Source of the DNA: Chitinophagaceae bacterium | GTDB taxonomy: Bacteria > Bacteroidota > Bacteroidia > Chitinophagales > Chitinophagaceae | NCBI GenBank assembly: GCA_049318705.1 | Contig: JBMOFV010000009.1 | Location: forward strand, 31,655-95,654 | Direction of reading: 5' to 3' | DNA length: 64,000 nucleotides | Shown here: positions 1-64,000 of the stretch, one piece after another | Layout of the letters: each line of letters starts with the position of its first letter | How positions within the stretch are numbered: position 1 is the stretch's first letter | Position numbers and translations under genes: made by a program | Notes under the pieces: generated by a model | Told to the model about the DNA's origin: nothing | What the model saw: only the letters and a program-made list of their open reading frames with translations | The model's database searches: none

Positions 1-2102
1 CCACCATGTGGAATTGCAAAGGTTTTATGCAGATTGAGGTGACAAACGTCTGCGCCAATATTACCGGGGCTGGTAAGTCCAACCTGGGCATTCATGTTCG
101 CACCATCCATATATACTTGTCCGCCATGTTGATGAATGACCTCGCAAATTTCTTTAATCGTTTCTTCAAAAACCCCATGTGTTGAAGGGTAAGTAACCAT
201 CAGTCCGGCCAGGTTTTGCGCATGCTCAAGGGCTTTGGCTTTCAGGTCGTTGACATCAATATTTCCTTTATCATCACAAGCAACAATCACAATTTTGTAA
301 CCACACATGGCGGCACTGGCCGGGTTAGTACCATGTGCTGAAATAGGAATCAAAATCACATTGCGGTGATGATCTCCGCGGCTTTCATGATAGGCTTTGA
401 TGACGAGTAATCCGGCATATTCACCTTGCGCACCGCTGTTGGGTTGAAGGCTGCAGGCATCGAATCCGGTAATGGCACAAAGATCTTTTTCCAATTCGGC
501 AATCATTTGCTGATAACCTTTCCATTGGTGTTTTGGCGCAAATGGATGTAAGGAACCCCAATGAACCTGACTGACAGGAATCATTTCTGAAGCTGCATTT
601 AATTTCATGGTACAACTACCCAAAGAAATCATGGAACGATTCAGAGCAAGGTCCTTGTCTTCCAATGACTTCAAATAGCGCATCATTTTACTTTCGCTGT
701 GATGCGTATTAAATACAGGGTGACTCAGGTATTCTGATGTGCGTGTGGCCCAATCCGGGATATTGTTTAAAGCATCAGCGAACTGAATACTTCCGGCATT
801 CAGTTGTTTTGCAAGGGCTTCAATATGCTCCGGTAATATGGTTTCATCCAAATTAATTCCGATATGTTGTTGGTCAAATACAAATACATTGAATCCGGCT
901 TCTTCCAAACTTTTACGACTTGCCACAGCATCAGCAACATGAACTTTGAGGGTGTCGAAATAAAGTGCGTGCACATTTTGCTGCCCCAATGCATCTGCGA
1001 GTGCTTTGGTGTATAGAGAAACTCTTTTAGCCATATCGCGCAAGCCATTCGGGCCATGGTACACGGCATACATTGCTGCAATATTCGATAACAATGCCTG
1101 TGCCGTACAAATATTGGAGGTGGCTTTTTCGCGTCGGATATGTTGCTCGCGGGTTTGTAAAGCCATGCGCAAACAACGTTCACCTTGAGCATCCACACTC
1201 ACTCCAATGATACGACCGGGTATGACCCTTTTGTATTCATCTTTGGTAGCAAAATATGCGGCATGTGGTCCGCCGAAACCCATAGGAACTCCAAAACGTT
1301 GTGTGGAACCAATGGCAATATCGGCGCCTAATTCGCCGGGAGGGGTTAATAATGTCAAAGCCAAAATATCGCAAGCCATCACCACGCCACAATCAACAGC
1401 ATGCGCCTGATTGATAAAGGAACGATAGTCGCAAATTTGCCCTTCAGCATTCGGGTATTGAATCAAGGCCCCGAAATAGGTTTCATCTAATTGAACTTGT
1501 GCATAATCGCCAAATACCAATTCGACACCGACAGGGGTGGCACGTGTTTTTAATACATCCGTGGTTTGAGCGAAAACCAGATTGTCCACAAAAAAGCGAT
1601 GTTTGCCATCTTTGCCTTTACTACCATTCAGGAGGGTCATAGCCTCGGCGGCCGCGGTAGCTTCGTCGAGTAGAGAAGCATTGGCAATAGGGAGGGCGGT
1701 CAGGTCACTTACCATGGTTTGGAAGTTGAGCAAACTTTCCAGGCGGCCTTGTGCAATTTCGGCCTGATAAGGTGTATATTGGGTATACCATCCCGGGTTT
1801 TCAAATAAATTTCGCAAAATGACGCTGGGGGTAATGGTACCATAATAACCCTGACCGATACAATCTTTCAGGAGGGTGTTTTGCTGTCCCAACAAAGTGA
1901 TGTGACGCAGGTACTCGAACTCGCTCATGGGGGCGTCTATGTTCAATTCGGATTGTAAGCGAATCGATGCCGGAACGGTTTTTTGGATGAGCTCGTCCAT
2001 GCTATTACAGCCGATGGAACGCAGCATTTCAGAAGTTTCCGAATCATTGGGTCCAATATGACGTCCAATGAATTCGTGTTGTTGTTGGGAACGTAAATGC
2101 AT
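1..2102 (-). CDS. gcvP: Glycine dehydrogenase (decarboxylating), glycine cleavage system P protein; N-terminal ~700 codons, C-terminus lies beyond the left window edge
   Basis: Absent from the ORF track because it is open at the window edge. Hand translation of the minus strand from the ATG at 2102-2100 gives MHLRSQQQHEFIGRHIGPNDSETSEMLRSIG...NPGWYTQYTPYQAEIAQGRLESLLNFQTMVSDLTALPIANASLLDEATAAAEAM. Bases 1-60 read ...GADVCHLNLHKTFAIPHGG. Both are hallmark GcvP blocks. Confidence 0.9.
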   Translation of the reverse strand, partial: MHLRSQQQHEFIGRHIGPNDSETSEMLRSIGCNSMDELIQKTVPASIRLQSELNIDAPMSEFEYLRHITLLGQQNTLLKDCIGQGYYGTITPSVILRNLFENPGWYTQYTPYQAEIAQGRLESLLNFQTMVSDLTALPIANASLLDEATAAAEAMTLLNGSKGKDGKHRFFVDNLVFAQTTDVLKTRATPVGVELVFGDYAQVQLDETYFGALIQYPNAEGQICDYRSFINQAHAVDCGVVMACDILALTLLTPPGELGADIAIGSTQRFGVPMGFGGPHAAYFATKDEYKRVIPGRIIGVSVDAQGERCLRMALQTREQHIRREKATSNICTAQALLSNIAAMYAVYHGPNGLRDMAKRVSLYTKALADALGQQNVHALYFDTLKVHVADAVASRKSLEEAGFNVFVFDQQHIGINLDETILPEHIEALAKQLNAGSIQFADALNNIPDWATRTSEYLSHPVFNTHHSESKMMRYLKSLEDKDLALNRSMISLGSCTMKLNAASEMIPVSQVHWGSLHPFAPKHQWKGYQQMIAELEKDLCAITGFDACSLQPNSGAQGEYAGLLVIKAYHESRGDHHRNVILIPISAHGTNPASAAMCGYKIVIVACDDKGNIDVNDLKAKALEHAQNLAGLMVTYPSTHGVFEETIKEICEVIHQHGGQVYMDGANMNAQVGLTSPGNIGADVCHLNLHKTFAIPHG

Positions 2103-2134
2103 CTTGAGAAATTTATCAGATTTTAAAATGGATG

Positions 2135-2142
2135 CAAATTTA
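2135..2142 (-). promoter_or_regulatory. Candidate -7 promoter box upstream of gcvP
   Basis: The minus strand reads TAAATTTG, an exact match to the Bacteroidota TAnnTTTG -7 consensus, 32 nt upstream of the gcvP ATG. I saw no correctly spaced -33 TTTG. Confidence 0.3.
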
Positions 2143-2192
2143 CAAATCCCTGAGGATAGGCGGGTATATTTTTGTCAAATACCGAATCGGGG

Positions 2193-2960
2193 TTATTGGA
2201 ATTTAAAGGGATGCATGATTCCTTTGTAAGCCAACAGGTCGACTTTGAGCGAACCGAAGAGGATTTCGGCCTTTGCCCGGATGGGGATATGATTTTCATC
2301 ATCTGAAAGCCAAACCACCATATCTTCTTCTTTTTTGAAAATGCGACCTTTTTGTAATACCGGCACAAATTTGAGACAGCGTATTTTTCCCCAGGTGGAC
2401 TTAATCATTTCGCGACCTTTGAACTTAATTTTTAAATCATACATTTCGCCATCGACGATGGTGGGCACCGTGAAAATTTGACCTTCACGAGCACTTCCCA
2501 GATCATAAGTTCTGGCCAGAAAAAAGCCGGAAAGCATATCCTGTGTGCCGGGTTTAATGCTGACGGTTTTGCCATTGGCGCTCACCGTATTTTTATAGTG
2601 GTTAAATACATAGTCCTGTGCCATTCGAAAACCCCCTTCGTCGATTCGTCGACCAAAAAACCAGGGTAGGAGGGCTTGATCATCGATATAGGTTTCATAT
2701 CGATCGCGCACCTTAAAAAAGAAATCGAAGGTGCCTTTGGATTTTCCGATTCCAACGACATGCATCGTGTTGCGGTCGCCAAATTTTTTATTTTCGGGAA
2801 GGATTTCAATCGTTGCGACGACTGCATCGATGAAACCATAATGGATCCGGTAAGTGAGTTTTTCACCTCTTTGGAAAGCATTGTTCCGAACGGTAGGTAA
2901 TTGTGCATGAATAGTCTGTATGCTTAAGATAAAAATTACCGACAAGAAGAGATTACGCAT
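2193..2960 (-). CDS. DUF3108 domain-containing secreted protein
   Basis: 255-aa ORF with signal peptide MRNLFLSVIFILSIQTIHAQ. Overall pattern (GEKLTYRIHYGFIDA...VVGIGKSKGTFDFFFKVRDRYETYID...KIKFKGRE...WLSDDENHIPIRAKAEILFGSLKVDL) is typical of Bacteroidota DUF3108 proteins. Confidence 0.7.
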   Translation of the reverse strand: MRNLFLSVIFILSIQTIHAQLPTVRNNAFQRGEKLTYRIHYGFIDAVVATIEILPENKKFGDRNTMHVVGIGKSKGTFDFFFKVRDRYETYIDDQALLPWFFGRRIDEGGFRMAQDYVFNHYKNTVSANGKTVSIKPGTQDMLSGFFLARTYDLGSAREGQIFTVPTIVDGEMYDLKIKFKGREMIKSTWGKIRCLKFVPVLQKGRIFKKEEDMVVWLSDDENHIPIRAKAEILFGSLKVDLLAYKGIMHPFKFQ

Positions 2961-2996
2961 GATGTGTTTTTTTCAGAACAAATATATCTGAAATAA

Positions 2997-4175
2997 TTAC
3001 CCCGCTTCATGCGGATGCTTGAATTGACTCTTTTTTAAGTTAATGAGATTAAAACGATGTCGGTAACTAAAATAGAGACCATAGCTATATTCAAGATATT
3101 GGCCCTTCATATCAAAAAAAGGTTCGAATCGTAAATCCACAAAGAATCCGGGCAAGACTTTTTTCTGATAAAAGGCTCTGATAAAAAGTAGCTCGCGTTC
3201 TTGATGATACACAGGCGATTTTGCGGTTTCATCTGAAGCCGATTGATAGAACCATGCACCTTTGTCGGAAAGGTAGTTTTGTGATTGCCAGTAGTTGAGG
3301 CTCAATCCGATGCCCCACTTACTGAGTAAACCGGCATTGATCATCAATCCATTTCCTGAGGCGCTGCTCAGTGTTTTTGTGGGCGATAAATCTCTGAAAA
3401 GGACTCCATAAAATTCAGCCTTCATTTCTCGAATAATTCCATAAAAGTTATGTTGGTATTTGAGTCCGGCTGCAGCATTGAGTAATGTTTGTAAAGGGGT
3501 TGTATCGATATCCAATTGGCCTCCGCGATGAGTAATCATACCTTGCCACAATAAATGAACAGACTGCCTTCGATTTGCAAGTATTTTAGCGGAAGATGAA
3601 TGGCCTGCCGTAAAACGTTCTTGGTAATCAGAACCCTTGTATTGCATTCGATCCCAACTAATCCATGTATCAGACCAAAGTCGGGAACTCCATTTTTTAA
3701 CCTGTAAACCCATTTCATTATAGTGCGTTATGAAACGCTCATAATCCAGCAAGGGTTCTATTAATCGATGTCCGACTTGTGCTTCGATGTTTCCAAACAA
3801 GATCGCATACTTACCTTTTTGGTATTTGATATTGAAACGTGGTACGACTTCCTGTATGCCGGCATTACCAAAATCTTTTTTTAAAAACAATCCACCAGTC
3901 ACGGATAAATTCGGATGTGCTTCATATTCTAATTCTGTCTGCAACATCGTTCCGAACAAGGTATAACCCTGAGCCATTTCCTGAAAAAATTCATTATTCC
4001 TGAAAAAGGAATGTGAAGCCAATTTGAGGGAAATACGTTCCTGAAAGCTTCGGCTGGTATCGGGGAAATGTTCTTCAAGTGCACTTTGGTCTAACTGCGC
4101 AAAGGTGTTAAAAGGACCCAACAATAAAAGGCCGAGCATGCCAATCAGAAGCCGATTTCTTGATACATTCAACAT
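2997..4175 (-). CDS. Hypothetical outer-membrane beta-barrel-like protein
   Basis: The ORF extends to 4283, but the internal ATG at 4175 gives a clean signal peptide MLNVSRNRLLIGMLGLLLLGPFNTFAQ. The body has alternating aromatic/hydrophilic beta-strand-like segments and a C-terminal aromatic-rich end. No family recognised. Confidence 0.55.
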   Translation of the reverse strand: MLNVSRNRLLIGMLGLLLLGPFNTFAQLDQSALEEHFPDTSRSFQERISLKLASHSFFRNNEFFQEMAQGYTLFGTMLQTELEYEAHPNLSVTGGLFLKKDFGNAGIQEVVPRFNIKYQKGKYAILFGNIEAQVGHRLIEPLLDYERFITHYNEMGLQVKKWSSRLWSDTWISWDRMQYKGSDYQERFTAGHSSSAKILANRRQSVHLLWQGMITHRGGQLDIDTTPLQTLLNAAAGLKYQHNFYGIIREMKAEFYGVLFRDLSPTKTLSSASGNGLMINAGLLSKWGIGLSLNYWQSQNYLSDKGAWFYQSASDETAKSPVYHQERELLFIRAFYQKKVLPGFFVDLRFEPFFDMKGQYLEYSYGLYFSYRHRFNLINLKKSQFKHPHEAG

Positions 4176-4361
4176 TGAATGGAAAGGGCGTTTCTGATGA
4201 AGCTCATTCGCTAAAACAATGTTGAGTTTAGAGGAGCAAGATAGAACGCAGCATGAATCCATGGTGTGAAAGCTTTCATTCATCTGTCAAATGTAATGAG
4301 ACCCTTGCAAAACTACCCATTCTATCCTGAAATAGATATTTACAAACAATGACAGCAACCA

Positions 4362-7300
4362 TTAAGCATTCGCCAGCAACAAGGATTTTAAATCTTCGTT
4401 GATGGATAGAATTTCGGTGGCGATTTCTTCCTGATTCAGAATGAGTGCAAAAGCAGCCAGGGTTTCAAAAAATTCAGACTCAGTTTTTTTCTTATTGGTA
4501 TCTCCGGCATGCACCCAAATGGCACGATATTCATCTTTCACCATCTTTAGGATTTTTTTACGCTGCGTTTCTTCGGAAATCAGGTAGAGACAGAGATAAG
4601 CATTTGCTTTGGATACCATGTCCCAATAGTTTCGGTCACCGCTCGATATTCTATCATCAATGGTGTCGATATGGTTCTGGAGCTTATCGAGAATTTGTTG
4701 CCGTTCGGGTAAGGTATATTTGAAACTTTCATCATTCACCGTGAAACTTACTTTTTCACCCCAAGCCCTGTCCAGAATAAATTGTTCCAAAGTGATCCAA
4801 TTACAAAAACTGTACATATCCATTTCGCTGCCCTTAGCCGCATACGCCAGTTGATAATAACCGGCACTTATTTTGAGGTAATGATTAAATTGATGAGGTT
4901 CAATGATGGCCCATTTTTTATACGCACTACCCAGTAAAGCATATCGTTCCGATGTCTTATTAAGTTGTTGCATCAAATTGATTTTGTGAACAATGCCGCT
5001 GATTTTTGCGCCCATTTGTGTGGCTTCCTCGGAGCCCGGTGCGATGCTGTTATCCAGAAAATTCGACAAAATATGTTTACAAGAAATATTGCAATATTTT
5101 TCGATCGACTTCACATTAAATGTGGCTTTTTCGAGCGTAAATAATTTTTCATATTTCGGAATTGCAATATCGAAGCGGTTAAATTCGGAATAGGCGTAAG
5201 CTTCTTGTTCAAGAATGTCGGCGTCGTCGATATCGCTTTTTTCGATGCGTTTAGAAATTAATTCCAGTTCTTTATATAAGCCATCAGTGTTGTAAAAATC
5301 AATATCTGCTTTGCTGAGTAAATTGACAATGTCGTTTTTTGCCTCTTGTGGAATATCGTATTCGATCACGATATTTGCAGAAGGCTTTTTGTCTTGTACC
5401 AAGCGGTAAAAAGGATCGCCATAACATTGGTATGCGCCCCAGGTATTGGTATATTTAAATTTATTGAAGGTTTCTTTTCGGGCATTGCGAACCGAGGTGC
5501 CAAAATCGTCACCGGCTAACATACTTTCGTAAAACACATTGGCAAACTCAAGGGCTGCCTGGTCATCAACTGCCCAGCCAGTAACCACTACCGCTTTGAC
5601 GCCCATTTCGATCAACTGGGTGCCGATATTGGCAGCCAGTCGTGTACGATGCCGGCTGAATTCCTCAGCTTGTTGGTCCATGGTGCCTGAAAAACAACAA
5701 TTGATAAAGACCATTTCCGGAGTCACCTGCATTTGATTAAATTCATTGGTGGTGAGCAACAAAGGTTTTTCTTTTTTACCATCCATATACTTACCAATCA
5801 AAATACCGGATTCCTGGTTGTTTTCTGCATCAAAAATACCGTGTGCAGATATATGAACAACCTTATAATCACTTACATGTAATGCTTTGATGATTTCGCT
5901 GCTTTTGCCAAAAATGATGGGTTTCGGGATATTGGGGATTTCTTTTTTAAGCTTTAGATAAACGGATTCAGCTTCGCGGGCCGCTCCCGATAATTGCTGG
6001 GCAGCACTAAATCCTTCCAGGTCCGGATCGCCAATGATGAGTACTTGATTTCCTTTGGAAGAATAAACCACATTGCGGTAATCCATGGTTGCGAGTTGTC
6101 GGATCATTTTTGAACTGACACACAAGGGTTTGTTCTTATCGAGCGAGGCTTGTAATAATTCCCAGGGATAGGTAGCTGTGTATTTATCCAACACCCATAG
6201 AATGCTGTTTCGGCTACTGATGTTTTCTTTAAAATCGTTGGGGATGAGCATCTCGAAAATCACCTTCGATTCTTCCGGTGTCCATTTTTCCTGGGTGGAT
6301 ATTTTATCAATGATTTCTTCCAGTAAATGAATATTGCTTCGGAGGTCCTGCCTTTCTTCTCTTGCGCTTGCTGTCGAAGAATAGAATGAAAGATATCTGT
6401 AATTGCTGTCTCCTTCTTTTTGTTGATTTAATACGGTGAGTCGTTGCCACCATTCCGTACTACTTTCTGATGTAAGTCTGTTTCGGTTGCCATACGATTT
6501 ACGTAGTTTTCTTTCCATCCATTCAACGGCGAGTCCTTCAAAGTTTTGTTTGGATATACGGTCTAATGTTTGAAAACACTGAATAGCTTTATCATCATAC
6601 AACTCTACAAATTCAACATGTTCGATTGGGCGAATATTTTGTCCTTGTAATTGCAAGGTTTTAGCGTTGGCATTGGCTATACCTTGTAAAATACCCATGC
6701 AGGAACTTTCGATGGTTAATTTGCCATAACCGGCGCCAATGATCAGCACCGAAATACCCTTTACCTTTTTCTTTTGTGAATCTGCTTCCTGACGATTGAG
6801 TAAATAACTGATACAAGCTTTCTCGACAGAGATGGATAGATGTTGTTGGCTAAATCGCTCGATTTCGCCCAGTCCGATAATGATTGCTCCTTTAAACGAA
6901 GCTTCATGCGCATTTGGTGTAATAAAAAAATCATAAGTGCCTACAGGTCCGGGATAAACGCCCAGTCGGTGTTTGACGGACATCGCCCTTTTTAAATAGA
7001 TATCTGCAGCATACTCTGCATTGAGGATTCCATCCCGGTTAAAATGTCCGAGTATGATGGGGTATCGACTATATTTTAAATCGCCCCTTGTAACACTCAC
7101 TTTGAGTGGGGCCAACATGGCTTCTTCTTTTTTGACTTCTGTCGGAAGGCCTAAAATTCCGAGTATACCGTTCTCTTCATCGCTTTCAAACACACGGGTA
7201 TCATTCAGCACAAACTGCCGTTTTTTCGCAGGTATCAGTTCTGGTTTTCGAACGAATTGATTGGTTGTTCCGGTATGGAGCAAATCACGAATCCCTTTAA

Positions 7301-9743
7301 ATAAACTGTTGTCATTGGCCAGTCCACCATGTGTAACTGCCGTAAAATATAAAGCAGTATCCCGGTTGATATTTTCCGGAATACCAGTAGCCCATGTTAC
7401 ACTTTGGTCACCTTCGGCCGTGCCTGTAAATTGTAATTCCCCTTTGTGGGTGATGTTAAATCCATTGGGGGTATTATCGTCCTTGCCTGCAACATAAATA
7501 ACATTTGAAAAATCAATTTTGTGGGCATTACTCTGAACGAAAGAGCGGAAGGTTGCAAATTCATTCAGGGTTTTTTCGTCAGGCATATTCCACTGCAATC
7601 CACTCGCCTGCTGAAACTGTCGCCATGTTTCGGCTTTACTGAAGTCGTGAGAATCTTTATTGACCGGCATTAAATTTAACAAGCCCGGATATTTGGCAAA
7701 CATATTGATGAGTTCATCGATGTGATGTTGGAAATCAATCTTGCCCAATAACTTCACCATGCTGTCTTTGCCCGAAAGCACATAAGGAATTCGATATGAA
7801 CCCATCCATGGCGTGCCCAACATGATAAAGCGGAATTGAGGACGTTTATTGAGATCCTTCCAGAGCTGAGGATTTCTGAAAATAAAATCACGGGCAACCA
7901 ATCCACCCATACTATGTGCGATGATATGAACGGTTTGATTGTGTTTGCTCAATCGTTGCATCACCTGATCCAATCGGACACCTGCTTGTGCAACTGATTT
8001 GCGCCAGTCGTAGGGGAAGGTAACCACATCATAAGTATCGCTGAGATAGTCGGTGAGTTTTTTGTAGGATGTTTTAATCAGGCCGGTTGCTTCGATGTTT
8101 TTTTCATTGATGTCTAGTTGACTTAAATCGCCCATCATCATTCTGAGATAATGTAACCAAATCAAACTGTTATTTTTTTCAAGTGCTGAGCCCACGATAC
8201 CCGGTATCAGCACGATAATAGGTTTTTTGCCACTTACTTGGTCGTTGAAAATGCGACCATATTCAATGCCTAAAATTCCCCGTACACTTTCATCGGCGCT
8301 GCCCCGTCGGTATTCTGCAAAGGATGGGATGAGTTCGGTTTTAGCATTGAGCGCTGCAGCAATGGCGTCTTGTGTTTTTTTATTCTTAAAGTAGCTAAAA
8401 TGATTGACATCCGTTCCTTCATCAAAAAAATATTGCACCGGATTTTGTCGCATCAATCCCAGATACATGGAATTGGTATTGACGATTAGATCATTCTTGG
8501 CCTGAAATAACATTTTAGAAAGCAAGACACTTAATCCACCCAGGCTGATACTCAATGCGCCATTGCCCGAAATGACCGCAATACGGTTTTGGAAAAGGCC
8601 GTAAGGGTTTTCGGAGGTCATTTCGCCGGGGCTGCGGAGTACTTTAATGAATAAAGATTCCGGGTTCATGGATTCCAATCCGGGGAGCACATCTGTTTCA
8701 TTTTTGCTGTTTACGATTTCTGCAATCATTTCTTTGCAGATACTGACAAGCGGCGAAGCCTTACTGCCAAAAGGAATGCTTAGAACATTGATGAGTACAT
8801 TAAAATAGTTTTCGATGCGTTGACCCATGAGTGATGTTCCACCGGCGGGACAAGCAACCCGTACAAATTTACCAATCTGAATTTTTTTCTTTTTCAGGGA
8901 TTGGCGAATGGCCCTTACATGATCGGCATCCGCTTTGGCATGTTGTCGCTCGAGTAAACTCAATACGGTATCGGTAAATCCTTCCTGATATTCGCTGAAA
9001 CGCACCAATAATTCTCCAACCAAACCGCCACGAGAGTGTGAAATCAAATCAAGTTTTGTGTTGGTGGGAAGTGCATCAATGAGTTCGCGAACATTTTGAA
9101 TCGGACTTTTTGTAAGTGTTTCATGTTGAAAGCCCAGAATGCGATCGCCATAAATGGATAACATTTGCATCCATAAACTTTTATTTTCAGTATTGAGCTC
9201 TACAAATGAACCGGTCGTAGAAGATCCGGTGCCATGTAAAAACAACAGATAAGGCTGATCACTTTCTTTTTTAATATATTTTGATTTGAGTTCAAAGTTT
9301 TCGTTGATCCAATACAATCCACTTTGACCTTCCAATGATTTTTCTTCGAATCGGGTTGCCAAGGTTTTAACACCTACTTGAATGGCTTTTTTGGCAAAAA
9401 CATTGATGACTTTCAGTGCAATTTTTTTGATGATGCCTCTGCTTTGATCATCGCTTTCGATACTCAAAGGCACATCAAATAAGTCGTTGATGCCTCTTTT
9501 GCCGGCGGCTTGTTCGGGGAAAACGTCATCAAAAACATCACTGTTGCCAAACCAGGTTGTATTGTCGTCAAAAACGAGTTCAACCATTTTGTTGGGGTCC
9601 ATTTCGATTTGTACTTCCTGAGAACTACTTCGATTATTGCTGATGATGTATGATTGCACCAATTCTAATCCTTCAGGGGCATTGCTCTCAATGAGGGATG
9701 TTTCTTTGGCGTAAAATCGGATTTTGCGGTTTGTGGTTTGCAT
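4362..9743 (-). CDS. Giant multidomain protein: N-terminal region + alpha/beta-hydrolase (SHSRG elbow) + LCAT/PGAP1-like lipase module (FPYDWR, AHSMGG) + possible macro/LAP-N-like module + CHAT caspase-like protease (HISAHG, FINCCFSG) + C-terminal helical repeat domain
   Basis: Single uninterrupted 1793-codon ORF with no signal peptide. Motifs, with codon coordinates checked against the DNA: LFLHGTGSS at aa 166-174; LISHSRGG with Ser237 at 9033-9035; PIIVLIPGIVGS at aa 508-519; FPYDWR at aa 576-581; IIAHSMGG with Ser611 at 7911-7913; VVHISAHG with His1301 at 5841-5843; VFINCCFSG with Cys1350 at 5694-5696. Confidence 0.8.
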   Translation of the reverse strand: MQTTNRKIRFYAKETSLIESNAPEGLELVQSYIISNNRSSSQEVQIEMDPNKMVELVFDDNTTWFGNSDVFDDVFPEQAAGKRGINDLFDVPLSIESDDQSRGIIKKIALKVINVFAKKAIQVGVKTLATRFEEKSLEGQSGLYWINENFELKSKYIKKESDQPYLLFLHGTGSSTTGSFVELNTENKSLWMQMLSIYGDRILGFQHETLTKSPIQNVRELIDALPTNTKLDLISHSRGGLVGELLVRFSEYQEGFTDTVLSLLERQHAKADADHVRAIRQSLKKKKIQIGKFVRVACPAGGTSLMGQRIENYFNVLINVLSIPFGSKASPLVSICKEMIAEIVNSKNETDVLPGLESMNPESLFIKVLRSPGEMTSENPYGLFQNRIAVISGNGALSISLGGLSVLLSKMLFQAKNDLIVNTNSMYLGLMRQNPVQYFFDEGTDVNHFSYFKNKKTQDAIAAALNAKTELIPSFAEYRRGSADESVRGILGIEYGRIFNDQVSGKKPIIVLIPGIVGSALEKNNSLIWLHYLRMMMGDLSQLDINEKNIEATGLIKTSYKKLTDYLSDTYDVVTFPYDWRKSVAQAGVRLDQVMQRLSKHNQTVHIIAHSMGGLVARDFIFRNPQLWKDLNKRPQFRFIMLGTPWMGSYRIPYVLSGKDSMVKLLGKIDFQHHIDELINMFAKYPGLLNLMPVNKDSHDFSKAETWRQFQQASGLQWNMPDEKTLNEFATFRSFVQSNAHKIDFSNVIYVAGKDDNTPNGFNITHKGELQFTGTAEGDQSVTWATGIPENINRDTALYFTAVTHGGLANDNSLFKGIRDLLHTGTTNQFVRKPELIPAKKRQFVLNDTRVFESDEENGILGILGLPTEVKKEEAMLAPLKVSVTRGDLKYSRYPIILGHFNRDGILNAEYAADIYLKRAMSVKHRLGVYPGPVGTYDFFITPNAHEASFKGAIIIGLGEIERFSQQHLSISVEKACISYLLNRQEADSQKKKVKGISVLIIGAGYGKLTIESSCMGILQGIANANAKTLQLQGQNIRPIEHVEFVELYDDKAIQCFQTLDRISKQNFEGLAVEWMERKLRKSYGNRNRLTSESSTEWWQRLTVLNQQKEGDSNYRYLSFYSSTASAREERQDLRSNIHLLEEIIDKISTQEKWTPEESKVIFEMLIPNDFKENISSRNSILWVLDKYTATYPWELLQASLDKNKPLCVSSKMIRQLATMDYRNVVYSSKGNQVLIIGDPDLEGFSAAQQLSGAAREAESVYLKLKKEIPNIPKPIIFGKSSEIIKALHVSDYKVVHISAHGIFDAENNQESGILIGKYMDGKKEKPLLLTTNEFNQMQVTPEMVFINCCFSGTMDQQAEEFSRHRTRLAANIGTQLIEMGVKAVVVTGWAVDDQAALEFANVFYESMLAGDDFGTSVRNARKETFNKFKYTNTWGAYQCYGDPFYRLVQDKKPSANIVIEYDIPQEAKNDIVNLLSKADIDFYNTDGLYKELELISKRIEKSDIDDADILEQEAYAYSEFNRFDIAIPKYEKLFTLEKATFNVKSIEKYCNISCKHILSNFLDNSIAPGSEEATQMGAKISGIVHKINLMQQLNKTSERYALLGSAYKKWAIIEPHQFNHYLKISAGYYQLAYAAKGSEMDMYSFCNWITLEQFILDRAWGEKVSFTVNDESFKYTLPERQQILDKLQNHIDTIDDRISSGDRNYWDMVSKANAYLCLYLISEETQRKKILKMVKDEYRAIWVHAGDTNKKKTESEFFETLAAFALILNQEEIATEILSINEDLKSLLLANA

Positions 9744-10147
9744 AGGTTATACTTAAAAGATGATTAAATGGGTCCATTGATTCATGGTTTACAACAAATA
9801 CAGAAATGTGCAGAACCATTCAATGGGTGCTAACGAATCTGTTTTTTGTATTCAACTTAATTCAATTGGGATGACAAGGTACGAAAAGGTGTGTAAATTT
9901 ATATGGCACATTTGTGTGGAAGATCAATTTGATGAGGATCTGAATCCAGAAAGAAGTAAAGAAGGTAAGAGGAGCAATGAGTTTAGTTGTTGAATCTTGC
10001 GGCATGTGTTGAAGTGTGCGACGCAATTGCGACGGGTATTGTGTCCGGCGATGATTTCAAAAAAAATTAAGCCGGCTAACAAAACTTCAACATGCTCCGT
10101 CCTAAACTGCAACGACTTTATTTTTTCATTGTTTAAACCCTTTTGTA

Positions 10148-12571
10148 ATGTTTCGAAAAATATTTTTATTCGCTGTGGTTTTCATGGTCTGTATGGCTGT
10201 TAAAGCGCAAAATCCTTGTGCCAATATCGCATTTAGTGCAAATCAAGTGGGCTCTTCCGTTAATTTTGTCACCACTGTTCCTGTTAATTTTTTGATTAAT
10301 AGTGTATCCTGGAATTTTGGAGATGGGGGCACTTCAACAATCCTGAATCCTTCACATACATATGCAAACTCTGGTGTTTATTTGCCCTGTTTGTCTATAA
10401 CTGGTTTTGTTCCGGGAACAACTACACCAATAACCTGTACGACATGTGATTCTATTTTGGTGAATAATCCCAGTGGCCCATGTAATGCTTCGTTCACATC
10501 AACCATGCTGAGTAGCAATTCCTTATCATTTACCAATACCTCCAGTGGGGCGGGAACATTATTAAGTACGGTTTGGAATTTTGGAGATGGGAATACTTCC
10601 AGTCAGGCTAATCCGATACATACATACACAAATAGCGGCTGGTATAATGTGTGTTTAACGATGACTTATTCGAGTTCATCGGGCGGGACGACTTCTTGTA
10701 ATTATTGTGATTCTGTATTTGTTCAATCCAGTACCTCATCACCTTGTGTGGCTGATTTTTCGTATAATTTCAGTAATTGTTCATACTTTTTTTCCAATAC
10801 CTCAACGGGTACAGGAACCTTGGTTTCCACGATGTGGAATTTTGGAGATGGGGGCACATCCAGTGCTACAAATCCTATTCATACTTATGCCGGATCAGGC
10901 GTTTATCCTGTTTGTTTGACAGTCGTATATGTGGATTCGGGATTAACGACAAGTTGCACCTATTGCGATACAATGTGGGTGAATTGCCAGGGTACGAGCG
11001 GACCATGTAACGCAGATTTTATTTATACGAGCAGCGGAACTTCGGCTTCATTTAACAATACATCAACTGGGTCTGGCACCTTGGTTTCATCAAGCTGGAA
11101 TTTTGGAGATGGTGGCACTTCTACTGCAACCAATCCGGTACATACATATACAAACCAGGGTTGGTATAATGTCTGTTTGAATGTGGTTTATATAGACAGT
11201 GGCGTCACTACAACTTGTACATATTGCGACAGCATTTTTGTTGGGGTTCCTGTGAATCCGTGTAATGCTGATTTTATGTTTGTTTATATGACGAATGGTG
11301 TCGTTAATTTTTTGAATACTTCATCCGGCTCAGGCAGTTTAACGGGTCTTTCATGGACCTTTGGAGATGGCGGCACATCTTCATTGATGAATCCTACACA
11401 TTCTTATAGTACTACAGGATGGTATAATGTTTGTCTAACCGTTACTTATACAAGTTCGGGCCAATCCACTACCTGTACCTATTGTGATTCTATTTTTGTT
11501 CAGGTAAATGGTGTGGGTCCTTGTAATGCGATGTATACCTACGGTAGTGGTGTTGGCAATGCGATTAATTTTACGAATACTTCAACAGGTGGAGGTATTG
11601 CAACTTCTGTTTTGTGGAATTTTGGAGATGGCAATATTTCTACATCCACGAATCCGTCCCATACATATGCCAATGCGGGGTGGTATAATGTATGTCTGAC
11701 TATGACTTACACCAACCTGGGAACTCAAAACACCTGCACCTATTGTGATAGCGTTTATGTACAAGGGGGTGGTTCAGGCCCTTGTAACGCGAATTTTAGT
11801 TCTCAATATTTGAGCAGTAATAATCTGGCATTTACGAACACATCAACGGGAAGTGGTGTGTTGACTTCTTCAAGTTGGACCTTTGGAGATGGCGGCACAT
11901 CCACTTCAACCAATCCAAGTCATACTTACGCGCAGGTAGGTTGGTATAATGTTTGTTTAACGGTGATGTACAGTTCAGCAACGGGTTCGCATACTTGTAC
12001 AACCTGTGATAGTGTTTATGTACAAAGTGTGGGCGGTGGAACAAGCGGAAATTGTTTTGCCAACGCTGCGTTTAATCAAACCATTTCCGGGAATACCGTT
12101 TCATTCAGTAATAGTAGTACCTGTAACCTTTGTACATCGGTCAGTTATATCTGGAATTTTGGAGATGCATCAGCACTTTCAACCGTGGTGAATCCAACGC
12201 ATACATACAATGCCGGTGGAAGTTATAATGTATGTTTGATTATTAATGGGGTTGATTCCAATCAACAAGTTTGTTCCGATACTTTGTGTAAACCCATCAA
12301 TGTAGGTTCATCTGCTTTAGATGAAGTGGAAGTTTCTCATTTAAACATCTACCCGAATCCGGCATCCGGAATGATTGAAATCAACATACCGACTTCTAAT
12401 CAGTTTCAGGTTCATATTCTGGATGTGAGTGGTCGCATTCAAAGCACAAAAAAATTCAATAATCATCAAGGACCCGTGCAGATGCCGGTGGATCATTTTG
12501 CATCCGGATTGTATTTTATACGGGCCGAAAGTGATGGCCAAAAGTGGCATGGTAGTTTTATCAAAAAATAG
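10148..12571 (+). CDS. Secreted protein with eight Cys-containing PKD-like repeats and a T9SS (type A) C-terminal sorting domain
   Basis: Signal peptide MFRKIFLFAVVFMVCMAVKAQ. Eight units of the form PCNA.F...W(N/T)FGDGGTS...NP.HTY...G.YNVCLT...TC.YCDS. The C-terminus LNIYPNPASGMIEINIP...GLYFIRAESDGQKWHGSFIKK is a typical T9SS CTD. Confidence 0.85.
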   Translation: MFRKIFLFAVVFMVCMAVKAQNPCANIAFSANQVGSSVNFVTTVPVNFLINSVSWNFGDGGTSTILNPSHTYANSGVYLPCLSITGFVPGTTTPITCTTCDSILVNNPSGPCNASFTSTMLSSNSLSFTNTSSGAGTLLSTVWNFGDGNTSSQANPIHTYTNSGWYNVCLTMTYSSSSGGTTSCNYCDSVFVQSSTSSPCVADFSYNFSNCSYFFSNTSTGTGTLVSTMWNFGDGGTSSATNPIHTYAGSGVYPVCLTVVYVDSGLTTSCTYCDTMWVNCQGTSGPCNADFIYTSSGTSASFNNTSTGSGTLVSSSWNFGDGGTSTATNPVHTYTNQGWYNVCLNVVYIDSGVTTTCTYCDSIFVGVPVNPCNADFMFVYMTNGVVNFLNTSSGSGSLTGLSWTFGDGGTSSLMNPTHSYSTTGWYNVCLTVTYTSSGQSTTCTYCDSIFVQVNGVGPCNAMYTYGSGVGNAINFTNTSTGGGIATSVLWNFGDGNISTSTNPSHTYANAGWYNVCLTMTYTNLGTQNTCTYCDSVYVQGGGSGPCNANFSSQYLSSNNLAFTNTSTGSGVLTSSSWTFGDGGTSTSTNPSHTYAQVGWYNVCLTVMYSSATGSHTCTTCDSVYVQSVGGGTSGNCFANAAFNQTISGNTVSFSNSSTCNLCTSVSYIWNFGDASALSTVVNPTHTYNAGGSYNVCLIINGVDSNQQVCSDTLCKPINVGSSALDEVEVSHLNIYPNPASGMIEINIPTSNQFQVHILDVSGRIQSTKKFNNHQGPVQMPVDHFASGLYFIRAESDGQKWHGSFIKK
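10310..12230 (+). repeat. In-frame tandem array of eight ~261-bp (87-codon) PKD repeat units
   Basis: The core TGGAATTTTGGAGATGG (or TGGACCTTTGGAGATGG) recurs at 10310, 10574, 10835, 11096, 11354, 11615, 11876 and 12152. Spacings are 258-276 bp, mostly 261. Confidence 0.85.
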
Positions 12572-12601
12572 AATTGTTCATAGTTCATACTCCCCCCGAA
12601 G

Positions 12602-12630
12602 ACCGTCTCCATGTGAGGCGGTTTTCATTT
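12602..12630 (+). terminator. Rho-independent terminator candidate after the PKD gene
   Basis: ACCGTCTC-catgt-GAGGCGGT hairpin (one G-U pair) followed by TTTCATTT. Confidence 0.5.
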
Positions 12631-12732
12631 CTGGAGAACTTGTATGTTTAAAATTTCTTTCATCACATCATTCTCAAATGATTTGATCACCCAGGTATAA
12701 TGGCGATTGTATTGCAATATAGTCGCCCGATT

Positions 12733-13095
12733 TTAAATGATTTCTATTTTTACCCGGCATAATCCATTACCGAAAAAGCCGAGAGCTTTAGCGGCTGCTG
12801 CGCTCAAATCGATGAGGCGTTTATTGCGGGCATTCATCCGGTCGTTGATCACCACCTCTACCATCTTGCCATTCTTCAAATTAGTGACTCGCACGCGTGT
12901 GCCTAGTTTTAGAAAATTATTCGCGGCGGTTAAAGCCTCATTGCTGAATTTCTCTCCGATGGCCGTTCTTCGACCATTAAATTTTGCGTTATAATAACTG
13001 GCAACTCCTTCCCAAACACTTTTTTGAAGAACAGGGGTTTGAGCAGAAATTAAAAATGGAAACAGACTTAAACAAATGAGCAGGTATTTCCACAT
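12733..13095 (-). CDS. RlpA-like (septal ring lytic transglycosylase family, DPBB domain) lipoprotein, copy 1
   Basis: GVASYYNAKFNGRRTAIGEKFSNEALTAANNFLKLGTRVRVTNLKNGKMVEVVINDRMN...RLIDLSAAAAKALG. Start chosen at the ATG at 13095, which gives signal peptide MWKYLLICLSLFPFLISAQ. The longest ORF runs to 13167. Confidence 0.8.
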   Translation of the reverse strand: MWKYLLICLSLFPFLISAQTPVLQKSVWEGVASYYNAKFNGRRTAIGEKFSNEALTAANNFLKLGTRVRVTNLKNGKMVEVVINDRMNARNKRLIDLSAAAAKALGFFGNGLCRVKIEII

Positions 13096-13138
13096 GGCTT
13101 CAAAGTTTTTAATCTGGTAAAAATAGCCCGATAATAAA

Positions 13139-13549
13139 TTAGCGCGTAGAAATATAATCTGTTTCACCCGGAAACACTTCCATCTCTACTTCACCAATGC
13201 CTTGTTGAATGAGTCCGAGTTTTTCGGCAGCAGCTTGCGAAAGGTCAATCAGGCGTTTGTTTTTTGCATTCATGCGGTCATTGATTTTAACGACAACACT
13301 TTTGCCATTCTTCGGATTCACGATACGTACTAAAGTTCCCAGTTTTAAAAAATTATTGGCAGCGGTTAATTTGGTGTTGGAAAAAATTTCACCGGTGCTT
13401 GTTTTACGGCCATTAAATTTGGGGTGATAATAACTGGCAATGCCTTGCCAACGTTGTTGACTCACTTTTTTAAATTGAGCCATTGTGAACTGACCTACTA
13501 AACTTAAGACAAGCACAAAAACGATTATTGAAATTCTACGTAAAACCAT
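13139..13549 (-). CDS. RlpA-like (DPBB domain) lipoprotein, copy 2 (tandem paralog)
   Basis: GIASYYHPKFNGRKTSTGEIFSNTKLTAANNFLKLGTLVRIVNPKNGKSVVVKINDRMN...RLIDLSQAAAEKLG. Start chosen at 13549 (MVLRRISIIVFVLVLSLVGQFTMAQ). The longest ORF runs to 13585. Confidence 0.8.
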   Translation of the reverse strand: MVLRRISIIVFVLVLSLVGQFTMAQFKKVSQQRWQGIASYYHPKFNGRKTSTGEIFSNTKLTAANNFLKLGTLVRIVNPKNGKSVVVKINDRMNAKNKRLIDLSQAAAEKLGLIQQGIGEVEMEVFPGETDYISTR

Positions 13550-13646
13550 AAACTTAAAATTGGGAGGGCGAAGGTAAAGTTTCACTTCTCCGAATTGGGG
13601 CGTTTAGGCTTTTGTAAACATAATAAGATGTTAGGCGAGGCTTTTT

Positions 13647-14654
13647 TTACCAGATGTTAACTTCCCGCTCTAATGAGATGTTAAATGCCTGTTGTACAGA
13701 TGTTATGATTTTCTCGGAGAGCGCGTAAATATCCATTCCATTGGCTTGATCATAGTTTACCAATACCAGCGCCTGATGGGGGTGAACACCGGCATCGCCT
13801 TCGCGAAAACCTTTCCAGCCACATTGTTCGATGAGCCAGGCGGCCGGAATTTTGACACCATCTTGTGTCGGAAAAGATGGGATATCGGGATGTGTCTTTT
13901 GTAAGGATAGAAATAAACTTTCCGGAATAACCGGATTTTTAAAAAAGCTACCAGCATTCCCGATTATAAGAGGATCAGGCAATTTACTTTTTCTGATAGC
14001 AATAACCACTTCAGCAACATCTCGTATATCTGGATTCAGGATTCCTTGACTATCCAGGGCTGACTGTATTCCCCCATAGGAGGTATTTAAAGTGGGATGC
14101 AGACTTAAACGAAGTGTGATGGAAAGAATAAAATATTTTCCTTTGGCATTTTGTTTAAAGATACTATCGCGATAGGAAAAGTGACAATCATCGGCATACA
14201 TGATTTCGATTTGCTGGCTCTCAAGATGAAAAGCTTCCAATGAGTCAAACACATCTTTTAATTCAACGCCATAAGCACCAATATTTTGTATCGGAGCGGC
14301 TCCGCAGGTTCCGGGAATGAGCGATAAATTTTCCAGTCCGCCAAAACCCTGATTTACACACCACTGAACAGCTTCATGCCAATTTTCGCCGGAGGCAAAT
14401 CGTACCCACACATGTTCATCGTCCCGACGAACAATGCTTTTACCGCTTAATTGATTAATCAGACAGACGGCATCGATATTTTTCGTCATCAGGATATTAC
14501 TTCCGCCACCGATAATTCGAATTTCATGAGGCTGATGTGTTTGAAGGGCCGATTTCAAATCTTCCGCTGAAGCTATCCTGATTACTTTTCGGGCTTGTAC
14601 GTCCATGCCAAAAGTATTGTAGGGGCGCAGTGAGGTATTTTCCTGGTACGGCAT
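13647..14654 (-). CDS. murB: UDP-N-acetylenolpyruvoylglucosamine reductase
   Basis: 335 aa. LRPYNTFGMDVQA...IIGGGSNILMT...GLENLSLIPGTCGAAPIQNIGAYGVE...GNAGSFFKNP...AAWLIEQCGWKG, the MurB pattern. Confidence 0.9.
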   Translation of the reverse strand: MPYQENTSLRPYNTFGMDVQARKVIRIASAEDLKSALQTHQPHEIRIIGGGSNILMTKNIDAVCLINQLSGKSIVRRDDEHVWVRFASGENWHEAVQWCVNQGFGGLENLSLIPGTCGAAPIQNIGAYGVELKDVFDSLEAFHLESQQIEIMYADDCHFSYRDSIFKQNAKGKYFILSITLRLSLHPTLNTSYGGIQSALDSQGILNPDIRDVAEVVIAIRKSKLPDPLIIGNAGSFFKNPVIPESLFLSLQKTHPDIPSFPTQDGVKIPAAWLIEQCGWKGFREGDAGVHPHQALVLVNYDQANGMDIYALSEKIITSVQQAFNISLEREVNIW

Positions 14655-14865
14655 GCGACAAATGTAATATCATTTTCAGGCAAATTTTGTAGTTGAGGAG
14701 ATCGTACGATGTCGATTTAATTTCGCATTCATTTTCAAAGGGACCATTTATCTAAAAAATGGATCTTGTTCATTTGGCCTTGTAGATTTATTAAATAGCG
14801 GATGGAAACCCCATATACTCCCACAAGCAATAAAATCGTACTTCCTTACTTATCTTTATGCCCTC

Positions 14866-16074
14866 TTGAAGATCTACCAACATATTCCATTTTTGAAAGC
14901 TGTGCTCCGCTATTCACTGACGGCTTTTGGCGGCCCGCAAGGGCATATGGGAATGATGTTAAAAACATTTGCGGAGAAACGTAAAGATGTGACTGAAGCT
15001 GAACTGATGGATTTTATGTCCTTTTGCCAAATGCTGCCCGGTCCTTCATCTACACAAACGATTACCCTCATTGGTTATAAAAGGGGTGGAGTCGTATTGG
15101 CGCTCATGACGCTTTTGATTTGGGTATTACCTGCGGCAGCGATGATGGGGGGGCTTGCGTTCTTGGTACATTATTTTGATATCAAAACCATCCAAACGAA
15201 TCTGTTTAAATTCATCCAACCTATGGCGGTCGGATTCTTAATGTATGCGGCCTACAAAGCTATGCGCATTAGCATCAAACATAAAGCCACCTGGATGATG
15301 ATGGGGGTCGCCTTACTGGCTACAATCATCATTCGTTCACCATGGGTTTTTCCTGCTTTGATACTGGCCGGGGGGATTGCTTCTAATTTTAGCGATAAAC
15401 GAATTCCGGATGTTTATGTGAAGCCCAAACCAGTTAAGTGGGTAAATATCTGGTGGTTTATTATTGTATTTGTTATTGCCGGGGTGCTTTCGGAGTTAGC
15501 CCGTATCAATCATTGGCCATTTGCACGGGGTTATAATTTGTTTGAAAATTTTTACCGATTCGGAAGCATCGTATTTGGTGGTGGGCATGCCCTCATACCA
15601 ATGATGTACGAGCAGTTTGTGGTACGGCCGGAAATTCTTCATTTAAAAGAATATCTGACCCCTTCTGAATTTTTGACGGGTGCGGGTATGGTGAATGCAT
15701 TGCCCGGGCCGGTTTTTTCGATTTGCACTTATGTAGGAGCTTTAAGTCTTAGTTCCTATGGTTGGTATGGCTTATTGGCGGGTTCATTGATTGCAACAGC
15801 CGGGGTTTTTTTGCCGAGTGTTTTATTGCTGTTTTTCTTTTTTCCCATTTATCATAATCTCAAACAATACACGGTCATTTATCGTGCCTTGGAAGGAATT
15901 CATGCTGTGATTGTTGGAATCATGTGGGCTTCAGGTGCACTTTTATTTCACTCCCTGCCTTTTGATTGGTCGAATCTCATCGTTATAGCCATCACATTTA
16001 GTTTGCTGATGTATTCCAAAATTCCGGCGCCACTGATTGTTTTAGGGTGGCTTTTATTGGGTTGGGCCTTGTAA
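14866..16074 (+). CDS. chrA: Chromate transporter (CHR family, two-domain form)
   Basis: FLKAVLRYSLTAFGGPQGHMGMM...FCQMLPGPSSTQ in the N-terminal half and FGGGHALIPMM...GAGMVNALPGPVFS in the second half; polytopic membrane protein. Apparent TTG start at 14866. Confidence 0.8.
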   Translation: MKIYQHIPFLKAVLRYSLTAFGGPQGHMGMMLKTFAEKRKDVTEAELMDFMSFCQMLPGPSSTQTITLIGYKRGGVVLALMTLLIWVLPAAAMMGGLAFLVHYFDIKTIQTNLFKFIQPMAVGFLMYAAYKAMRISIKHKATWMMMGVALLATIIIRSPWVFPALILAGGIASNFSDKRIPDVYVKPKPVKWVNIWWFIIVFVIAGVLSELARINHWPFARGYNLFENFYRFGSIVFGGGHALIPMMYEQFVVRPEILHLKEYLTPSEFLTGAGMVNALPGPVFSICTYVGALSLSSYGWYGLLAGSLIATAGVFLPSVLLLFFFFPIYHNLKQYTVIYRALEGIHAVIVGIMWASGALLFHSLPFDWSNLIVIAITFSLLMYSKIPAPLIVLGWLLLGWAL

Positions 16075-16111
16075 TAAAAATATTAAAGCTATTACTTGAC
16101 ATGCCTAATTG

Positions 16112-16347
16112 GGGGCTTCTGAATAACGCTCAAAATAAGTGGTGATGGGTATTCAAGCGAAATTTTAGAAACTCTCATGCACAATTTTTAAAAACCTATT
16201 TCCAAAAAGCATTCATTAGAGACTCAGAATCTTTCGCTACTCAGAAATACTGCATCTTCTGCTTTGCGGGCAAATCGCAGTATAACAATACAGCTTCATT
16301 ACCTGCGCCTTGAATCTACAGCATTACTGAGTTATTCAGGAGCCCCC
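16112..16347. mobile_element. Family-1 inverted-repeat (MITE/ERIC-like) element, minimal 236-bp copy
   Basis: Termini GGGGCTTCTGAATAAC ... GTTATTCAGGAGCCCCC. Flanked by a perfect 5-bp direct repeat AATTG (16107-16111 and 16348-16352). Homologous along its whole length to the copies at 19003 and 28182. Confidence 0.7.
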
Positions 16348-16469
16348 AATTGTTGGTTGTAATATTTGTTCCATTTTTCACCGAGGCAACTGTGATCAGC
16401 TTTAATCAAAAGGATCATTGAAAATTCTTGATGATTGGAGTCCCTTCATTTGATTCGAAAAATATGGGC

Positions 16470-16516
16470 AAAAAAAATCCGGCTTGAGTGTACAAGGGAT
16501 GAACAAACAAGCCGGA
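16470..16516 (-). terminator. Rho-independent terminator of the BNR-repeat gene
   Basis: The minus strand reads TCCGGCTTG-21 nt loop-CAAGCCGGA followed by T8, about 30 nt after the stop codon. Confidence 0.75.
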
Positions 16517-16545
16517 CGATCAATAAAAATCTGAGGACGCTTCAA

Positions 16546-18327
16546 TTATTTGGTAATCAACCTCGAGAAACGGACACCTTCCTTCGTAAGAATTTCCAGC
16601 ATATAATTTCCTTTGGCCAAATCAGGTAAGTTTAAATCAGATTTGGATTCACCTTTTTCGATTTTGATTTTTTGGTTCATAATTTGCTTGCCATCCAAAC
16701 TAATCAGTTGCACGTCTAATTCATCAGCCTGAACGCTTTTAAACGATAAGGTCAGGGTGCGATCAGCAGGGACAGGATAAACTGCAGTTAATTCTATACC
16801 GGCATTCAGTGGAGATATTTCGGTGATGGCAGTTGGCCATTCAGTGGTAACACTCACATACATTTTAGGACCTGTGCTACCACGGCCATCTGCCCAGATA
16901 TTGTAGATTTTAGAATCATTTCGAACCGAATTAAAATAATCACCAAACCATTTTCCCGTATTACTACTAGCTCCAAAATTGGTTGTTTGGGTGGTGATTT
17001 TTTTAGGTGCCCCGAAATTTGCACCATTGTTGGTGGATGTCTTAAAATAATAATCCGAAACTTTATTCACATCAATCACATAAGATCCAATCGTTACTTT
17101 TTTATTATGACAAGAGACAACGGGCATTAAAAATTTATTGCCGTTATGGGTGAGCAATAAAGGAGTGCTCCAGGTATTCCCTCCATCGGTGGAACGAGCG
17201 TAGTAAGAATTAAAATCAGGGCCGGCGCTTACCGGAAAATCACTCCAAACCAAATGCAGAATATCATCTCCATCGATGGACAAATTTGGTGTTCCGTTTT
17301 CACGGTCATGGATATAACCATTTCCCTGAGCCCCGAAAAGATTGGTGCCGTTATAAATCTGATGAGCCGCTGAATACGTGGTTCCGCCATTGGTAGAAAC
17401 TTTATGGTAAATGGTATTGGTATTCAAATCGGAATAGGTTACGTGCAGGTTTCCACTCTTGTCAACCACTAAGTTGCCAAATTGTGTTTCACCACTTACC
17501 ACCTGAAACCGGGCCGGCGCAAATCCATTGGAGGCGCTGGCTTTTTTCTTGACGGTAGTACCAACTAATGTGGGTGGTTCTGCAGAAGAAGGGAAATAGA
17601 TAAAAGAACAATACAAGCTATTGGCATTTGTGCCATTAGAATAGTCCATGGCAAACCATTGGCGATCATAAAAACCTTCGGAATTTGGATATGGTTCGAA
17701 GGTGAGTACATTTAGTGCGCAACGACCAATATAGCGGTCAGCGCCGGAAGCAACATTCCATGTGGCTCCATTGTCATTAGAACTCGCTAAATACATACAA
17801 GCATAAGCGGTATCAGGGGTGGCTTGAGAAAAAGCCAGATATATCCAGGAAAACCAGAGCTTGCCGTTTTTGTCGTACGCAAAAATCGGATCGCCGCCTC
17901 CGGCCACAAGCGTTCCAGCGCCAAAATCCTGCAACAAATAAGTGAGTGCATTAAAAGTACTGAGGTTCCAGTTTTGGCCACCATTGTTGCTATAATACAC
18001 CGGAAAGCTCAAGCCTGTTGAGGAATTGTCCATATAACTCAAAACCATCCGATTGTTGTTATTGGGATCCATGGCGATATGCGCTTCTCCTTCTTCTACT
18101 GCGGGGCTGCTACTGTTGCTGACTTTTAATTCCTGACTGGAGCGCGTTTTTTTATCAAAATAGCGGGCTTCGAAGGAGGCAATGGCATCTTCGACCGGAA
18201 CAGGAGTCCGAAATTTTTCTTTTTTCAGATGTTCGATCATACGTTCTTTCATGGAACTTCCCTGCTGAGCATGCGCAGCCATGAGGGTACAAATGCTAAT
18301 GAGGAAACAAAAGGTAGTTTTCAACAT
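16546..18327 (-). CDS. BNR/Asp-box repeat (sialidase-like beta-propeller) protein with T9SS C-terminal sorting domain
   Basis: Signal peptide MLKTTFCFLISICTLMAAHAQ. Asp-box-like motifs SNNGGQNW, SNDNGATW, STNGGTTY, STDGGNTWS, STNNGANF. C-terminal VYPVPADRTLTLSF...GNYMLEILTKEGVRFSRLITK. Confidence 0.75.
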   Translation of the reverse strand: MLKTTFCFLISICTLMAAHAQQGSSMKERMIEHLKKEKFRTPVPVEDAIASFEARYFDKKTRSSQELKVSNSSSPAVEEGEAHIAMDPNNNNRMVLSYMDNSSTGLSFPVYYSNNGGQNWNLSTFNALTYLLQDFGAGTLVAGGGDPIFAYDKNGKLWFSWIYLAFSQATPDTAYACMYLASSNDNGATWNVASGADRYIGRCALNVLTFEPYPNSEGFYDRQWFAMDYSNGTNANSLYCSFIYFPSSAEPPTLVGTTVKKKASASNGFAPARFQVVSGETQFGNLVVDKSGNLHVTYSDLNTNTIYHKVSTNGGTTYSAAHQIYNGTNLFGAQGNGYIHDRENGTPNLSIDGDDILHLVWSDFPVSAGPDFNSYYARSTDGGNTWSTPLLLTHNGNKFLMPVVSCHNKKVTIGSYVIDVNKVSDYYFKTSTNNGANFGAPKKITTQTTNFGASSNTGKWFGDYFNSVRNDSKIYNIWADGRGSTGPKMYVSVTTEWPTAITEISPLNAGIELTAVYPVPADRTLTLSFKSVQADELDVQLISLDGKQIMNQKIKIEKGESKSDLNLPDLAKGNYMLEILTKEGVRFSRLITK

Positions 18328-18377
18328 AATTTTATTTTTAGGAAAGACGAAAATAAGGACTCAAAAGTTAAGGCTCC

Positions 18378-18986
18378 TTAAAGGTTTTCAAATAGCGATA
18401 AAGAGGCGTTATTCAAAAGTTTGAACGATTTTCGGTGAAATGGTGATGGGCCGAATTCCATGATTCCTTTTCGATGGCTCAATGTTCCGTACCCTTTATT
18501 TTTATTCCATCCGTATTGCGGGAATTGATGATGAAGTTCCATCATGTATTGATCGCGGGTGGTTTTTGCCAAAACGCTTGCCGCCGCAATGGAGGCGTAC
18601 AGACTATCTCCTTTGATGATGCAGGTATGAGGTATGTTCGGATAGGGGATGAATCGGTTACCATCAATGATCAGGTATTTGGGCTTCAACGCCAATGCAT
18701 CAATCGCCAGGTGCATGGCTTTGATTGAGGCTTTCAGGATGTTGATCCGATCAATTTCTTCATGATCAACCATTGCAATACCATAAGCAAGAGCTTCTTT
18801 TAAAATCACGCCTCTTAATTCCTCCCTCACGGATTCTTTCAATGTTTTGGAATCGTTGAGTAAAGGGTGGTAAAATTTTTTTGGCAAAATAACAGCCGCC
18901 GCACAAACAGGCCCGGAAAGACAACCCCGTCCGGCCTCGTCGCAACCCGCTTCAAGGAGTTTGTTCTGGTAATATGGCTGTAACAT
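18378..18986 (-). CDS. rnhB: Ribonuclease HII
   Basis: 202 aa. EAGCDEAGRGCLSGPVCAAAVILP...DSK.L...IIDGN...KGDS.Y.SIAAASVLAKTTRD, the RNase HII pattern. Confidence 0.9.
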   Translation of the reverse strand: MLQPYYQNKLLEAGCDEAGRGCLSGPVCAAAVILPKKFYHPLLNDSKTLKESVREELRGVILKEALAYGIAMVDHEEIDRINILKASIKAMHLAIDALALKPKYLIIDGNRFIPYPNIPHTCIIKGDSLYASIAAASVLAKTTRDQYMMELHHQFPQYGWNKNKGYGTLSHRKGIMEFGPSPFHRKSFKLLNNASLSLFENL

Positions 18987-19021
18987 TTTGTAAAATTAGT
19001 TAGGGGCTCCTGAATAACGCT

Positions 19022-19053
19022 CAAAATTAGTTTTGATGGGTATTCAAGCCAAA
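19022..19053 (-). promoter_or_regulatory. Outward-facing consensus promoter inside the family-1 element, aimed at rnhB
   Basis: The minus strand reads TTTG (19053-19050), a 20-nt spacer, then TAATTTTG (19029-19022), followed by 35 nt and the rnhB ATG at 18986. This matches the Bacteroidota -33 TTTG / -7 TAnnTTTG architecture. Confidence 0.5.
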
Positions 19054-19174
19054 TTTTAGACGCCTTCGTGCACACTTTTTTAAGGCGAATTACTGAAAAG
19101 TGTTCACTTGAAATACATCATTATCGCTACTCAGAAATACTGCATCTTCTTCGTTGCTGGCAAATCGCAGTATA

Positions 19175-19357
19175 TTTCCGATGACACATTCATTATAGTC
19201 CAATTTCGTCTATGACTCATTGTACTATATTCATGTAGTATCCCCGTAAGTATGGCTGTAAGCCTTCGTACCTCAGTCACACCCATAACAACGGGGCCGG
19301 CTGGAATTTACCACTTCACAACTCAAATAGTCTTTGAACTATTTATCGTTGGAATTG
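19175..19357. mobile_element. Nested module B (183 bp) inside the family-1 element
   Basis: Flanked by GTATA on both sides (19170-19174 and 19358-19362). The 16112 copy has a single GTATA at 16280-16284 with nothing inserted (empty site). Confidence 0.65.
19243..19302. repeat. 60-bp sub-module C present only in this copy of module B
   Basis: Absent from the otherwise collinear module B at 28470-28592. Bounded by the short inverted repeat CCCCGT ... ACGGGG. No clear target duplication. Confidence 0.45.
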
Positions 19358-19727
19358 GTATAACAATACAGCTTCATTGCCCGCGCCTTGAATCTACAGC
19401 ATTTCTGAGTTATTCAGGAGCCCCCAGTTAGCTCTGTTTATAATCGGTGCAGTCAAAATTTGTATGCGCCAAAAAGTATCCACAAAGAACAATTGCAAAA
19501 TGAGGTAAAGGATCGGCCAATTGCACCATAGTTTTTGTGATAGTTATTTAGGATTGCTTGATTTATTGAAAAGCACAATGAATCTTCGAAAACAAAAATA
19601 TATGACCAGAACCCCGCTTGAATGTAAGTGATACAAGGGTTTTGGCAGATTCATTGCTCCGGAAAAGGAATTCAGGGGTAAAAACGAATATCGATATCCG
19701 CAGGCTTCCTTTAATTTTGCGCCCACG

Positions 19728-20765
19728 ATGCAATACAGGAAACAAATTGGGTGGTGGTTGATGACCGGAGTGATTATGATAGTGATTCAAGTGGTATTGG
19801 GAGGGATCACGCGTTTAACCGGATCGGGCTTGTCCATCACTGAATGGAAACCCATTTTGGGAAGTATTCCTCCTATGAATGAGGCCGATTGGAATCATGC
19901 CTTTGATTTGTATAAGTCTGCCACCGGACAGTACAAGTATCTGAATGCAGATTTTACCTTGTCAGATTTTAAATTCATTTATTTCTGGGAATGGTTGCAT
20001 CGAAACTGGGCGCGATTTATTGGCGTGGTTTTTTTGCTTCCCTTTGGCTGGTTTTGGTATAAAAAGGCATTTACACCAGAAATGGTACCCAAACTCATTG
20101 CCTTGTTTGTGCTGGGAATTGCACAAGGACTGATTGGCTGGATTATGGTAAAGAGTGGACTGACCGATGATAACCTTTACGTCAGTCATATCCGATTAGC
20201 TATTCATTTTGTGTCGGCGTTGGTATTATTGGCTTTTACATACTGGTTTGCCATGGATGTCATGATACCATCATCCGCTCGTCAGAGCAATCCGACTTAT
20301 CATCGCTGGGTCACATTTATTTTAGGGTTGTTGCTGTTACAGCTAGTTTACGGTGCATTTATGGCGGGTCTAAAGGCCGCAAGTGCTGCAAGTACCTGGC
20401 CGGATATCAATGGGAGTTATTTTCCGGAGGCACTTGTGCATCAAAATTGGGTGAATCATCCTATTGTGGTTCATTTTGTGCATCGTACCCTTGCTTATCT
20501 GTTGTTTGTGGCCATTCTTTTTATAAGCATTCGGTCGGCAAAAATGAATGGAAGTTTATTGTGGAAGAAATGGCGTTTTTTGCCCATGATCCTTGTATTC
20601 ATTCAGGTTTTACTTGGAATCGGGAGCGTGCTCATGGCTACCGAAACCCAAAGAAATGGATTTGGGGCCTTTGAATGGGCAGCGCAGATACATCAAATTG
20701 TGGCCATGTTTTTGTTGATGGCGCTTCTGTTTCATCTTTTTTTGGTGAGAGATCAAAAAAGCTAA
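19728..20765 (+). CDS. ctaA: Heme A synthase (COX15/CtaA family)
   Basis: 345 aa, polytopic. VVLGGITRLTGSGLSITEWKPILGSIPPMNEADWNHAF..YK...EF..IYFWEW.HR, with conserved His-containing helices (IHFV, VHFVHR). Confidence 0.85.
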   Translation: MQYRKQIGWWLMTGVIMIVIQVVLGGITRLTGSGLSITEWKPILGSIPPMNEADWNHAFDLYKSATGQYKYLNADFTLSDFKFIYFWEWLHRNWARFIGVVFLLPFGWFWYKKAFTPEMVPKLIALFVLGIAQGLIGWIMVKSGLTDDNLYVSHIRLAIHFVSALVLLAFTYWFAMDVMIPSSARQSNPTYHRWVTFILGLLLLQLVYGAFMAGLKAASAASTWPDINGSYFPEALVHQNWVNHPIVVHFVHRTLAYLLFVAILFISIRSAKMNGSLLWKKWRFLPMILVFIQVLLGIGSVLMATETQRNGFGAFEWAAQIHQIVAMFLLMALLFHLFLVRDQKS

Positions 20766-20851
20766 GCCCAACGATTTTTAAGAAAAAGACGTCTTTTTGA
20801 CAGTGATATTCCTAATTTACAGGAATAAGTATTAATTTTCACCTTCTAAAA

Positions 20852-23152
20852 ATGTGTATGATGGGCAGAGCTCTACAGTCTATTTTATTTATATCCTTCG
20901 CCTTGTTTCTGAATGGGATGATTCAAAAATCGTTTGGACAAACACCTCCAAATTGTCCACCATCTTATTCGGCTGGATATGTAATCACCGGAGATTCAGT
21001 TTCTTTCTGTTTGGATGGAGTTAATTTAACCTGTAATGCCTTTTCTTCATTGAATTCTACGGATTCTTATGCCGTAAATAATATTGCTTATAATCCTTAC
21101 CCATGGGTAGGTGCGAATCAGGTTTTGGTGAATATTGATGATGCCTGGAGCCAGGTGGTTACCTTGCCTTTTGCCTTTTGTTATTTTGGACAGAAATATA
21201 ATCAGGTGCAGATTGGCGCGAATGGGCAGTTATTTTTCGGGAATACGCAACCGGTAAATATGGGTGGAACAAATCCATGGGCGTCCAATGGAACTGTTGC
21301 GCCAACGTTTAACAACGGAATGAATAACTGTATTATGGCACCCTATCACGATATTGATCCGGGGGTATTTTTTGCAAATTCCAATGTAACCTGGGATATC
21401 TATGGTCAATATCCATGTCGATATTTGGTGGTTTCCTGGGACAGTATACCCATGTTCTCCTGTAATAATCTGATTGCCTCCCAACAGGTGGTGCTGTTTG
21501 AATCAACCTACCTGATTGATATCAATATTAAGGAAAAGCCACTTTGTTCTACTTGGAACGGTGGGGTTGCGCATGAAGGTATTCAAAATGCCAATGGAAC
21601 AGTTGCATTTATGGTGCCGGGCAGAAATGGAACAATTTGGACAGCCACCAACGATAGTTATCGCTTTTCGCCGGCAGGTGTACAAACCGTCAATTACCAG
21701 TACTATTGGGTGGATATACCTACAGGGGATACGATTGGAACTGGTCAAAATCTAAATTATTTCCCTACCCAAAGTACGCAGCTTACCGTACATTGTTATG
21801 CCGTAACTGATTGTGACACGATAGAAGCCTTTTTCGGAGATACAATAAATGTAGTGGTTACCGGTAATGTTATTGCTGATTTTGATTTTGATGTGATGTT
21901 AGGTTGTGTGGATGATACAGTCACTTTTACGAATTTGAGTACCAGTACGGCAGGTGGAACACCAACTTATCAATGGAGTTTTGGTGATGGTACTCTGTCC
22001 TCTGCTTTTGATACCACGCATATTTATTTTAACCAGGGTGTGTACAATGTCACTTTAATTGCGGGAGATAATGGCTGTTTGGACACAATTACAAAAAGTA
22101 TCGATCTGAATCATCCAATCCTGGCGGGTTTTGCGGCAACTGGCCCAACTAAGATTGATTCAGCCTGTTTAGGCGATGCTATGACGTTTACCGCAGGGCC
22201 TAGTTCGCAACCACCCACCGGTTTTATCACATACAATTGGGATTTCGGCGATGGCAATACGATAACGACCACAACGGATCCAACCTTGCATACCTATTCA
22301 GCGCCAGGCGTTTATACCGTAACGTTGACCGTGACAGATACGCTCGGATGTACGGATGATTTTACGCATTCTGTTTTTGTGGATAATCCGCCTTATGTGG
22401 CTTTTACCATTTCTGATGATGATATTTGTATGGGGCAGCCGGTTTATTTCAGAGATACGATGGCCGCCTACACGAAAAGTTTCACCTGGGATTTTGGAGA
22501 TTTATTTACACTTACGGATGTGCACAATCCAACACATACTTATGATTTAACCGGAATTACGAATGATATGAATGTTTATCAGGTGACCCTTACCGGTAAA
22601 TATGCGGTATGTCCGGATGCATCGGTTTCTCAAAATATTACAGTTCGCGCTTATCCAATCATCAATTTGGGTAAGGATACCATGTATTGCCCGGGTTTAT
22701 CGGGAGCCATTCAATTGTCTGATCCGAATTCTAAACACGTGAAGTCTTACGAATGGAGTACTGGTGAAACTTCATCTTCTATTTTGGTGAATCAAAGTGG
22801 ATACTTTTGGGTGAAGGCTAGTAATGGAGAATGTACCACCACAGATAGCATCACAGTAAAACGCGATTGTTATCTCAATGTACCGAATTCATTTTCACCG
22901 AATAGTGATGGCCTGAATGATTACTTCCTGCCAAGGGAATTGCTGAGCAGTGGAGTTGTTACCTTCCGAATGAGTATCTATAACCGTTGGGGAGAACAAA
23001 TATTTACAACCACTGCCATTGATGGTCGTGGATGGGATGGAAAGTATAACGGTCAGGATCAGGGACAAGGTGTATATGTTTATGTCATTGATGTATCGTT
23101 TATCAATAATGTCAAGAAGAATTTCAAAGGAAATGTCACTTTAATGCGATAA
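20852..23152 (+). CDS. Surface protein: Cys-rich N-terminal domain (possibly NIDO-like) + PKD domains + T9SS type B (gliding-motility-associated) C-terminal sorting domain
   Basis: PKD cores WSFGDGT, WDFGDGNT, WDFGD. The C-terminus CYLNVPNSFSPNSDGLNDYFLPRE...IYNRWGEQIFTT...GWDGKYNGQ.QGQGVYVYVI...KGNVTLMR is the type B sorting domain signature. Confidence 0.85.
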   Translation: MCMMGRALQSILFISFALFLNGMIQKSFGQTPPNCPPSYSAGYVITGDSVSFCLDGVNLTCNAFSSLNSTDSYAVNNIAYNPYPWVGANQVLVNIDDAWSQVVTLPFAFCYFGQKYNQVQIGANGQLFFGNTQPVNMGGTNPWASNGTVAPTFNNGMNNCIMAPYHDIDPGVFFANSNVTWDIYGQYPCRYLVVSWDSIPMFSCNNLIASQQVVLFESTYLIDINIKEKPLCSTWNGGVAHEGIQNANGTVAFMVPGRNGTIWTATNDSYRFSPAGVQTVNYQYYWVDIPTGDTIGTGQNLNYFPTQSTQLTVHCYAVTDCDTIEAFFGDTINVVVTGNVIADFDFDVMLGCVDDTVTFTNLSTSTAGGTPTYQWSFGDGTLSSAFDTTHIYFNQGVYNVTLIAGDNGCLDTITKSIDLNHPILAGFAATGPTKIDSACLGDAMTFTAGPSSQPPTGFITYNWDFGDGNTITTTTDPTLHTYSAPGVYTVTLTVTDTLGCTDDFTHSVFVDNPPYVAFTISDDDICMGQPVYFRDTMAAYTKSFTWDFGDLFTLTDVHNPTHTYDLTGITNDMNVYQVTLTGKYAVCPDASVSQNITVRAYPIINLGKDTMYCPGLSGAIQLSDPNSKHVKSYEWSTGETSSSILVNQSGYFWVKASNGECTTTDSITVKRDCYLNVPNSFSPNSDGLNDYFLPRELLSSGVVTFRMSIYNRWGEQIFTTTAIDGRGWDGKYNGQDQGQGVYVYVIDVSFINNVKKNFKGNVTLMR

Positions 23153-23221
23153 ATCCTTTCGGTCCTTAACATTTGAAGGTAAACATGCGTCTTAATGATT
23201 CATGACCTTCAATTGTTATTT

Positions 23222-26200
23222 ATGAAAAATCTGTTTTCTACCTTCTTTTGTTTGGCCCAATTACTTGGCTTCATTCAAATGTATGCCGGGCCTTCATCGC
23301 AATTGCATTTTGTTGAAAATGCTCGGCAATGGAATAATCAAGTTCTCTTTAAGTCTGATTTGCCCGGGGGGCATGTTTTTCTGACCAAAGAGGGATTTCG
23401 TTATTCTTTTTACGATCAAAAGGATTTAGAAAAGGTGCATGAAGAGCGACATCATGATTTTTATAAGTCATATCAGGTGCCGGTGCATTGCTACGCTTAC
23501 GATGTTCAATTTAAAAATGCCCGGATTAACTGTGAAGTAAAGCCCATCAATCAACGAAATTTTTACCATAATTATTTTCTGGGCAATGATCCAAAAAAAT
23601 GGGCTGGTCATGTAGGCGTATTCGAAGGGGTGCAGTATCAACAACTTTATGAAGGCATTGATTTACACGTTTATAGTGTGGGTACTTCTCTCAAATATGA
23701 TCTCATAGTCCATCCAAAAACCAAACCGGGGCAAATTATTATGCAGTACAAGGGCATACAGCCGGTGTTAAAAGAAAACGGGAATTTGATGTTGGAATTA
23801 GGGTTTAATCAAATTGAAGAATCAAGTCCTTATACCTATCAGATGATTGATGGACAAAAAGTGACCGTTCCGAGTCGATATGTTTTAAAGGGAGATGAAT
23901 TGAGTTTTGAATTTCCTGAAGGGTATAATCGGAATTATGATTTGATTATTGACCCTACGTTGATTTTTGCAACTTACAGCACTTCAACCGCAACTACATA
24001 TGGTTTCAGCGCAACTTATGATCTGTCTGGTTCTCTTTATGCAGGCGGAGAATGTTTTAATACCGGATGGCCTTCTTCAGTGGGTGCATTTCAACTAATT
24101 TTTGCGGGGGGCGTTGATGCAGGAATCAATAAATACACCCCTGCCGGGAATGCATTGATTTATTCAACTTACTATGGTGGTTCAGGATACGATTTGCCAA
24201 ATAATATGGTGGTGAATGCGGCCAACGAATTGGCTATGACCGGATCCACGGGTTCTTCCAATCTGCCGCTCACTGCCGGTGCTTATGACAATACATTGGG
24301 CGGGCAGTCCGATGCTTATGTGGTGCGTTTTAATGCCACGGGAACTGCTTTGCTTGGGGCTACTTTTGTGGGAGGTTCAAATTCGGATGCCCAAAATACC
24401 TTTAACCTGAGTCCGAACTACGGAGATGCAAACCGGGGTGAAATCTATTATGATGGACCTTCGGATGTGGTTGTAGCTGTAAGTACTCAATCAAACGACT
24501 TTCCTATTACAGCCGGTGCATTTCAGACAACTTTCGGTGGAGGAACGCAAGATGGATGTTTTTTTAAGTTAGACGGAACTTGTTCGAATTTGATTTTTAG
24601 TACTTATCTCGGTGGAAGCAACGATGATGCGTGTTTTGCCGTGGTAAAAAATAGTTTAGGAAATTGGGTCCTCACGGGCGGTACAGAAAGTAATAATTTT
24701 CCAACTACCGGAGCGGGTTATCAAATCGTTTATCAGGGAGGAACTGCAGATGGTTTTGTAAGTATTCTTGATCCGGGTGCCAGTACCATGATTTCCTCAA
24801 CTTATCTGGGAACGAGCGATTACGACCATGGATTTAAAATTCAAGTCGACCCCAATGATACGGTGTATGTATGCGGACAAACACAAGGTGCTGGATTTCC
24901 GGTGTCAGCCGGGGTTTACTCCAATCCCGGAGGTGGTATTTTTATTGCCAAATTAACCCCATCACTCAATAATATTGCTTTGTCTACGCGAATCGGTCAG
25001 ACCTCTGGCCTGGTACCAACTGCATTTTTAAAAGATAATTGCGGCAATGTTTATTTTACCGGCTTTCAGGCACAAGCCGGTTTGCCATTAACAGCCAATG
25101 CCTACCAATCCACCCCAGGCGGTTTTTGGTTGTCGGTATTGAGTGGCGATTTTAGTAACCTGGTTTATGCCACCTATATGGGTGCTTCAGGCGATCATGT
25201 TGATGGAGGTACTAGCCGATTTGATCCACAGGGAATTGTGTATCATTCCGTTTGTACGATTTCTGGAAATCAATATCAGTCGCCGGGCTGTTTATCTCCA
25301 AATAATTTGTCAGCCAGTTGGGATGTGTCCAGTTTTAAATTTGATTTTGAATTAGCCGGAGTGACCGCTGCATTGGTAATTAGTCCGAATGATTCAGGGT
25401 GTGCTCCATTCACAGTTAATTTTACCAATTTCTCCATAGCAGGCTTGAGTTATTTATGGGATTTTGGAGATGGAGGTACTTCTACTGCCGTAAGTCCGAC
25501 CTATACTTATTTGAGTCCGGGCACTTACACTGTTCGCCTGATCGCATACAATCCGAGTGGTTGTGTGGCTGCTGATACTGCTTATACCACCATTCGGGTC
25601 ATTGAATCGGTTGACGCTACTTTTATAGCTACACCACAGTTAGGTTGCATCGATGATACGGTTCAGTTCAATCTTACGGCCAATCCTATCGCTTCGAATG
25701 TTTCGTTCTTATGGAATTTTGGCGATGGCACCATTGGCAATACGATAGACCCATCTCATATTTATACAACACAAAATAATTATACAGTGACTTGTATCGC
25801 CAGTAATGGTTTTTGTAAGGATACCTTTCAAACATCCTTTGATTTGAAACATCCAATCGATGCACAATTTGCCAGCCTGTTGGTGGATCCGCCCAATCAG
25901 AATATCGCAAAGGACTCTTTTTGTCTGGATCAGCTGATTCGTTTTGATGCCGTTTTGTCCATTCCACAGGGTTCACTCAATTATCAATGGGATATGGGTG
26001 ACGGAAATACTTTAAATATGACCACCAACTTTCATGATTATACCTATGCGAAAGCGGGCTTATATACGGTTCGATTGATGGTGACAGATACACTCGGTTG
26101 TGTGGATTCAATCAAGAAAAATATTTTTGTCGATGAAAAAGGATTCGCCGATTTTTCTATTTCAGATGACAGCATTTGTTTAGGAGAACCCATCTTTTTA

Positions 26201-26890
26201 AGAGATAGCCTCGTGGGGTTAACGGATCGTTTTTATTGGCAATTTGGAGATGGTAATTTGGTGTATGATATTCATAATCCTGTTCATACTTATGATCAGG
26301 CTTCTGCGCCGGCATATACCGTTACATTAACAGCAGAGTATAAAGTTTGTCCCGATCAAAGTGTCACTAAGTCTGTTGTGGTTCAGGCGTTCCCGAAAAT
26401 TAACTTAGGGAAGGATACGGCCATTTGCCCCGGACTTACCGGCATGCTTCAGCTATCAGACCCGATGGCGTCCAATGTCAATCAATATTTGTGGAGTACG
26501 GGTGAAACAAGTTCTTCTATTCTCATTAACCAACCAGGTTATTATTGGGTAAGGGTGAATAATGGAGAATGTGCAATGACGGATAGTATCTGGATTAAAA
26601 GAGATTGTTATCTCAATATACCGAATTCCTTTTCTCCGAATGGGGATGGATTGAATGACTATTTTTTACCACGTGAATTGTTGAGTAGTGGATTAACTTC
26701 CTTTAAAATGAGTATTTACAACCGATGGGGTGAGCAGATATTTACCACCACTGCAATCGACGGACGAGGATGGGATGGCAAATACAATAATGTACCACAA
26801 CCACAAGGGGTGTTTGTTTATGTAATTGACGCCTCATTCATCAACAATGTGAAAAAGACATTCAAAGGAAATGTCACATTGATGAGATAA
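23222..26890 (+). CDS. Surface protein: N-terminal beta-propeller (SBBP-like repeats) + PKD domains + T9SS type B C-terminal sorting domain; paralogous to the preceding gene over the last ~430 aa
   Basis: Start taken at MKNLFSTFFCLAQLLGF (the ORF begins at 23195). Repeated ...STYLGGS..D.. segments; PKD cores WDFGDGGTS, WNFGDGT, WDMGDGNT, WQFGDGN. C-terminus CYLNIPNSFSPNGDGLNDYFLPRE...IYNRWGEQIFTT...KGNVTLMR. Confidence 0.85.
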   Translation: MKNLFSTFFCLAQLLGFIQMYAGPSSQLHFVENARQWNNQVLFKSDLPGGHVFLTKEGFRYSFYDQKDLEKVHEERHHDFYKSYQVPVHCYAYDVQFKNARINCEVKPINQRNFYHNYFLGNDPKKWAGHVGVFEGVQYQQLYEGIDLHVYSVGTSLKYDLIVHPKTKPGQIIMQYKGIQPVLKENGNLMLELGFNQIEESSPYTYQMIDGQKVTVPSRYVLKGDELSFEFPEGYNRNYDLIIDPTLIFATYSTSTATTYGFSATYDLSGSLYAGGECFNTGWPSSVGAFQLIFAGGVDAGINKYTPAGNALIYSTYYGGSGYDLPNNMVVNAANELAMTGSTGSSNLPLTAGAYDNTLGGQSDAYVVRFNATGTALLGATFVGGSNSDAQNTFNLSPNYGDANRGEIYYDGPSDVVVAVSTQSNDFPITAGAFQTTFGGGTQDGCFFKLDGTCSNLIFSTYLGGSNDDACFAVVKNSLGNWVLTGGTESNNFPTTGAGYQIVYQGGTADGFVSILDPGASTMISSTYLGTSDYDHGFKIQVDPNDTVYVCGQTQGAGFPVSAGVYSNPGGGIFIAKLTPSLNNIALSTRIGQTSGLVPTAFLKDNCGNVYFTGFQAQAGLPLTANAYQSTPGGFWLSVLSGDFSNLVYATYMGASGDHVDGGTSRFDPQGIVYHSVCTISGNQYQSPGCLSPNNLSASWDVSSFKFDFELAGVTAALVISPNDSGCAPFTVNFTNFSIAGLSYLWDFGDGGTSTAVSPTYTYLSPGTYTVRLIAYNPSGCVAADTAYTTIRVIESVDATFIATPQLGCIDDTVQFNLTANPIASNVSFLWNFGDGTIGNTIDPSHIYTTQNNYTVTCIASNGFCKDTFQTSFDLKHPIDAQFASLLVDPPNQNIAKDSFCLDQLIRFDAVLSIPQGSLNYQWDMGDGNTLNMTTNFHDYTYAKAGLYTVRLMVTDTLGCVDSIKKNIFVDEKGFADFSISDDSICLGEPIFLRDSLVGLTDRFYWQFGDGNLVYDIHNPVHTYDQASAPAYTVTLTAEYKVCPDQSVTKSVVVQAFPKINLGKDTAICPGLTGMLQLSDPMASNVNQYLWSTGETSSSILINQPGYYWVRVNNGECAMTDSIWIKRDCYLNIPNSFSPNGDGLNDYFLPRELLSSGLTSFKMSIYNRWGEQIFTTTAIDGRGWDGKYNNVPQPQGVFVYVIDASFINNVKKTFKGNVTLMR

Positions 26891-27448
26891 AACAACTTTT
26901 AGCGATGGGCTATGACCACCAAGATGGCATAAATCAGCGAAAAGATGAGCAGATACCAGGAGTAATCGTGTTTTGCTTTAACCGTTTTCATATCATTTAT
27001 ATTTCTTAAGTTTTTCAATGGTGTCATGGAATGGCCTAAGTCGGTTGTTGGAAGGTTCGTCAGTGTTTGCAATGCATCTTAATTTACAAACGCAGCAAGC
27101 GGGAGATTATTTAAATCGCTGCGATAAAATGAAAAAGGAATGGGATGAATGGTCTTAATTTTAACCCAAATTTTGTCTTGTCCATTGGACGTGGGGTTAC
27201 AAATAGGGGAGAAAGTGAAATTTGGGTCACTCGAAGACGTCATTAATCAGAGGCACATATTCTCACGAACTTATAAACTCCTTTTCAGGTCAGGTCATCT
27301 GAAACAAACCACTCTTTCAGTTTATCCTCATTTTGCAAATAGAATATTCATTCCATCCCCTTCCATCCAAATATGGTCTCTTATACTTTTTGAGAAAGGG
27401 ACTTAAAATAGTTTTTAGAAGCAGGCAGATTTTAATACCTTCGCCAAC

Positions 27449-28180
27449 GTGAATTTCAAGATTATAGTTGCACTCTGCCTGGTTTTCTGTTTTGGAATAT
27501 CTGGTATGGGTTTCGCTCAGGTGGCTACTCCTCCTGTTTTGCCATCCATGAGTATTGTTACCGAAAATGCCCAAAATATTTTGAGCTGGACTTCACAATT
27601 TGATGGCGTGAAATCTATTGCTGTGCAGAGGTCTGCGGATAGTGTTCGAAATTTTGTGACCATTGGCGTGCTGAGTAGTCCCAAAAAAGGGATTCAAAGG
27701 TACGTGGATGAATTACCCTTGGCCGGAAAAAATCACTACCGGTTATCGGTAAATTTTGCAGGTGATTTGGAGTGGTTCAGCAATACCTATAAAGTCTATC
27801 TGGATTCAGCCATCATCGCGAATTCCATGAAAGGAGCCATTAAATCAGGAACCACTAAATCAGTGCCTATAAAGGACACCGTGAATCATACCAATACCGC
27901 TTCCACGCCTAAATCAACCGAGTTTTATTACACGCCTTCCACGCATGTTTATACGAATCCTTATACGGGGCATATTAATATTACATTGGAGGATGCCCTG
28001 AGTAAAAAATATTCGTTGCGATTTTTTGATCCCAACAAAAATGAAGTACTAAAAGTGTCCCGTATTTCGCGGCCCAATTTGGTTTTGGACAAAAATAATT
28101 TCAATGCCAAAGGCACCTTTCAATTTCAGTTGTTTGAAGGAAATGAATTGAAGGAGACTGGTTATATCACCATCTATTAA
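27449..28180 (+). CDS. Hypothetical secreted protein
   Basis: 243-aa ORF with a GTG start and signal peptide MNFKIIVALCLVFCFGISGMGFAQ. Beta-rich composition; no family recognised. Confidence 0.55.
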   Translation: MNFKIIVALCLVFCFGISGMGFAQVATPPVLPSMSIVTENAQNILSWTSQFDGVKSIAVQRSADSVRNFVTIGVLSSPKKGIQRYVDELPLAGKNHYRLSVNFAGDLEWFSNTYKVYLDSAIIANSMKGAIKSGTTKSVPIKDTVNHTNTASTPKSTEFYYTPSTHVYTNPYTGHINITLEDALSKKYSLRFFDPNKNEVLKVSRISRPNLVLDKNNFNAKGTFQFQLFEGNELKETGYITIY

Positions 28181-28299
28181 AGGGGTTCCTGAATAACGCT
28201 CAAAATGAGTGGCAATGGGCATTCAAGCGAAATTTTAGAAACTCTTATGCACAATTTTTAAAAAATATTTCCAAAAAGCGGTCACTTGAGATTCTGAAT

Positions 28300-28415
28300 A
28301 CCGAAAGGAATTATGTAAAAGACCAATTAAAATTGGTCTAACATACTTCAAATCGGTATTTACTCCGCCGCGGCGGATAAGAATTGGTTTATATACCAAT
28401 TCACAGTCGCATAAT
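28300..28415. repeat. Nested module A (~116 bp), hairpin-dense insert unique to this copy
   Basis: Absent from the same position in the 16112 and 19003 copies. Contains ATACCGA/TCGGTAT, GACCAATT/AATTGGTC, the 14-nt perfect palindrome TCCGCCGCGGCGGA (28364-28377) and AATTGGT/ACCAATT. Confidence 0.55.
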
Positions 28416-28469
28416 TTTTCGCTACCCAGAAATACTGCATCTTCTTCGTTGCGGGCAAATCGCAGTATA

Positions 28470-28592
28470 TTTCCGATGACACATTCATTATAGTCCAATT
28501 TCGTCTATGACTCATTGTACTATATTCATGTAGTATCGGAATTTACCACTTCACAACTCAAATAGTCTTTGAACTATTTATCGTTGGAATTG
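28470..28592. mobile_element. Nested module B (123-bp form lacking sub-module C)
   Basis: Inserted at the same site as in the 19003 copy, flanked by GTATA (28465-28469 and 28593-28597). Confidence 0.65.
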
Positions 28593-28670
28593 GTATAACA
28601 ATACAGCTTCATTACCCGCGCCTTGAATCTACAGCATTTCTGAGTTATTCAGGAACCCCTATATGGCCAA

Positions 28671-29168
28671 TTAAATTACTTCGCAGTAATTCAAATCAAA
28701 GTACCCAAGAATGTCATTCGCATAGTCTTTGGTGAAATAGATTTTAGGGCTGTATTTGCCAAATACCGGATATTTTATTTTTTCCTGACCTTGTATATCA
28801 TAGTTGTAACCCACCAAAAAAAGTTTAGGTTCTTCCTTCATCCGGATTTTGTAAATACGGCGGTGACTGGCTGTTTTAAACCATTCGGAAATGGGTTCGG
28901 CATCATACTCAAAGACCTTCTGCAACTTAACCCGATATATTTCCTGGCCCTGATCATAATGGTCGGTGAAGATCAAATTAAAATTATGAACATAGCAGGC
29001 CAGACAATAATCGCCTTTAATGACAGCCGGGGTCTCCATATCGCCGATAATTTCCACATCCAGGCCCATATGGTCCCAAAAGGCAGCGAGCCTTGCATTG
29101 CGTTTTTGAATGGTTTGTTTGAGGTCCTTGACCATAGGACGCTTCATCGTAGTTCTTTCTATCGCCAT
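28671..29168 (-). CDS. Hypothetical cytoplasmic protein (165 aa), downstream of feoB
   Basis: Protein-like composition, unlike the antisense ORF 28791-29195. No signal peptide and no recognisable motif. Confidence 0.55.
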   Translation of the reverse strand: MAIERTTMKRPMVKDLKQTIQKRNARLAAFWDHMGLDVEIIGDMETPAVIKGDYCLACYVHNFNLIFTDHYDQGQEIYRVKLQKVFEYDAEPISEWFKTASHRRIYKIRMKEEPKLFLVGYNYDIQGQEKIKYPVFGKYSPKIYFTKDYANDILGYFDLNYCEVI

Positions 29169-29262
29169 ATCTCGAATTTGATTTGGTTATCTTAGTGATG
29201 CAAAAATAACCTTAATAATCAATCAATTATCCTGCCAATTTGTAAACTTCACCGCAAATATC

Positions 29263-31311
29263 TTAGGAGAAGAGTTGATAAACCAACCAGGAACTGATAT
29301 AAGCCACGCCTCCCATGAGAATAAATTGGAGAATGGGGTATTTCCATTTTCCGGTTTCGCGTTTTACAATAGCCAGTGTACTCATACATTGCATCGCAAA
29401 GGCGTAAAAAATCATCAGCGACATGCCCGTAGCTAATCCGTATACTTTTTGGCCATCGCTAAAGACAGCAGACTGCATTTTTTGCTTTAATGTTTTTTCA
29501 TCCTCTTCATCCACACTGTATAATGTGGCCATGGTGCCAACAAACACTTCGCGGGCTGCAAAGGAGGTAATCAGGGCAATTCCGATTTTCCAGTCATAAC
29601 CCAATGGTCGGATAGCAGGTTCAATACTTTTGCCAACAATACCCGCATAGGAATTCTCTAATTCGGATCGTGATGGTTTGCCATTTTCACCAGGGCCGTA
29701 TGAGGATAAAGCCCAAAGGATAACAGAAATCAACAAGATGACTTTACCGGCATCGGTTACAAAAACCCTGGCTTTCTGTACCATTGTAATTCCGGCATTT
29801 TTCCATCTGGGCATGCGATAAACCGGTAATTCCATGAGAAAAATGCTTTTTTCCATTTTTGCGATAAAACGATTCATTACCCATGCTGCCAAAAGTGCCA
29901 TCAGAAACCCAAGGATGTATAAAGCCATCATCATCAGGCCCTGCAGGCTGAAGAATCCCCACAATTTTTGTTCCGGAATTACGAGGCCAATTAAAATCGT
30001 ATACACCGGCAATCGGGCACTGCAACTCATAAATGGCGTGATCAGTATGGTGATGAGTTTTTCTTTTTTGTTTTCAATGGTCCGGGCGGCCATAATTGCC
30101 GGTACAGCACATGCGGTGGCGCTAATCATGGGCATGACCGACTTGCCATTTAGTCCAACGCTTCGCATCAGGCGATCGGTTAAAAAGCTGATTCGCGACA
30201 TATATCCTGAATCTTCTAACAAAGTGATCATGCCAAATAACAACATGATTTGTGGAATAAAAACCACAATACCATTGATGCCAGCCAGTATGCCATCTAC
30301 CAATAAATCTGTCAGAAAACCGCCGGGCATCAGTTCTTTCAAACGATGCAGGCTCCATGAAAATCCCTGATCTATCCAATCCATTGGAAATTGAGCCAGC
30401 CAGAAAACACTCTGAAACATCATGAACAAAACGAACAATAAAAACAAATAGCCATATACAGGATGTAACAAATATTCATCCCATTTCCGGCTTCGCAGTT
30501 CTAGTTTTTGGGGGTCTGTTTCAAAAACAGATACCTGCATGATTTTTTTGATGCGGGCATATCTGAGTAATGTTTCCTCTGCTTGTAAGCGGGTTTTATT
30601 AAAAGATAATTTTTCTAATTCTTCGGCCAGTGATTTTTTAGAGGCTTCACTGATGATACTCAATTTCGGAAAAGCTCCTGCAAAATGAATAGCGGCATAA
30701 TCACTGCTGACGGTCTTGTATTTTTTAACCGCCGCAATAATTTCAGGTGCCAGATGTTGATGATCGATAAAGTCTCGTTGTGGAATTTCGTATTGACCAA
30801 GAATGATGGATGCCAATTGTTTTTTTAATTCCGTGATGCCCTTATTGTTTCGCGGATTAATACCCACCACCGGATAGCCCAATTCCCTGGATAAGGCTGG
30901 AACATCTATTTGCAAACCCTTTTGTCGGGCAATGTCCATCATGGTTAGTGCTACAATGACCGGCTTGCGGATATCAAAAATTTGGGAACAGAATAGCAGA
31001 TTGCGTTTGAGGTTTGACGCATCCACCACCACAACCACACAATCGATTTTCACCAGTTCATCATCATCAAACAACACATCAAACGTAACCACCTCATCGT
31101 CACTTTTGGGATAAAGGCTATAAGTGCCCGGCAAGTCGGTCACATTGACCTGAAGTTCCGGACTTAGTGATAACTTACCGGTTTTTTTATCGACCGTAAC
31201 ACCCGGAAAATTGCCGACTTTTTGATTGAGGCCGGTCAGGGCATTGAAAAGCGAGCTCTTTCCACTATTTGGGTTACCCACCAATGCGATATTCTGCAGC
31301 CTTTCCGTCAT
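29263..31311 (-). CDS. feoB: Ferrous iron transporter FeoB
   Basis: N-terminal G domain IALVGNPNSGKSSLFNALTG..QKVGNFPGVTVDKKTG...DLPGTYSL followed by a polytopic membrane domain. Start taken at MTERLQN (31311); the ORF track extends to a TTG at 31356. Confidence 0.9.
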   Translation of the reverse strand: MTERLQNIALVGNPNSGKSSLFNALTGLNQKVGNFPGVTVDKKTGKLSLSPELQVNVTDLPGTYSLYPKSDDEVVTFDVLFDDDELVKIDCVVVVVDASNLKRNLLFCSQIFDIRKPVIVALTMMDIARQKGLQIDVPALSRELGYPVVGINPRNNKGITELKKQLASIILGQYEIPQRDFIDHQHLAPEIIAAVKKYKTVSSDYAAIHFAGAFPKLSIISEASKKSLAEELEKLSFNKTRLQAEETLLRYARIKKIMQVSVFETDPQKLELRSRKWDEYLLHPVYGYLFLLFVLFMMFQSVFWLAQFPMDWIDQGFSWSLHRLKELMPGGFLTDLLVDGILAGINGIVVFIPQIMLLFGMITLLEDSGYMSRISFLTDRLMRSVGLNGKSVMPMISATACAVPAIMAARTIENKKEKLITILITPFMSCSARLPVYTILIGLVIPEQKLWGFFSLQGLMMMALYILGFLMALLAAWVMNRFIAKMEKSIFLMELPVYRMPRWKNAGITMVQKARVFVTDAGKVILLISVILWALSSYGPGENGKPSRSELENSYAGIVGKSIEPAIRPLGYDWKIGIALITSFAAREVFVGTMATLYSVDEEDEKTLKQKMQSAVFSDGQKVYGLATGMSLMIFYAFAMQCMSTLAIVKRETGKWKYPILQFILMGGVAYISSWLVYQLFS

Positions 31312-31492
31312 GAATTGCGCAAATCTATGGCATCCTCCCAGCTTGCCGTTGTGCAATCGGGAAAATTATCAGTTTGAACGGATATTTACCTTGTCCCAAA
31401 TGCAGGTGCAAAGTGCCTTTTGTCGATACGATTTGGGCTTCGTCTAAAATCATCTTGTCAAGAGTACAAGTCGGGTTGTACTTTTACAAACT

Positions 31493-32485
31493 ATGCTTCA
31501 GCTGAAATTTAAATCAATTTCCACCCCTTTCAAACAACCTTTTACAACTGCACATGGGCTCAAAACCCATCAGGAGGCCTTACTCATTGCACTGGGGTTT
31601 AATCAAATCACCGGATTTGGTGAAGCCCCTGCTATTCACTATTATCAGGTGAGTGTTGAAGATATGATTCAAAAATTGCAGAGCAAGGCTGAAATGATTG
31701 AACGTTATGTAATGAATGAGCCGGAGCGATTTTGGCATTATTGCCATCATTTATTTCCGAATGATCCTTTTTTGGTTTGTGCATTGGATATGGCCTACTG
31801 GGATTTGTACATAAAATACACCAAAAAGGATCGGAAAGTGCTTTGGAATATCCCCGATCAGGAAGGTCCTTTGACGGATTATACCATTGGTTTGGATGAG
31901 CCGGAAAAAATGTTGGCCAAATTAAAGGAAATGCCATGGCCCATCTACAAAATCAAAGTATCGGAACCGGAACATTTGAACATGCTTCAACTTTTACGTC
32001 AACATACTGATGCGAAAATCCGAATCGATGCCAATGCTTCCTGGACTTTTGACCAAGCCATACAATTATTACCTGAGTTGGAAAAATTGCAAATTGAACT
32101 CATTGAACAACCCTTATCTCAGGCGGAAAATGACGCCATGGTAGAATTGAAAAAGCATAGCAGCATACCACTCATAGCGGATGAATCGTGTGTGAATGAG
32201 GCTGATATTGAAAAAATTGCCAAGGGCTTCGATGGCATCAATATCAAATTGACCAAATGCGGGGGGATTACTCCTGCCTTGAGGATGATTGAAAAAGCAC
32301 GGGCAATGAACTTATCTGTTATGATGGGATGTATGAATGAAACGGAAATTGGAACCACACCCATGGTCCACATGCTGCCTTTGCTGGATTACGCCGATAT
32401 GGATGGCCCCTTGTTACTGGATGTGCCGGAACCTGCTTTTTATCGGTATGACTATGGAAAAATGATTCTGAACAAGCAGGCATAA
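31493..32485 (+). CDS. Dipeptide epimerase / enolase-superfamily (MR/MLE) enzyme
   Basis: 330 aa. ...KIRIDANASWT..QA......L..L.IELIEQPL......M.ELK..S.IPLIADES...DGINIKL.KCGGIT, the pattern of L-Ala-D/L-Glu epimerase-like enzymes. Confidence 0.7.
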   Translation: MLQLKFKSISTPFKQPFTTAHGLKTHQEALLIALGFNQITGFGEAPAIHYYQVSVEDMIQKLQSKAEMIERYVMNEPERFWHYCHHLFPNDPFLVCALDMAYWDLYIKYTKKDRKVLWNIPDQEGPLTDYTIGLDEPEKMLAKLKEMPWPIYKIKVSEPEHLNMLQLLRQHTDAKIRIDANASWTFDQAIQLLPELEKLQIELIEQPLSQAENDAMVELKKHSSIPLIADESCVNEADIEKIAKGFDGINIKLTKCGGITPALRMIEKARAMNLSVMMGCMNETEIGTTPMVHMLPLLDYADMDGPLLLDVPEPAFYRYDYGKMILNKQA

Positions 32486-32545
32486 ACATACTTTTCACTT
32501 TCGCTCGAGGAATTCGACCTGAATAGTTCTTATCATTGCAATGAA

Positions 32546-33979
32546 ATGATGCGTTTGATGAATCGTGGCCTGTTTTTGATCGGCTTTTTGGTCGGAATGA
32601 TGTCGTGCGCAAACATCATGACACCCGATGGCGGTCCGCGTGATACCAAAGCCCCTCAGCTCAAACGACGCTCGGTGTCCGATTCTTCTTTGGGCTTTCA
32701 AGGGGGTAAAATTCAATTTGAATTTGATGAGTTTATTCAAATCAAAGATGCCGCGGGTCAGATTCAAATCAGCCCATTGGTTTCCACAAACTTAAAGGCT
32801 GGTGCACATAAACGCACCCTGACGCTTGAAATACCAGATTCCTTATTATTGCCTTCTACGACATATCAGTTGAGTTTGGGAAAGGCCGTGGTGGATTTAC
32901 ATGAAGGGAATCCCGCAGAGGAAATACGCTTTACTTTTTCGACCGGCAATTTTTTTGATTCATTGAGTATCAGAGGAAAGGTTTTTGAATCGGAAACAGG
33001 CTTGCCAGATACGGCCGCTTGGATTGTGCTGCATCCTGCAAATCGACCGGACTCTGCCATCAGTTATGAAAAACCGCTCTATGCTGTGAAAAATAAAATG
33101 GGGGTTTTTGAATTGCTTCATTTGCCGGGAAGGGCGTTTAAAATTTATGCCTTGCGCGATTTGAACAATAACCTTAAATATGATGCTCCGGGTGAGCGCA
33201 TTGCTTTTTCAGATTCGAATATAGTTCCGGGTGATTCGCTTTTGCAGGTTACTTTGTATACCTTCTTTGAAAAGGACCTCGATAGCAGCAAAAAACCGAT
33301 AAGTCCCAAACCTGGTGTTAATAGCAATAAACCCAAATCAGGGGATGCGACATTTACTTATGTGTTGAATGTGGATACATCGAACCTCAAAAGCCGGAGT
33401 TTAGATATTACACAGGGTTTAAAATTTACCTTTAATCAGGCGGTGAAAAATTGGGATGAAACTAAAATCCGTTTATATCAAGGTAGTATATTGGATGCGA
33501 GTGTATCGATTGTTTTGGATAGTACCCGAAAAATTCTCAAATTAAGTACGGACTGGCAACAGGATGTTTTGTATCAGGTGCAATTGTTGGAGGGTTTTGT
33601 GCAAGATACCTTGATGCAGAAAATGCGGGCCGATACATTTATGTTTCGAAGTAAGCGCAAAAGTGATTATGGATACTTCACTTTGTTGTGCCCGGCGAAT
33701 CAAAACGTAGTTGCCCAATTGATGTTAAATAATCAGGTTATTCGTGAACAACCTTGTCGGGATACCATCCTGAATTTTACCCAATTAAATCCGGGTTCTT
33801 ATCAACTGAGGTTGTTGAAAGATGAAAACGGCAATGGGCAATTGGACGCAGGTAGTTGGAAACAAAAACGCCAACCGGAAAATGTTGAATTAATTCCGAA
33901 TGAAATTTTGATTAAAGCCAATTGGGAACAAAAATTAGATATTCGTAAAAAACCTAAACTGAAAAAAAAGGATGAATAA
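32546..33979 (+). CDS. Ig-like domain-containing lipoprotein
   Basis: Lipoprotein signal ...FLVGMMSC followed by PDGGPRDTKAPQ, a start typical of Bacteroidota Ig-like (SbsA_Ig-type) lipoproteins. 477 aa. Confidence 0.6.
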   Translation: MMRLMNRGLFLIGFLVGMMSCANIMTPDGGPRDTKAPQLKRRSVSDSSLGFQGGKIQFEFDEFIQIKDAAGQIQISPLVSTNLKAGAHKRTLTLEIPDSLLLPSTTYQLSLGKAVVDLHEGNPAEEIRFTFSTGNFFDSLSIRGKVFESETGLPDTAAWIVLHPANRPDSAISYEKPLYAVKNKMGVFELLHLPGRAFKIYALRDLNNNLKYDAPGERIAFSDSNIVPGDSLLQVTLYTFFEKDLDSSKKPISPKPGVNSNKPKSGDATFTYVLNVDTSNLKSRSLDITQGLKFTFNQAVKNWDETKIRLYQGSILDASVSIVLDSTRKILKLSTDWQQDVLYQVQLLEGFVQDTLMQKMRADTFMFRSKRKSDYGYFTLLCPANQNVVAQLMLNNQVIREQPCRDTILNFTQLNPGSYQLRLLKDENGNGQLDAGSWKQKRQPENVELIPNEILIKANWEQKLDIRKKPKLKKKDE

Positions 33980-34697
33980 TAATAAACCCATACTCCTGAT
34001 TTTGCATGGTGCATTAGGTGATCAAAAGCAGATGCAAGCCCTTGCCGACACTTTTTCTGCTTCGTTTGAAGTACATCATCCAAACTGGCCCGGTCATGGT
34101 GATTCACCCCTGGGAACTTATACCTTTGATGTAAATAGTTATGTTCAGTTTTTATTGACCTACATCGAATCCCTGCAAAATACTGTTTATGTATTTGGTT
34201 ATAGCATGGGCGGCTATATTGCCTTGATGGCCGCTCTTGAAAAACCGGATTTATTTCACAAGATTATCACCCTGGCGACAAAATTAGATTGGTCACCGGA
34301 AAGTGCAGCTCGTGAAATAAAGATGTTGGACAAAGAAAAAATGCTCGAAAAAATTCCGGCTTATGCCCAAACATTACAAAAGCGGCATACAGCTATGGGC
34401 TGGGAAGATGTGTTAAGTGGAACTGCCAAAATAATGAAGGAGTTAGGTGATCATCCTTATTTAACACCAACCGCTGTGGCTGCCTTGCAAGTATCCGTCA
34501 CTATGGGTATCGGTGACCGGGATACGATGGTCAGTTTGGCGGAGACGATACAAATTCAACAGGCAATTCCAAACTCATCCTTGTATGTATTGCCACAAAC
34601 CCCACATCCCATAGAGAAACTTCATTTACCCTATTTGAAAACGATCCTTTTAGGGAGTTGCGGATTAAAAGATGTAGAAGGTCCTAAAATCTATTAA
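33972..34697 (+). CDS. Alpha/beta hydrolase
   Basis: ILLILHGALG near the N-terminus and the nucleophile elbow GYSMGG. 241 aa. The start overlaps the upstream stop by 8 nt. Confidence 0.75.
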   Translation: MNNNKPILLILHGALGDQKQMQALADTFSASFEVHHPNWPGHGDSPLGTYTFDVNSYVQFLLTYIESLQNTVYVFGYSMGGYIALMAALEKPDLFHKIITLATKLDWSPESAAREIKMLDKEKMLEKIPAYAQTLQKRHTAMGWEDVLSGTAKIMKELGDHPYLTPTAVAALQVSVTMGIGDRDTMVSLAETIQIQQAIPNSSLYVLPQTPHPIEKLHLPYLKTILLGSCGLKDVEGPKIY

Positions 34698-36259
34698 TCA
34701 ACAATCAATAAACTTTTGGTCAGCTTAGTGGAACTTCCAACTTGCAGTTGGTAAAAATACTGACCTGCGGGCAATCCATTTCTTTCTACGCCGATATCGA
34801 ACCGACCTGCAGGAACTTCATTTTCATAAAGCACCCGAAGCATGCGACCCATTTGATCGTACAAAAGAATTTGGGCAGCGCCTCCTTCAGAGCTAAATCG
34901 AATGGTGGTATGGCTGCGGAATGGGTTCGGGAAATTTTGTTCGAGTGATAATTGGGCAGGGGCTTCCACCTGAGGTGTATCAACTGTCCATTTGAAAATA
35001 GGCAACCAATTGTAATTCTGTCCATTTAGGATGGTACTCACATTGGAGGGCTGAAGTGAAAACCAATCTGATAAAATGGTGGAATACACTTGCCGGAAAT
35101 CATGTTGCATAGGCACATTGTCGTTTGCCGTTGCGCTTGCCGGTAAATTAGGACTTGTGCCAATTATAGTTGGGTTTACCTTACTGCCGAAAACAAACAT
35201 AGGTACCCCTGAACCATGGTCGGTACCTTCGCTGGCATTGGATTTTACCCGACGGCCGAATTCGGTGAAGGTGCAACCGGTCACTTTATCGTCCAGATTT
35301 TGCATATCCAAATCCTGTTGGAATGCGCCAATCGCATCGGAAAGTTGTTTGAGTAAATCTGCATGCTGTCCGAGCGTATGATCATTGGCATCAACCTGAT
35401 TGTCGTGGGTATCAAAGCCGCCAATATTTACGACATACACCGGTGTTTTTAAACCGCCTGAAATCAACTTGGCGACAATTTTTAATTGATCGGCCAATCG
35501 ATTGTTGGCAGGATAGGTAGCGACATTGGTACCTAGTCCGGCAGCATTGGCAATTACCTGGGTATAAGCCTGGGTTTGTTGTGAGATAAAACGAATGTAA
35601 GTCAACTCGTTTCCGGCAGGTGTGGCAGGAGCCGGATCAACGGTTCCGTTGACGATATTATAAAAACTGGAGATATTCGAGATGGCTAAACCGTTGAGCC
35701 CTGCAGCGCCTGACATCATGGACGAAACCGAGGTGCCTATTTCGATTGATAAGGGATCCAGGAAATTTGGATCCGGATAGGCATAAGGGGCTCCGGGAAA
35801 TTGATGATCGATGAAGCGGCCAATCCATCCTGTGTCAACAAATGTTGCTGAATCAGATGCGCTAAACATAATATCCGAAGAACGGAAATGTGAAAAATTC
35901 GGATCGGGATAACTGACACCCTGGATGATATTGAGCTTGCCGTTATTATACATGTTGCGCATGGCACTCATAGCCGGATGTAGGCCTGTGGTAGTTGTGC
36001 CGTTGAGACTTAACACACTGCTTTGAGGGATTATAATATTGGAGCGGGCATTACTTAGTTCGCTGTATTTATCGAGGGGGATGAGCGTGTTCAGTCCATC
36101 ATTTCCACCACTCAGGCGAATGAGTACTAAAATATTGCCATTGGTATTGCGGGTTTTTGCCAATAATCCGTCGCTGCCGAATGCATGTACCGGCACGCCA
36201 TTGAGGGTATAGGCCAAGGTGGCCATGGAACTCATTTTGAGGAAATCTCTGCGTTTCAT
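34694..36259 (-). CDS. DUF1501 (sulfatase-fold) protein with twin-arginine signal and T9SS C-terminal sorting domain
   Basis: N-terminus MKRRDFLKMSSMATLAYTLNGVPVHAFG (RRxFLK Tat motif). DUF1501 blocks LSGGNDGLNT, FDTHDNQ, TEFGRR...GTDHG. C-terminal NFPNPFRSHTTIRF...GQYFYQLQVGSSTKLTKSLLIVD. Confidence 0.8.
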   Translation of the reverse strand: MKRRDFLKMSSMATLAYTLNGVPVHAFGSDGLLAKTRNTNGNILVLIRLSGGNDGLNTLIPLDKYSELSNARSNIIIPQSSVLSLNGTTTTGLHPAMSAMRNMYNNGKLNIIQGVSYPDPNFSHFRSSDIMFSASDSATFVDTGWIGRFIDHQFPGAPYAYPDPNFLDPLSIEIGTSVSSMMSGAAGLNGLAISNISSFYNIVNGTVDPAPATPAGNELTYIRFISQQTQAYTQVIANAAGLGTNVATYPANNRLADQLKIVAKLISGGLKTPVYVVNIGGFDTHDNQVDANDHTLGQHADLLKQLSDAIGAFQQDLDMQNLDDKVTGCTFTEFGRRVKSNASEGTDHGSGVPMFVFGSKVNPTIIGTSPNLPASATANDNVPMQHDFRQVYSTILSDWFSLQPSNVSTILNGQNYNWLPIFKWTVDTPQVEAPAQLSLEQNFPNPFRSHTTIRFSSEGGAAQILLYDQMGRMLRVLYENEVPAGRFDIGVERNGLPAGQYFYQLQVGSSTKLTKSLLIVD

Positions 36260-36284
36260 ATTTGAAGAATTTACCGGTATTTAA

Positions 36285-38009
36285 TTAACATAAATGATTT
36301 TCGGCCAAACGGCACATTTCAGTAAGCATCAGTTGCAAGCGCCCTTTTACGATTCCTTCGAAGGTAGCATTGCCGGGGCTATTGATATAATCGTTCCAGG
36401 CATTGGTCCAATAGTAGTTTTGACTTTGGCCGGATAATAGAATGGATTTAAAATAATCTTTCATGGATTGAGAAAGGGTTAAACCTAACAAATACAATAC
36501 ACATTCATCAATCACTGCCACGGGATCGGCGGGGTCGCTCAGGGTTTGAACAAAAGCCAATACATCGCATTTGACCTGATAGTTTGGAGATGCCCAAACA
36601 CCATAGTTGGTAAAAAGTGCATCATTCATCTTCATACGTTTAGGAAGGGTGTCGGAGTTAATCCACATTTGATGGAACTGCGGCGTTTGATAAAACGCCG
36701 GCCATCCACTAACGCTGGGCGGGCTGCCCGGGTCCATGCCATTTTGTTCGCAGTAATATGCAAAAATGTAATAAGCACGCCAATAATCTTCGATGGGTGT
36801 GCTGATTGGAATCTGAATATTGAGGGTGCGTGCAAGGCCGAGGTAAAAGTCCATTGGTGTACGGATATAACAATCCATACTTAAGGTGTCGTAAAAATGA
36901 TCGCTTTTGAATAACTGTAAAAGAACCGGTTTGATATTCCAGTTATTATTGATGAGGGTTGTTGCCATGCCGCTGATGATATCCGTTTCGATGGTGGCAT
37001 CAATATCGTAGTACACAAAAAAGCGGTAGATTTTTCGGCATAGATGTTTGGCTACAATTTGGTCTTTTGCAAAAATCATGTTTAATAAGTCGTCGAGCTC
37101 GTTGGCGCCATTGGCACCGCTTTGGCCAGTAATGACTGTATTATTATAAAAGGCAGAAAACTGTTTATTGGCCGTTTCGTGTTTGGTGCTGTCGAAAGAG
37201 GTCGTTAGCGATCCCTGATCGACCCGATATCCTGTAAGCACTTTTGCGGCAGCCTTTACATCGTCTTCATTCCACAGATTGGGTCCTTTGCCGATGGTAA
37301 AGAGTTCTTGTAATTCACGGGCGTAATTTTCGTCAGGGGAATTTTTGATGTTATAATGTCCATTCAGGTAATACAACATCATGGGCTCTTTGGTGATTTC
37401 TTTAATAAATGTTTTGAAATTGCCCAAAGCATGGGTGCGCAATAAGTTCAGGTAACGATACTGAGCGACGGCGAAACCCACAACATTGGATTCGCAAACA
37501 AAGTGATTGTGCCAGAAAAGGGTCATTTTTTCGTGAATACTCAAACCCTGATTCAGAATATTTTTCACCCACCAGGCTTTCAGGGATAATTCGCGGTAAT
37601 AATTCGCGGTTCCATCGCCATAACCGGCATTGACCCAGGTAGCTCCAAGAGGAACGGAGGTCGGGTCGGGGTAAAGATTTTCGTAATAATTAACGGGTGG
37701 TGCCGGATTGGGAGGTGCCGTATTGATGAGGGCATCAACGGTTTGACTCATGGTCATACTGCCAATAGAAGCCAGGCTGGCCGGGCTCACACCAAAGGTC
37801 GTGCGACGCAGGAGATGTAACTTTTGTTCGTTGGTCCAGGGGCCGGTGTATTGCGAGAGGCCGGCACGTTTGCGTTTAAAGCCCAACGGCGATTGTTTGT
37901 TGGAATACTTTTTAAACAGTTCATCCTGATTGATATCATAGGGTGCATCTTTCACCGAACTTTGGGTGAATAATTGACGTAAAAAGTCTCTTCTGTTGGA
38001 GTCTCCCAT
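36285..38009 (-). CDS. DUF1800 domain-containing protein
   Basis: 574 aa. HLLRRTTFG, FWHNHF and the usual pairing immediately upstream of a DUF1501 gene. Confidence 0.75.
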   Translation of the reverse strand: MGDSNRRDFLRQLFTQSSVKDAPYDINQDELFKKYSNKQSPLGFKRKRAGLSQYTGPWTNEQKLHLLRRTTFGVSPASLASIGSMTMSQTVDALINTAPPNPAPPVNYYENLYPDPTSVPLGATWVNAGYGDGTANYYRELSLKAWWVKNILNQGLSIHEKMTLFWHNHFVCESNVVGFAVAQYRYLNLLRTHALGNFKTFIKEITKEPMMLYYLNGHYNIKNSPDENYARELQELFTIGKGPNLWNEDDVKAAAKVLTGYRVDQGSLTTSFDSTKHETANKQFSAFYNNTVITGQSGANGANELDDLLNMIFAKDQIVAKHLCRKIYRFFVYYDIDATIETDIISGMATTLINNNWNIKPVLLQLFKSDHFYDTLSMDCYIRTPMDFYLGLARTLNIQIPISTPIEDYWRAYYIFAYYCEQNGMDPGSPPSVSGWPAFYQTPQFHQMWINSDTLPKRMKMNDALFTNYGVWASPNYQVKCDVLAFVQTLSDPADPVAVIDECVLYLLGLTLSQSMKDYFKSILLSGQSQNYYWTNAWNDYINSPGNATFEGIVKGRLQLMLTEMCRLAENHLC

Positions 38010-38139
38010 GGGTAACAGTTTTAATGGTGAACCAAATTCCTGCCTGTTCAGAATAAAGTGCTGGAATTCAGTTCTATAAAAGTAGAAAGGCGCTGATTAA
38101 AATCCAATAAATTAACATAGTTGTCCTGAAAATTAATAT

Positions 38140-38302
38140 GAGACCGTTGCAAAACCTCTGTAAATCAACTGAAAAGTCATTTGGCTTCAAATTTCTGCGT
38201 TACTTTAAATTTTTCATCCGCTCATTATCAGCAAGATAAATCGCAAATCAAAAATTTAAAAAGCCTTGAACTTTTTTGCCAAATGACTTTTGCAACGGTC
38301 TC
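38140..38302. mobile_element. Family-2 inverted-repeat (MITE-like) element, 163 bp
   Basis: Terminal inverted repeats GAGACCGTTGCAAAA (38140-38154) and TTTTGCAACGGTCTC (38288-38302), plus inner arms AAGTCATTTGGC/GCCAAATGACTT. Flanked by a perfect 5-bp direct repeat AATAT (38135-38139 and 38303-38307). Confidence 0.6.
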
Positions 38303-38577
38303 AATATGGAAAATACAGGAGATTCATGGCTAAGCAGGACAAATGCGGCAGGGATTGTAGTGGATAGCCCGAATCCGCCGCGGCGGAGAGGACTTGAAAC
38401 GAAAAGCCCGCCCGGCCGCCCAAAAATTGAATTTTTACGACAGAACCCCTGCTTTCAACCCGTGAGGAAGCAAAAGGGAGGGGAAAGGAGGGATAAAAAA
38501 ACAGGGTTTGCGGAAAAAAATTGTGTTTTTCTGAACAATTTTACTATCATTGTATCTCGAAATTAGAAACAGAGCAT

Positions 38578-39108
38578 ATGAGAAAATCACTTTTTGGAAT
38601 CGTTGCGCTTTTGGTCTTGGTATTGATCAGTAATCTGGCCTCCGCTCAACGTGAGAATGAGGACCTGATCCGCGTTTATCGCTGGTTAAATACTGTAGAC
38701 AATAACTATGTTACCCTGGCGGATGGCGAATTCCAGGAAGGACAATTGCTTCAGTGGAAATACAAGGAAAAAACCTTGTTGTTTTATGCCTACAAAACCC
38801 CTGGTCCGGATCGTGTTGCTGTTTATCGCTGGACCAATCCTGTAACAAAAGATCAAACATCGATTGCTGAAGATGAAGTATCAGACAGCGATATGATGCA
38901 AAAAGGTTATACCTTAAAATCATTGCAGTTTTATGCACCGATTCGCCGCGCGGAAAACCATGTTGCTGTTTATCGTTGGTACCGTACAAAAACCAAAGAT
39001 TGGGTTACATTTCAGGAATACGGAGATACCGATAAATTATGGGATAAGGGTTACAAAATGAAAACCTTCCAGTATTACGGCATCATGCGTAACGAATACG
39101 AACAATAG
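38578..39108 (+). CDS. Secreted protein made of three ~49-aa VYRW repeats (DUF5648-like)
   Basis: Start taken at the ATG at 38578 (MRKSLFGIVALLVLVLISNLASAQ). Three units: VYRW-x-N/R...D..[ST]...(K/W)(G/K)Y..K[ST][LF].[FY]Y. Confidence 0.7.
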   Translation: MRKSLFGIVALLVLVLISNLASAQRENEDLIRVYRWLNTVDNNYVTLADGEFQEGQLLQWKYKEKTLLFYAYKTPGPDRVAVYRWTNPVTKDQTSIAEDEVSDSDMMQKGYTLKSLQFYAPIRRAENHVAVYRWYRTKTKDWVTFQEYGDTDKLWDKGYKMKTFQYYGIMRNEYEQ

Positions 39109-39129
39109 TATTACAACTAAACAACTTTT

Positions 39130-39159
39130 AAAAAACTACCTGCGGGTGGTTTTTTTTTT
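39130..39159 (+). terminator. Rho-independent (potentially bidirectional) terminator
   Basis: AAAAAACTACC-tgcg-GGTGGTTTTTTTTTT, 22 nt after the stop codon. Confidence 0.6.
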
Positions 39160-39456
39160 GAGATGAAGTGTATCTCCTGTTTTAGTTTAGGCGGTATACA
39201 GTTGTAACATGGCGCATGTTGCTGATCCGGTTTGTGGTGTTCACCGTATTGAGGGTGTTTTTTGTGATTTATCAATGGCCACTTGCAGGAAGAAAACAAC
39301 GAAGCGGCGATTTTTTTGAAGCATTTGTATACCAGTAGAAGTGATACTTCACAAGCCGGTCGCTGGCGGGATAAAGCCCTGAGTTTTCAGCAGTTGGTGT
39401 ATGAGAATGTGCGATTGAGAAAATAGTTCTGTAGGTGTGTTCCTTTATAACATTGT

Positions 39457-40539
39457 TTAGCGCGATCCTGTTAACTTTTGTTTGAATGCCATAATACGGC
39501 GATAACTTTCATCAATTCTTTTTTCGCTAATCAAACCCTGCTTGACCATTTGCCGGATGGTGCTGTGAATTTTGCCGGGGGAATAATTATTCGATTGACT
39601 GATATTATTGCTAAACATTAAAATGTCCACGCCGGCGAGAATAGCCATTTTAATACTTTCTTCAAACCCGTAATTGGAACTGATGGCATGCATTTGCATA
39701 TCATCGCTGACAATCACGCCTTGAAAGCCCAATTGTTTGCGGAGTACATCTTGTAAAATAGTTTTGGATAAGGTGGCGGGTAAGCCGCTTTGATCCAATT
39801 GTCGATTTACGACATGCGCTGTCATGACCATATCTACCACACCTTCCTGAATCAACATTTCATAGGGGCGTAGTTCTTTTTTCGTCCAGTATTTACTGAC
39901 GTCGGTAAGGCCGAGATGCGAGTCGGTACGGCTGCTGCCATGTCCTGGGAAATGTTTGACGACTGTGCGAACCCCTTGATTCCGATGCGTTTCGATATAC
40001 AGGCCGGCCACATGGGCCACGATTTCAGGATTGGCAGAAAAACATCGACTGCGTTTGCCGAGAACGGGACAGCGCACATCGTGCAGGTCGAGTACAGGAG
40101 CATAGTTCAGATTGATACCACAACTGATTAAGCTTAGAGCCATACGCTGCGCTATTTCGGTGGTATAGTCATCGTTGTTTTTATCGCCCACTGATTTGGC
40201 GGAGGGCATAACCGGAAAACCATACTTTGTTTTTAGTCGATTCACTTGACCGCCTTCCTGATCAATAGAAATGATCAGCGGTATGGTAGCGGCATTTTGC
40301 AGATTTGTAGTCAGGTTTTGTAAACTTTTTTTGGCAGATGCCGGATTTAAATTTCTTTCAAAAAGCAGGATACCTCCGACGATTCCTTTTTTGACATCCT
40401 GTAAAATGCCCGATTGCTGATTGACAGAATGACCTTTCATGCCGGCCATGATCATTTGTCCGATTTTAATATCCAAACTATCTGCAAACAATTGGGTGAG
40501 CGCGAAGCACAGGAAGAGTGAAAGAAATATTTTTTTCAT
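39457..40539 (-). CDS. nagZ: Beta-N-acetylhexosaminidase (glycoside hydrolase family 3, NagZ-like)
   Basis: IDQEGGQVNRL, NLNYAPVLD, KHFPGHGSSRTDSH, VMTAH..N. Start taken at MKKIFLSLFLCFALTQLFA (40539); the ORF reaches 40560. Confidence 0.8.
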   Translation of the reverse strand: MKKIFLSLFLCFALTQLFADSLDIKIGQMIMAGMKGHSVNQQSGILQDVKKGIVGGILLFERNLNPASAKKSLQNLTTNLQNAATIPLIISIDQEGGQVNRLKTKYGFPVMPSAKSVGDKNNDDYTTEIAQRMALSLISCGINLNYAPVLDLHDVRCPVLGKRSRCFSANPEIVAHVAGLYIETHRNQGVRTVVKHFPGHGSSRTDSHLGLTDVSKYWTKKELRPYEMLIQEGVVDMVMTAHVVNRQLDQSGLPATLSKTILQDVLRKQLGFQGVIVSDDMQMHAISSNYGFEESIKMAILAGVDILMFSNNISQSNNYSPGKIHSTIRQMVKQGLISEKRIDESYRRIMAFKQKLTGSR

Positions 40540-40730
40540 ACAAAAGTAGTAAGGCAACAAAACTACATCCTGCGCCTGAATTATTGTTGGGGTAAATTAT
40601 TCATAAACTCAATCCAATAATAAAGAAAGCGAATCCCAACCAATCAACTAAATTCGGGGTCTTAATAACGCATCCTTTTGATCACTATAGCTGATACATT
40701 CAATCTAAAAGGAATAAACATCCTATTTAT

Positions 40731-42287
40731 ATGAAAAAATATATAATGTCCTTGATCTTCTTGTTCATCGGATCAACTACGATGATACAAGCCCAGCCTT
40801 TAAACGTGGTTGATTTTGGAAATTCATCTTATACCTTATTGGGGGAAAAAGGGTGTATTGATGATTTGGGCAATTACGTCATGGGCGGAAGAAAGAATTT
40901 TAATAGTAACGATTGGGTGCATTTGGCGATGTTTAATGCCAACTACCAGCCACAATGGAGTTATTATCTCAACAAAACCGGATATATAGCCAGTAAAATA
41001 AAACAAACCAAAGACAAGAATTACGTGGCCTTGTACAGTTCAGGGATATCTGCGATTATATTTAAGTTTAGTGTGAATGGCACCATTTTATGGTACAAAC
41101 AATTTAACAATGTGGCGGAGTGGGATGATTTTTACGAAGACAGCAACAATGACTTGTATGTGTGCGGCAATATGCTTGAAAAAAATATTGTGATGAAAAT
41201 GAATTCTGCGGGAACGGTTGTTTGGTCCTATCAGTTTATATCCGATCAGGGGGCTAACTACTATTTTGGTCGAAATATACAGGAAGTATCTGACGGTAAT
41301 TTGGTCATAGCCGGTGCGGCTTCTATCGTGAGTAATTCGCTGGGCGCTCATATTGTGGTCATCAAAATCAACAAACAGGGCCAGTTAATTTGGTCGAAAA
41401 TTCATAAAGGTCCGGGTAAATCCATTATGGCTGTGGCTATGGCGGAGTCTGATATCGACGGGTCCTTGGTGGCTATTGGTTATACCGGTAATATGATGGA
41501 TGCAAATTCCTTTGATGGTTTTATGTTGAAAATGGATTCAGCAGGTAATCACATCACCAACAAAACTGTGGCCTTTAACTACTGGGATTACTTTTACGAT
41601 ATTTGTTTGATGGGGAATGGTCAGATGATGGCGATTGGCATGAGTAAACCCGTGCAGGTTTGTGGTGGGAATTTATTTTACACACGTTTCGATCAGGTGG
41701 GCGATACGGTCTTAACCAGGGTTTATGGCACACCTTCGGGCAATGGGGCGAATTTTAATAATATTCAAAAGCGAAATCAGGATTATTATTCATTCGGATT
41801 GGGTTCCTTGTGGGCGAATATTGCAAGTGGGTATGAATATCAAATGGTAAGGGTTGACAGCATGGCGATGGGGCCTTGTAAACTTTACGCTCAGCAGTTT
41901 ACAGTGCAGACCTTAAATGTGACTACCCTGGGTTCCGTAAGCCGAACAAATTTTACACCAGCGATTGTGACAGAATATCAAATAACGAAAGACACCCTTT
42001 ATGCGGTAAATGCCTGTAGCGGTCAGCCATTGGAACTGAAAGAAATTAAACGGGCAGTGAATATTTCATTATATCCAAATCCATCTCGCGACAATTTGTA
42101 CGTTCAATGCAGTGAGCGAATTCAGCAGCTGAAAGTTTATGACCTCAATGGCAGGGTCTTGATGCAACAAACATGTCAGATGCCTGCTTGGATTTTACCG
42201 GTGGGGAATCTGAAAAACGGGATTTATGTGATTCGTTTGGAAATGGAAAATGGGGAAGTGGCCAGCAGGCAGTTTGTAAAGGAGTAG
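40731..42287 (+). CDS. Hypothetical beta-propeller-like secreted protein with T9SS C-terminal sorting domain
   Basis: Signal peptide MKKYIMSLIFLFIGSTTMIQAQ. Recurrent ...G..(I/V)W(S/Y)... strands. C-terminal ISLYPNPSRDNLYVQ...NGIYVIRLEMENGEVASRQFVKE. Confidence 0.7.
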   Translation: MKKYIMSLIFLFIGSTTMIQAQPLNVVDFGNSSYTLLGEKGCIDDLGNYVMGGRKNFNSNDWVHLAMFNANYQPQWSYYLNKTGYIASKIKQTKDKNYVALYSSGISAIIFKFSVNGTILWYKQFNNVAEWDDFYEDSNNDLYVCGNMLEKNIVMKMNSAGTVVWSYQFISDQGANYYFGRNIQEVSDGNLVIAGAASIVSNSLGAHIVVIKINKQGQLIWSKIHKGPGKSIMAVAMAESDIDGSLVAIGYTGNMMDANSFDGFMLKMDSAGNHITNKTVAFNYWDYFYDICLMGNGQMMAIGMSKPVQVCGGNLFYTRFDQVGDTVLTRVYGTPSGNGANFNNIQKRNQDYYSFGLGSLWANIASGYEYQMVRVDSMAMGPCKLYAQQFTVQTLNVTTLGSVSRTNFTPAIVTEYQITKDTLYAVNACSGQPLELKEIKRAVNISLYPNPSRDNLYVQCSERIQQLKVYDLNGRVLMQQTCQMPAWILPVGNLKNGIYVIRLEMENGEVASRQFVKE

Positions 42288-42343
42288 GTTTGTGTGAAGG
42301 GTGGTGTGATTGATTTCGAACGATTTTCTTACATTTACAGCGC

Positions 42344-42847
42344 ATGAATCAGCGGTTAGCGGTTGTAACCCTTATCTTATTTTTGGTCGCACACAGTTTG
42401 GCGATGGTTTTGTCATTCATGATTTTAAACCATCAGAATACCTACCCGCACACTAAAAATCATGTTTATCGAACACTGACATTTACGCAAGAAACCTGGA
42501 GTCAGGTTGTCTTTGTCAAGAAGAATGAAATTCGACTACAACAAGGTATGTTTGATATTCGATCAGTAAAACATACTGAAAAAGGTGTTGAGGTTTATGG
42601 ACATTACGATCATAAAGAAGATTTGCTGCGAAAAGCACAATCTAAACATGATGATGAAAAGAAAAGTCAAAAAAATTTTTCATCTGTTTTTCAGGGGCCA
42701 CTCATGTGTGCGTGTTTGCCCCAATTTCGATTTGGATGGTATATCCACGAGAAATTGTGTTATAAGCCTTTTGTGCAACCTTATCGGTTTAGTTTACCCG
42801 ATTTAATTCCTAATCCGCCTGAGTGCGCGGTTTATGAAACAGTTTAG
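42344..42847 (+). CDS. Hypothetical membrane-anchored protein
   Basis: 167-aa ORF with the N-terminal hydrophobic helix LAVVTLILFLVAHSLAMVLSFMIL. No family recognised. Confidence 0.45.
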   Translation: MNQRLAVVTLILFLVAHSLAMVLSFMILNHQNTYPHTKNHVYRTLTFTQETWSQVVFVKKNEIRLQQGMFDIRSVKHTEKGVEVYGHYDHKEDLLRKAQSKHDDEKKSQKNFSSVFQGPLMCACLPQFRFGWYIHEKLCYKPFVQPYRFSLPDLIPNPPECAVYETV

Positions 42848-43226
42848 TTCAGCAGGTATTCCTGAGTTTAAAAGCGATCATTCATGGTTGATGTGTAGTT
42901 CCTTTTGATATAAATGGACTATGCAAACATGAAAAAAAGAATTTGAATATTTCTGAATATTTAAACTGGTTTCAATTTCTAAGAAGAACTTTCTTTTTAA
43001 AACAACTAATGTCCTTTGGAATGATTCAATAGGGCAAAAACTATTTCAAGGATAGAATGGCCAGGATATTGGAGAAGCAGATTAGCATGATGAATATTAT
43101 TCTAATTTGAAATCACAATCCGTGTCATTCATCATTTAGAAATTATTCCAATATTAAAACACAGCATACGGGCTAAAGGAAAATTTCCAAAGTCCTCTTT
43201 GATGCTTTACAATAAATAACATTCAA

Positions 43227-45443
43227 ATGAAACATATCATTTTTAATATCATTTTACTCAGCAGTTGCTTGTCTGCATATAGTCAAACACAAGAACAAAA
43301 AGATTCTGTAAAAAAAGTGGAACTCAATGAGTTTGTCGTTTCCGGAAACAAATTTGAGGAGCGGAAAAAAAATGTGACCCAACGAATAGAGGTGGTTAGT
43401 AGTCAGGAAATGGCCAAAATGAATGCCCAAACTACAGCTGATGTGCTCACCAATACCGGACAGGTATTTGTACAAAAGAGTCAACAAGGTGGTGGGAGTC
43501 CGGTAATCAGAGGGTTTGAAGCTGCACGTATTCAACTCAATGTGGACGGCATTCGAATGAACAATGCCATCTACCGGACGGGTCATTTGCAAAATATCGT
43601 TACTATGGATAATAATTCATTGGAGCGATTGGAGGTGTTGTACGGGCCGGCATCAACCATTCATGGAAGCGATGCGTTAGGGGGTGTGATTTTATTAAAG
43701 ACCCGTGATCCTAAACATGGTAAGACTAAAAAAATGGAGTTAACCGGCACGAATGCATTACTGAGGTATTCGACCATTAATCAGGAAAAAACAGCCAATG
43801 TCGGAGTCACTTTTGGGAACAAAAATTTTGCATCTCTTACAAATTTAACGTTTTCAAATTTTGGAGATATGGTGCAAGGAAAAAATGGTGTAGACAGCAT
43901 TATGGATTTGTGGAAGAAAAAATTTGTGGTCGAGCGAATCAATGGGGTTGATACCTTGGTACCAAATTCGGATCCATTCAAACAGGTTTCAAGCGGCTAT
44001 TCGCAATTTGATTTATTGCAGAAATTTTCTATTCGAAGCTCTCAGAAAATTCGTCACATGATTAATTTTCAACTATCCAATTCAACGGATGTGCCCCGCT
44101 ATGACCGTTTGACGGAACAGTCGAATGGCGTTCCACGAAGCGCGCAATGGTATTACGGGCCACAGTTTCGAACATTGGCAGCCTATGAATTTAACGCCAG
44201 GAATTTAAACGGATTTTTTAATGATGTAACGGCGACAATCAGTCATCAGTTTGTAGAAGAAAGTCGGCACAACAGAAACTATAAAAGCGCGAATCTCAAT
44301 CATCGGGTGGAGCGAATTCACGTGAGTGGTTTCAATGTTGCTGTCAGACATAAAGATGACATCAACGAAATAAGTATTGGTACAGATGCACAATTTAATA
44401 GCCTTAAATCCGTGGCTGAAAAAGAAAATATCAATACCGGAGAAGTATCAAAACTGGACACCCGTTATCCGGACGGTAAAAATAACATGAATCTATTTGG
44501 ACTATATTATCAGCATATCTTAAAGCTGATGGATGGAAAATTAGTCATGAATGATGGAATTAGGTTTAACTATACCAGTTTACATTCGACGATAATAGAT
44601 ACTTCTATTTTATTTCGTTTGCCATTTACAGATTTGAGTCAACGCAATCGCGCACTTACAGGAAATATAGGTTTGGCATATATGCCGGATGATGAAATTC
44701 GTTTTAATATCAACTTCTCGAGTGGATTTCGATCTCCAAATTTTGATGATATGACCAAGGTGTTTGAATCGGTAAGTGGTCAAAGGTTGATCGTGCCAAA
44801 TACCGACTTAAAGCCTGAAGAAACACGCAATGTGGATTTAGGGATTCGTTACAATGATGGAATTGTGGATTTAAACGTGTATGGATTTTATACTCATTTT
44901 GTAAATGCGATTGTTTCGGATGTGTATACTTTTAACGGAAGTGATTCAATTCTGTATGACGGGGTTTTGACGCCGGTTTTTGCCAGTCAAAACAAGGCCA
45001 GGGCGTTTGTATATGGAGGTGGATTTCAATTCATTTACCGACCCACGATGCGCTTGTCATTAAATGCTTCAATGAATTATACTTATGGCCGGTTTAACAA
45101 TGATACCATTTTGGTGCCGCTGGATCATGTGCCTCCTGTGATTGGTCGTTTTGGGATTAAATATGAAGAGGATCATTTCTACGGAGAGATTTTTAGTATA
45201 TTTAACGGCCGTAAAAAACTCCAGGATTATAACCCGGGTGGGGAAGATAATTTACAATATGCAACACCTCAGGGAATGCCAGCCTGGTACACAATCAATT
45301 TTAGAGCTGGGTTTACTTTGGCCAAATATGTTCAATTACAAGCTGGCGTTGAAAATATTCTTGATCGGAATTATCGACATTTTGCTTCCGGATTTAGTGC
45401 ACCGGGCAGGAATTTTGTATTGGCGGTCCGATTCAGGTATTAA
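43227..45443 (+). CDS. TonB-dependent receptor (heme/hemoglobin-receptor-like subfamily features)
   Basis: Signal peptide. Plug domain QRIEVVSSQEM......DVL....GV.VQKSQQGGGSPVIRGFEA.RI...VDGIRMNNAI. FRSPNF and PNTDLKPE resemble the FRAP/NPNL boxes. C-terminal ...RNFVLAVRFRY. Confidence 0.85.
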   Translation: MKHIIFNIILLSSCLSAYSQTQEQKDSVKKVELNEFVVSGNKFEERKKNVTQRIEVVSSQEMAKMNAQTTADVLTNTGQVFVQKSQQGGGSPVIRGFEAARIQLNVDGIRMNNAIYRTGHLQNIVTMDNNSLERLEVLYGPASTIHGSDALGGVILLKTRDPKHGKTKKMELTGTNALLRYSTINQEKTANVGVTFGNKNFASLTNLTFSNFGDMVQGKNGVDSIMDLWKKKFVVERINGVDTLVPNSDPFKQVSSGYSQFDLLQKFSIRSSQKIRHMINFQLSNSTDVPRYDRLTEQSNGVPRSAQWYYGPQFRTLAAYEFNARNLNGFFNDVTATISHQFVEESRHNRNYKSANLNHRVERIHVSGFNVAVRHKDDINEISIGTDAQFNSLKSVAEKENINTGEVSKLDTRYPDGKNNMNLFGLYYQHILKLMDGKLVMNDGIRFNYTSLHSTIIDTSILFRLPFTDLSQRNRALTGNIGLAYMPDDEIRFNINFSSGFRSPNFDDMTKVFESVSGQRLIVPNTDLKPEETRNVDLGIRYNDGIVDLNVYGFYTHFVNAIVSDVYTFNGSDSILYDGVLTPVFASQNKARAFVYGGGFQFIYRPTMRLSLNASMNYTYGRFNNDTILVPLDHVPPVIGRFGIKYEEDHFYGEIFSIFNGRKKLQDYNPGGEDNLQYATPQGMPAWYTINFRAGFTLAKYVQLQAGVENILDRNYRHFASGFSAPGRNFVLAVRFRY

Positions 45444-45530
45444 TACTTATGGTAGAAATAGACGATCGCTTCATTACACGAAACGTATTTAGTGCTTGCC
45501 CAAAAACTCGAAGGCGTTCAACAAATCCGC

Positions 45531-45560
45531 TCCGCTGAAATGGATGCGGGTTTGTTTTTT
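45531..45560. terminator. Hairpin plus T-tract between convergent genes
   Basis: ACAAATCCGC-loop-GCGGGTTTGT followed by TTTTTT. Confidence 0.45.
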
Positions 45561-45598
45561 AATCTCTTTTTGTTCAAATCAACAAGTTCACAAAACAA

Positions 45599-45973
45599 CT
45601 ATAACCCTTGTTTGCTAAGTAAATATCGGATCACCACTTTTTGTAAGTCGCGCAATAAAATAAGCTTGGTGAGCGAAACGCTCAACGACGTATCCCATGA
45701 AAGCATTTCTTTGACATATTTTTCAGGTACATCCACCCGATAAAGAATATCCATTAATCCCACATTCCCCTTTTGCAGCATCTTATCGATTTGCGGCTGC
45801 AGTTGCCCGAAGAGTTCATCAAATGCCGTATTGATTTGTCCGCTGTAACTTAGTTCAATGCCGAACATCCCTAAATCTTTTTGTACCTGTGCTACACAGG
45901 CATTGATCATCTCCTGTTTATTCATCCAGGGTTGAAGTTCGGTCATCGTTAATTGGGGTAGTGAATCCATCAT
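45599..45973 (-). CDS. Hypothetical protein (124 aa)
   Basis: ORF with ordinary helical-protein composition. No signal peptide and no recognisable motif. Confidence 0.5.
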   Translation of the reverse strand: MMDSLPQLTMTELQPWMNKQEMINACVAQVQKDLGMFGIELSYSGQINTAFDELFGQLQPQIDKMLQKGNVGLMDILYRVDVPEKYVKEMLSWDTSLSVSLTKLILLRDLQKVVIRYLLSKQGL

Positions 45974-46184
45974 ATTTAAAACTTATGTTGTGCCGAATTG
46001 CCGTCTTCCGTGTAATACGAATTGTTAGATAAACCAATTCTTATCCTGTTTTGGGTACGAGGTAAATGCCAAAAGGAATTATGTACACTATGTATCAAAG
46101 ATACGAATCGGTCTTAAGCATTTTCATTTTATACGTTTCGTTAATTCCTATGCTTTTAATCATAGAGCGGGATTGAGGAGGACT

Positions 46185-47078
46185 TCAATTTCGATTGCCT
46201 TGTAAACCTCCGGTATGAATCAGGAGTATGCGGCTTTTGGGCGGAATTTGCGCTTTGTTCAGTAAATCAAATACAGCAAAAAACATTTTAGCAGTGTATA
46301 CCCGGTCGAGGGGAATCTGGTGTTTATCCTCAAAAAACTTCATCCATTCAAACAAAGCAGGCGGACATTTTCCGAATCCCCCAAAATGATATTCGGTAAA
46401 GAGTTGAATGTTTTTACCGGCATGACTTTGTTCTAATTGGCTCCTCAGTGTTTCATGTCCTTTAAACGCCGGGAATCCCCATGCCTGATGTCGGTGGTCG
46501 CTCATCGCAGCAATGCCTTTAAAGGTGGTGGCAGTGCCAATCGGGCAGGCAAAAATATCATACTCAGTCTGCATCGATTCCGACACGATTTCACAACAAC
46601 CCTGATAACCGGCTTCATTATCACCACCTTCCGGAATATGGAAGTAATCGGGATAATTTTCTTTTATATGATTTAAAACGGATGACTGATTTTTGAGTCG
46701 GTATGTTTCACGATCCATCCATTTTATTTTCATGCCCCATGATTGACAATCACGAAGAGTTGGATTGTCAACCACATCTCCCCGAACAAAACCGATACTC
46801 TCCATGCCCAGGCAGTGGCAGGCATAGGCAAGTGCATGCAGGTGATTGGAATATGCACCGCCAAAGGATTGTACTTTCGTAAATCCTTGTTCCGCAGCTT
46901 GTAAGAGATTGTATTTGAGTTTAAACCATTTGTTTCCTGAAATCTGGGCATGGATTAAATCCAATCTCAATACATCCAATTGGATATGCTGTTTGGCAGC
47001 TTGTTCCGAAAAAAGACATTGTATCCGTGTTTCGGTTGATTGAAAAAATTGTTTTATGATTTGTACATACGAGTCCAT
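46185..47078 (-). CDS. PLP-dependent ACC deaminase / D-cysteine desulfhydrase family protein
   Basis: SGNKWFKLKYNL (lysine-containing PLP motif region), GGAYSNH, HIPEGG, IHTGG. Confidence 0.7.
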   Translation of the reverse strand: MDSYVQIIKQFFQSTETRIQCLFSEQAAKQHIQLDVLRLDLIHAQISGNKWFKLKYNLLQAAEQGFTKVQSFGGAYSNHLHALAYACHCLGMESIGFVRGDVVDNPTLRDCQSWGMKIKWMDRETYRLKNQSSVLNHIKENYPDYFHIPEGGDNEAGYQGCCEIVSESMQTEYDIFACPIGTATTFKGIAAMSDHRHQAWGFPAFKGHETLRSQLEQSHAGKNIQLFTEYHFGGFGKCPPALFEWMKFFEDKHQIPLDRVYTAKMFFAVFDLLNKAQIPPKSRILLIHTGGLQGNRN

Positions 47079-47088
47079 GCATGATGGA

Positions 47089-47964
47089 TTAATAACCGTA
47101 TTCTTTCAGGTAGAGATCATTGTTGCGCCAGTCTTTCCGCACTTTAACATGTAATTCTAAAAACACTTTACGGTCAATAAATTTTTCGATGTCCTCTCGG
47201 GATAATTGGCCTATTTTTTTAATCATACTCCCTCCCTTGCCGATTAAAATAAATTTTTGCGTATCCCGGCTCACAACAATATCTGCTACAATTTTGGTCA
47301 GGGTCGTTTTTTCTTCATATTGTCTGACAATCACGGCTGCATGATAAGGCAATTCTTCATCCAGTTCAAAAAACAATTTTTCACGAATCATTTCGGCCAC
47401 AAAAAACCGCATGGGTTTGTCGGTGAGTGTATCCTCATCATAATAAGGCGGCATGATAGGGAGGAAATGGATAATTTGTTGAAGTAAATGATCCAGATTT
47501 TGTTTTTGCAGGGCGGAAATTAATACGACCTGATCAATGGATTTTTGGCTCTTGTATATTTGTACAAGGGAGGCGGCAAGGTCAGATTTAATTTTATCGG
47601 ATTTATTGATGACCAGAATCAGCGGTGTTTTAATTTTCAGATTTGAAATGATTTCCATCACTTCTTCGGGTTTCTCCTTAGGATCTGTGATAAACAAAAC
47701 CACATCCGTTCCTTGTTTGACCGCACTCACTTCCTTCATCATTTTTTCGTGCAACTTATAGCGCGATTCAAGGATACCAGGTGTGTCCGAAAAAATGATC
47801 TGGTAATTATTTTCGTTTAGGATACCCAAAATTTTATTTCGGGTAGTTTGTGCTTTGGGTGAAACGATGGCCAATTTTTCGCCCAAAAGGGCATTCATCA
47901 GGGTTGATTTTCCAGCATTGGGTTTGCCAAAAATGCCCACAAAGCCGCTTCTAAAATCTTCCAT
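47089..47964 (-). CDS. era: GTPase Era
   Basis: GFVGIFGKPNAGKSTLMNALLGEKLAIVSPKAQTTRN...DTPG...NKSD and a C-terminal KH domain (LIGKGGSMIKKIG). Confidence 0.92.
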   Translation of the reverse strand: MEDFRSGFVGIFGKPNAGKSTLMNALLGEKLAIVSPKAQTTRNKILGILNENNYQIIFSDTPGILESRYKLHEKMMKEVSAVKQGTDVVLFITDPKEKPEEVMEIISNLKIKTPLILVINKSDKIKSDLAASLVQIYKSQKSIDQVVLISALQKQNLDHLLQQIIHFLPIMPPYYDEDTLTDKPMRFFVAEMIREKLFFELDEELPYHAAVIVRQYEEKTTLTKIVADIVVSRDTQKFILIGKGGSMIKKIGQLSREDIEKFIDRKVFLELHVKVRKDWRNNDLYLKEYGY

Positions 47965-47987
47965 TAGGACAAAGATAACAATTCGCG

Positions 47988-48018
47988 TTTGTTCAGGCAG
48001 AGAAAAACCCTACTTTTG
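47988..48018 (+). promoter_or_regulatory. Consensus Bacteroidota promoter for the initiator tRNA
   Basis: TTTG (47988-47991), a 19-nt spacer, then TACTTTTG (48011-48018, TAnnTTTG). The tRNA 5' end lies 4 nt downstream. Confidence 0.55.
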
Positions 48019-48021
48019 CAC

Positions 48022-48093
<72 letters not shown>

Positions 48094-48098
48094 CACAG

Positions 48099-48124
48099 AT
48101 GGCAAGGGACACTTTGCCATTTTT
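48099..48124 (+). terminator. Terminator after the tRNA
   Basis: ATGGCAA-gggacact-TTGCCAT followed by TTTT. Confidence 0.6.
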
Positions 48125-48217
48125 AATTTAAGGTTATTCCTTCGTGCGATAGGACGGAATTTTCAGAAATTCTATCATATACCAAAGAGAAGACCTAATC
48201 ATCTAAATGTAATTAAC

Positions 48218-49519
48218 GTGCAAACTATTGCCATCGTCGGAAGACCCAATGTCGGAAAATCTACTTTTTTTAATCGCCTGATTGGCGAACGAAAAGCGAT
48301 TGTAGATGATGAAAGTGGAGTAACACGCGACCGACAATATGGAGAATGTGAATGGAATGGGAAACGTTTTCATGTGATTGACACAGGCGGATATGTGGTG
48401 AATAGCGACGATGTATTTGAGCGTGAAATTCGCAAGCAGGTTGAAATTGCATTAGACGAAGCGGATGTGGTGCTGTTTGTGGTAGATGTGATTACCGGTG
48501 TTACACCTTTGGATGAGGACTTTGCGCAGTTTTTACATCGTTCGCCCAAACCGGTATTGATGGTGGTGAATAAGGTCGACAACAGTCGCCGACAGGTAGA
48601 TGGCATGGAGTTTTATAGTTTAGGTTTTGAAGATTTATTTTTTATCTCTTCTCTTTCCGGAAGTGGAACGGGCGATTTGTTAGATAAAGTAAGTTCTTTA
48701 TTGGGTGATGAGGTGTCAGATTTACCGGAGGGGCTCGCTAAATTGGCGATTGTGGGTCAACCCAATGCAGGTAAGTCTTCCTTGCTGAATGCCTTGGTGG
48801 GTGAAGAGCGAAATATTGTATCAGATATTGCCGGCACTACCCGCGATAGTATCCATACCCATTATAATTTATTTGGTCGGGAGTTTATTCTGATTGATAC
48901 GGCAGGCTTGCGTAAAAAGAGCAAGGAGATGGATGATCTCGAATTTTATTCGACCATTCGGGCGGTGAAAGCCCTGGAGGAAGCGGATGTATGTTTGCTT
49001 CTTATTGATGCAGTGAAGGGAATTACGGCCCAGGATGTGAATATATTTTCATTGGCAACCCGAAAAGGAAAAGGAGTTCTGATTTTGGTGAATAAATGGG
49101 ATTTGGTGGAGAAAGAAACCATGACTTCCAAAAGGGTTGAGATGGAAATCAAGGAGAAGATCAAACCTTTTACGGATGTGCCGATTTTATTTGTGAGTGC
49201 AACCGAAAAACAACGTATTCATAAAGCCATTGAAGAAACTTTATTGGTGTATGAAAAGCGCAATAAAAAAATTGCGACATCTGTGTTGAACGATATTATG
49301 TTAAAAGAAATTCAGCACTATCCACCGCCGTTTTATCGGGGGAATCCGGTTTCGATTAAGTTTATACAACAGTTGCCGGTGGTGGTACCTTCTTTTGCAT
49401 TTTATTGCAATCATCCTGAAGAAATTCGGGATGCATATAAGAATTTTCTGGAAAATAAATTACGGTCCCATTTCGATTTTAAGGGGGTTCCTATGCGCTT
49501 GTTTTTCCGCAAAAAGTAA
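48218..49519 (+). CDS. der: Ribosome biogenesis GTPase Der (EngA), double G domain
   Basis: IAIVGRPNVGKSTFFNRL and a second P-loop LAIVGQPNAGKSSLLNAL; DTGG / DTAG; NKVD / NKWD. GTG start. Confidence 0.92.
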   Translation: MQTIAIVGRPNVGKSTFFNRLIGERKAIVDDESGVTRDRQYGECEWNGKRFHVIDTGGYVVNSDDVFEREIRKQVEIALDEADVVLFVVDVITGVTPLDEDFAQFLHRSPKPVLMVVNKVDNSRRQVDGMEFYSLGFEDLFFISSLSGSGTGDLLDKVSSLLGDEVSDLPEGLAKLAIVGQPNAGKSSLLNALVGEERNIVSDIAGTTRDSIHTHYNLFGREFILIDTAGLRKKSKEMDDLEFYSTIRAVKALEEADVCLLLIDAVKGITAQDVNIFSLATRKGKGVLILVNKWDLVEKETMTSKRVEMEIKEKIKPFTDVPILFVSATEKQRIHKAIEETLLVYEKRNKKIATSVLNDIMLKEIQHYPPPFYRGNPVSIKFIQQLPVVVPSFAFYCNHPEEIRDAYKNFLENKLRSHFDFKGVPMRLFFRKK

Positions 49520-49758
49520 ACGCAATCTTGCTCCAATCTTCGTGCTGCTGATTTTTTCAGTTCCTTGATGTTCGCCAATAAAGGGTTCTTGCGCCCAACC
49601 TGTTGACCTCATTTTACGCTCTAAGTCCCATTCGTATAATATTCAGACCATTGGTCATTTCCAGACTTATGGGCGTTTCGGGAGCAGCTACTTTTGCCAC
49701 CATTCTGTGTAATACCACATGCGTTGTATCAATACGTTATAAACTTAAAATGTAAAAT

Positions 49759-49793
49759 AAACTTTTGGAGTTTAAAAAGTTTCCATAGTTTTG
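49759..49793 (+). promoter_or_regulatory. Candidate promoter with overlapping palindromic operator for the tetR-efflux operon
   Basis: Inverted repeat AAACTTTT (49759-49766) / AAAAGTTT (49775-49782). TTTG at 49764-49767, an 18-nt spacer, then TAGTTTTG (49786-49793, TAnnTTTG), only 4 nt before the GTG start of tetR. Confidence 0.4.
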
Positions 49794-49797
49794 CCCC

Positions 49798-50415
49798 GTG
49801 AACGAACAAAAACAACATATTATTGAAATAGCCTTTGCACAGTTCAGGCAATATGGATTCAAGAACATCACTATGGATGATATTTCCCGGAGTGCTGGTG
49901 TTTCAAAAAAAACCTTATACGAATTGTTTTCAGATAAAGACGAACTCGTGTTGGAGTCCGTCAAATTTATGTTGAATCAAAATCAATGTGAAACGGATTT
50001 GGCCATGACCGCATCAAAACATGCCGTTGAACAAATTGTACATGTGCTCAACCTGATGGAAAAAATGGTGCGTGGTCTGAACATGGTTTGCTATATGGAT
50101 TTACAAAGGCATTACTCGGATGCATTCCGATATCTGCAAGAGCATAAAGAATCGTATTTGTATCGTTGTATTGCCGATAACCTGAAACGGGGTATTCAGG
50201 AAGGGCTCTATCGTGAGGATATTGATGTTGAAATCATTACCCGTTTCCGCATGGAATCTGCCTTGCTGGCCTTTCAGTACAATGTTTTTCCTCAGGAAAA
50301 GTATGATACGGTAAAGGTCAATTTTCAAATTTTTACCAACTACATGTATGGAATTGCATCTCTTAAAGGACATAAACTCATCACCCAATATTTACAGAAA
50401 TATGTTAAAGCTTAA
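49798..50415 (+). CDS. TetR/AcrR family transcriptional regulator
   Basis: N-terminal HTH region IIEIAFAQFRQYGFKNITMDDISRSAGVSKKTLYELF. 205 aa, GTG start. Confidence 0.85.
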   Translation: MNEQKQHIIEIAFAQFRQYGFKNITMDDISRSAGVSKKTLYELFSDKDELVLESVKFMLNQNQCETDLAMTASKHAVEQIVHVLNLMEKMVRGLNMVCYMDLQRHYSDAFRYLQEHKESYLYRCIADNLKRGIQEGLYREDIDVEIITRFRMESALLAFQYNVFPQEKYDTVKVNFQIFTNYMYGIASLKGHKLITQYLQKYVKA

Positions 50416-51790
50416 ATACCTGATCGTTTTCTTTTTGACGACATACACTGCTTTGGGGCAGGAAAAATCGCAGTATTCATTGCGCGATTGTATCGATTAT
50501 GCGTTACAGAACCACACGAAAATCAAAGGGGTTCAGTTGGACGAACAATTACAATTGGAAAAAAATAAAGAAATTGTTGGCATCGCCCGGCCACAGGTGA
50601 GCGCGACCGGCCAATTTCAATACTTATTTGTGATTCCTAAACAAAGAATTGATGCCGGAGCTTTTGACTTTTCATCCAGCCTCAGCTTTTTCAAAATCGA
50701 TACGCCCGCGTTTATCGCTTATCAAAACCAACCGAAAGAAAAATATTCCGAAGCCCAGTTTGGGTTACCACTCAATTTAAGTGCGGGCGTTCAGGCTTCG
50801 CAAATTTTATTTGAGTCCGGCGTTTTTGTGGCATTAAAAGCCCGTAAAAGTTTGGAAGAATTGTCGGTTCTCAACATTAAGCGTACCGAAGAAGAGGTGA
50901 AAATTGCGGTTGCCAAGGCGTATTACAATTGTGTGATTGCTGAAAAAAGAATTAAACTTTTGGACGAAAATATTCAGCTATTGAATTCACTGGAAGAAAT
51001 GACGCTTAAATTATTTAATGAGGGATTCGCTGAACGTATTGATGCAGACAGGCTAACCGTACAAAAAAATAATTTGATCACGGAAAGAGACAAAATCAAC
51101 AACCTCGTTCAGTTGAGTTATGGTTTGTTGAAGTTTCAAATAGGCATGCCTTTTAATCAGGTCATTCGTTTGACTGATGATTTAAATGCCGATGAAATAC
51201 GCAGCAATATTGAACTCGACAGGGTGGTAGATTACTCCAATCGTATTGAAATGAGCATTCTGCAAAAGGTTAAGGTGCTCAACGGATTTGATTATGAGCG
51301 CTACAAAAAGGGCTATTTGCCAACCGTAGCTGCGGCCGTATCAGGCAGTTTTGGTACCCAAACCATTGCCTTTAAAGAGTTGTTTACACTGCCTTATTTT
51401 CCTACCGGCGCTTTTGTGTTGAATGCCAGTATGCCACTGTATGACGGGGGCACCAGAAAGGCAAAAATGAATCAGGCCAGACTCAATATGCTGAAAAACG
51501 AAAATGATATGTTGGCCCTGCAGCAGGCGGTTGATTTGGAAAGCAGCAATGCCCGTACTCAATTGCGCAATAGCATCATGTCGCTCGATAGTCAGGAAAA
51601 AAACATAGAACTTGCTCAAAAGGTATACAATATCGCCCAGAAAAAATATAAAGAAGGCGTTGGTACCAATATCGAAATCTTACAGGCAGAAACTGCTTTG
51701 AAGGAAGCGAAAACCAATTATTTTAATTCGCTTTATGAAGCCATCATTGCTAAACTGGATTTTCAAAAGTCACTGGGCATCTTTAAATAA
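50402..51790 (+). CDS. TolC-family outer membrane efflux protein
   Basis: Start taken at MLKLKYLIVFFLTTYTALGQ (the ORF begins at 50348). LRDCIDYALQNH, and two repeated coiled-coil halves ending ...YEAIIAKLDFQKSLG. Overlaps the tetR stop by 14 nt. Confidence 0.85.
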   Translation: MLKLKYLIVFFLTTYTALGQEKSQYSLRDCIDYALQNHTKIKGVQLDEQLQLEKNKEIVGIARPQVSATGQFQYLFVIPKQRIDAGAFDFSSSLSFFKIDTPAFIAYQNQPKEKYSEAQFGLPLNLSAGVQASQILFESGVFVALKARKSLEELSVLNIKRTEEEVKIAVAKAYYNCVIAEKRIKLLDENIQLLNSLEEMTLKLFNEGFAERIDADRLTVQKNNLITERDKINNLVQLSYGLLKFQIGMPFNQVIRLTDDLNADEIRSNIELDRVVDYSNRIEMSILQKVKVLNGFDYERYKKGYLPTVAAAVSGSFGTQTIAFKELFTLPYFPTGAFVLNASMPLYDGGTRKAKMNQARLNMLKNENDMLALQQAVDLESSNARTQLRNSIMSLDSQEKNIELAQKVYNIAQKKYKEGVGTNIEILQAETALKEAKTNYFNSLYEAIIAKLDFQKSLGIFK

Positions 51791-51824
51791 TCATCCATAT
51801 TAACACATACAAAAACGAATAGAT

Positions 51825-52946
51825 ATGCTGAATTTCAAACCATTGTTGATTATCGCTGTCAGCGCCTCATTATTGGCCTCTTGCGGTGGTGGTGAAAACA
51901 AAAAAGATAAATCTGCACAGATCAAAGAGCTGAAGCAGCAACAAAAAGAACTTCAAACAAAAATAGATGCCCTGGAAGCGGCGATGCCCAAAAAAGATAG
52001 CGGTCGTGTAATTCCGGTTACGGTTACATCGATGTCGCCTAGTGTATTTTCGAATTATATTGATGTTCAGGGTAAAGTGGATGTGGATGAAGTGGTGAAT
52101 GCTATTCCTGAAATGCCCGGTATCATTGAATCAATTTTAGTAAAACCCGGACAATATGTTCGTAAAGGTCAAGTGGTGGCTCGTTTGCGCAGCGAAAGTA
52201 TAACGAAAGGAATTGACCAAATTGATCAACAAATTGCTTTTGCAAAAACGATGTACGATAAACAAAAGCGACTTTGGGATCAGGAAATTGGGACCGAAGT
52301 ACAGTTGTTGAGCGCCAAGCATCAGTATGAGGCTTTGTTAAAACAAAAACAAACCAATCTTACGCAAAAAAATTCCTTCAATGTATACTCGCCGATCAAT
52401 GGGGTGGTGGACGCTGTTGATGCAACGGTGGGACAATCGTATTCCAATCCCATGGGTGCTCCTGTGATTCGGATTATCAACACGGGCAAACTGAAAATAG
52501 AGGCGAGAATTGCTGAAAACTATGCTGGTATTGTTCATACGGGAAGTCCGGTGATGATCATTTTTCCGGATATGCACGATTCACTACCTACCAAAATTGC
52601 CTATGCAGAACGTTTGATAGATAATGCCACCAAAACTTTTGCAGCTTACATTCCGCTGCCGGCAAATGCATCTTATCAACCCAATATGACCGCCCAAGTA
52701 CGCATAGCTACTTACACCAATACCAAAGCTTTTGTGTTGCCTATTGGAGTCATCCAAAAAACAGATAAAGGTGATTTTGTATTCATCGCGGGTGCAGATG
52801 GAAAAGCGCAAATGCGGCAAATCAGTACCGGTCGCACTTATATGGGGCGAGCCGAAGTTTTGGATGGTTTAACCCTCGGCGACCAGGTTATAACAGTCGG
52901 ATATGATGAATTAAATGATGGAGACAGAATAGAAATTCAGCCATAG
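51825..52946 (+). CDS. Efflux RND transporter periplasmic adaptor (MFP/HlyD family)
   Basis: Lipoprotein signal LLASCGG, a coiled-coil segment, then lipoyl/beta-barrel segments (V.PGQYVRKGQVVARL...SPINGVVD...). Confidence 0.85.
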   Translation: MLNFKPLLIIAVSASLLASCGGGENKKDKSAQIKELKQQQKELQTKIDALEAAMPKKDSGRVIPVTVTSMSPSVFSNYIDVQGKVDVDEVVNAIPEMPGIIESILVKPGQYVRKGQVVARLRSESITKGIDQIDQQIAFAKTMYDKQKRLWDQEIGTEVQLLSAKHQYEALLKQKQTNLTQKNSFNVYSPINGVVDAVDATVGQSYSNPMGAPVIRIINTGKLKIEARIAENYAGIVHTGSPVMIIFPDMHDSLPTKIAYAERLIDNATKTFAAYIPLPANASYQPNMTAQVRIATYTNTKAFVLPIGVIQKTDKGDFVFIAGADGKAQMRQISTGRTYMGRAEVLDGLTLGDQVITVGYDELNDGDRIEIQP

Positions 52947-53000
52947 TGGTTTGGATTTTATAAGCAAGGAATAATAGCTCACACGAATAACAATAACACA

Positions 53001-56000
53001 ATGAAAATAAATCCTTCCGTTTGGCCGATTAATAATCGTACGGCCATTTATATAGGTACCTTGTTTCTTTGTATCATGGGATTGGTTGCATATAACAACC
53101 TGCCTAAAGAACAATTTCCGGAAATTAAATTTCCGAAAATGTATGTACAAACGATCTATCCGGGAACTAGTCCGGAGAATATGAAAAACCTGGTGAGTAA
53201 ACATATTGAAAAACAACTCAAGGGTATTACAGGGATAAAAAAAGTAACCAGTAATTCCTTTCAGGATTTTTCGATTGTTGAAGCCGAATTTAATACGGAC
53301 GTCAAAATGGAAAAAGCCAAAAAAAGTGTGGAAGATGCACTCGATAAGGCTCGTCCGGATTTGCCGCAAAATTTACCCAATGAACCTCAAATCATCGAAA
53401 TTGATGTAAGTGAAATTCCAATCATGAATGTCAACATTTATGGGAATTTCGATTTAAAACGATTGGAAAATTATGCCGATAAACTCAAAGATAAAATTGA
53501 GGGCTTAAAAGAAATTAAGAAGGTTGTGAAGGTGGGTGGATTGGAGCGTGAAATCCAAATCAATGTCGACCTGGTAAAGATGACTTCAGCGCAATTGAGT
53601 TTCCGGGATATTCAGGGAGCTATCGGCTATGAAAACATTGAAGCAACCCCGGGCTTGGTAAAGATTGATGGTGAACAGCGAATTATTAGTGTAAAAAAAG
53701 TATTTAAAACAGCCGATGAAATTGCCAATGTGGTTGTTCAAAACCCTTATGGTTCCAATGTGTATTTAAAAGACATTGCAGAAATAAAAGATACCTACAA
53801 AGAACAGGAGAGTTTTGCCCGTTTAGATGGAAAAAATGTAATCACCTTGAATATCATTAAACGAGCTGGTCAAAATCTGATTGATGCAAGTGATAAAATC
53901 CGGGCGATTGTAGATGAAACAAAAACCAATGAACTCCCTAAAGAATTAAATGTGGTGTTAACCGGCGATCAAAGTGATGCCACCCGAACAACCATTCATG
54001 ATTTAATCAATACCATCATTATCGGTTTCTTATTGGTAACGGTCATCTTGATGTTTTTTATGGGAACGACCAACGCATTGTTTGTCGCGCTTTCCGTACC
54101 TCTGTCCTGCGCCATTGCCTTTTTGGTATTGCCGGCTCTTGGATTTACCTTAAACATGATCGTGTTATTTTCATTCCTCCTTGCTTTGGGTATTGTGGTA
54201 GATGATGCCATTGTGGTGATTGAAAATGCCCATCGTATTTTTCATCATGAGAAACTACCGATTAAGGAAGCCGTAAAAAAAGCCACCGGGGAAGTGTTCT
54301 TACCGGTACTCACAGGAACAATTACCACCTTGATGCCGTTTATCCCTTTAGCCTTTTGGAAAGGGGTGATTGGAGAATTTATGTTCTTCTTGCCCGTGAC
54401 ACTGATTATTACTTTAGTTGCTTCGTTGTTGGTTGCCTATATTATCAATCCGGTTTTCGCGGTTGATTTTATGAAGGAGAAAGAATATGATGGCAAAGAA
54501 AAAATAAAATGGACCAAACAAACGACGATAACCATCATAGGTTTTGTGGTTACCGGTTTATTGGCACATCTGATGGGCTCACACGGCATGGGTAATTTTG
54601 TGTTGGTCATGGCCGTCATGTTTTTGTTGAACAAATTTGTTTTCGTGAAATGGATTCATGCCTTTCAAACGAAAGTATGGCCCGCAGTTCAAAATTGGTA
54701 TGTGCGAAAATTAGCCTGGGCGCTCGAGCATCGCTGGCAAACCATGTTGGTGATTATTGGATTGTTTATCGCTTCATTTGCATTGATTTCGGTGCGTGCG
54801 CCTAAGGTGCTCTTTTTCCCGGAGGCAGAACCCAATTTTACGTATGTGTACTTAACCATGCCCGAAGGAACGGATCAAACCCGCACCAACGAAGTGTTGA
54901 AACAACTTGAAGAAAAAGTAGATTTGGCCTTACGTGATTCCATTACCGGCAAACGAAGTCCGATTGTTACTTCGGTTATTTCCAATGTAAAATTAGGAGC
55001 AACCAATCAGGAGGCCGGAGAAATTGGAGAATATCCGAATCGGGGAAAAATTACGGTGGCATTTGCAAAGTTTGCAGATCGAAATGGACGATCAACACAG
55101 GAGTTGCTGAATAAAATTCGTGCAACCGTGAAGGGTGTTCCCGGAACTCAAATAGTCGTAGATAAAGAATCGGGTGGTCCGCCAACACCTAAACCGATTG
55201 TGATTGAAATTACAGGGGATAATTTAGATACCTTGATTGCATCTTCAAAGCGACTAAAACGATTTTTAGACAATCGTCAAATTGCCGGGGTTGAAGAGTT
55301 GAAAAGCGATTTTCAGGCCAATAAACCCGAAATTATTTTTGATGTTAACCGCGATCGTTTAAACCGCGAAGGGATTAGTACCGGCATGATAGCGGGTGAT
55401 TTAAGGACGGCTGTATTTGGCAGTGAAATTTCCCGTTTCCGCGATAATAAAGATGATTATCCAATCACATTGCGATTAAATTCGGATCAACGAAACAATA
55501 TTGATTTGATCAAAAATCTGACTATTACCTATCGTGATATGGCGATGCAAGGCATGGTGCGACAGGTTCCTATCAGTAGTTTTGTAGATATACGGTATGG
55601 GTATACTTATGGGGGTATTAAACGGAAAGATGAAAAACAAATTATTACCTTGTCTTCAAATGTGACCAGCGATTTTAATCCGAACGAAGTAGTGGCAGAA
55701 GTTCAGGCTGCCGTAGATGAATTTCAGAAACCGGGAGAAATCAATATCCGAATGGGTGGAGAACAAGAGGAGCAAAAAGAAACAGGTGCGTTTTTAGGAG
55801 GTGCTTTACTTACTTCAATGGCCCTTATTTTTCTTTTATTGATTGCACAGTTTAATTCTATTTCACGAACACTGATTATCATGAGCGAAATCCTCTTGAG
55901 TGTGATTGGGGTGTTTTTAGGAATTGGAATATTTAATATGGATTTTGTAATCGTTATGACCGGAATTGGTATTGTTGCCTTGGCTGGTATTGTGGTGAGA

Positions 56001-56357
56001 AATGGAATTCTTTTAATCGAATTTTCTGACATCAAACTCAAAGAAGGCCTCAGTCCGAAAGATGCTTTACTGGAAGCAGGTCGCACGCGTATGACGCCGG
56101 TTCTGTTAACGGCAACAGCCACCATGATTGGATTGGTTCCTTTAGCGGTAGGCTTAAATATGGATTTTGCAGAACTTTTTACAACGGGCAACCCACATAT
56201 CTTTTTTGGGGGTGATAGTGTTGCATTCTGGGGACCACTAAGCTGGACTATGATTTTTGGATTGAGTTTTGCCACTGTGATTACCCTGATCATTGTACCG
56301 GTTATGATGGTGATGGCGTTGAATTGGAAAGCAAAATGGAAGAACCGCAAAAGTTAA
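53001..56357 (+). CDS. Efflux RND transporter permease (AcrB/CzcA superfamily)
   Basis: 1118 aa with 12-TM topology and two large periplasmic loops. Conserved ALGIVVDDAIVVIEN and IVALAGIVVRNGILLIEF blocks. Confidence 0.9.
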   Translation: MKINPSVWPINNRTAIYIGTLFLCIMGLVAYNNLPKEQFPEIKFPKMYVQTIYPGTSPENMKNLVSKHIEKQLKGITGIKKVTSNSFQDFSIVEAEFNTDVKMEKAKKSVEDALDKARPDLPQNLPNEPQIIEIDVSEIPIMNVNIYGNFDLKRLENYADKLKDKIEGLKEIKKVVKVGGLEREIQINVDLVKMTSAQLSFRDIQGAIGYENIEATPGLVKIDGEQRIISVKKVFKTADEIANVVVQNPYGSNVYLKDIAEIKDTYKEQESFARLDGKNVITLNIIKRAGQNLIDASDKIRAIVDETKTNELPKELNVVLTGDQSDATRTTIHDLINTIIIGFLLVTVILMFFMGTTNALFVALSVPLSCAIAFLVLPALGFTLNMIVLFSFLLALGIVVDDAIVVIENAHRIFHHEKLPIKEAVKKATGEVFLPVLTGTITTLMPFIPLAFWKGVIGEFMFFLPVTLIITLVASLLVAYIINPVFAVDFMKEKEYDGKEKIKWTKQTTITIIGFVVTGLLAHLMGSHGMGNFVLVMAVMFLLNKFVFVKWIHAFQTKVWPAVQNWYVRKLAWALEHRWQTMLVIIGLFIASFALISVRAPKVLFFPEAEPNFTYVYLTMPEGTDQTRTNEVLKQLEEKVDLALRDSITGKRSPIVTSVISNVKLGATNQEAGEIGEYPNRGKITVAFAKFADRNGRSTQELLNKIRATVKGVPGTQIVVDKESGGPPTPKPIVIEITGDNLDTLIASSKRLKRFLDNRQIAGVEELKSDFQANKPEIIFDVNRDRLNREGISTGMIAGDLRTAVFGSEISRFRDNKDDYPITLRLNSDQRNNIDLIKNLTITYRDMAMQGMVRQVPISSFVDIRYGYTYGGIKRKDEKQIITLSSNVTSDFNPNEVVAEVQAAVDEFQKPGEINIRMGGEQEEQKETGAFLGGALLTSMALIFLLLIAQFNSISRTLIIMSEILLSVIGVFLGIGIFNMDFVIVMTGIGIVALAGIVVRNGILLIEFSDIKLKEGLSPKDALLEAGRTRMTPVLLTATATMIGLVPLAVGLNMDFAELFTTGNPHIFFGGDSVAFWGPLSWTMIFGLSFATVITLIIVPVMMVMALNWKAKWKNRKS

Positions 56358-56394
56358 TGGGTTCGTCCTAAACCGGTTTTGACAGATACTTAAA

Positions 56395-57783
56395 TTGATT
56401 TATCATTGCTTCGTGCGAAAACTATTATTTTTACTTTATTGGGTATGTGGCTATCAAACGCTGCATGCCCAATTTCAATTAGTGACACAGGCACTTGATC
56501 AACTTGGCCAACAAACACCTTATGCCAAAGCCGATATTAGTTTTACCTTGTTAGATAATCAAGCAGGTAAACGACTCATATCCTATCAATCAGACCGTTT
56601 ACTCGCGCCTGCATCTACCTTAAAAACGTTTACCACTGCCACCGCATTAAAGGTGTTGGGCCCCGATTTTCGTTATCGAACGGAAATAGTATTTCAAGGA
56701 CAAATTAAATCCGGAATTGCAAAAGGGGTACTTCGAATTTATGCTTCCGGCGATCCAACATTTGGCAGTGATCGTTTTGACAGCACCAAACCGGAACGAA
56801 TCAAGTCGCTGATCGTTGAAGCCTTGCGCAAAAAGGGAATTCAAAAGATGTTTGGTAAAGTAGAGGTGTATGGTCAAGTGTTTGATGATTCATCCATCCA
56901 TTCTTGTTGGCTTGATGAGGATATTGGAAATTATTATGGAGCCGGATTGTATCCATTAAACTGGCGTGAAAATAAATTTGAAATTACCCTGGTTCCAACC
57001 AAAACTTCTTTTGTTGTAAAACAGAATACGGCCAACTATCAGAACGATCGTGATTTTTGTATTGAGTTGATTCATAAAGATGATGCTACCACCGAAGAAG
57101 CTTTTGCATTTATCGAAAAGGGTAAATCATGCCCTTATGTTATCCGAGGGGTATTGTCGGCCAGGGAAGCCTCTCATAATATGCAGTTGGCCCGATTGAC
57201 ACCGGCTCATGATTTTGTCATGGAATTAAAACAAACGCTGCAAAGGGAATTTTCTTTTCAGGAAATGGCAACGAGCCATTCCGGCCCGGGTGAGAAGATT
57301 CTTGATATTGTATCACCCACACTCACTGAGATGGTCTATTGGTGTAATCAAAAAAGTTTGAATCTGTATGCAGAGGCTTTTTGTAAAACCATCTCTCATA
57401 AATTGTTTCGAAAAGGCAATTGGTATTTGGGCACACGGGCAATGCTGCGATATGCCAGTGCAAGCGGATTGTCGACAGATGGTGCTGATTTGAAGGATGG
57501 ATCAGGATTGTGTGAAAATAACCGTATTACCACTGCTTTATTATCCGGGATGTTAAGGCAATATACCCGCGAAAAATTCTTTGCATCCTTTTACAATAGT
57601 TTGCCCCTGATTAATGGTCTGAGTATGAAAAGCGGATATATCGGTGGTACAAGGTCTTATGCCGGATATATCACGCTTCGCGACAGCACACAGGCCAGTT
57701 TCGCATTTATTATTCATGGGTATACATGCCCGCCTAGGGATGTGAAGTTAGCGATGTTCCGGATTTTGGATTTGCTGAAATGA
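56395..57783 (+). CDS. dacB: D-alanyl-D-alanine carboxypeptidase/endopeptidase (PBP4, peptidase S13)
   Basis: LLAPASTLKTFTTATAL (SxxK), DGSGL (SxN region) and KSGYIGGTRSYAGY (KTG-like). Non-ATG start: TTG at 56395 or GTG at 56413. Confidence 0.8.
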   Translation: MIYHCFVRKLLFLLYWVCGYQTLHAQFQLVTQALDQLGQQTPYAKADISFTLLDNQAGKRLISYQSDRLLAPASTLKTFTTATALKVLGPDFRYRTEIVFQGQIKSGIAKGVLRIYASGDPTFGSDRFDSTKPERIKSLIVEALRKKGIQKMFGKVEVYGQVFDDSSIHSCWLDEDIGNYYGAGLYPLNWRENKFEITLVPTKTSFVVKQNTANYQNDRDFCIELIHKDDATTEEAFAFIEKGKSCPYVIRGVLSAREASHNMQLARLTPAHDFVMELKQTLQREFSFQEMATSHSGPGEKILDIVSPTLTEMVYWCNQKSLNLYAEAFCKTISHKLFRKGNWYLGTRAMLRYASASGLSTDGADLKDGSGLCENNRITTALLSGMLRQYTREKFFASFYNSLPLINGLSMKSGYIGGTRSYAGYITLRDSTQASFAFIIHGYTCPPRDVKLAMFRILDLLK

Positions 57784-57820
57784 TGAATCAATTTTCTGAA
57801 GGATTTATTATCTTTCAGGC

Positions 57821-59461
57821 ATGAATGCAACAAAATCAAAACACCCGAAGGCATTACCTTATCTTTTTTTAACTGAAATGTGGGAACGTTTTGGTTATTA
57901 TCTCATGTTAGGCATTTTTGTTCTTTACATGACCGATGTCGACAAAGGAGGTTTGGCCATGGATGATAAAAATGCAGATGATATTTTTGGAACCTTTATT
58001 GCACTTGTTTATCTGACCCCATTTATTGGTGGATTTTTAGCCGATCGACTCTTAGGGTATACAAAATCTATTTATCTCGGTGGGGCTATGATGGGTTTGG
58101 GTTATATGGGACTGGCCATGCAAGGAATGCTGCCATTTTATATTTCATTGATGCTGATTATTGTGGGAAATGGCTTTTTTAAACCAAGTATATCTACGCT
58201 CTTGGGAAATTTATATAGCGAACCCGAATACAAGGAGAATAAAGATGCCGGATACAATATTTTTTACATGGGCATTAATATCGGCGCTTTGATCTGTAAT
58301 TTTTTTGCGGCTTTCATGCGCAATAAATTTGGTTGGCATGCAGCATTTATTACGGCTGGAGTCGGGATGTTTCTGGGTTTGATTATTTTTTCGTTGGTCG
58401 TTAAACATATCAAACATGCTGATCAACGAAAACCGGTTCAGGCCGAAGATATGAGTATTTCAAAAGTGATTACCCTGGTGTTATTGCCTGCCATCAGTGC
58501 CGGAATTTTAGGCTGGTTTATACCCGATAATTTGTTGGGTTCGGATAGCACAGATGCCTTCATTTTCGCTTGTTTACCGGTCATTATTTTCTTCGTTTCA
58601 TTGTACGTACGTGCCAATGAAAAAGATAAAAGACCTGTGGCAGCCTTACTGGTTATTTTTGCTTTGTCTATCATGTTCTGGGCTGTATTTAAACAAAATG
58701 GAACAGCGTTAACCCGTTGGGCCAAATATTATACAGATCGCGAATTGCCCGCTGCCATTCAGGGCCCTGCTGAAACACTTTATCTCACCGAAAAAATACC
58801 TTCCCAACCGGACATGGTCACGAAATATGATGAGCAATTCAGAGCAGTGAAAGAAAATGGGAAGCCGGTGAAGCACGTGGGTTTAGATGCCTATTACAAT
58901 AACCTGGCGCCTGAAAAAATTCCGGCAAACGGACAGCCGGTCTATTTAACCAATACGGAATTATATCAATCGGTAAATCCGGGTTGGGTGGTATTATTAA
59001 CACCAGTGGTAGTTGCATTTTTTGTGTTTTTGCGGCGTAAGAAATTGGAACCATCCACTCCGGCAAAAATTGCATGGGGCTTACTTATTTCAGCGCTTTC
59101 TACATTAGTGATGGTTGGAGCAGTTGCTGCCAGTCAGGGTGGGTTGATGAAAGTTTCTCCCTGGTGGCTCATTGGTACTTATGGTGTGATCACTGTAGGT
59201 GAACTATTCCTCAGTCCAATGGGTTTATCACTCGTTTCCAAATTGAGCCCTCCTCGAATCACTGCACTCATGATGGGAGGATTTTTTCTGTCGACTTCCA
59301 TTGGGAATAAATTATCGGGCGTTTTGGCGAGTATGTGGTACGATTATGAAGATAAAGCCAATTTCTTTTGGGTCAATTGCGTATTACTGCTCCTGGCCGC
59401 TGGGATGGCCTTTATTTTACTTAAATGGATGAATCAGATTTTTAGGGAGCAGATGCATTAA
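57821..59461 (+). CDS. Proton-dependent oligopeptide transporter (POT/PTR2 family)
   Basis: HPKALPYLFLTEMWERFGYYLMLGIFVLYM, GGFLADR.LG, FFKP. 546 aa, polytopic. Confidence 0.88.
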   Translation: MNATKSKHPKALPYLFLTEMWERFGYYLMLGIFVLYMTDVDKGGLAMDDKNADDIFGTFIALVYLTPFIGGFLADRLLGYTKSIYLGGAMMGLGYMGLAMQGMLPFYISLMLIIVGNGFFKPSISTLLGNLYSEPEYKENKDAGYNIFYMGINIGALICNFFAAFMRNKFGWHAAFITAGVGMFLGLIIFSLVVKHIKHADQRKPVQAEDMSISKVITLVLLPAISAGILGWFIPDNLLGSDSTDAFIFACLPVIIFFVSLYVRANEKDKRPVAALLVIFALSIMFWAVFKQNGTALTRWAKYYTDRELPAAIQGPAETLYLTEKIPSQPDMVTKYDEQFRAVKENGKPVKHVGLDAYYNNLAPEKIPANGQPVYLTNTELYQSVNPGWVVLLTPVVVAFFVFLRRKKLEPSTPAKIAWGLLISALSTLVMVGAVAASQGGLMKVSPWWLIGTYGVITVGELFLSPMGLSLVSKLSPPRITALMMGGFFLSTSIGNKLSGVLASMWYDYEDKANFFWVNCVLLLLAAGMAFILLKWMNQIFREQMH

Positions 59462-59485
59462 GCAGGCCTCTAAATTGATCGACTC

Positions 59486-61090
59486 TTATTCAACAATAAT
59501 CTTACGGGTAATTTCTTCCTGATTGGTTTTGATGGTCATCAGGTAAACAGATTCTTTTAAGGATTGCTGGAATAAACTTTTGATTACATGTTGTCCGGGA
59601 CTCATCTGTTCTATCGTTTTTTCTACGAGGATAGTTCCATTTAAGGATTGTACCCTGAAGGTGACATCCGTTGCTTTTTCCAGAAAAAATTGAAGATTAA
59701 AATCTCCATTCCCGGGATTGGGGTAAATAACAGGTTGAAGCCCTTGGGATTTATGATCCTCTATTTCTCCGATTTGTACCGCATTATTTTTTATCACATA
59801 AACTTTAAAAATTGTACTGCTGGCAGAACTTTGGGTGCCACTATTGGTAAAAAAGATATTGGCTTCGCTGCTGTTGATTCCACCGTAGATATAACCAACA
59901 TGGGTGGTATCATTTACGAAATCATCTAATTTAAAAACCTCATTGTTGAAATGTGGGTTGTTTAAAAGAGGTATGAACTCCGATCCGGCACCCAGATAAG
60001 CTGGCATTTCCACACCCATCTTATGCTCACTGAGCACACCGGCTGCATCGCGGGTAACACGTGCGATGGTTTTTACAAAGGGTACATTATTGTCTTGAAC
60101 CATTACGCCGGCACTATCGTAAAACTGAGCAATGCCTCCAAAAAATACATTGTGCATTTGTTGGTTGGTGGCTCCGTACAACGGCAGATTGGCACAATGG
60201 TAATGATTATAATGTTGTTGAAAAAGATTATTAACCGTATAATTTGTACTATCAATTGTGACGCTGTTCAGAAAAGGTAAATCTACATTTGGTTGAAATA
60301 CACCCGAAAATGCTGTAATCCCTTCAGCGCCATTGGGTAAAATTTGCGCAATCGCATTGTAATCGCGACGGCGCAAATTGGCCGCATCATAATACGAAGG
60401 TAAATGGGTGATACTGATGGTTGTTCCATTGTCGATGATATTGAACTTTCGGATAGCATTGGTATAAACCTGCGTATAGGTGGGGTTTCCCATGGGATTA
60501 TAATTGCCATCAAAACGATTTCCGCCAATTAAATAATAGGTGTTATTAATCATGCGCAGTTGTCCGCCGGTTACCCCAAAAGTGGTGTCGCTGATTTGTC
60601 GGAAATAGGGACTTATATTTCCAGAATTAACGATGGCATTGATGGTTGATGGTACATCAATAGCTGTGAGAAATTCAAAAGTTTTTCTACTTGCTGTGGC
60701 CGTATGATAACCATAGCCGCCCAGGACATATAAGTAATTTCCTTCCTGATGAAATTGCATATTGGTGGAACTCAGTTGCTCTTGTAAATCCACCGACAAG
60801 GCACCGATCGTGGCGGTCCAAAATTGCTGTGTTGTGGGATCTATAACCAGCAGTTGATTATTATTACCGGCCACATCAAAGGATGCAAATGGTTGACGGC
60901 GGTGTAATCCATCCAATCGCCCGCCAACGATGAGCCATTTGCCGTCGTATTGTCCGAACGCAAAAGCTTGTAATCCGCCCAAACCTGAAATATTCATCGG
61001 TTCCAGGAATATTTCGAAAGGGGAAGTTTGTGCTTGAATCAAGTTTTTTCCCAACAGGAAAATAAGAACAGTTAAAAGGATTTTTTTCAT
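59486..61090 (-). CDS. Kelch-like beta-propeller protein with T9SS C-terminal sorting domain
   Basis: Start taken at MKKILLTVLIFLLGKNLIQAQ (the ORF reaches 61141). Repeats of the form ...YL(I/V)GG....; C-terminal VIYPNPGNGDFNLQF...VYLMTIKTNQEEITRKIIVE. Confidence 0.7.
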   Translation of the reverse strand: MKKILLTVLIFLLGKNLIQAQTSPFEIFLEPMNISGLGGLQAFAFGQYDGKWLIVGGRLDGLHRRQPFASFDVAGNNNQLLVIDPTTQQFWTATIGALSVDLQEQLSSTNMQFHQEGNYLYVLGGYGYHTATASRKTFEFLTAIDVPSTINAIVNSGNISPYFRQISDTTFGVTGGQLRMINNTYYLIGGNRFDGNYNPMGNPTYTQVYTNAIRKFNIIDNGTTISITHLPSYYDAANLRRRDYNAIAQILPNGAEGITAFSGVFQPNVDLPFLNSVTIDSTNYTVNNLFQQHYNHYHCANLPLYGATNQQMHNVFFGGIAQFYDSAGVMVQDNNVPFVKTIARVTRDAAGVLSEHKMGVEMPAYLGAGSEFIPLLNNPHFNNEVFKLDDFVNDTTHVGYIYGGINSSEANIFFTNSGTQSSASSTIFKVYVIKNNAVQIGEIEDHKSQGLQPVIYPNPGNGDFNLQFFLEKATDVTFRVQSLNGTILVEKTIEQMSPGQHVIKSLFQQSLKESVYLMTIKTNQEEITRKIIVE

Positions 61091-61170
61091 TGTTACGGTT
61101 TGGGCAAAGATTGGAAACAGGATTTGTTTGAATGGTAACAATTGTTACTTGCATCGTTGATGATACATTT

Positions 61171-62136
61171 TTAGTGGCGCTTGGAATGATCTTGACTTTG
61201 AATCTCCTTTTGTTTCAGGAAGCTTTGAACAGCTTGTTTCCATTCTTTACGATGGTGATTCAGATAGGATTCATGCCCGGCCCCTTTAAACCAAACCAAT
61301 TTTTTGGGCCCTTTGAATCCTTCAAAAATGTTCAGGGTTTCCTGTGGTTTGACCCGCTCATCAGCGGTTCCGCAAAGGAGCAAAACCGGCACATCTATGT
61401 TTCGGGCGTAATCTTCCGGGTTATGATCAAAGGCCCAGAAATTATTCCAAACACTACCATAAAACAGGAGAAGATCCGCCAAAGGGAATTCAGGTAAATG
61501 CATGGCTTCAAAACGGTTTGCCACCGTTTGATACATGGTACCGAAAGGACATTCAAGAATAATGCAACGAACATCGGCCTGTTGATCTTGCATGAATTTC
61601 ATGACTGCAGCAGCGCCCATAGAAGTACCACAAAGAATGATGGGTTGTGCATTCATTTTTTTAACATACTCATAGGCCAAGGTTACATCTTCGGCTTCGT
61701 GAAAACCAATTGAAGTCGTATTTCCTGCGCTACCTCCACTTCCGCGGAAGTCGACCAATAATGTATGATAACCCATTTGATGAAAGATGGAAGCCTTGCC
61801 ATAAACGCTGCTTTTATTACTGCCATAGCCATGAAAAAGGATGACGGTGGCTCGGGCATTTTTGGCCGGAATATACCAGGCTTCTAATTTTTTACCGATA
61901 TAATGGGTGCTGTATGGTTCATGGGGTTTAATCATTTCTTCGGGCCGGGGAATGGCAACACCGAAAAATAGGGCTTTTAGTTTTTCCTTGAAATTCAGAT
62001 CCTGAGGTTGTTGTGGGGTTTCTGAGATATGGGTATCATAATGGGTGAAACGCCAGGCGTGAATGGCTGCAAGGATATTGATAAAAACCATTACAACGCA
62101 AAAAGAAAGAATAAATCGGGGTAGAATTTTTTTCAT
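61171..62136 (-). CDS. Alpha/beta hydrolase with N-terminal membrane anchor
   Basis: VILFHGYGSNKSS, nucleophile elbow GTSMGA, and later ...LLLCGTADE...GAGHE. Confidence 0.75.
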   Translation of the reverse strand: MKKILPRFILSFCVVMVFINILAAIHAWRFTHYDTHISETPQQPQDLNFKEKLKALFFGVAIPRPEEMIKPHEPYSTHYIGKKLEAWYIPAKNARATVILFHGYGSNKSSVYGKASIFHQMGYHTLLVDFRGSGGSAGNTTSIGFHEAEDVTLAYEYVKKMNAQPIILCGTSMGAAAVMKFMQDQQADVRCIILECPFGTMYQTVANRFEAMHLPEFPLADLLLFYGSVWNNFWAFDHNPEDYARNIDVPVLLLCGTADERVKPQETLNIFEGFKGPKKLVWFKGAGHESYLNHHRKEWKQAVQSFLKQKEIQSQDHSKRH

Positions 62137-62293
62137 AAAGATCAGTGAACAAATGTATTTGTAAGGCGATTGAGGTGTTTGTTAAATTGTAGCAGGGCTC
62201 TCAGGTTTGTGATTTTTTTATCAAATGCTACAGGAATTTTTCATCTACCAGAACCTGAATATTTCCTTAACTTTACCCACTCAAAATTTGAAT

Positions 62294-63298
62294 ATGTCGA
62301 AAATTCATGCGGCCATTACAGCCGTCGGAGGATATGTGCCGGAAGATAAACTCACCAACCATGATTTGGAAAAAATTGTGGATACCAATGATGAATGGAT
62401 AACCACCCGAACCGGTATCAAAGAAAGACGCATTCTGAAAGGGGAAGGCATGGGAACTTCCGATATGGCGGTGAAAGCCGTTCAGCAAATTTTTGATAAA
62501 ACCGGTATTGATCCACTTGAAATTGAATTGCTGATTTGTGCAACCACCACACCTGATTATACTTTTCCGGCTACGGCCAATGTCATTACCGACAAACTAG
62601 GCATGAAGAATGCCTGGGGCTATGATGTGAGTGCCGCTTGTAGTGGTTTTTTATATTCGTTGACCACGGCTGCCCAGTTTATTGAAACCGGAAAACACAA
62701 AAAGGTCATCGTTGTTGGTGGTGATAAAATGAGTTCTATTCTGAACTTTGAAGACCGGGCAACTTGCATCATTTTTGGAGATGGTTGTGGGGCGGTTTTG
62801 CTGGAGCCGAATCATGAAGGGCATGGTATCATTGATAGTATTTTGCGTTCTGATGGTGCCGGACGGGCTTTCTTGCACCAAAAAGCTGGCGGCTCTGTGA
62901 GGCCGGCTACCGTGGAAACTGTTATGGCCCGTGAGCATTTTGTGTATCAGGAAGGTCAGACGGTATTTAAGTTTGCCGTAAAAAATATGGCAGAAGTGGC
63001 TTATGATATTATGGAACGAAACGGATTGAGTGGAGAGGATGTCACCTGGTTAGTGCCTCATCAGGCCAATAAACGAATCATCGATGCTACACGCGAGCGC
63101 ATGGGACTACCTGAAGAAAAAGTGATGATCAATATTCAACGCTATGGCAATACCACCAATGGTACTTTGCCATTATGCCTTTGGGAATGGGAAGATCAAT
63201 TACGGAAAGGGGATAATGTCGTACTTGCTGCTTTTGGCGGGGGCTTCACCTGGGGGTCAACGTATATTCGCTGGGCCTACGACGGCAACAAAAAATAG
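62294..63298 (+). CDS. fabH: Beta-ketoacyl-ACP synthase III
   Basis: Start taken at [16 protein letters not shown] (the ORF begins at 62225). [16 protein letters not shown], active-site AACSGF, VPHQAN, GNT..G..PL. Confidence 0.92.
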
Positions 63299-63385
63299 TC
63301 CGGACCTTTTCCACTGAATGAATTGCTCGAATCTACAATCCCGATAAATTTATTACCGGCCTTGAAAGGCTCGAGACAATCCATT

Positions 63386-64000
63386 TTACTCCTTACTAAA
63401 TAATTTATTTACCTGACCGGAGCCGCTTTCAATTTGAAGGATGTAATTGCCTTTAGGTAGGTTGGATACATCCAGATGGTCCTGTCCGGAATTTATTTTC
63501 AACCAAATTCGTCCTTGTAAATCCACGACACGCATAGTCCGAATATTTAAATAAGAGGCATCCACATGTAATTGATTGTAGCATGGATTCGGAAAAATTT
63601 GAATTTCACCGGCTGCATCCAAATGAGTATAAGCGGTAGGTAATTGTAAAACTTTGTTCGTAGAAATTAAAATGCTATCACCGGTCGAAGCCATGTCGTT
63701 ATTAGTGCGATTCACCGCCACATGAAAAAAGATGGCCTGTGGTGCAGTGGATGGAGCAGTCCACTTGTATTTCCAGATGGCATATCCACCACTCATCACT
63801 GCATTGCCACTTCCTGCAGCAGTGTGGCTTACATACTCCCGACCACTGCCATCGGTATAAATCTGCAAATTGGCAGGCATGAGGATATTTGAAACGGTGC
63901 CAGCCTTGCCTGAGGAGAAAAATAAACTCACACATTGAAATCCAACTTTTACGGCACCATCTAAACGAAATTTAACTTCAACAGTATACTGTTGATTTAA
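63386..64000 (-). CDS. Secreted protein with T9SS C-terminal sorting domain; N-terminus lies beyond the right window edge
   Basis: The ORF track starts it at a GTG at 63931. My hand translation shows the frame stays open up to base 64000 (LNQQYTVEVKFRLDGAVKVGFQC-VSLFF...). C-terminal IQIFPNPCYNQLHVD...GNYILQIESGSGQVNKLFSKE. Confidence 0.7.
   Translation of the reverse strand, partial: LNQQYTVEVKFRLDGAVKVGFQCVSLFFSSGKAGTVSNILMPANLQIYTDGSGREYVSHTAAGSGNAVMSGGYAIWKYKWTAPSTAPQAIFFHVAVNRTNNDMASTGDSILISTNKVLQLPTAYTHLDAAGEIQIFPNPCYNQLHVDASYLNIRTMRVVDLQGRIWLKINSGQDHLDVSNLPKGNYILQIESGSGQVNKLFSKE

Follow-up and report, generated by a model that had tools for sequence, protein, structure and literature searches.

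What function is served by a gene that joins two lipase-type hydrolases and a caspase-like protease in one polypeptide? Such a gene lies within the 64-kb stretch of Chitinophagaceae DNA analysed here (64,000 nucleotides; hereafter, the window), and the original prediction, made from the sequence, took its product for a self-contained trigger-plus-effector. We put at about 0.6 the probability that its product is a conflict module in which protease and effector share one chain, and which serves abortive infection or programmed death. This is the best-supported reading, with parts that match published protease-effector logic, although the genomic context is mostly one of housekeeping genes.

The gene is a single uninterrupted open reading frame, as predicted, and the catalytic residues and codons cited at that time are all correctly placed. 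By profile and structure searches, the 1793-aa product can be divided into six modules, which follow one another as a beta-rich N-domain, DUF7379, an LCAT/LPLA2-like domain, a macro-fold domain, CHAT and a TPR-S tail (Table 1). Pfam supports the DUF7379, LCAT, CHAT and TPR-S assignments, whereas aa 1-160, where no motif had been recognised, gave no Pfam match. In the AlphaFold2 models of the protein (pLDDT 84.8 and 87.5), this first region consists of beta strands between residues 6 and 118 and a helix at 125-136, with block-mean pLDDT mostly 63-95. It is kept in the proteobacterial homologues, whose alignments begin at aa 2, 25-26 or 29. The eight catalytic residues (S237/D418/H448, S611/D779/H805 and H1301/C1350) are all invariant in the 77 full-length Bacteroidota homologues compared.

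Table 1. Features of the gene and its product, with positions in the window.
Feature	Position	Strand	Residues	Basis or remark
Whole gene	4362..9743 (stop codon included)	minus	1793 aa	Cytoplasmic multidomain protein; ORF list and translation
N-terminal beta-rich domain	9264..9743	minus	1-160	No family match
Alpha/beta-hydrolase 1 (Pfam DUF7379)	8334..9257	minus	163-470	PF24096 at 1.3e-36
Linker 1	8232..8333	minus	471-504	Candidate protease cleavage site
Alpha/beta-hydrolase 2 (LCAT / lysosomal phospholipase A2-like)	7254..8231	minus	505-830	Pfam LCAT 1.5e-12
Linker 2	7107..7253	minus	831-879	Candidate cleavage site
Macro-fold domain, near M17 leucine aminopeptidase N-domain	6498..7106	minus	~880-1082	Foldseek and profiles
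Linker 3	6453..6497	minus	1083-1097	Candidate cleavage site
CHAT caspase-fold protease region	5394..6452	minus	1098-1450 (Pfam CHAT 1160-1443)	5.9e-28
All-helical repeat tail	4365..5393	minus	1451-1793	TPR-S (sensor-type TPR) match

The translation carries no signal peptide, and no 19-residue window reaches a Kyte-Doolittle value of 1.6 (maximum 1.57, at aa 390), in agreement with the predicted lack of a transmembrane segment. A Pfam scan likewise found no type IX secretion C-terminal domain in the protein. These properties bear on the idea of a polymorphic lipase toxin that is secreted or injected, by a type VI or type IX system or as vesicle cargo, and in which CHAT would act by autoprocessing after delivery. 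A large multidomain protein would suit such a role, and interbacterial Tle effectors make use of LCAT/PGAP1-type lipase folds. However, VgrG, PAAR and Hcp are absent from the 25 most frequent Pfam families among 132 immediate neighbours, these neighbours include no conserved downstream immunity gene, and both the TPR-S tail and the fusions with STAND proteins are typical features of sensors that work inside the cell. The features expected of a secreted polymorphic or type VI lipase toxin are not those found here, and we hold this origin to be very improbable.

Both hydrolases possess a complete predicted Ser-Asp-His triad. That of hydrolase 1 comprises Ser237 (codon 9033-9035, in SHSRGG), Asp418 (8490-8492) and His448 (8400-8402), which in the AlphaFold2 model follow strands 228-236, 389-393 and 436-441, respectively; a helical insertion is present at aa ~300-388. 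In hydrolase 2, Ser611 (7911-7913, in AHSMGG), Asp779 (7407-7409) and His805 (7329-7331) occur in the order characteristic of the LCAT family (PF02450), which the domain matches with 47.9 bits against a 21-bit cut-off, and they are accompanied by an FPYDWR motif. Weaker PGAP1 and DUF676 Pfam matches overlap the same stretch. Run against the PDB, the family profile finds LCAT and LPLA2 (2e-7), and the top Foldseek matches are LPLA2 (4x95_A, E 1e-8, TM 0.60) and LCAT (6mvd). Pfam, PDB profiles and Foldseek thus agree with the earlier domain calls (an alpha/beta-hydrolase and an LCAT/PGAP1-type enzyme), but not with the description of the second hydrolase as unrelated to the first: they represent different families of one superfamily, the DUF7379 profile weakly matching hydrolase 2 (4.6e-4) and the PGAP1 profile weakly matching both. 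Hydrolase 2 resembles LCAT and LPLA2 in its triad order, AHSMGG elbow, FPYDWR-type motif and overall fold, but it is bacterial and cytoplasmic, forms one part of a multidomain protein and shares only 16-18% identity with them.

Judged by their motifs, both hydrolases are predicted to be catalytically intact, lipase-type enzymes, and family resemblance suggests that both would act on lipids. One may ask whether the roles are instead reversed, with CHAT as the executioner, acting by broad proteolysis, and the lipase-like domains as sensors or regulators comparable to the plant EDS1 family. Effector-less caspase-like proteases can defend alone (PMC12642450). In type IV Thoeris, which combines a TIR protein with the caspase-like protease ThsE, the caspase carries a C-terminal ligand domain and degrades proteins indiscriminately; TIR genes also adjoin some relatives of the present gene. 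However, the triads and the oxyanion/elbow motifs are invariant in 77/77 homologues, which speaks for a catalytic role and against one in binding alone, and in some relatives plainly lytic enzymes, PLD or GH108 lysozyme, take the place of the lipases. Such an exchange of roles therefore appears highly unlikely.

The protease region contains the predicted His-Cys dyad of a CHAT domain, His1301 (5841-5843, in HISAHG) and Cys1350 (5694-5696, in NCCFSG). H1301, G1302 and C1350 are found in 77/77 homologues and C1349 in 76/77. Its top structural matches are Craspase TPR-CHAT/Csx29 of type III-E (7y85_D, 8.5e-6) and SAVED-CHAT of type III-B (8tl0), both CHAT proteases that are regulated and serve immunity. 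The parallel with the type III-E TPR-CHAT protease, named as an example in the original prediction, extends to the fold of the protease and no further. The identity to Csx29 and SAVED-CHAT is ~11-13%, the present protein has no SAVED domain, and the neighbourhood contains no CRISPR-associated genes and neither gRAMP/Cas7-11 nor Csx30/31. Its repeats are C-terminal TPR-S and not N-terminal TPR as in Csx29, and its effectors are fused lipases instead of a separate protein substrate. The tail, rightly described as helical and repeat-like, corresponds to the Pfam TPR-S domain (2.5e-7 at aa 1589-1652 in the whole protein, 3.1e-8 when the tail is scanned alone). AlphaFold2 models it as a helical solenoid with one beta hairpin, and it is the least conserved region of the protein.

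The module at aa ~880-1075, previously left unassigned, can now be assigned to a macro fold near Peptidase_M17_N. Foldseek matches it to TTHA0132 (2dx6, TMt 0.75), macroH2A1.1, Af1521 and MacroD2, and also to leucine aminopeptidases. A classical ADP-ribose-binding macro domain was first read from these matches and then rejected, as sequence profiles place the module with Peptidase_M17_N. Indeed, the family profile matches the PepA N-domain of 3jru (E 0.03), PF02789 is matched by 10 of 28 family members (best 3e-4) and is present in the precomputed annotation of several ~930-aa relatives, and the families listed for the 28 members include no Pfam Macro model, Peptidase_M17_N being the closest. 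The M17 leucine aminopeptidase/PepA N-domain is thus the nearest sequence family and has a matching fold, but the present protein lacks the M17 catalytic domain and displays an extra glycine-rich loop, IGxGYGG. This loop is conserved together with GDL and GHF motifs, and H900 is present in 77/77 homologues. It occupies the diphosphate-binding position of macro domains, is glycine-rich in proteobacterial copies as well, and is the one element that resembles an ADP-ribose pocket motif. No ADP-ribose binding is known in the Peptidase_M17_N branch.

Given this placement, a ligand-sensing role for the macro-fold domain is retained as a low-probability rival. The protein would then be a signal-gated, Thoeris-like effector in which an NAD-derived small molecule, the product of a TIR or SIR2 protein, binds to the macro-fold domain, and this ligand, not the TPR-S tail, would activate CHAT and the lipases; it would originate from an operon partner in some relatives and from another system or a phage in this genome. 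Both elements have precedents: macro domains serve as receptors of TIR signals, the macro-domain effector of type II Thoeris binding His-ADPR, and a TIR-activated caspase-like effector is known. As in Thoeris, a macro fold and a caspase-fold protease coexist in one protein, the fold matches ADP-ribose-binding macro domains in Foldseek, and TIR or SIR2 genes accompany several relatives: L084 and L096 have a TIR gene immediately upstream, L014 has a SIR2-TIR gene two genes upstream, separated from it by an nSTAND1 gene, and TIR or SIR2 genes are also adjacent in L088/L091 and L090, while the 473-aa gene upstream in L095 has only a faint TIR_2 match. However, there is no TIR or SIR2 gene in the 64-kb window or in most loci, and the TIR neighbours are often large STAND- or WD40-type proteins that could belong to independent, co-located systems. 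The macro fold is of the kind seen in aminopeptidase N-domains, and the domain arrangement is not that of type IV Thoeris. A systematic TIR-effector survey mentions neither CHAT, LCAT nor DUF7379 in its main text and the supplements searched, and the family is missing from those supplements. This mode of activation is, in our opinion, unlikely, and it is distinctly unlikely that the domain is a receptor for an NAD-derived nucleotide which would make the family a new class of TIR/SIR2-responsive, Thoeris-like executioners. If this were nevertheless true, a small molecule would switch on CHAT and thereby unleash the two lipases; relatives with TIR upstream, with or without nSTAND1, would receive the signal from their operon partner, and the partner-less Bacteroidota majority, including the protein of this window, would eavesdrop on ADP-ribose-type products of other defence systems or phage enzymes.

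In the mechanism that we favour, the protease would cut such chains in cis or in trans, and the flexible segments between modules are candidates for cleavage. Linker 1 displays Arg488 (8280-8282), found in 77/77 homologues, within a D-R-[G/N]-x-[L/F]-[G/K]-L-[D/E]-G-G motif, and its pLDDT falls below 50 at aa 482-492. In linker 2, an R-[small] pair is present at aa 836-850 in 77/77 homologues (here R842, 7218-7220), together with an L-L-G-L motif (L864, G865; G865 in 76/77) and low pLDDT at aa 869-874. Linker 3 contains the motif G1085-x-R-x-R1089 (R1089 codon 6477-6479), with G1085 in 74/77 and R1089 in 69/77 homologues, and pLDDT is below 50 at aa 1093-1097. On the strength of this conservation, we infer that the linkers may be cut at the Arg motifs (R488, R842, R1089). 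Related CHAT proteases cut after Leu or Met, and the Arg motifs may therefore not be the cleavage sites.

The protein is best read as a cis-fused version of a known module, the pairing of a caspase-fold cysteine protease with a death effector of the alpha/beta-hydrolase type. Wherever a caspase-superfamily domain occurs in an NTP-dependent conflict system, an alpha/beta-hydrolase gene lies beside it (Kaur et al. 2020, PMC7159879), and a Lysobacter caspase-like protease cleaves an alpha/beta-hydrolase zymogen at two R|G sites, which leads to toxicity (Evans et al. 2025 preprint, PMC12642450). The present protein likewise has a caspase-fold protease with an intact dyad and two hydrolases linked to it in cis, an arrangement kept in hundreds of homologues. 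As in the known module, sensor repeats and, in a minority of relatives, STAND NTPases join it in differing combinations. The Arg-[small] pairs in flexible segments around its hydrolases are reminiscent of the two R|G sites of the LcCaspase/LcHydrolase pair. Unlike in that pair, a single polypeptide here carries two different hydrolases in tandem, and a long CHAT domain between the macro-fold domain and TPR-S replaces a short caspase.

We propose that at rest the hydrolases would be latent within the intact chain. An invader- or stress-derived cue would be recognised by the TPR-S tail or, in some relatives, possibly by an adjacent nSTAND1 NTPase or TIR protein. Recognition would lead to oligomerisation and thereby to activation of CHAT, and the macro-fold domain may contribute to this assembly, as its aminopeptidase relative is an assembly domain. 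CHAT would then cut the flexible linkers at R488, R842 and R1089, in cis or in trans, and the freed or unmasked hydrolases would degrade membrane phospholipids, causing the membrane to collapse and the cell to die before the phage cycle is completed.

The distribution of the gene bears on whether such a module serves immunity or ordinary physiology. The architecture is not a one-off: it is found complete in at least 598 species genomes, is spread widely in Bacteroidota and also occurs on proteobacterial plasmids. The C-terminal 930 aa (macro-fold, CHAT and TPR-S) form a constant core with at least 1391 representatives at E<=1e-30 (clusters at 50% identity), and this core also occurs alone as a protein of ~920-980 aa (at least 162 matches), adjoined by genes for LCAT and PLDc_2 or for a GH108 lysozyme; in some relatives a single LCAT domain is fused to it. 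The gene is accessory rather than core; its tree is scrambled and not vertical, and some genomes carry two copies. No relatives were found in phage and viral collections, a result that we regard as neutral and not negative.

An alternative is that the protein is a non-immune physiological enzyme, dedicated to regulated lipid remodelling or autolysis (for example stress, developmental or social lysis in gliding or filamentous Bacteroidota), with the protease as a maturation switch. The wide occurrence in Bacteroidota would fit this role, as would the neighbours, which in this window and most Bacteroidota loci have housekeeping functions (for example murB, gcvP, ffh and rpsP), in line with the original prediction; one gene context is an insertion between ffh and rpsP. 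The position is stable within genera, e.g. Aequorivita, and GC content is flat across the region. This widespread, mostly housekeeping-context occurrence is not typical of mobile defence islands. On the other side stand the scrambled gene tree and the paralogues within single genomes, the absence of a lipid-metabolism operon partner, and plasmid copies beside restriction-modification genes and IS elements, such as the Azotobacter copy, which adjoins a type I restriction-modification system, a recombinase and IS elements. In addition, defence-associated genes recur beside the family. An nSTAND1 NTPase is adjacent in L014, L023, L032, L051 and L083 and fused in P0403, and three Chitinophaga loci have a gene for a DpdE-like helicase downstream, besides the TIR and SIR2 genes described above. 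Such nSTAND1, TIR, SIR2, Dpd and restriction-modification neighbours are seen in a minority of relatives and not in the 64-kb window, so that the statement that the gene has no NTPase partner holds for this window but not for the family. On balance, a purely physiological role seems improbable. The absence of any neighbour conserved across 78 loci, like the scrambled tree and the plasmid copies, fits an accessory gene.

If the proteolytic model holds, the protein would be a very compact immune executioner whose single chain holds a sensor, a protease switch and two enzymes that attack membranes, and proteolysis-gated effector activation would extend to cis-fused lipases. The constant core, which exchanges lytic effectors (lipases, PLD, lysozyme), would then also provide a testable system in Bacteroidota, to which defence studies have paid little attention as a phylum, with clear handles in the point mutants S237A, S611A and C1350A and in three predicted cleavage sites. 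No model of the 2023 defence catalogue (PADLOC-DB v2) covers the family (0 families at E<=1), a comparison with NCBIfam was equally unhelpful for the protein, and our literature search found no paper on DUF7379 or describing the family. Neither Aravind-lab paper names TPR-S in its main text, and a STAND survey mentions neither nSTAND1 nor hydrolase effectors.

Several further observations concern gene boundaries and close relatives. A promoter/terminator scan, with a consensus not of the Bacteroidota type, gave counts near the shuffle expectation. The downstream genes for a Lipid_A_deac-like outer-membrane protein and a DUF3108 protein were considered as operon partners and discarded, as they are not conserved beside relatives. 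An apparently natural two-gene split in L094, [DUF7379+LCAT][core], was also rejected: the LCAT His motif lies in the frame of the downstream gene, before its annotated start, which indicates a frameshift in a long-read assembly. The splits in L083, L084, L096 and L097 are probably artefacts of the same kind, and most of the stand-alone DUF7379 matches are fragments. Lastly, an identical protein (P0001) is encoded on two ENA metagenome contigs, and a copy from an activated-sludge MAG (L007) is 97% identical.

The family gene is real, and its 1793-aa product is encoded, as the original prediction had it, by a single uninterrupted ORF. An identical protein is present on two metagenome contigs, and a Bacteroidota MAG from activated sludge holds a 97% identical copy (locus L007, without an intact ORF). 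The motifs and codons read from the sequence are all correct (SHSRGG with S237, AHSMGG with S611, HISAHG with H1301, and NCCFSG with C1350), and the stated lack of a signal peptide and TM segment also holds: no signal peptide was found, and all 19-residue windows lie below the usual hydrophobicity threshold for transmembrane segments.

Coordinates of the family gene, its linkers, neighbouring genes and relevant loci in relatives (L, loci carrying relatives)
Feature	Location	Strand	Detail
Family gene	window 4362..9743	-	one uninterrupted ORF, 1793 aa; ORF list and translation
Linker 1	R488		within D-R-[G/N]-x-[L/F]-[G/K]-L-[D/E]-G-G; conserved in 77/77
Linker 2	R842 in window protein		Arg + small residue, then L-L-G-L; conserved in 77/77
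Linker 3	G1085-x-R-x-R1089		R1089 in 69/77
Stand-alone core, Rhizobium/Mesorhizobium	L088:7004-11291; L091/L092:7001-11284		933-936 aa
Core with separate effector genes	L093:2339-9922
SIR2-TIR and nSTAND1 genes	L014:3079-6633		family gene at 6822
P0403, nSTAND1 fusion	L095:6001-13164		2387 aa
SNF2 helicase, Chitinophaga	L027, L037, L042: about 15050-19150		1330 aa
Apparent multi-gene split	L094:4620-9940
LCAT-like/trypsin-like fusion	L089:6839-9361
DUF3108 protein	window 2193-2960	-
Lipid_A_deac-like outer-membrane protein	window 2997-4283	-
Surface protein	window 10148-12571	+	807 aa
Tandem DPBB_1 (RlpA-like) paralogues	window 12733-13585	-	144 and 148 aa

Profile searches support the predicted CHAT and hydrolase domains, with four significant Pfam families in the protein: DUF7379 (1.3e-36), LCAT (1.5e-12, with weaker PGAP1 and DUF676 matches over the same segment), CHAT (5.9e-28, aa 1160-1443) and TPR-S (2.5e-7). 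AlphaFold2 models of the two halves, run separately with a 52-sequence alignment each, are of high confidence (aa 1-870, pLDDT 87.5 and pTM 0.86; aa 861-1793, pLDDT 84.8). In Foldseek, the N-terminal half most closely matches lysosomal phospholipase A2 (LPLA2) and LCAT (E 1e-8), then bacterial lipases, and the sequence profile of the family also matches LCAT and LPLA2 (2e-7); the top matches of the C-terminal half are the Craspase TPR-CHAT protease (Csx29) and SAVED-CHAT proteases. From secondary structure, the catalytic triads are predicted to be Ser237, Asp418 and His448 in the first hydrolase and Ser611, Asp779 and His805 in the second, both in the canonical alpha/beta-hydrolase order. The two hydrolases had been taken as unrelated; they are instead distinct families within one superfamily, since the DUF7379 profile weakly matches the second and PGAP1 weakly matches both. 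The first 160 residues, which match no Pfam family, are predicted to form a conserved beta-rich domain, and the tail, including the TPR-S match, is modelled as an all-helical solenoid.

The previously unassigned module at aa ~880-1082 structurally matches the macro-fold protein TTHA0132 (TM 0.75), macroH2A1.1, Af1521 and MacroD2, as well as leucine aminopeptidases. PF02789 is matched by 10 of 28 family members and is already precomputed on several relatives, and the family profile matches the N-domain of Xanthomonas PepA; the nearest sequence relative of the module is the N-terminal domain found in M17 aminopeptidases. It is improbable that this macro-fold domain acts as a receptor for a TIR- or SIR2-derived nucleotide signal, a role that would make the family a new Thoeris-like executioner.

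The eight catalytic residues do not vary, first across 38 orthologues and then across 77 full-length homologues from Bacteroidota, which share 35-46% identity. The three low-confidence linkers between modules all bear conserved basic motifs.

In NTP-dependent conflict systems, caspase and alpha/beta-hydrolase are always paired (Kaur et al. 2020, PMC7159879), and the hydrolase zymogen of a caspase/hydrolase module is activated through two R|G cuts (Evans et al. 2025 preprint, PMC12642450). Because of this published module logic, we propose a mechanism in which the intact chain would be latent at rest. A cue would be sensed by the variable TPR-S tail, or by an nSTAND1 or TIR partner where one exists, and would switch on CHAT, probably via oligomerisation. 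CHAT would then cut the Arg-bearing linkers, a step that we advance only tentatively, and the freed lipase-type hydrolases would attack membrane phospholipid, so that cell death would precede spread of the invader. For the general class, a caspase/hydrolase-type conflict module acting in programmed death, we estimate a probability of about 60%. The abortive-infection or cell-suicide role first suggested for this gene is thus partly supported: the domain identities, intact active sites, modularity and accessory behaviour of the family are shown, and the steps of the mechanism are inferred. The contexts in Bacteroidota are mostly housekeeping, which is one of the main weaknesses of the conflict-module reading.

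As proposed, the 1793-aa protein works like known caspase/hydrolase protease-effector modules but differs from them in combining two hydrolases, a long CHAT domain, a macro-fold domain and TPR-S in one chain. It is not a Craspase-type TPR-CHAT protease, as it has no CRISPR context and its repeats lie on the opposite side of CHAT. Nor is it a type IV Thoeris effector, whose ligand domain is different; the window holds no TIR gene. No PADLOC model matches the protein, and our literature search found no description of its domain architecture.

This architecture is common. The best 120 of 1546 database matches are all about 1755-1825 aa long, nearly all with the same four Pfam domains, and a search in which each species was represented by a single genome gave at least 598 relatives, the best 80 of which are mostly full-length and belong to Chitinophagales, Cytophagales, Flavobacteriales and Bacteroidales-type lineages. 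Plasmids from Ensifer, Paracoccus and Azotobacter carry matches with 26-28% identity over 82-89% of the protein's length, and a match in Burkholderia covers 75%; searches of phage and viral collections found no relatives. The gene behaves as an accessory one. A neighbour-joining tree, which carries no support values, keeps each of three groups together (Flavobacteriales, the Draconibacterium group and Algoriphagus) and spreads the Chitinophagaceae genera across six or more deep clades; two copies are present in some genomes, for example the Chitinophagaceae chromosome OY970066.1 (L095 and L062).

A comparison of 78 loci revealed no conserved neighbouring gene; what lies next to the family gene is mostly housekeeping, with ffh, rpsP and pfk as examples. 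The ordinary flanks described for the window gene are confirmed (murB, gcvP, rnhB, a PKD/type IX secretion surface protein and a Lipid_A_deac-like outer-membrane protein), the region shows no shift in GC content, and no TIR or STAND gene occurs in the whole 64-kb window. The claim that partners are lacking does not extend to all relatives, a minority of which adjoin or are fused to nSTAND1. ffh (SRP54) and rpsP (ribosomal protein S16) are usually neighbours; in several Ferruginibacter and other Chitinophagaceae loci, including L009, L012, L013, L018 and L038, the 5.3-kb family gene lies between them.

Ties to known conflict genes are found at a minority of loci. At L014, the family gene is immediately preceded, on its own strand, by SIR2-TIR (449 aa) and then nSTAND1 (731 aa), the gaps being 10 and 189 bp, in what looks like a three-gene operon variant. 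An nSTAND1 gene lies no more than a few genes away at L032, L051, L023 and L083, with or without TIR or SIR2, a TIR gene is directly upstream at L084 and L096, and a SIR2 gene is downstream at L090. In the Chitinophagaceae protein P0403, encoded on OY970066.1, nSTAND1 is fused to DUF7379-LCAT-CHAT-TPR-S, and the preceding 473-aa gene has a faint TIR_2 match; the fusion may be genuine, or the long-read assembly may have created it through a read-through error. The SNF2 helicase immediately downstream at three Chitinophaga loci matches DpdE of the Dpd DNA-modification defence system (PADLOC E 3.5e-178), and the Azotobacter plasmid copy adjoins a type I restriction-modification system, a recombinase and IS elements. 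The multi-gene split at L094 was rejected as a frameshift, the LCAT His motif sharing its frame with the downstream gene and lying before that gene's annotated start. The apparent splits at L083, L084, L096 and L097 are probably similar artefacts, and such versions from long-read MAGs were excluded as evidence.

The C-terminal 930 aa (macro-fold, CHAT and TPR-S) form a constant core combined with exchangeable effectors. Many Alphaproteobacteria and metagenomes encode this core on its own, as a protein about 920-980 aa long, and other lytic enzymes are then found beside it. Searching every 50% cluster gave 1391 representatives at E<=1e-30, with lengths peaking near 950, 1250-1420 and 1780 aa and a few above 2200; some intermediate proteins have the LCAT-like domain as their only hydrolase. 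At L093, separate genes for LCAT-like (451 aa), unknown (492 aa) and PLDc_2 (555 aa) proteins precede the core, which suggests several effectors per protease. In Rhizobium and Mesorhizobium, a GH108 lysozyme with PG_binding_3 (205 aa) and then a 249-aa ORF lie downstream of the stand-alone core. TIR-WD40 and TIR-iSTAND genes flank this locus, and the lysozyme may serve as another lytic effector in place of the lipases.

Elsewhere, P0479 (2374 aa) carries a second DUF7379 hydrolase at its C-terminus (aa 2097-2271), in the usual place of TPR-S, and a Qingshengfaniella plasmid (L089) encodes an LCAT-like hydrolase, homologous to aa 510-861, whose fusion partner is a trypsin-like peptidase rather than CHAT, a further protease-lipase pairing. 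In the window, the Lipid_A_deac-like gene begins 78 bp downstream of the family gene and is followed by the DUF3108 gene, a pairing that the identical contigs L001 and L002 share and that more distant relatives lack. The surface protein, divergent from the family gene, has about eight near-identical, Cys-rich PKD-type repeats of ~85 aa each with NTS.G.G and FGDG.TS motifs, and terminates with a type IX secretion sorting domain. The two DPBB_1 paralogues overlap by ~29 bp.

What the first reader, a model, noticed from the sequence alone, without database searches (positions are those of the whole stretch)
18998..19430. Nested (Russian-doll) insertion: a 183-bp module with its own 5-bp duplication sits inside a family-1 element, and an empty site is visible in the same window
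The copy at 19003-19425 is flanked by a perfect AGTTA duplication. Relative to the minimal copy it contains an extra 183 bp (19175-19357) bracketed by GTATA on both sides. The minimal copy has a single GTATA at 16280-16284 (…CGCAGTATAACAATACAGC…), which is an exact empty site.

The same module at the same position, with the same GTATA flanks, is present in the 28182 copy (28470-28592). There it lacks a 60-bp piece (19243-19302), which is bounded by CCCCGT…ACGGGG.

Inference: module B inserted once into a family-1 element, and the composite then kept transposing. At least two mobile sequence families with a 5-bp duplication have therefore been active in this lineage.
Basis: seen in the sequence. 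Interest (0 to 1): 0.6.

Follow-up and report, generated by a model that had tools for sequence, protein, structure and literature searches.

The report
Small transposon nested inside another
A 185-bp non-coding jumping element (3-bp TAA/TTA target duplication) really sits inside a larger non-coding element here, but its near-identical copies lie in old, diverged hosts, so it seems to have spread among them by recombination; an ordinary kind of bacterial repeat biology.

Summary

**What module B is.** It is a separate mobile element. It has its own inverted ends (TACCGAT…ATTGGTA). It occurs outside family-1 in this genome and in 7 of 18 sampled genomes of the same genus. It also sits in a second host family ("1b") that has five empty copies.

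**Its target duplication is 3 bp, not 5.** The duplication is TAA/TTA, as in Tourist-like elements.

**Family-1 duplicates 6 bp (TAWWTA).** Empty orthologous sites in sister species confirm this for the 19003 copy and three other B-carrying loci.

**"Inserted once" is supported.** All copies of B inside family-1, including one in a sister species, share the same mutated junction (TAT…TAA, end TTCC).

**"The composite then kept transposing" is not shown.**
- Seven young B copies are 99–100% identical.
- Their hosts' left arms are only about 76% identical and fall in at least five supported clades (AU p = 0.0002).
- Flank markers are mosaic.
- Recombination between family-1 copies is therefore needed.

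**Limits.** No transposase partner was found. This scan has noted nested small elements before, on other DNA.

The parts
18997..19002 (+). Left copy of the family-1 target duplication (TAGTTA)
   Evidence: The sister species G003 has a single tAGTTA at the orthologous empty site.
19003..19424 (+). Family-1 element (host 'A') carrying module B. It has inverted ends GGGGCTCCTGAATAAC... and no open reading frame.
   Evidence: The genome holds 52 pairs of these inverted ends, about 32 of them complete copies of 231-236 bp.
19425..19430 (+). Right copy of the family-1 target duplication (CAGTTA; first base changed, or a 5-bp stagger)
   Evidence: Across the family the flanks are 6-bp TAWWTA, with 15 of 51 perfect pairs. 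A 6-bp count is shown at the C14 locus.
19173..19175 (+). Left copy of module B's 3-bp target duplication, now TAT
   Evidence: The empty site reads gcagta-TAA-caatac. The same junction is present in all in-family-1 copies.
19176..19360 (+). Module B, long form, 185 bp. A Tourist-like small non-coding transposon: left end TTCCGATGACAC (TACCGATGACAC in copies elsewhere), right end ...GGAATTGGTA.
19361..19363 (+). Right copy of module B's 3-bp target duplication (TAA)
19243..19302 (+). 60-nt optional hairpin piece 'D' inside B. It is absent from the short form.
   Evidence: The same 63|124 boundary is seen in short forms of G012, G013 and G004, and one base off in C73. A homologous piece sits in two C-type elements.
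16112..16346 (+). Minimal family-1 copy. It is flanked by TAATTG/CAATTG.
16283..16285 (+). Unoccupied TAA target of module B, in the predicted apical loop of the element's conserved hairpin
28182..28659 (+). Third family-1 copy, carrying B (short form) and module C. It has no matching target duplication. The orthologous site is empty in G003 and G013.
28471..28595 (+). Module B, short form, 125 bp. It is flanked by TAT (28468-28470) and TAA (28596-28598).
28299..28411 (+). Module C, 113 bp. A second member of the same TACCGA-ended superfamily, flanked by GAA (28296-28298) and TAA (28412-28414).
   Evidence: Stand-alone copies carry TAA/TAA or TTA/TTA flanks.

Best explanation
Module B is a small non-coding transposon of its own. 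It is 185 bp in the long form and 125 bp without an optional 60-nt hairpin piece. It belongs to a superfamily that also includes module C and a 115-bp relative, 'B2'. Members have inverted ends TACCGAT...ATTGGTA and duplicate a 3-bp TAA or TTA target, which is the Tourist / IS5-PIF-Harbinger style.

One copy inserted once into the TAA at the predicted tip of the conserved 86-nt hairpin that forms the right half of the family-1 element. That A::B junction then picked up two substitutions: the left duplication became TAT, and the terminus TACC became TTCC.

The junction-bearing segment was later passed among long-diverged family-1 lineages by homologous recombination or gene conversion between element copies. 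The amount of host flank carried along varied. Family-1 copies, with or without B, kept inserting at new 6-bp TAWWTA sites after this species split from its sister species.

Shown: the anatomy, the empty sites, B's independence, the single junction, and the polyphyly of the hosts. Inferred: the recombinational route, the hairpin-tip target, and the type of transposase.
For: 1. **Empty sites in three host families.**
   - Family-1: gcagta-TAA-caatac.
   - Family 1b: gat-TTA-ctactcgc in five copies, against gat[TTA]TACCG...GGTA[TAA]ctactcgc in C1:130182-130616.
   - Family X: gac-TAA-aaaattc, against c[TAA]TACCG...GGTA[TTA]aaaattc.
2. **The 3-bp flanks are a direct duplication.** By hand count, 14 of about 22 independent B- or C-type insertions have identical 3-bp flanks. 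These are TAA/TAA or TTA/TTA pairs, that is direct and not inverted.
3. **B occurs without family-1.** It stands alone at C73 and C60. It is found in 7 of 18 sampled congeneric genomes, and the copies examined there (in G003, G012, G013, G004 and G008) have no family-1 arms next to them.
4. **B is younger than its hosts.** Among five complete young B+ copies, B is 99.3-100% identical. AM is 93.1%, AR 96.4% and AL 76.3% identical. Seven left halves are 72-87% identical.
5. **The hosts are polyphyletic.** The left-arm tree needs 6 changes of B state and starred branches force at least 5. The AU test of one clade gives p = 0.0002.
6. **One junction.** All young copies carry the identical junction ...gtaTAT|TTCCGATG, and so does the G003 copy. 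No young B lies outside family-1.
7. **Flank markers are mosaic**.
   - C14 keeps its own clade's markers to within 5 nt of B.
   - C4 carries another clade's markers across the whole AM segment.
   - C9:50657 differs from its clade at one marker.
   - C8 matches its nearest relative at all nine markers.
8. **Recent host insertions.** The four B+ loci tested are empty in G003, and also in G013 where its contig is continuous.
9. **The pattern repeats.** B2 is 97-100% identical, while its family X hosts are 82-96% identical.
10. **Target position.** The TAA lies in the apical loop of the consensus fold of the conserved right half.
Against: - No transposase with matching ends was found. DDE_Tnp_1 and DDE_Tnp_4 are absent from this assembly. 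The DDE_Tnp_1 genes in related genomes show no convincing TACCGAT ends.
- The genome is a 96-contig assembly, probably from short reads.
- Recombination was not observed directly. No locus was found with B in one strain and without it in another. The one metagenome contig for the 19003 locus ends just before the B site.
- The hairpin is invariant, so it has no covariation support.
- The 3-bp duplication in family-1 itself is imperfect (TAT/TAA).
Confidence: 0.68

Rival explanations
1. Clonal composite. B inserted once, and the A::B composite was then copied as one unit by the family-1 transposase. No recombination was involved.
For: A single shared junction. B+ copies lie at at least seven loci. 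The four loci tested are empty in sister species. Module C fits this pattern better: two C+ hosts fall in one left-arm clade, and C diverges about as much as its hosts do.
Against: No two B+ copies share a left-arm lineage. Each one's nearest relative lacks B. The AU test gives p = 0.0002. B is far more uniform than its flanks.
Confidence: 0.1
2. Repeated site-specific insertion. B, or its transposase, targets the tip of the family-1 hairpin and has entered different family-1 copies independently.
For: B occupies the same nucleotide in at least seven diverged hosts. The target lies in a predicted apical loop. The same behaviour is seen for B2 in family X. Six of seven B+ copies have ACAATAC to the right of the site, against 11 of 32 copies without B.
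Against: Independent insertions would each make a symmetric duplication. All copies instead share TAT on the left and TAA on the right. Other insertion sites of the superfamily share only TAA/TTA, with no longer motif and no evident hairpin. No young B occurs anywhere else.
Confidence: 0.12
3. Deletion only. The long form is ancestral, the short forms arose by deletion between GTATA microhomologies, and B was never mobile.
For: GTATA does bracket the segment. Older diverged in-family-1 copies all carry B.
Against: B stands alone at C73 and C60. It sits in family 1b, which has five empty copies. It occurs in other species without family-1 arms. It has its own inverted ends and a 3-bp duplication. 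B is younger than its hosts.
Confidence: 0.02
4. Assembly artefact. B was threaded into some family-1 copies, or homogenised, by the assembler.
For: The assembly has 96 contigs. Contigs C26, C44, C51 and C61 end inside B.
Against: Both flanks of four B+ loci are colinear with single contigs of G003. Copy-specific host variants lie within 5-25 nt of the B junction, so junction-spanning reads must exist. Contig breaks at B fit truly near-identical copies.
Confidence: 0.05

Closest known systems
Tourist-like MITEs of the PIF/Harbinger superfamily (e.g. mPing) and bacterial IS5-family elements with 3-bp duplications. This comparison is from general knowledge and was not tested against a reference set.
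   Same: Small non-coding elements with terminal inverted repeats and a 3-bp TAA/TTA target duplication. They occur in many copies and often nest in other small elements.
   Different: The ends (TACCGAT...) do not match any named element that I could check. No PIF- or IS5-type transposase was found in this genome. The host is a Chitinophagales-like Bacteroidota genome assembled from a metagenome.
Nested MITEs in plants and fungi. Nested elements are mentioned, for example, in PMC3227409 and PMC5172404, found.
   Same: One small element sits inside another, and empty sites are visible in paralogous copies.
   Different: Here the guest is much more uniform than its hosts and always occupies one site. 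That points to spread by recombination between host copies and not to repeated transposition. A 2024 review of prokaryotic MITEs (PMC10969869) does not contain the word 'nested'.
ERIC and BOX-type modular intergenic repeats of bacteria. This comparison is from general knowledge.
   Same: A repeat scaffold occurs with or without extra segments at fixed internal positions.
   Different: Here the extra segment is shown to be a separate mobile element, with its own ends, its own duplication, and copies elsewhere.
   Same: A Bacteroidota repeat scaffold with optional inserts in predicted loops. The inserts appear to be exchanged among resident copies.
   Different: Rfam found no match to any family, at E up to 1, across all three window copies. 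Family-1 has target duplications and empty orthologous sites, so it is a transposon.
BrickBuilt MITE of Porphyromonas gingivalis (PMC4596501, listed)
   Same: A Bacteroidota MITE with a variable internal module.
   Different: There the internal module is a minisatellite, not a second transposon.

Membership tests
MITE (miniature inverted-repeat transposable element), for module B | Terminal inverted repeats | tested here: met
   The left end is TACCGATGACAC. The reverse complement of the right end is TACCAATTCCAAC. Both are conserved in copies from at least five species.
MITE, for module B | Target-site duplication, checked against empty sites | tested here: met
   A 3-bp TAA/TTA duplication. 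Exact empty sites exist in three host families.
MITE, for module B | Small, non-coding and in multiple dispersed copies | tested here: met
   125 or 185 bp with no open reading frame. About 12 in-host copies and 2 stand-alone copies in this genome, and 1-15 matches in each of seven other genomes.
MITE, for module B | An autonomous partner with the same ends | tested here: not met
   No long element pairs with these ends in this genome. No DDE_Tnp_1 or DDE_Tnp_4 gene is present. Transposase loci in related genomes lack convincing matching ends. The assembly is incomplete for repeats, so this does not show absence.
Tourist-like / IS5-PIF-Harbinger type | 3-bp TWA target duplication | tested here: met
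   Eleven TAA/TAA and three TTA/TTA pairs. Only two TAA/TTA mixed pairs were seen, so the repeat is direct and not part of the inverted ends.
Tourist-like / IS5-PIF-Harbinger type | Mobilised by a DDE transposase of that superfamily | tested here: inconclusive
   None is present in this genome. DDE_Tnp_1 occurs in 16 of 34 congeners. Presence does not track B copy number: G004 and G013 have many B copies and no hit.
IS200/IS605-derived palindrome-associated elements | No target duplication, hairpin ends instead of inverted repeats, and insertion 3' of a fixed tetra- or pentanucleotide | tested here: not met
   A 3-bp duplication is present. The left flanks share no 4-mer beyond TAA/TTA.
Flavo-1 RNA motif (RF01705), or any other Rfam family | A match to the covariance model | tested here: not met
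   No match at E up to 1 in window 15900-29000, which holds all three copies.
MITE, for the family-1 host | Inverted ends, a target duplication and an empty orthologous site | tested here: met
   52 end pairs. Flanks are 6-bp TAWWTA, with 15 perfect pairs against 3.1 expected from shuffled pairing. Four loci are empty in G003.

The most novel reading that the evidence does not exclude
The conserved 86-nt hairpin of family-1, and the matching site in family X, may act as a landing pad. Small guest elements would then be copied from one resident host copy to another by break-induced gene conversion at the hairpin tip. This would be a homing-like route of spread that needs no transposase for the guest, and it would explain why guests are far more uniform than their hosts in two independent host-guest pairs.
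Probability: 0.25. Interest if true: 0.6.

Novelty: new member of a known kind. Interest (0 to 1): 0.36.

Why it matters
The locus is a clean, internally controlled record of one small transposon inside another. Empty sites exist both in paralogous copies and in sister species. This fixes the real duplication lengths at 3 bp for B and 6 bp for family-1, and it defines an undescribed TACCGAT-ended superfamily in a Chitinophagales-like lineage.

The less ordinary point is that the guest is much more uniform than its hosts, and that this holds in two separate host-guest pairs. If long reads confirm it, small repeats in this genome exchange internal segments by recombination. That matters for anyone who dates repeat families from copy divergence or uses such repeats as strain markers.

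Tried and rejected
- **Zero or 1-bp duplication with ends ATACC...GGTAT.** I first read B this way. I dropped it when the three empty sites and the TAA/TAA versus TTA/TTA concordance fitted a 3-bp duplication exactly.
- **TA duplication (IS630/mariner style).** It is off by one base at the 1b and X empty sites.
- **IS200/IS605-like insertion.** Rejected, because the left flanks share no motif.
- **Rfam.** No match.
- **Autonomous partner.**
  - Pairing of TACCGAT-type ends at 0.1-3.5 kb gave nothing convincing.
  - DDE_Tnp_1 and DDE_Tnp_4 are absent from this genome.
  - Thirteen transposase loci in related genomes lack these ends.
  - The multi-copy gene next to family X is not a transposase by Pfam.
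- **The 60-nt piece D.** Folds differ between copies and only a CCCCG...CGGGG stem recurs, so I make no claim of function.
- **Same-locus polymorphism for B.** The single metagenome contig, 97.8% identical, carries the family-1 insertion but ends in AM before the B site.

Full report
**1. Observation**

- The element at 19003-19424/5 has inverted ends GGGGCTCCTGAATAAC... and AGTTA on both sides.
- It carries 183 extra bases (19175-19357) between two GTATA pentamers.
- The minimal copy has a single GTATA at 16280-16284.
- The copy at 28182 has the same module without 19243-19302. The boundaries of that 60-nt difference are unique and have no microhomology.

**2. Setting**

The window is contig C9:31655-95654 of a 3.27-Mb, 96-contig, 40% G+C genome. 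Related records are metagenome-assembled Bacteroidota or Chitinophagaceae genomes.

**3. Census**

- The genome holds 52 pairs of family-1-type inverted ends. About 32 are complete copies of 231-236 bp.
- Flanks are 6-bp TAWWTA. Fifteen of 51 pairs are perfect, against 3.1 expected when right flanks are shuffled among copies.
- The 6-bp count is shown directly at the C14 locus. G003 has TAAACA once, and this genome has TAAATA on both sides of the element.
- At the 19003 locus G003 has tAGTTA once and no element.

**4. What module B is**

*B outside family-1 in this genome.*
- A short form lies directly after an enolase-like gene's stop codon at C73:6461-6578.
- A long form lies at C60:~6648-6819.

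*B in a different host.* B also sits in a different 247-bp element family, "1b", at C1:130182-130616. Five other 1b copies are empty at exactly that point: gat-TTA-ctactcgc, against gat[TTA]TACCG...GGTA[TAA]ctactcgc.

*A close relative.* B2 is 115 bp. Its left part resembles module C and its right part resembles B. It sits at one site of a roughly 420-bp repeat, "X". Empty X copies read gac-TAA-aaaattc.

*Module C.* The 113-bp insert at 28299-28411 has the same left end, TACCGA. It has many stand-alone copies flanked by TAA/TAA or TTA/TTA.

*Other species.* B, in both long and short forms, occurs in 7 of 18 sampled genomes of the genus. The copies examined there have no family-1 arms next to them. 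Most are flanked by TAA on both sides.

*Duplication count.* By hand count over:
- 14 of about 22 independent insertions have identical 3-bp flanks;
- 11 of these are TAA/TAA and 3 are TTA/TTA;
- only two are mixed TAA/TTA.

The trinucleotide is therefore a direct duplication and not part of the inverted ends.

B is thus a Tourist-like small transposon with a 3-bp TWA duplication. It has no open reading frame and no Rfam match.

**5. Why GTATA is not the duplication**

- The empty site reads gcaGTA-TAA-caatac.
- The filled site reads gcaGTA-TAT-[TTCCGATG...TTGGTA]-TAA-caatac.
- The left pentamer is the host's GTA plus TA of the duplication.
- The right pentamer is B's own terminal GTA plus TA of the duplication.
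- B is therefore 19176-19360 (185 bp), with TAT at 19173-19175 and TAA at 19361-19363.
- Compared with copies elsewhere, the left junction has two substitutions: TAA became TAT, and TACC became TTCC.

**6. History inside family-1**

*One junction.* The mutated, asymmetric junction is present in every young in-family-1 copy. It is also present in the one A::B copy of G003, whose interior is garbled by homopolymer errors. Older copies carry it in degraded form. Because the duplicated trinucleotide is host sequence, this is a shared derived character of one insertion event.

*The carriers are not a clade.*
- Family-1 has a variable left arm (mean 75% identity) and a conserved right half (93%).
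- On the left-arm tree the six B+ copies need six changes of state. Starred branches force at least five.
- Holding the five young copies together costs 82.8 log-likelihood units (AU p = 0.0002).
- Each B+ copy's nearest relative lacks B.

*B is more uniform than its hosts.* Among the young copies:

| Segment | Identity |
|---|---|
| B | 99.3-100% |
| AR (right of B) | 96.4% |
| AM (left of B) | 93.1% |
| AL (left arm) | 76.3% |

Seven left halves, including two at contig ends, are 72-87% identical.

*Host markers near B are mosaic*.
- C14 keeps its own clade's variants up to 5 nt from B.
- C4 has another clade's variants across the whole AM segment.
- C9:50657 differs from its clade at one marker.
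- C8 equals its nearest relative at all nine markers.

*No young B lies outside family-1.* I therefore read B's spread as host-dependent. A segment containing the junction was moved between diverged family-1 copies by homologous recombination or gene conversion, with tracts of variable length.

*Timing.* The four B+ loci tested are empty in G003, and also in G013 where its contig is continuous. The host insertions therefore post-date that split. I cannot tell whether B entered before or after each host copy landed.

*The pattern repeats.* B2 is 97-100% identical in family X copies that are 82-96% identical.

**7. Target position**

The consensus fold of 32 minimal copies pairs AM with AR into an imperfect hairpin of about 86 nt. 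The TAA lies in its apical loop. Module C's site lies in the unpaired junction before the hairpin. The region is almost invariant, so there is no covariation evidence. This is a prediction only.

**8. The 60-nt piece**

- Long and short forms with the same boundary (63|124 of B) occur in this genome and in G012, G013 and G004. The boundary is within one base of this in the stand-alone copy at C73.
- The young long and short in-family-1 forms are otherwise identical.
- A homologous 60-nt piece, with a different but still complementary stem (GCCGAT...ATCGGC), sits at the homologous position of two C-type elements.
- It behaves as a discrete optional unit. It has no stand-alone copies, so its own mobility is not shown.

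**9. Rivals**

- *Clonal composite transposition.* Rejected for B. It remains possible for module C.
- *Repeated site-specific insertion.* Disfavoured by the shared asymmetric junction.
- *Assembly artefact.* Unlikely for presence and position, because flanks are colinear with G003 and copy-specific variants abut B. Repeat collapse could still inflate B's identity.

**10. Known relatives and novelty**

Nested small transposons are well known in plants and fungi. This scan has noted them several times in other bacteria. A 2024 review of prokaryotic MITEs does not contain the word "nested". I rate this as a new member of a known kind. The guest-versus-host uniformity contrast is the only unusual feature.

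**11. Limits**

- No transposase partner was found.
- The only metagenome contig for the locus stops before the B site.

Noticed in passing
G000:C2:118345-119298 (L080:96-1049): Family-1 inverted ends with a perfect TAAATA duplication enclose 954 bp. Inside are a PIN_2-domain protein (150 aa, E = 1.4e-28) and an overlapping 67-aa upstream ORF, which looks like a toxin-antitoxin pair. Remnants of B and AR are also inside. This would be a transposase-less mobile cassette carrying passenger genes.
   Followed up: partly
window 16112-16346 and all family-1 copies: The left arm is only about 75% identical between copies, while the right half is about 93% identical and folds into an 86-nt imperfect hairpin. 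The outermost roughly 10 nt of the two ends co-vary between copies (for example CTAC/GTAG, TTCC/GGAA, TCTAC/GTAGA).
   Followed up: partly
window 28182-28659: This copy has no matching target duplication (ATTAAA against TATATG). The orthologous site is nevertheless empty and colinear in G003 and G013.
   Followed up: partly
G000:C7:46242-46775; also C7:36855-37388, C7:23998-24575, C17:1-473, C16:~57592-57855 and C64:1-244: Repeat family X is about 420 bp and has 25 or more copies. Six copies carry the 115-bp element B2 at one TAA. X's right end (GTTGAATCGGTA|TAA) resembles B's end. Its left end has no matching inverted repeat.
   Followed up: partly
L061 (G003:C7:115106-115543): The sister species has one family-1 copy with an insert at the same site and the same TAT|TTCC junction. 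The interior is long runs of C, G and T, which looks like a long-read consensus failure.
   Followed up: no
G000:C1:87447-87629 and C35:29430-29655: Two C-type elements carry a 60-nt piece homologous to 19243-19302 at the homologous position. Its stem sequence differs but remains complementary.
   Followed up: partly
G000:C28:~35270-35340, C23:~13365-13435 and C7:~37400-37470: Another element of about 75 bp, bounded by TACCGATGA...ATCGGTA, lies directly against the left end of several family X copies. The TACCGAT-ended superfamily therefore has further small members.
   Followed up: no
L079 (metagenome contig Ga0315904_10113546): A contig 97.8% identical to window 16352-19157 carries the same family-1 insertion at the 19003 site. 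It ends inside the conserved AM segment.
   Followed up: yes
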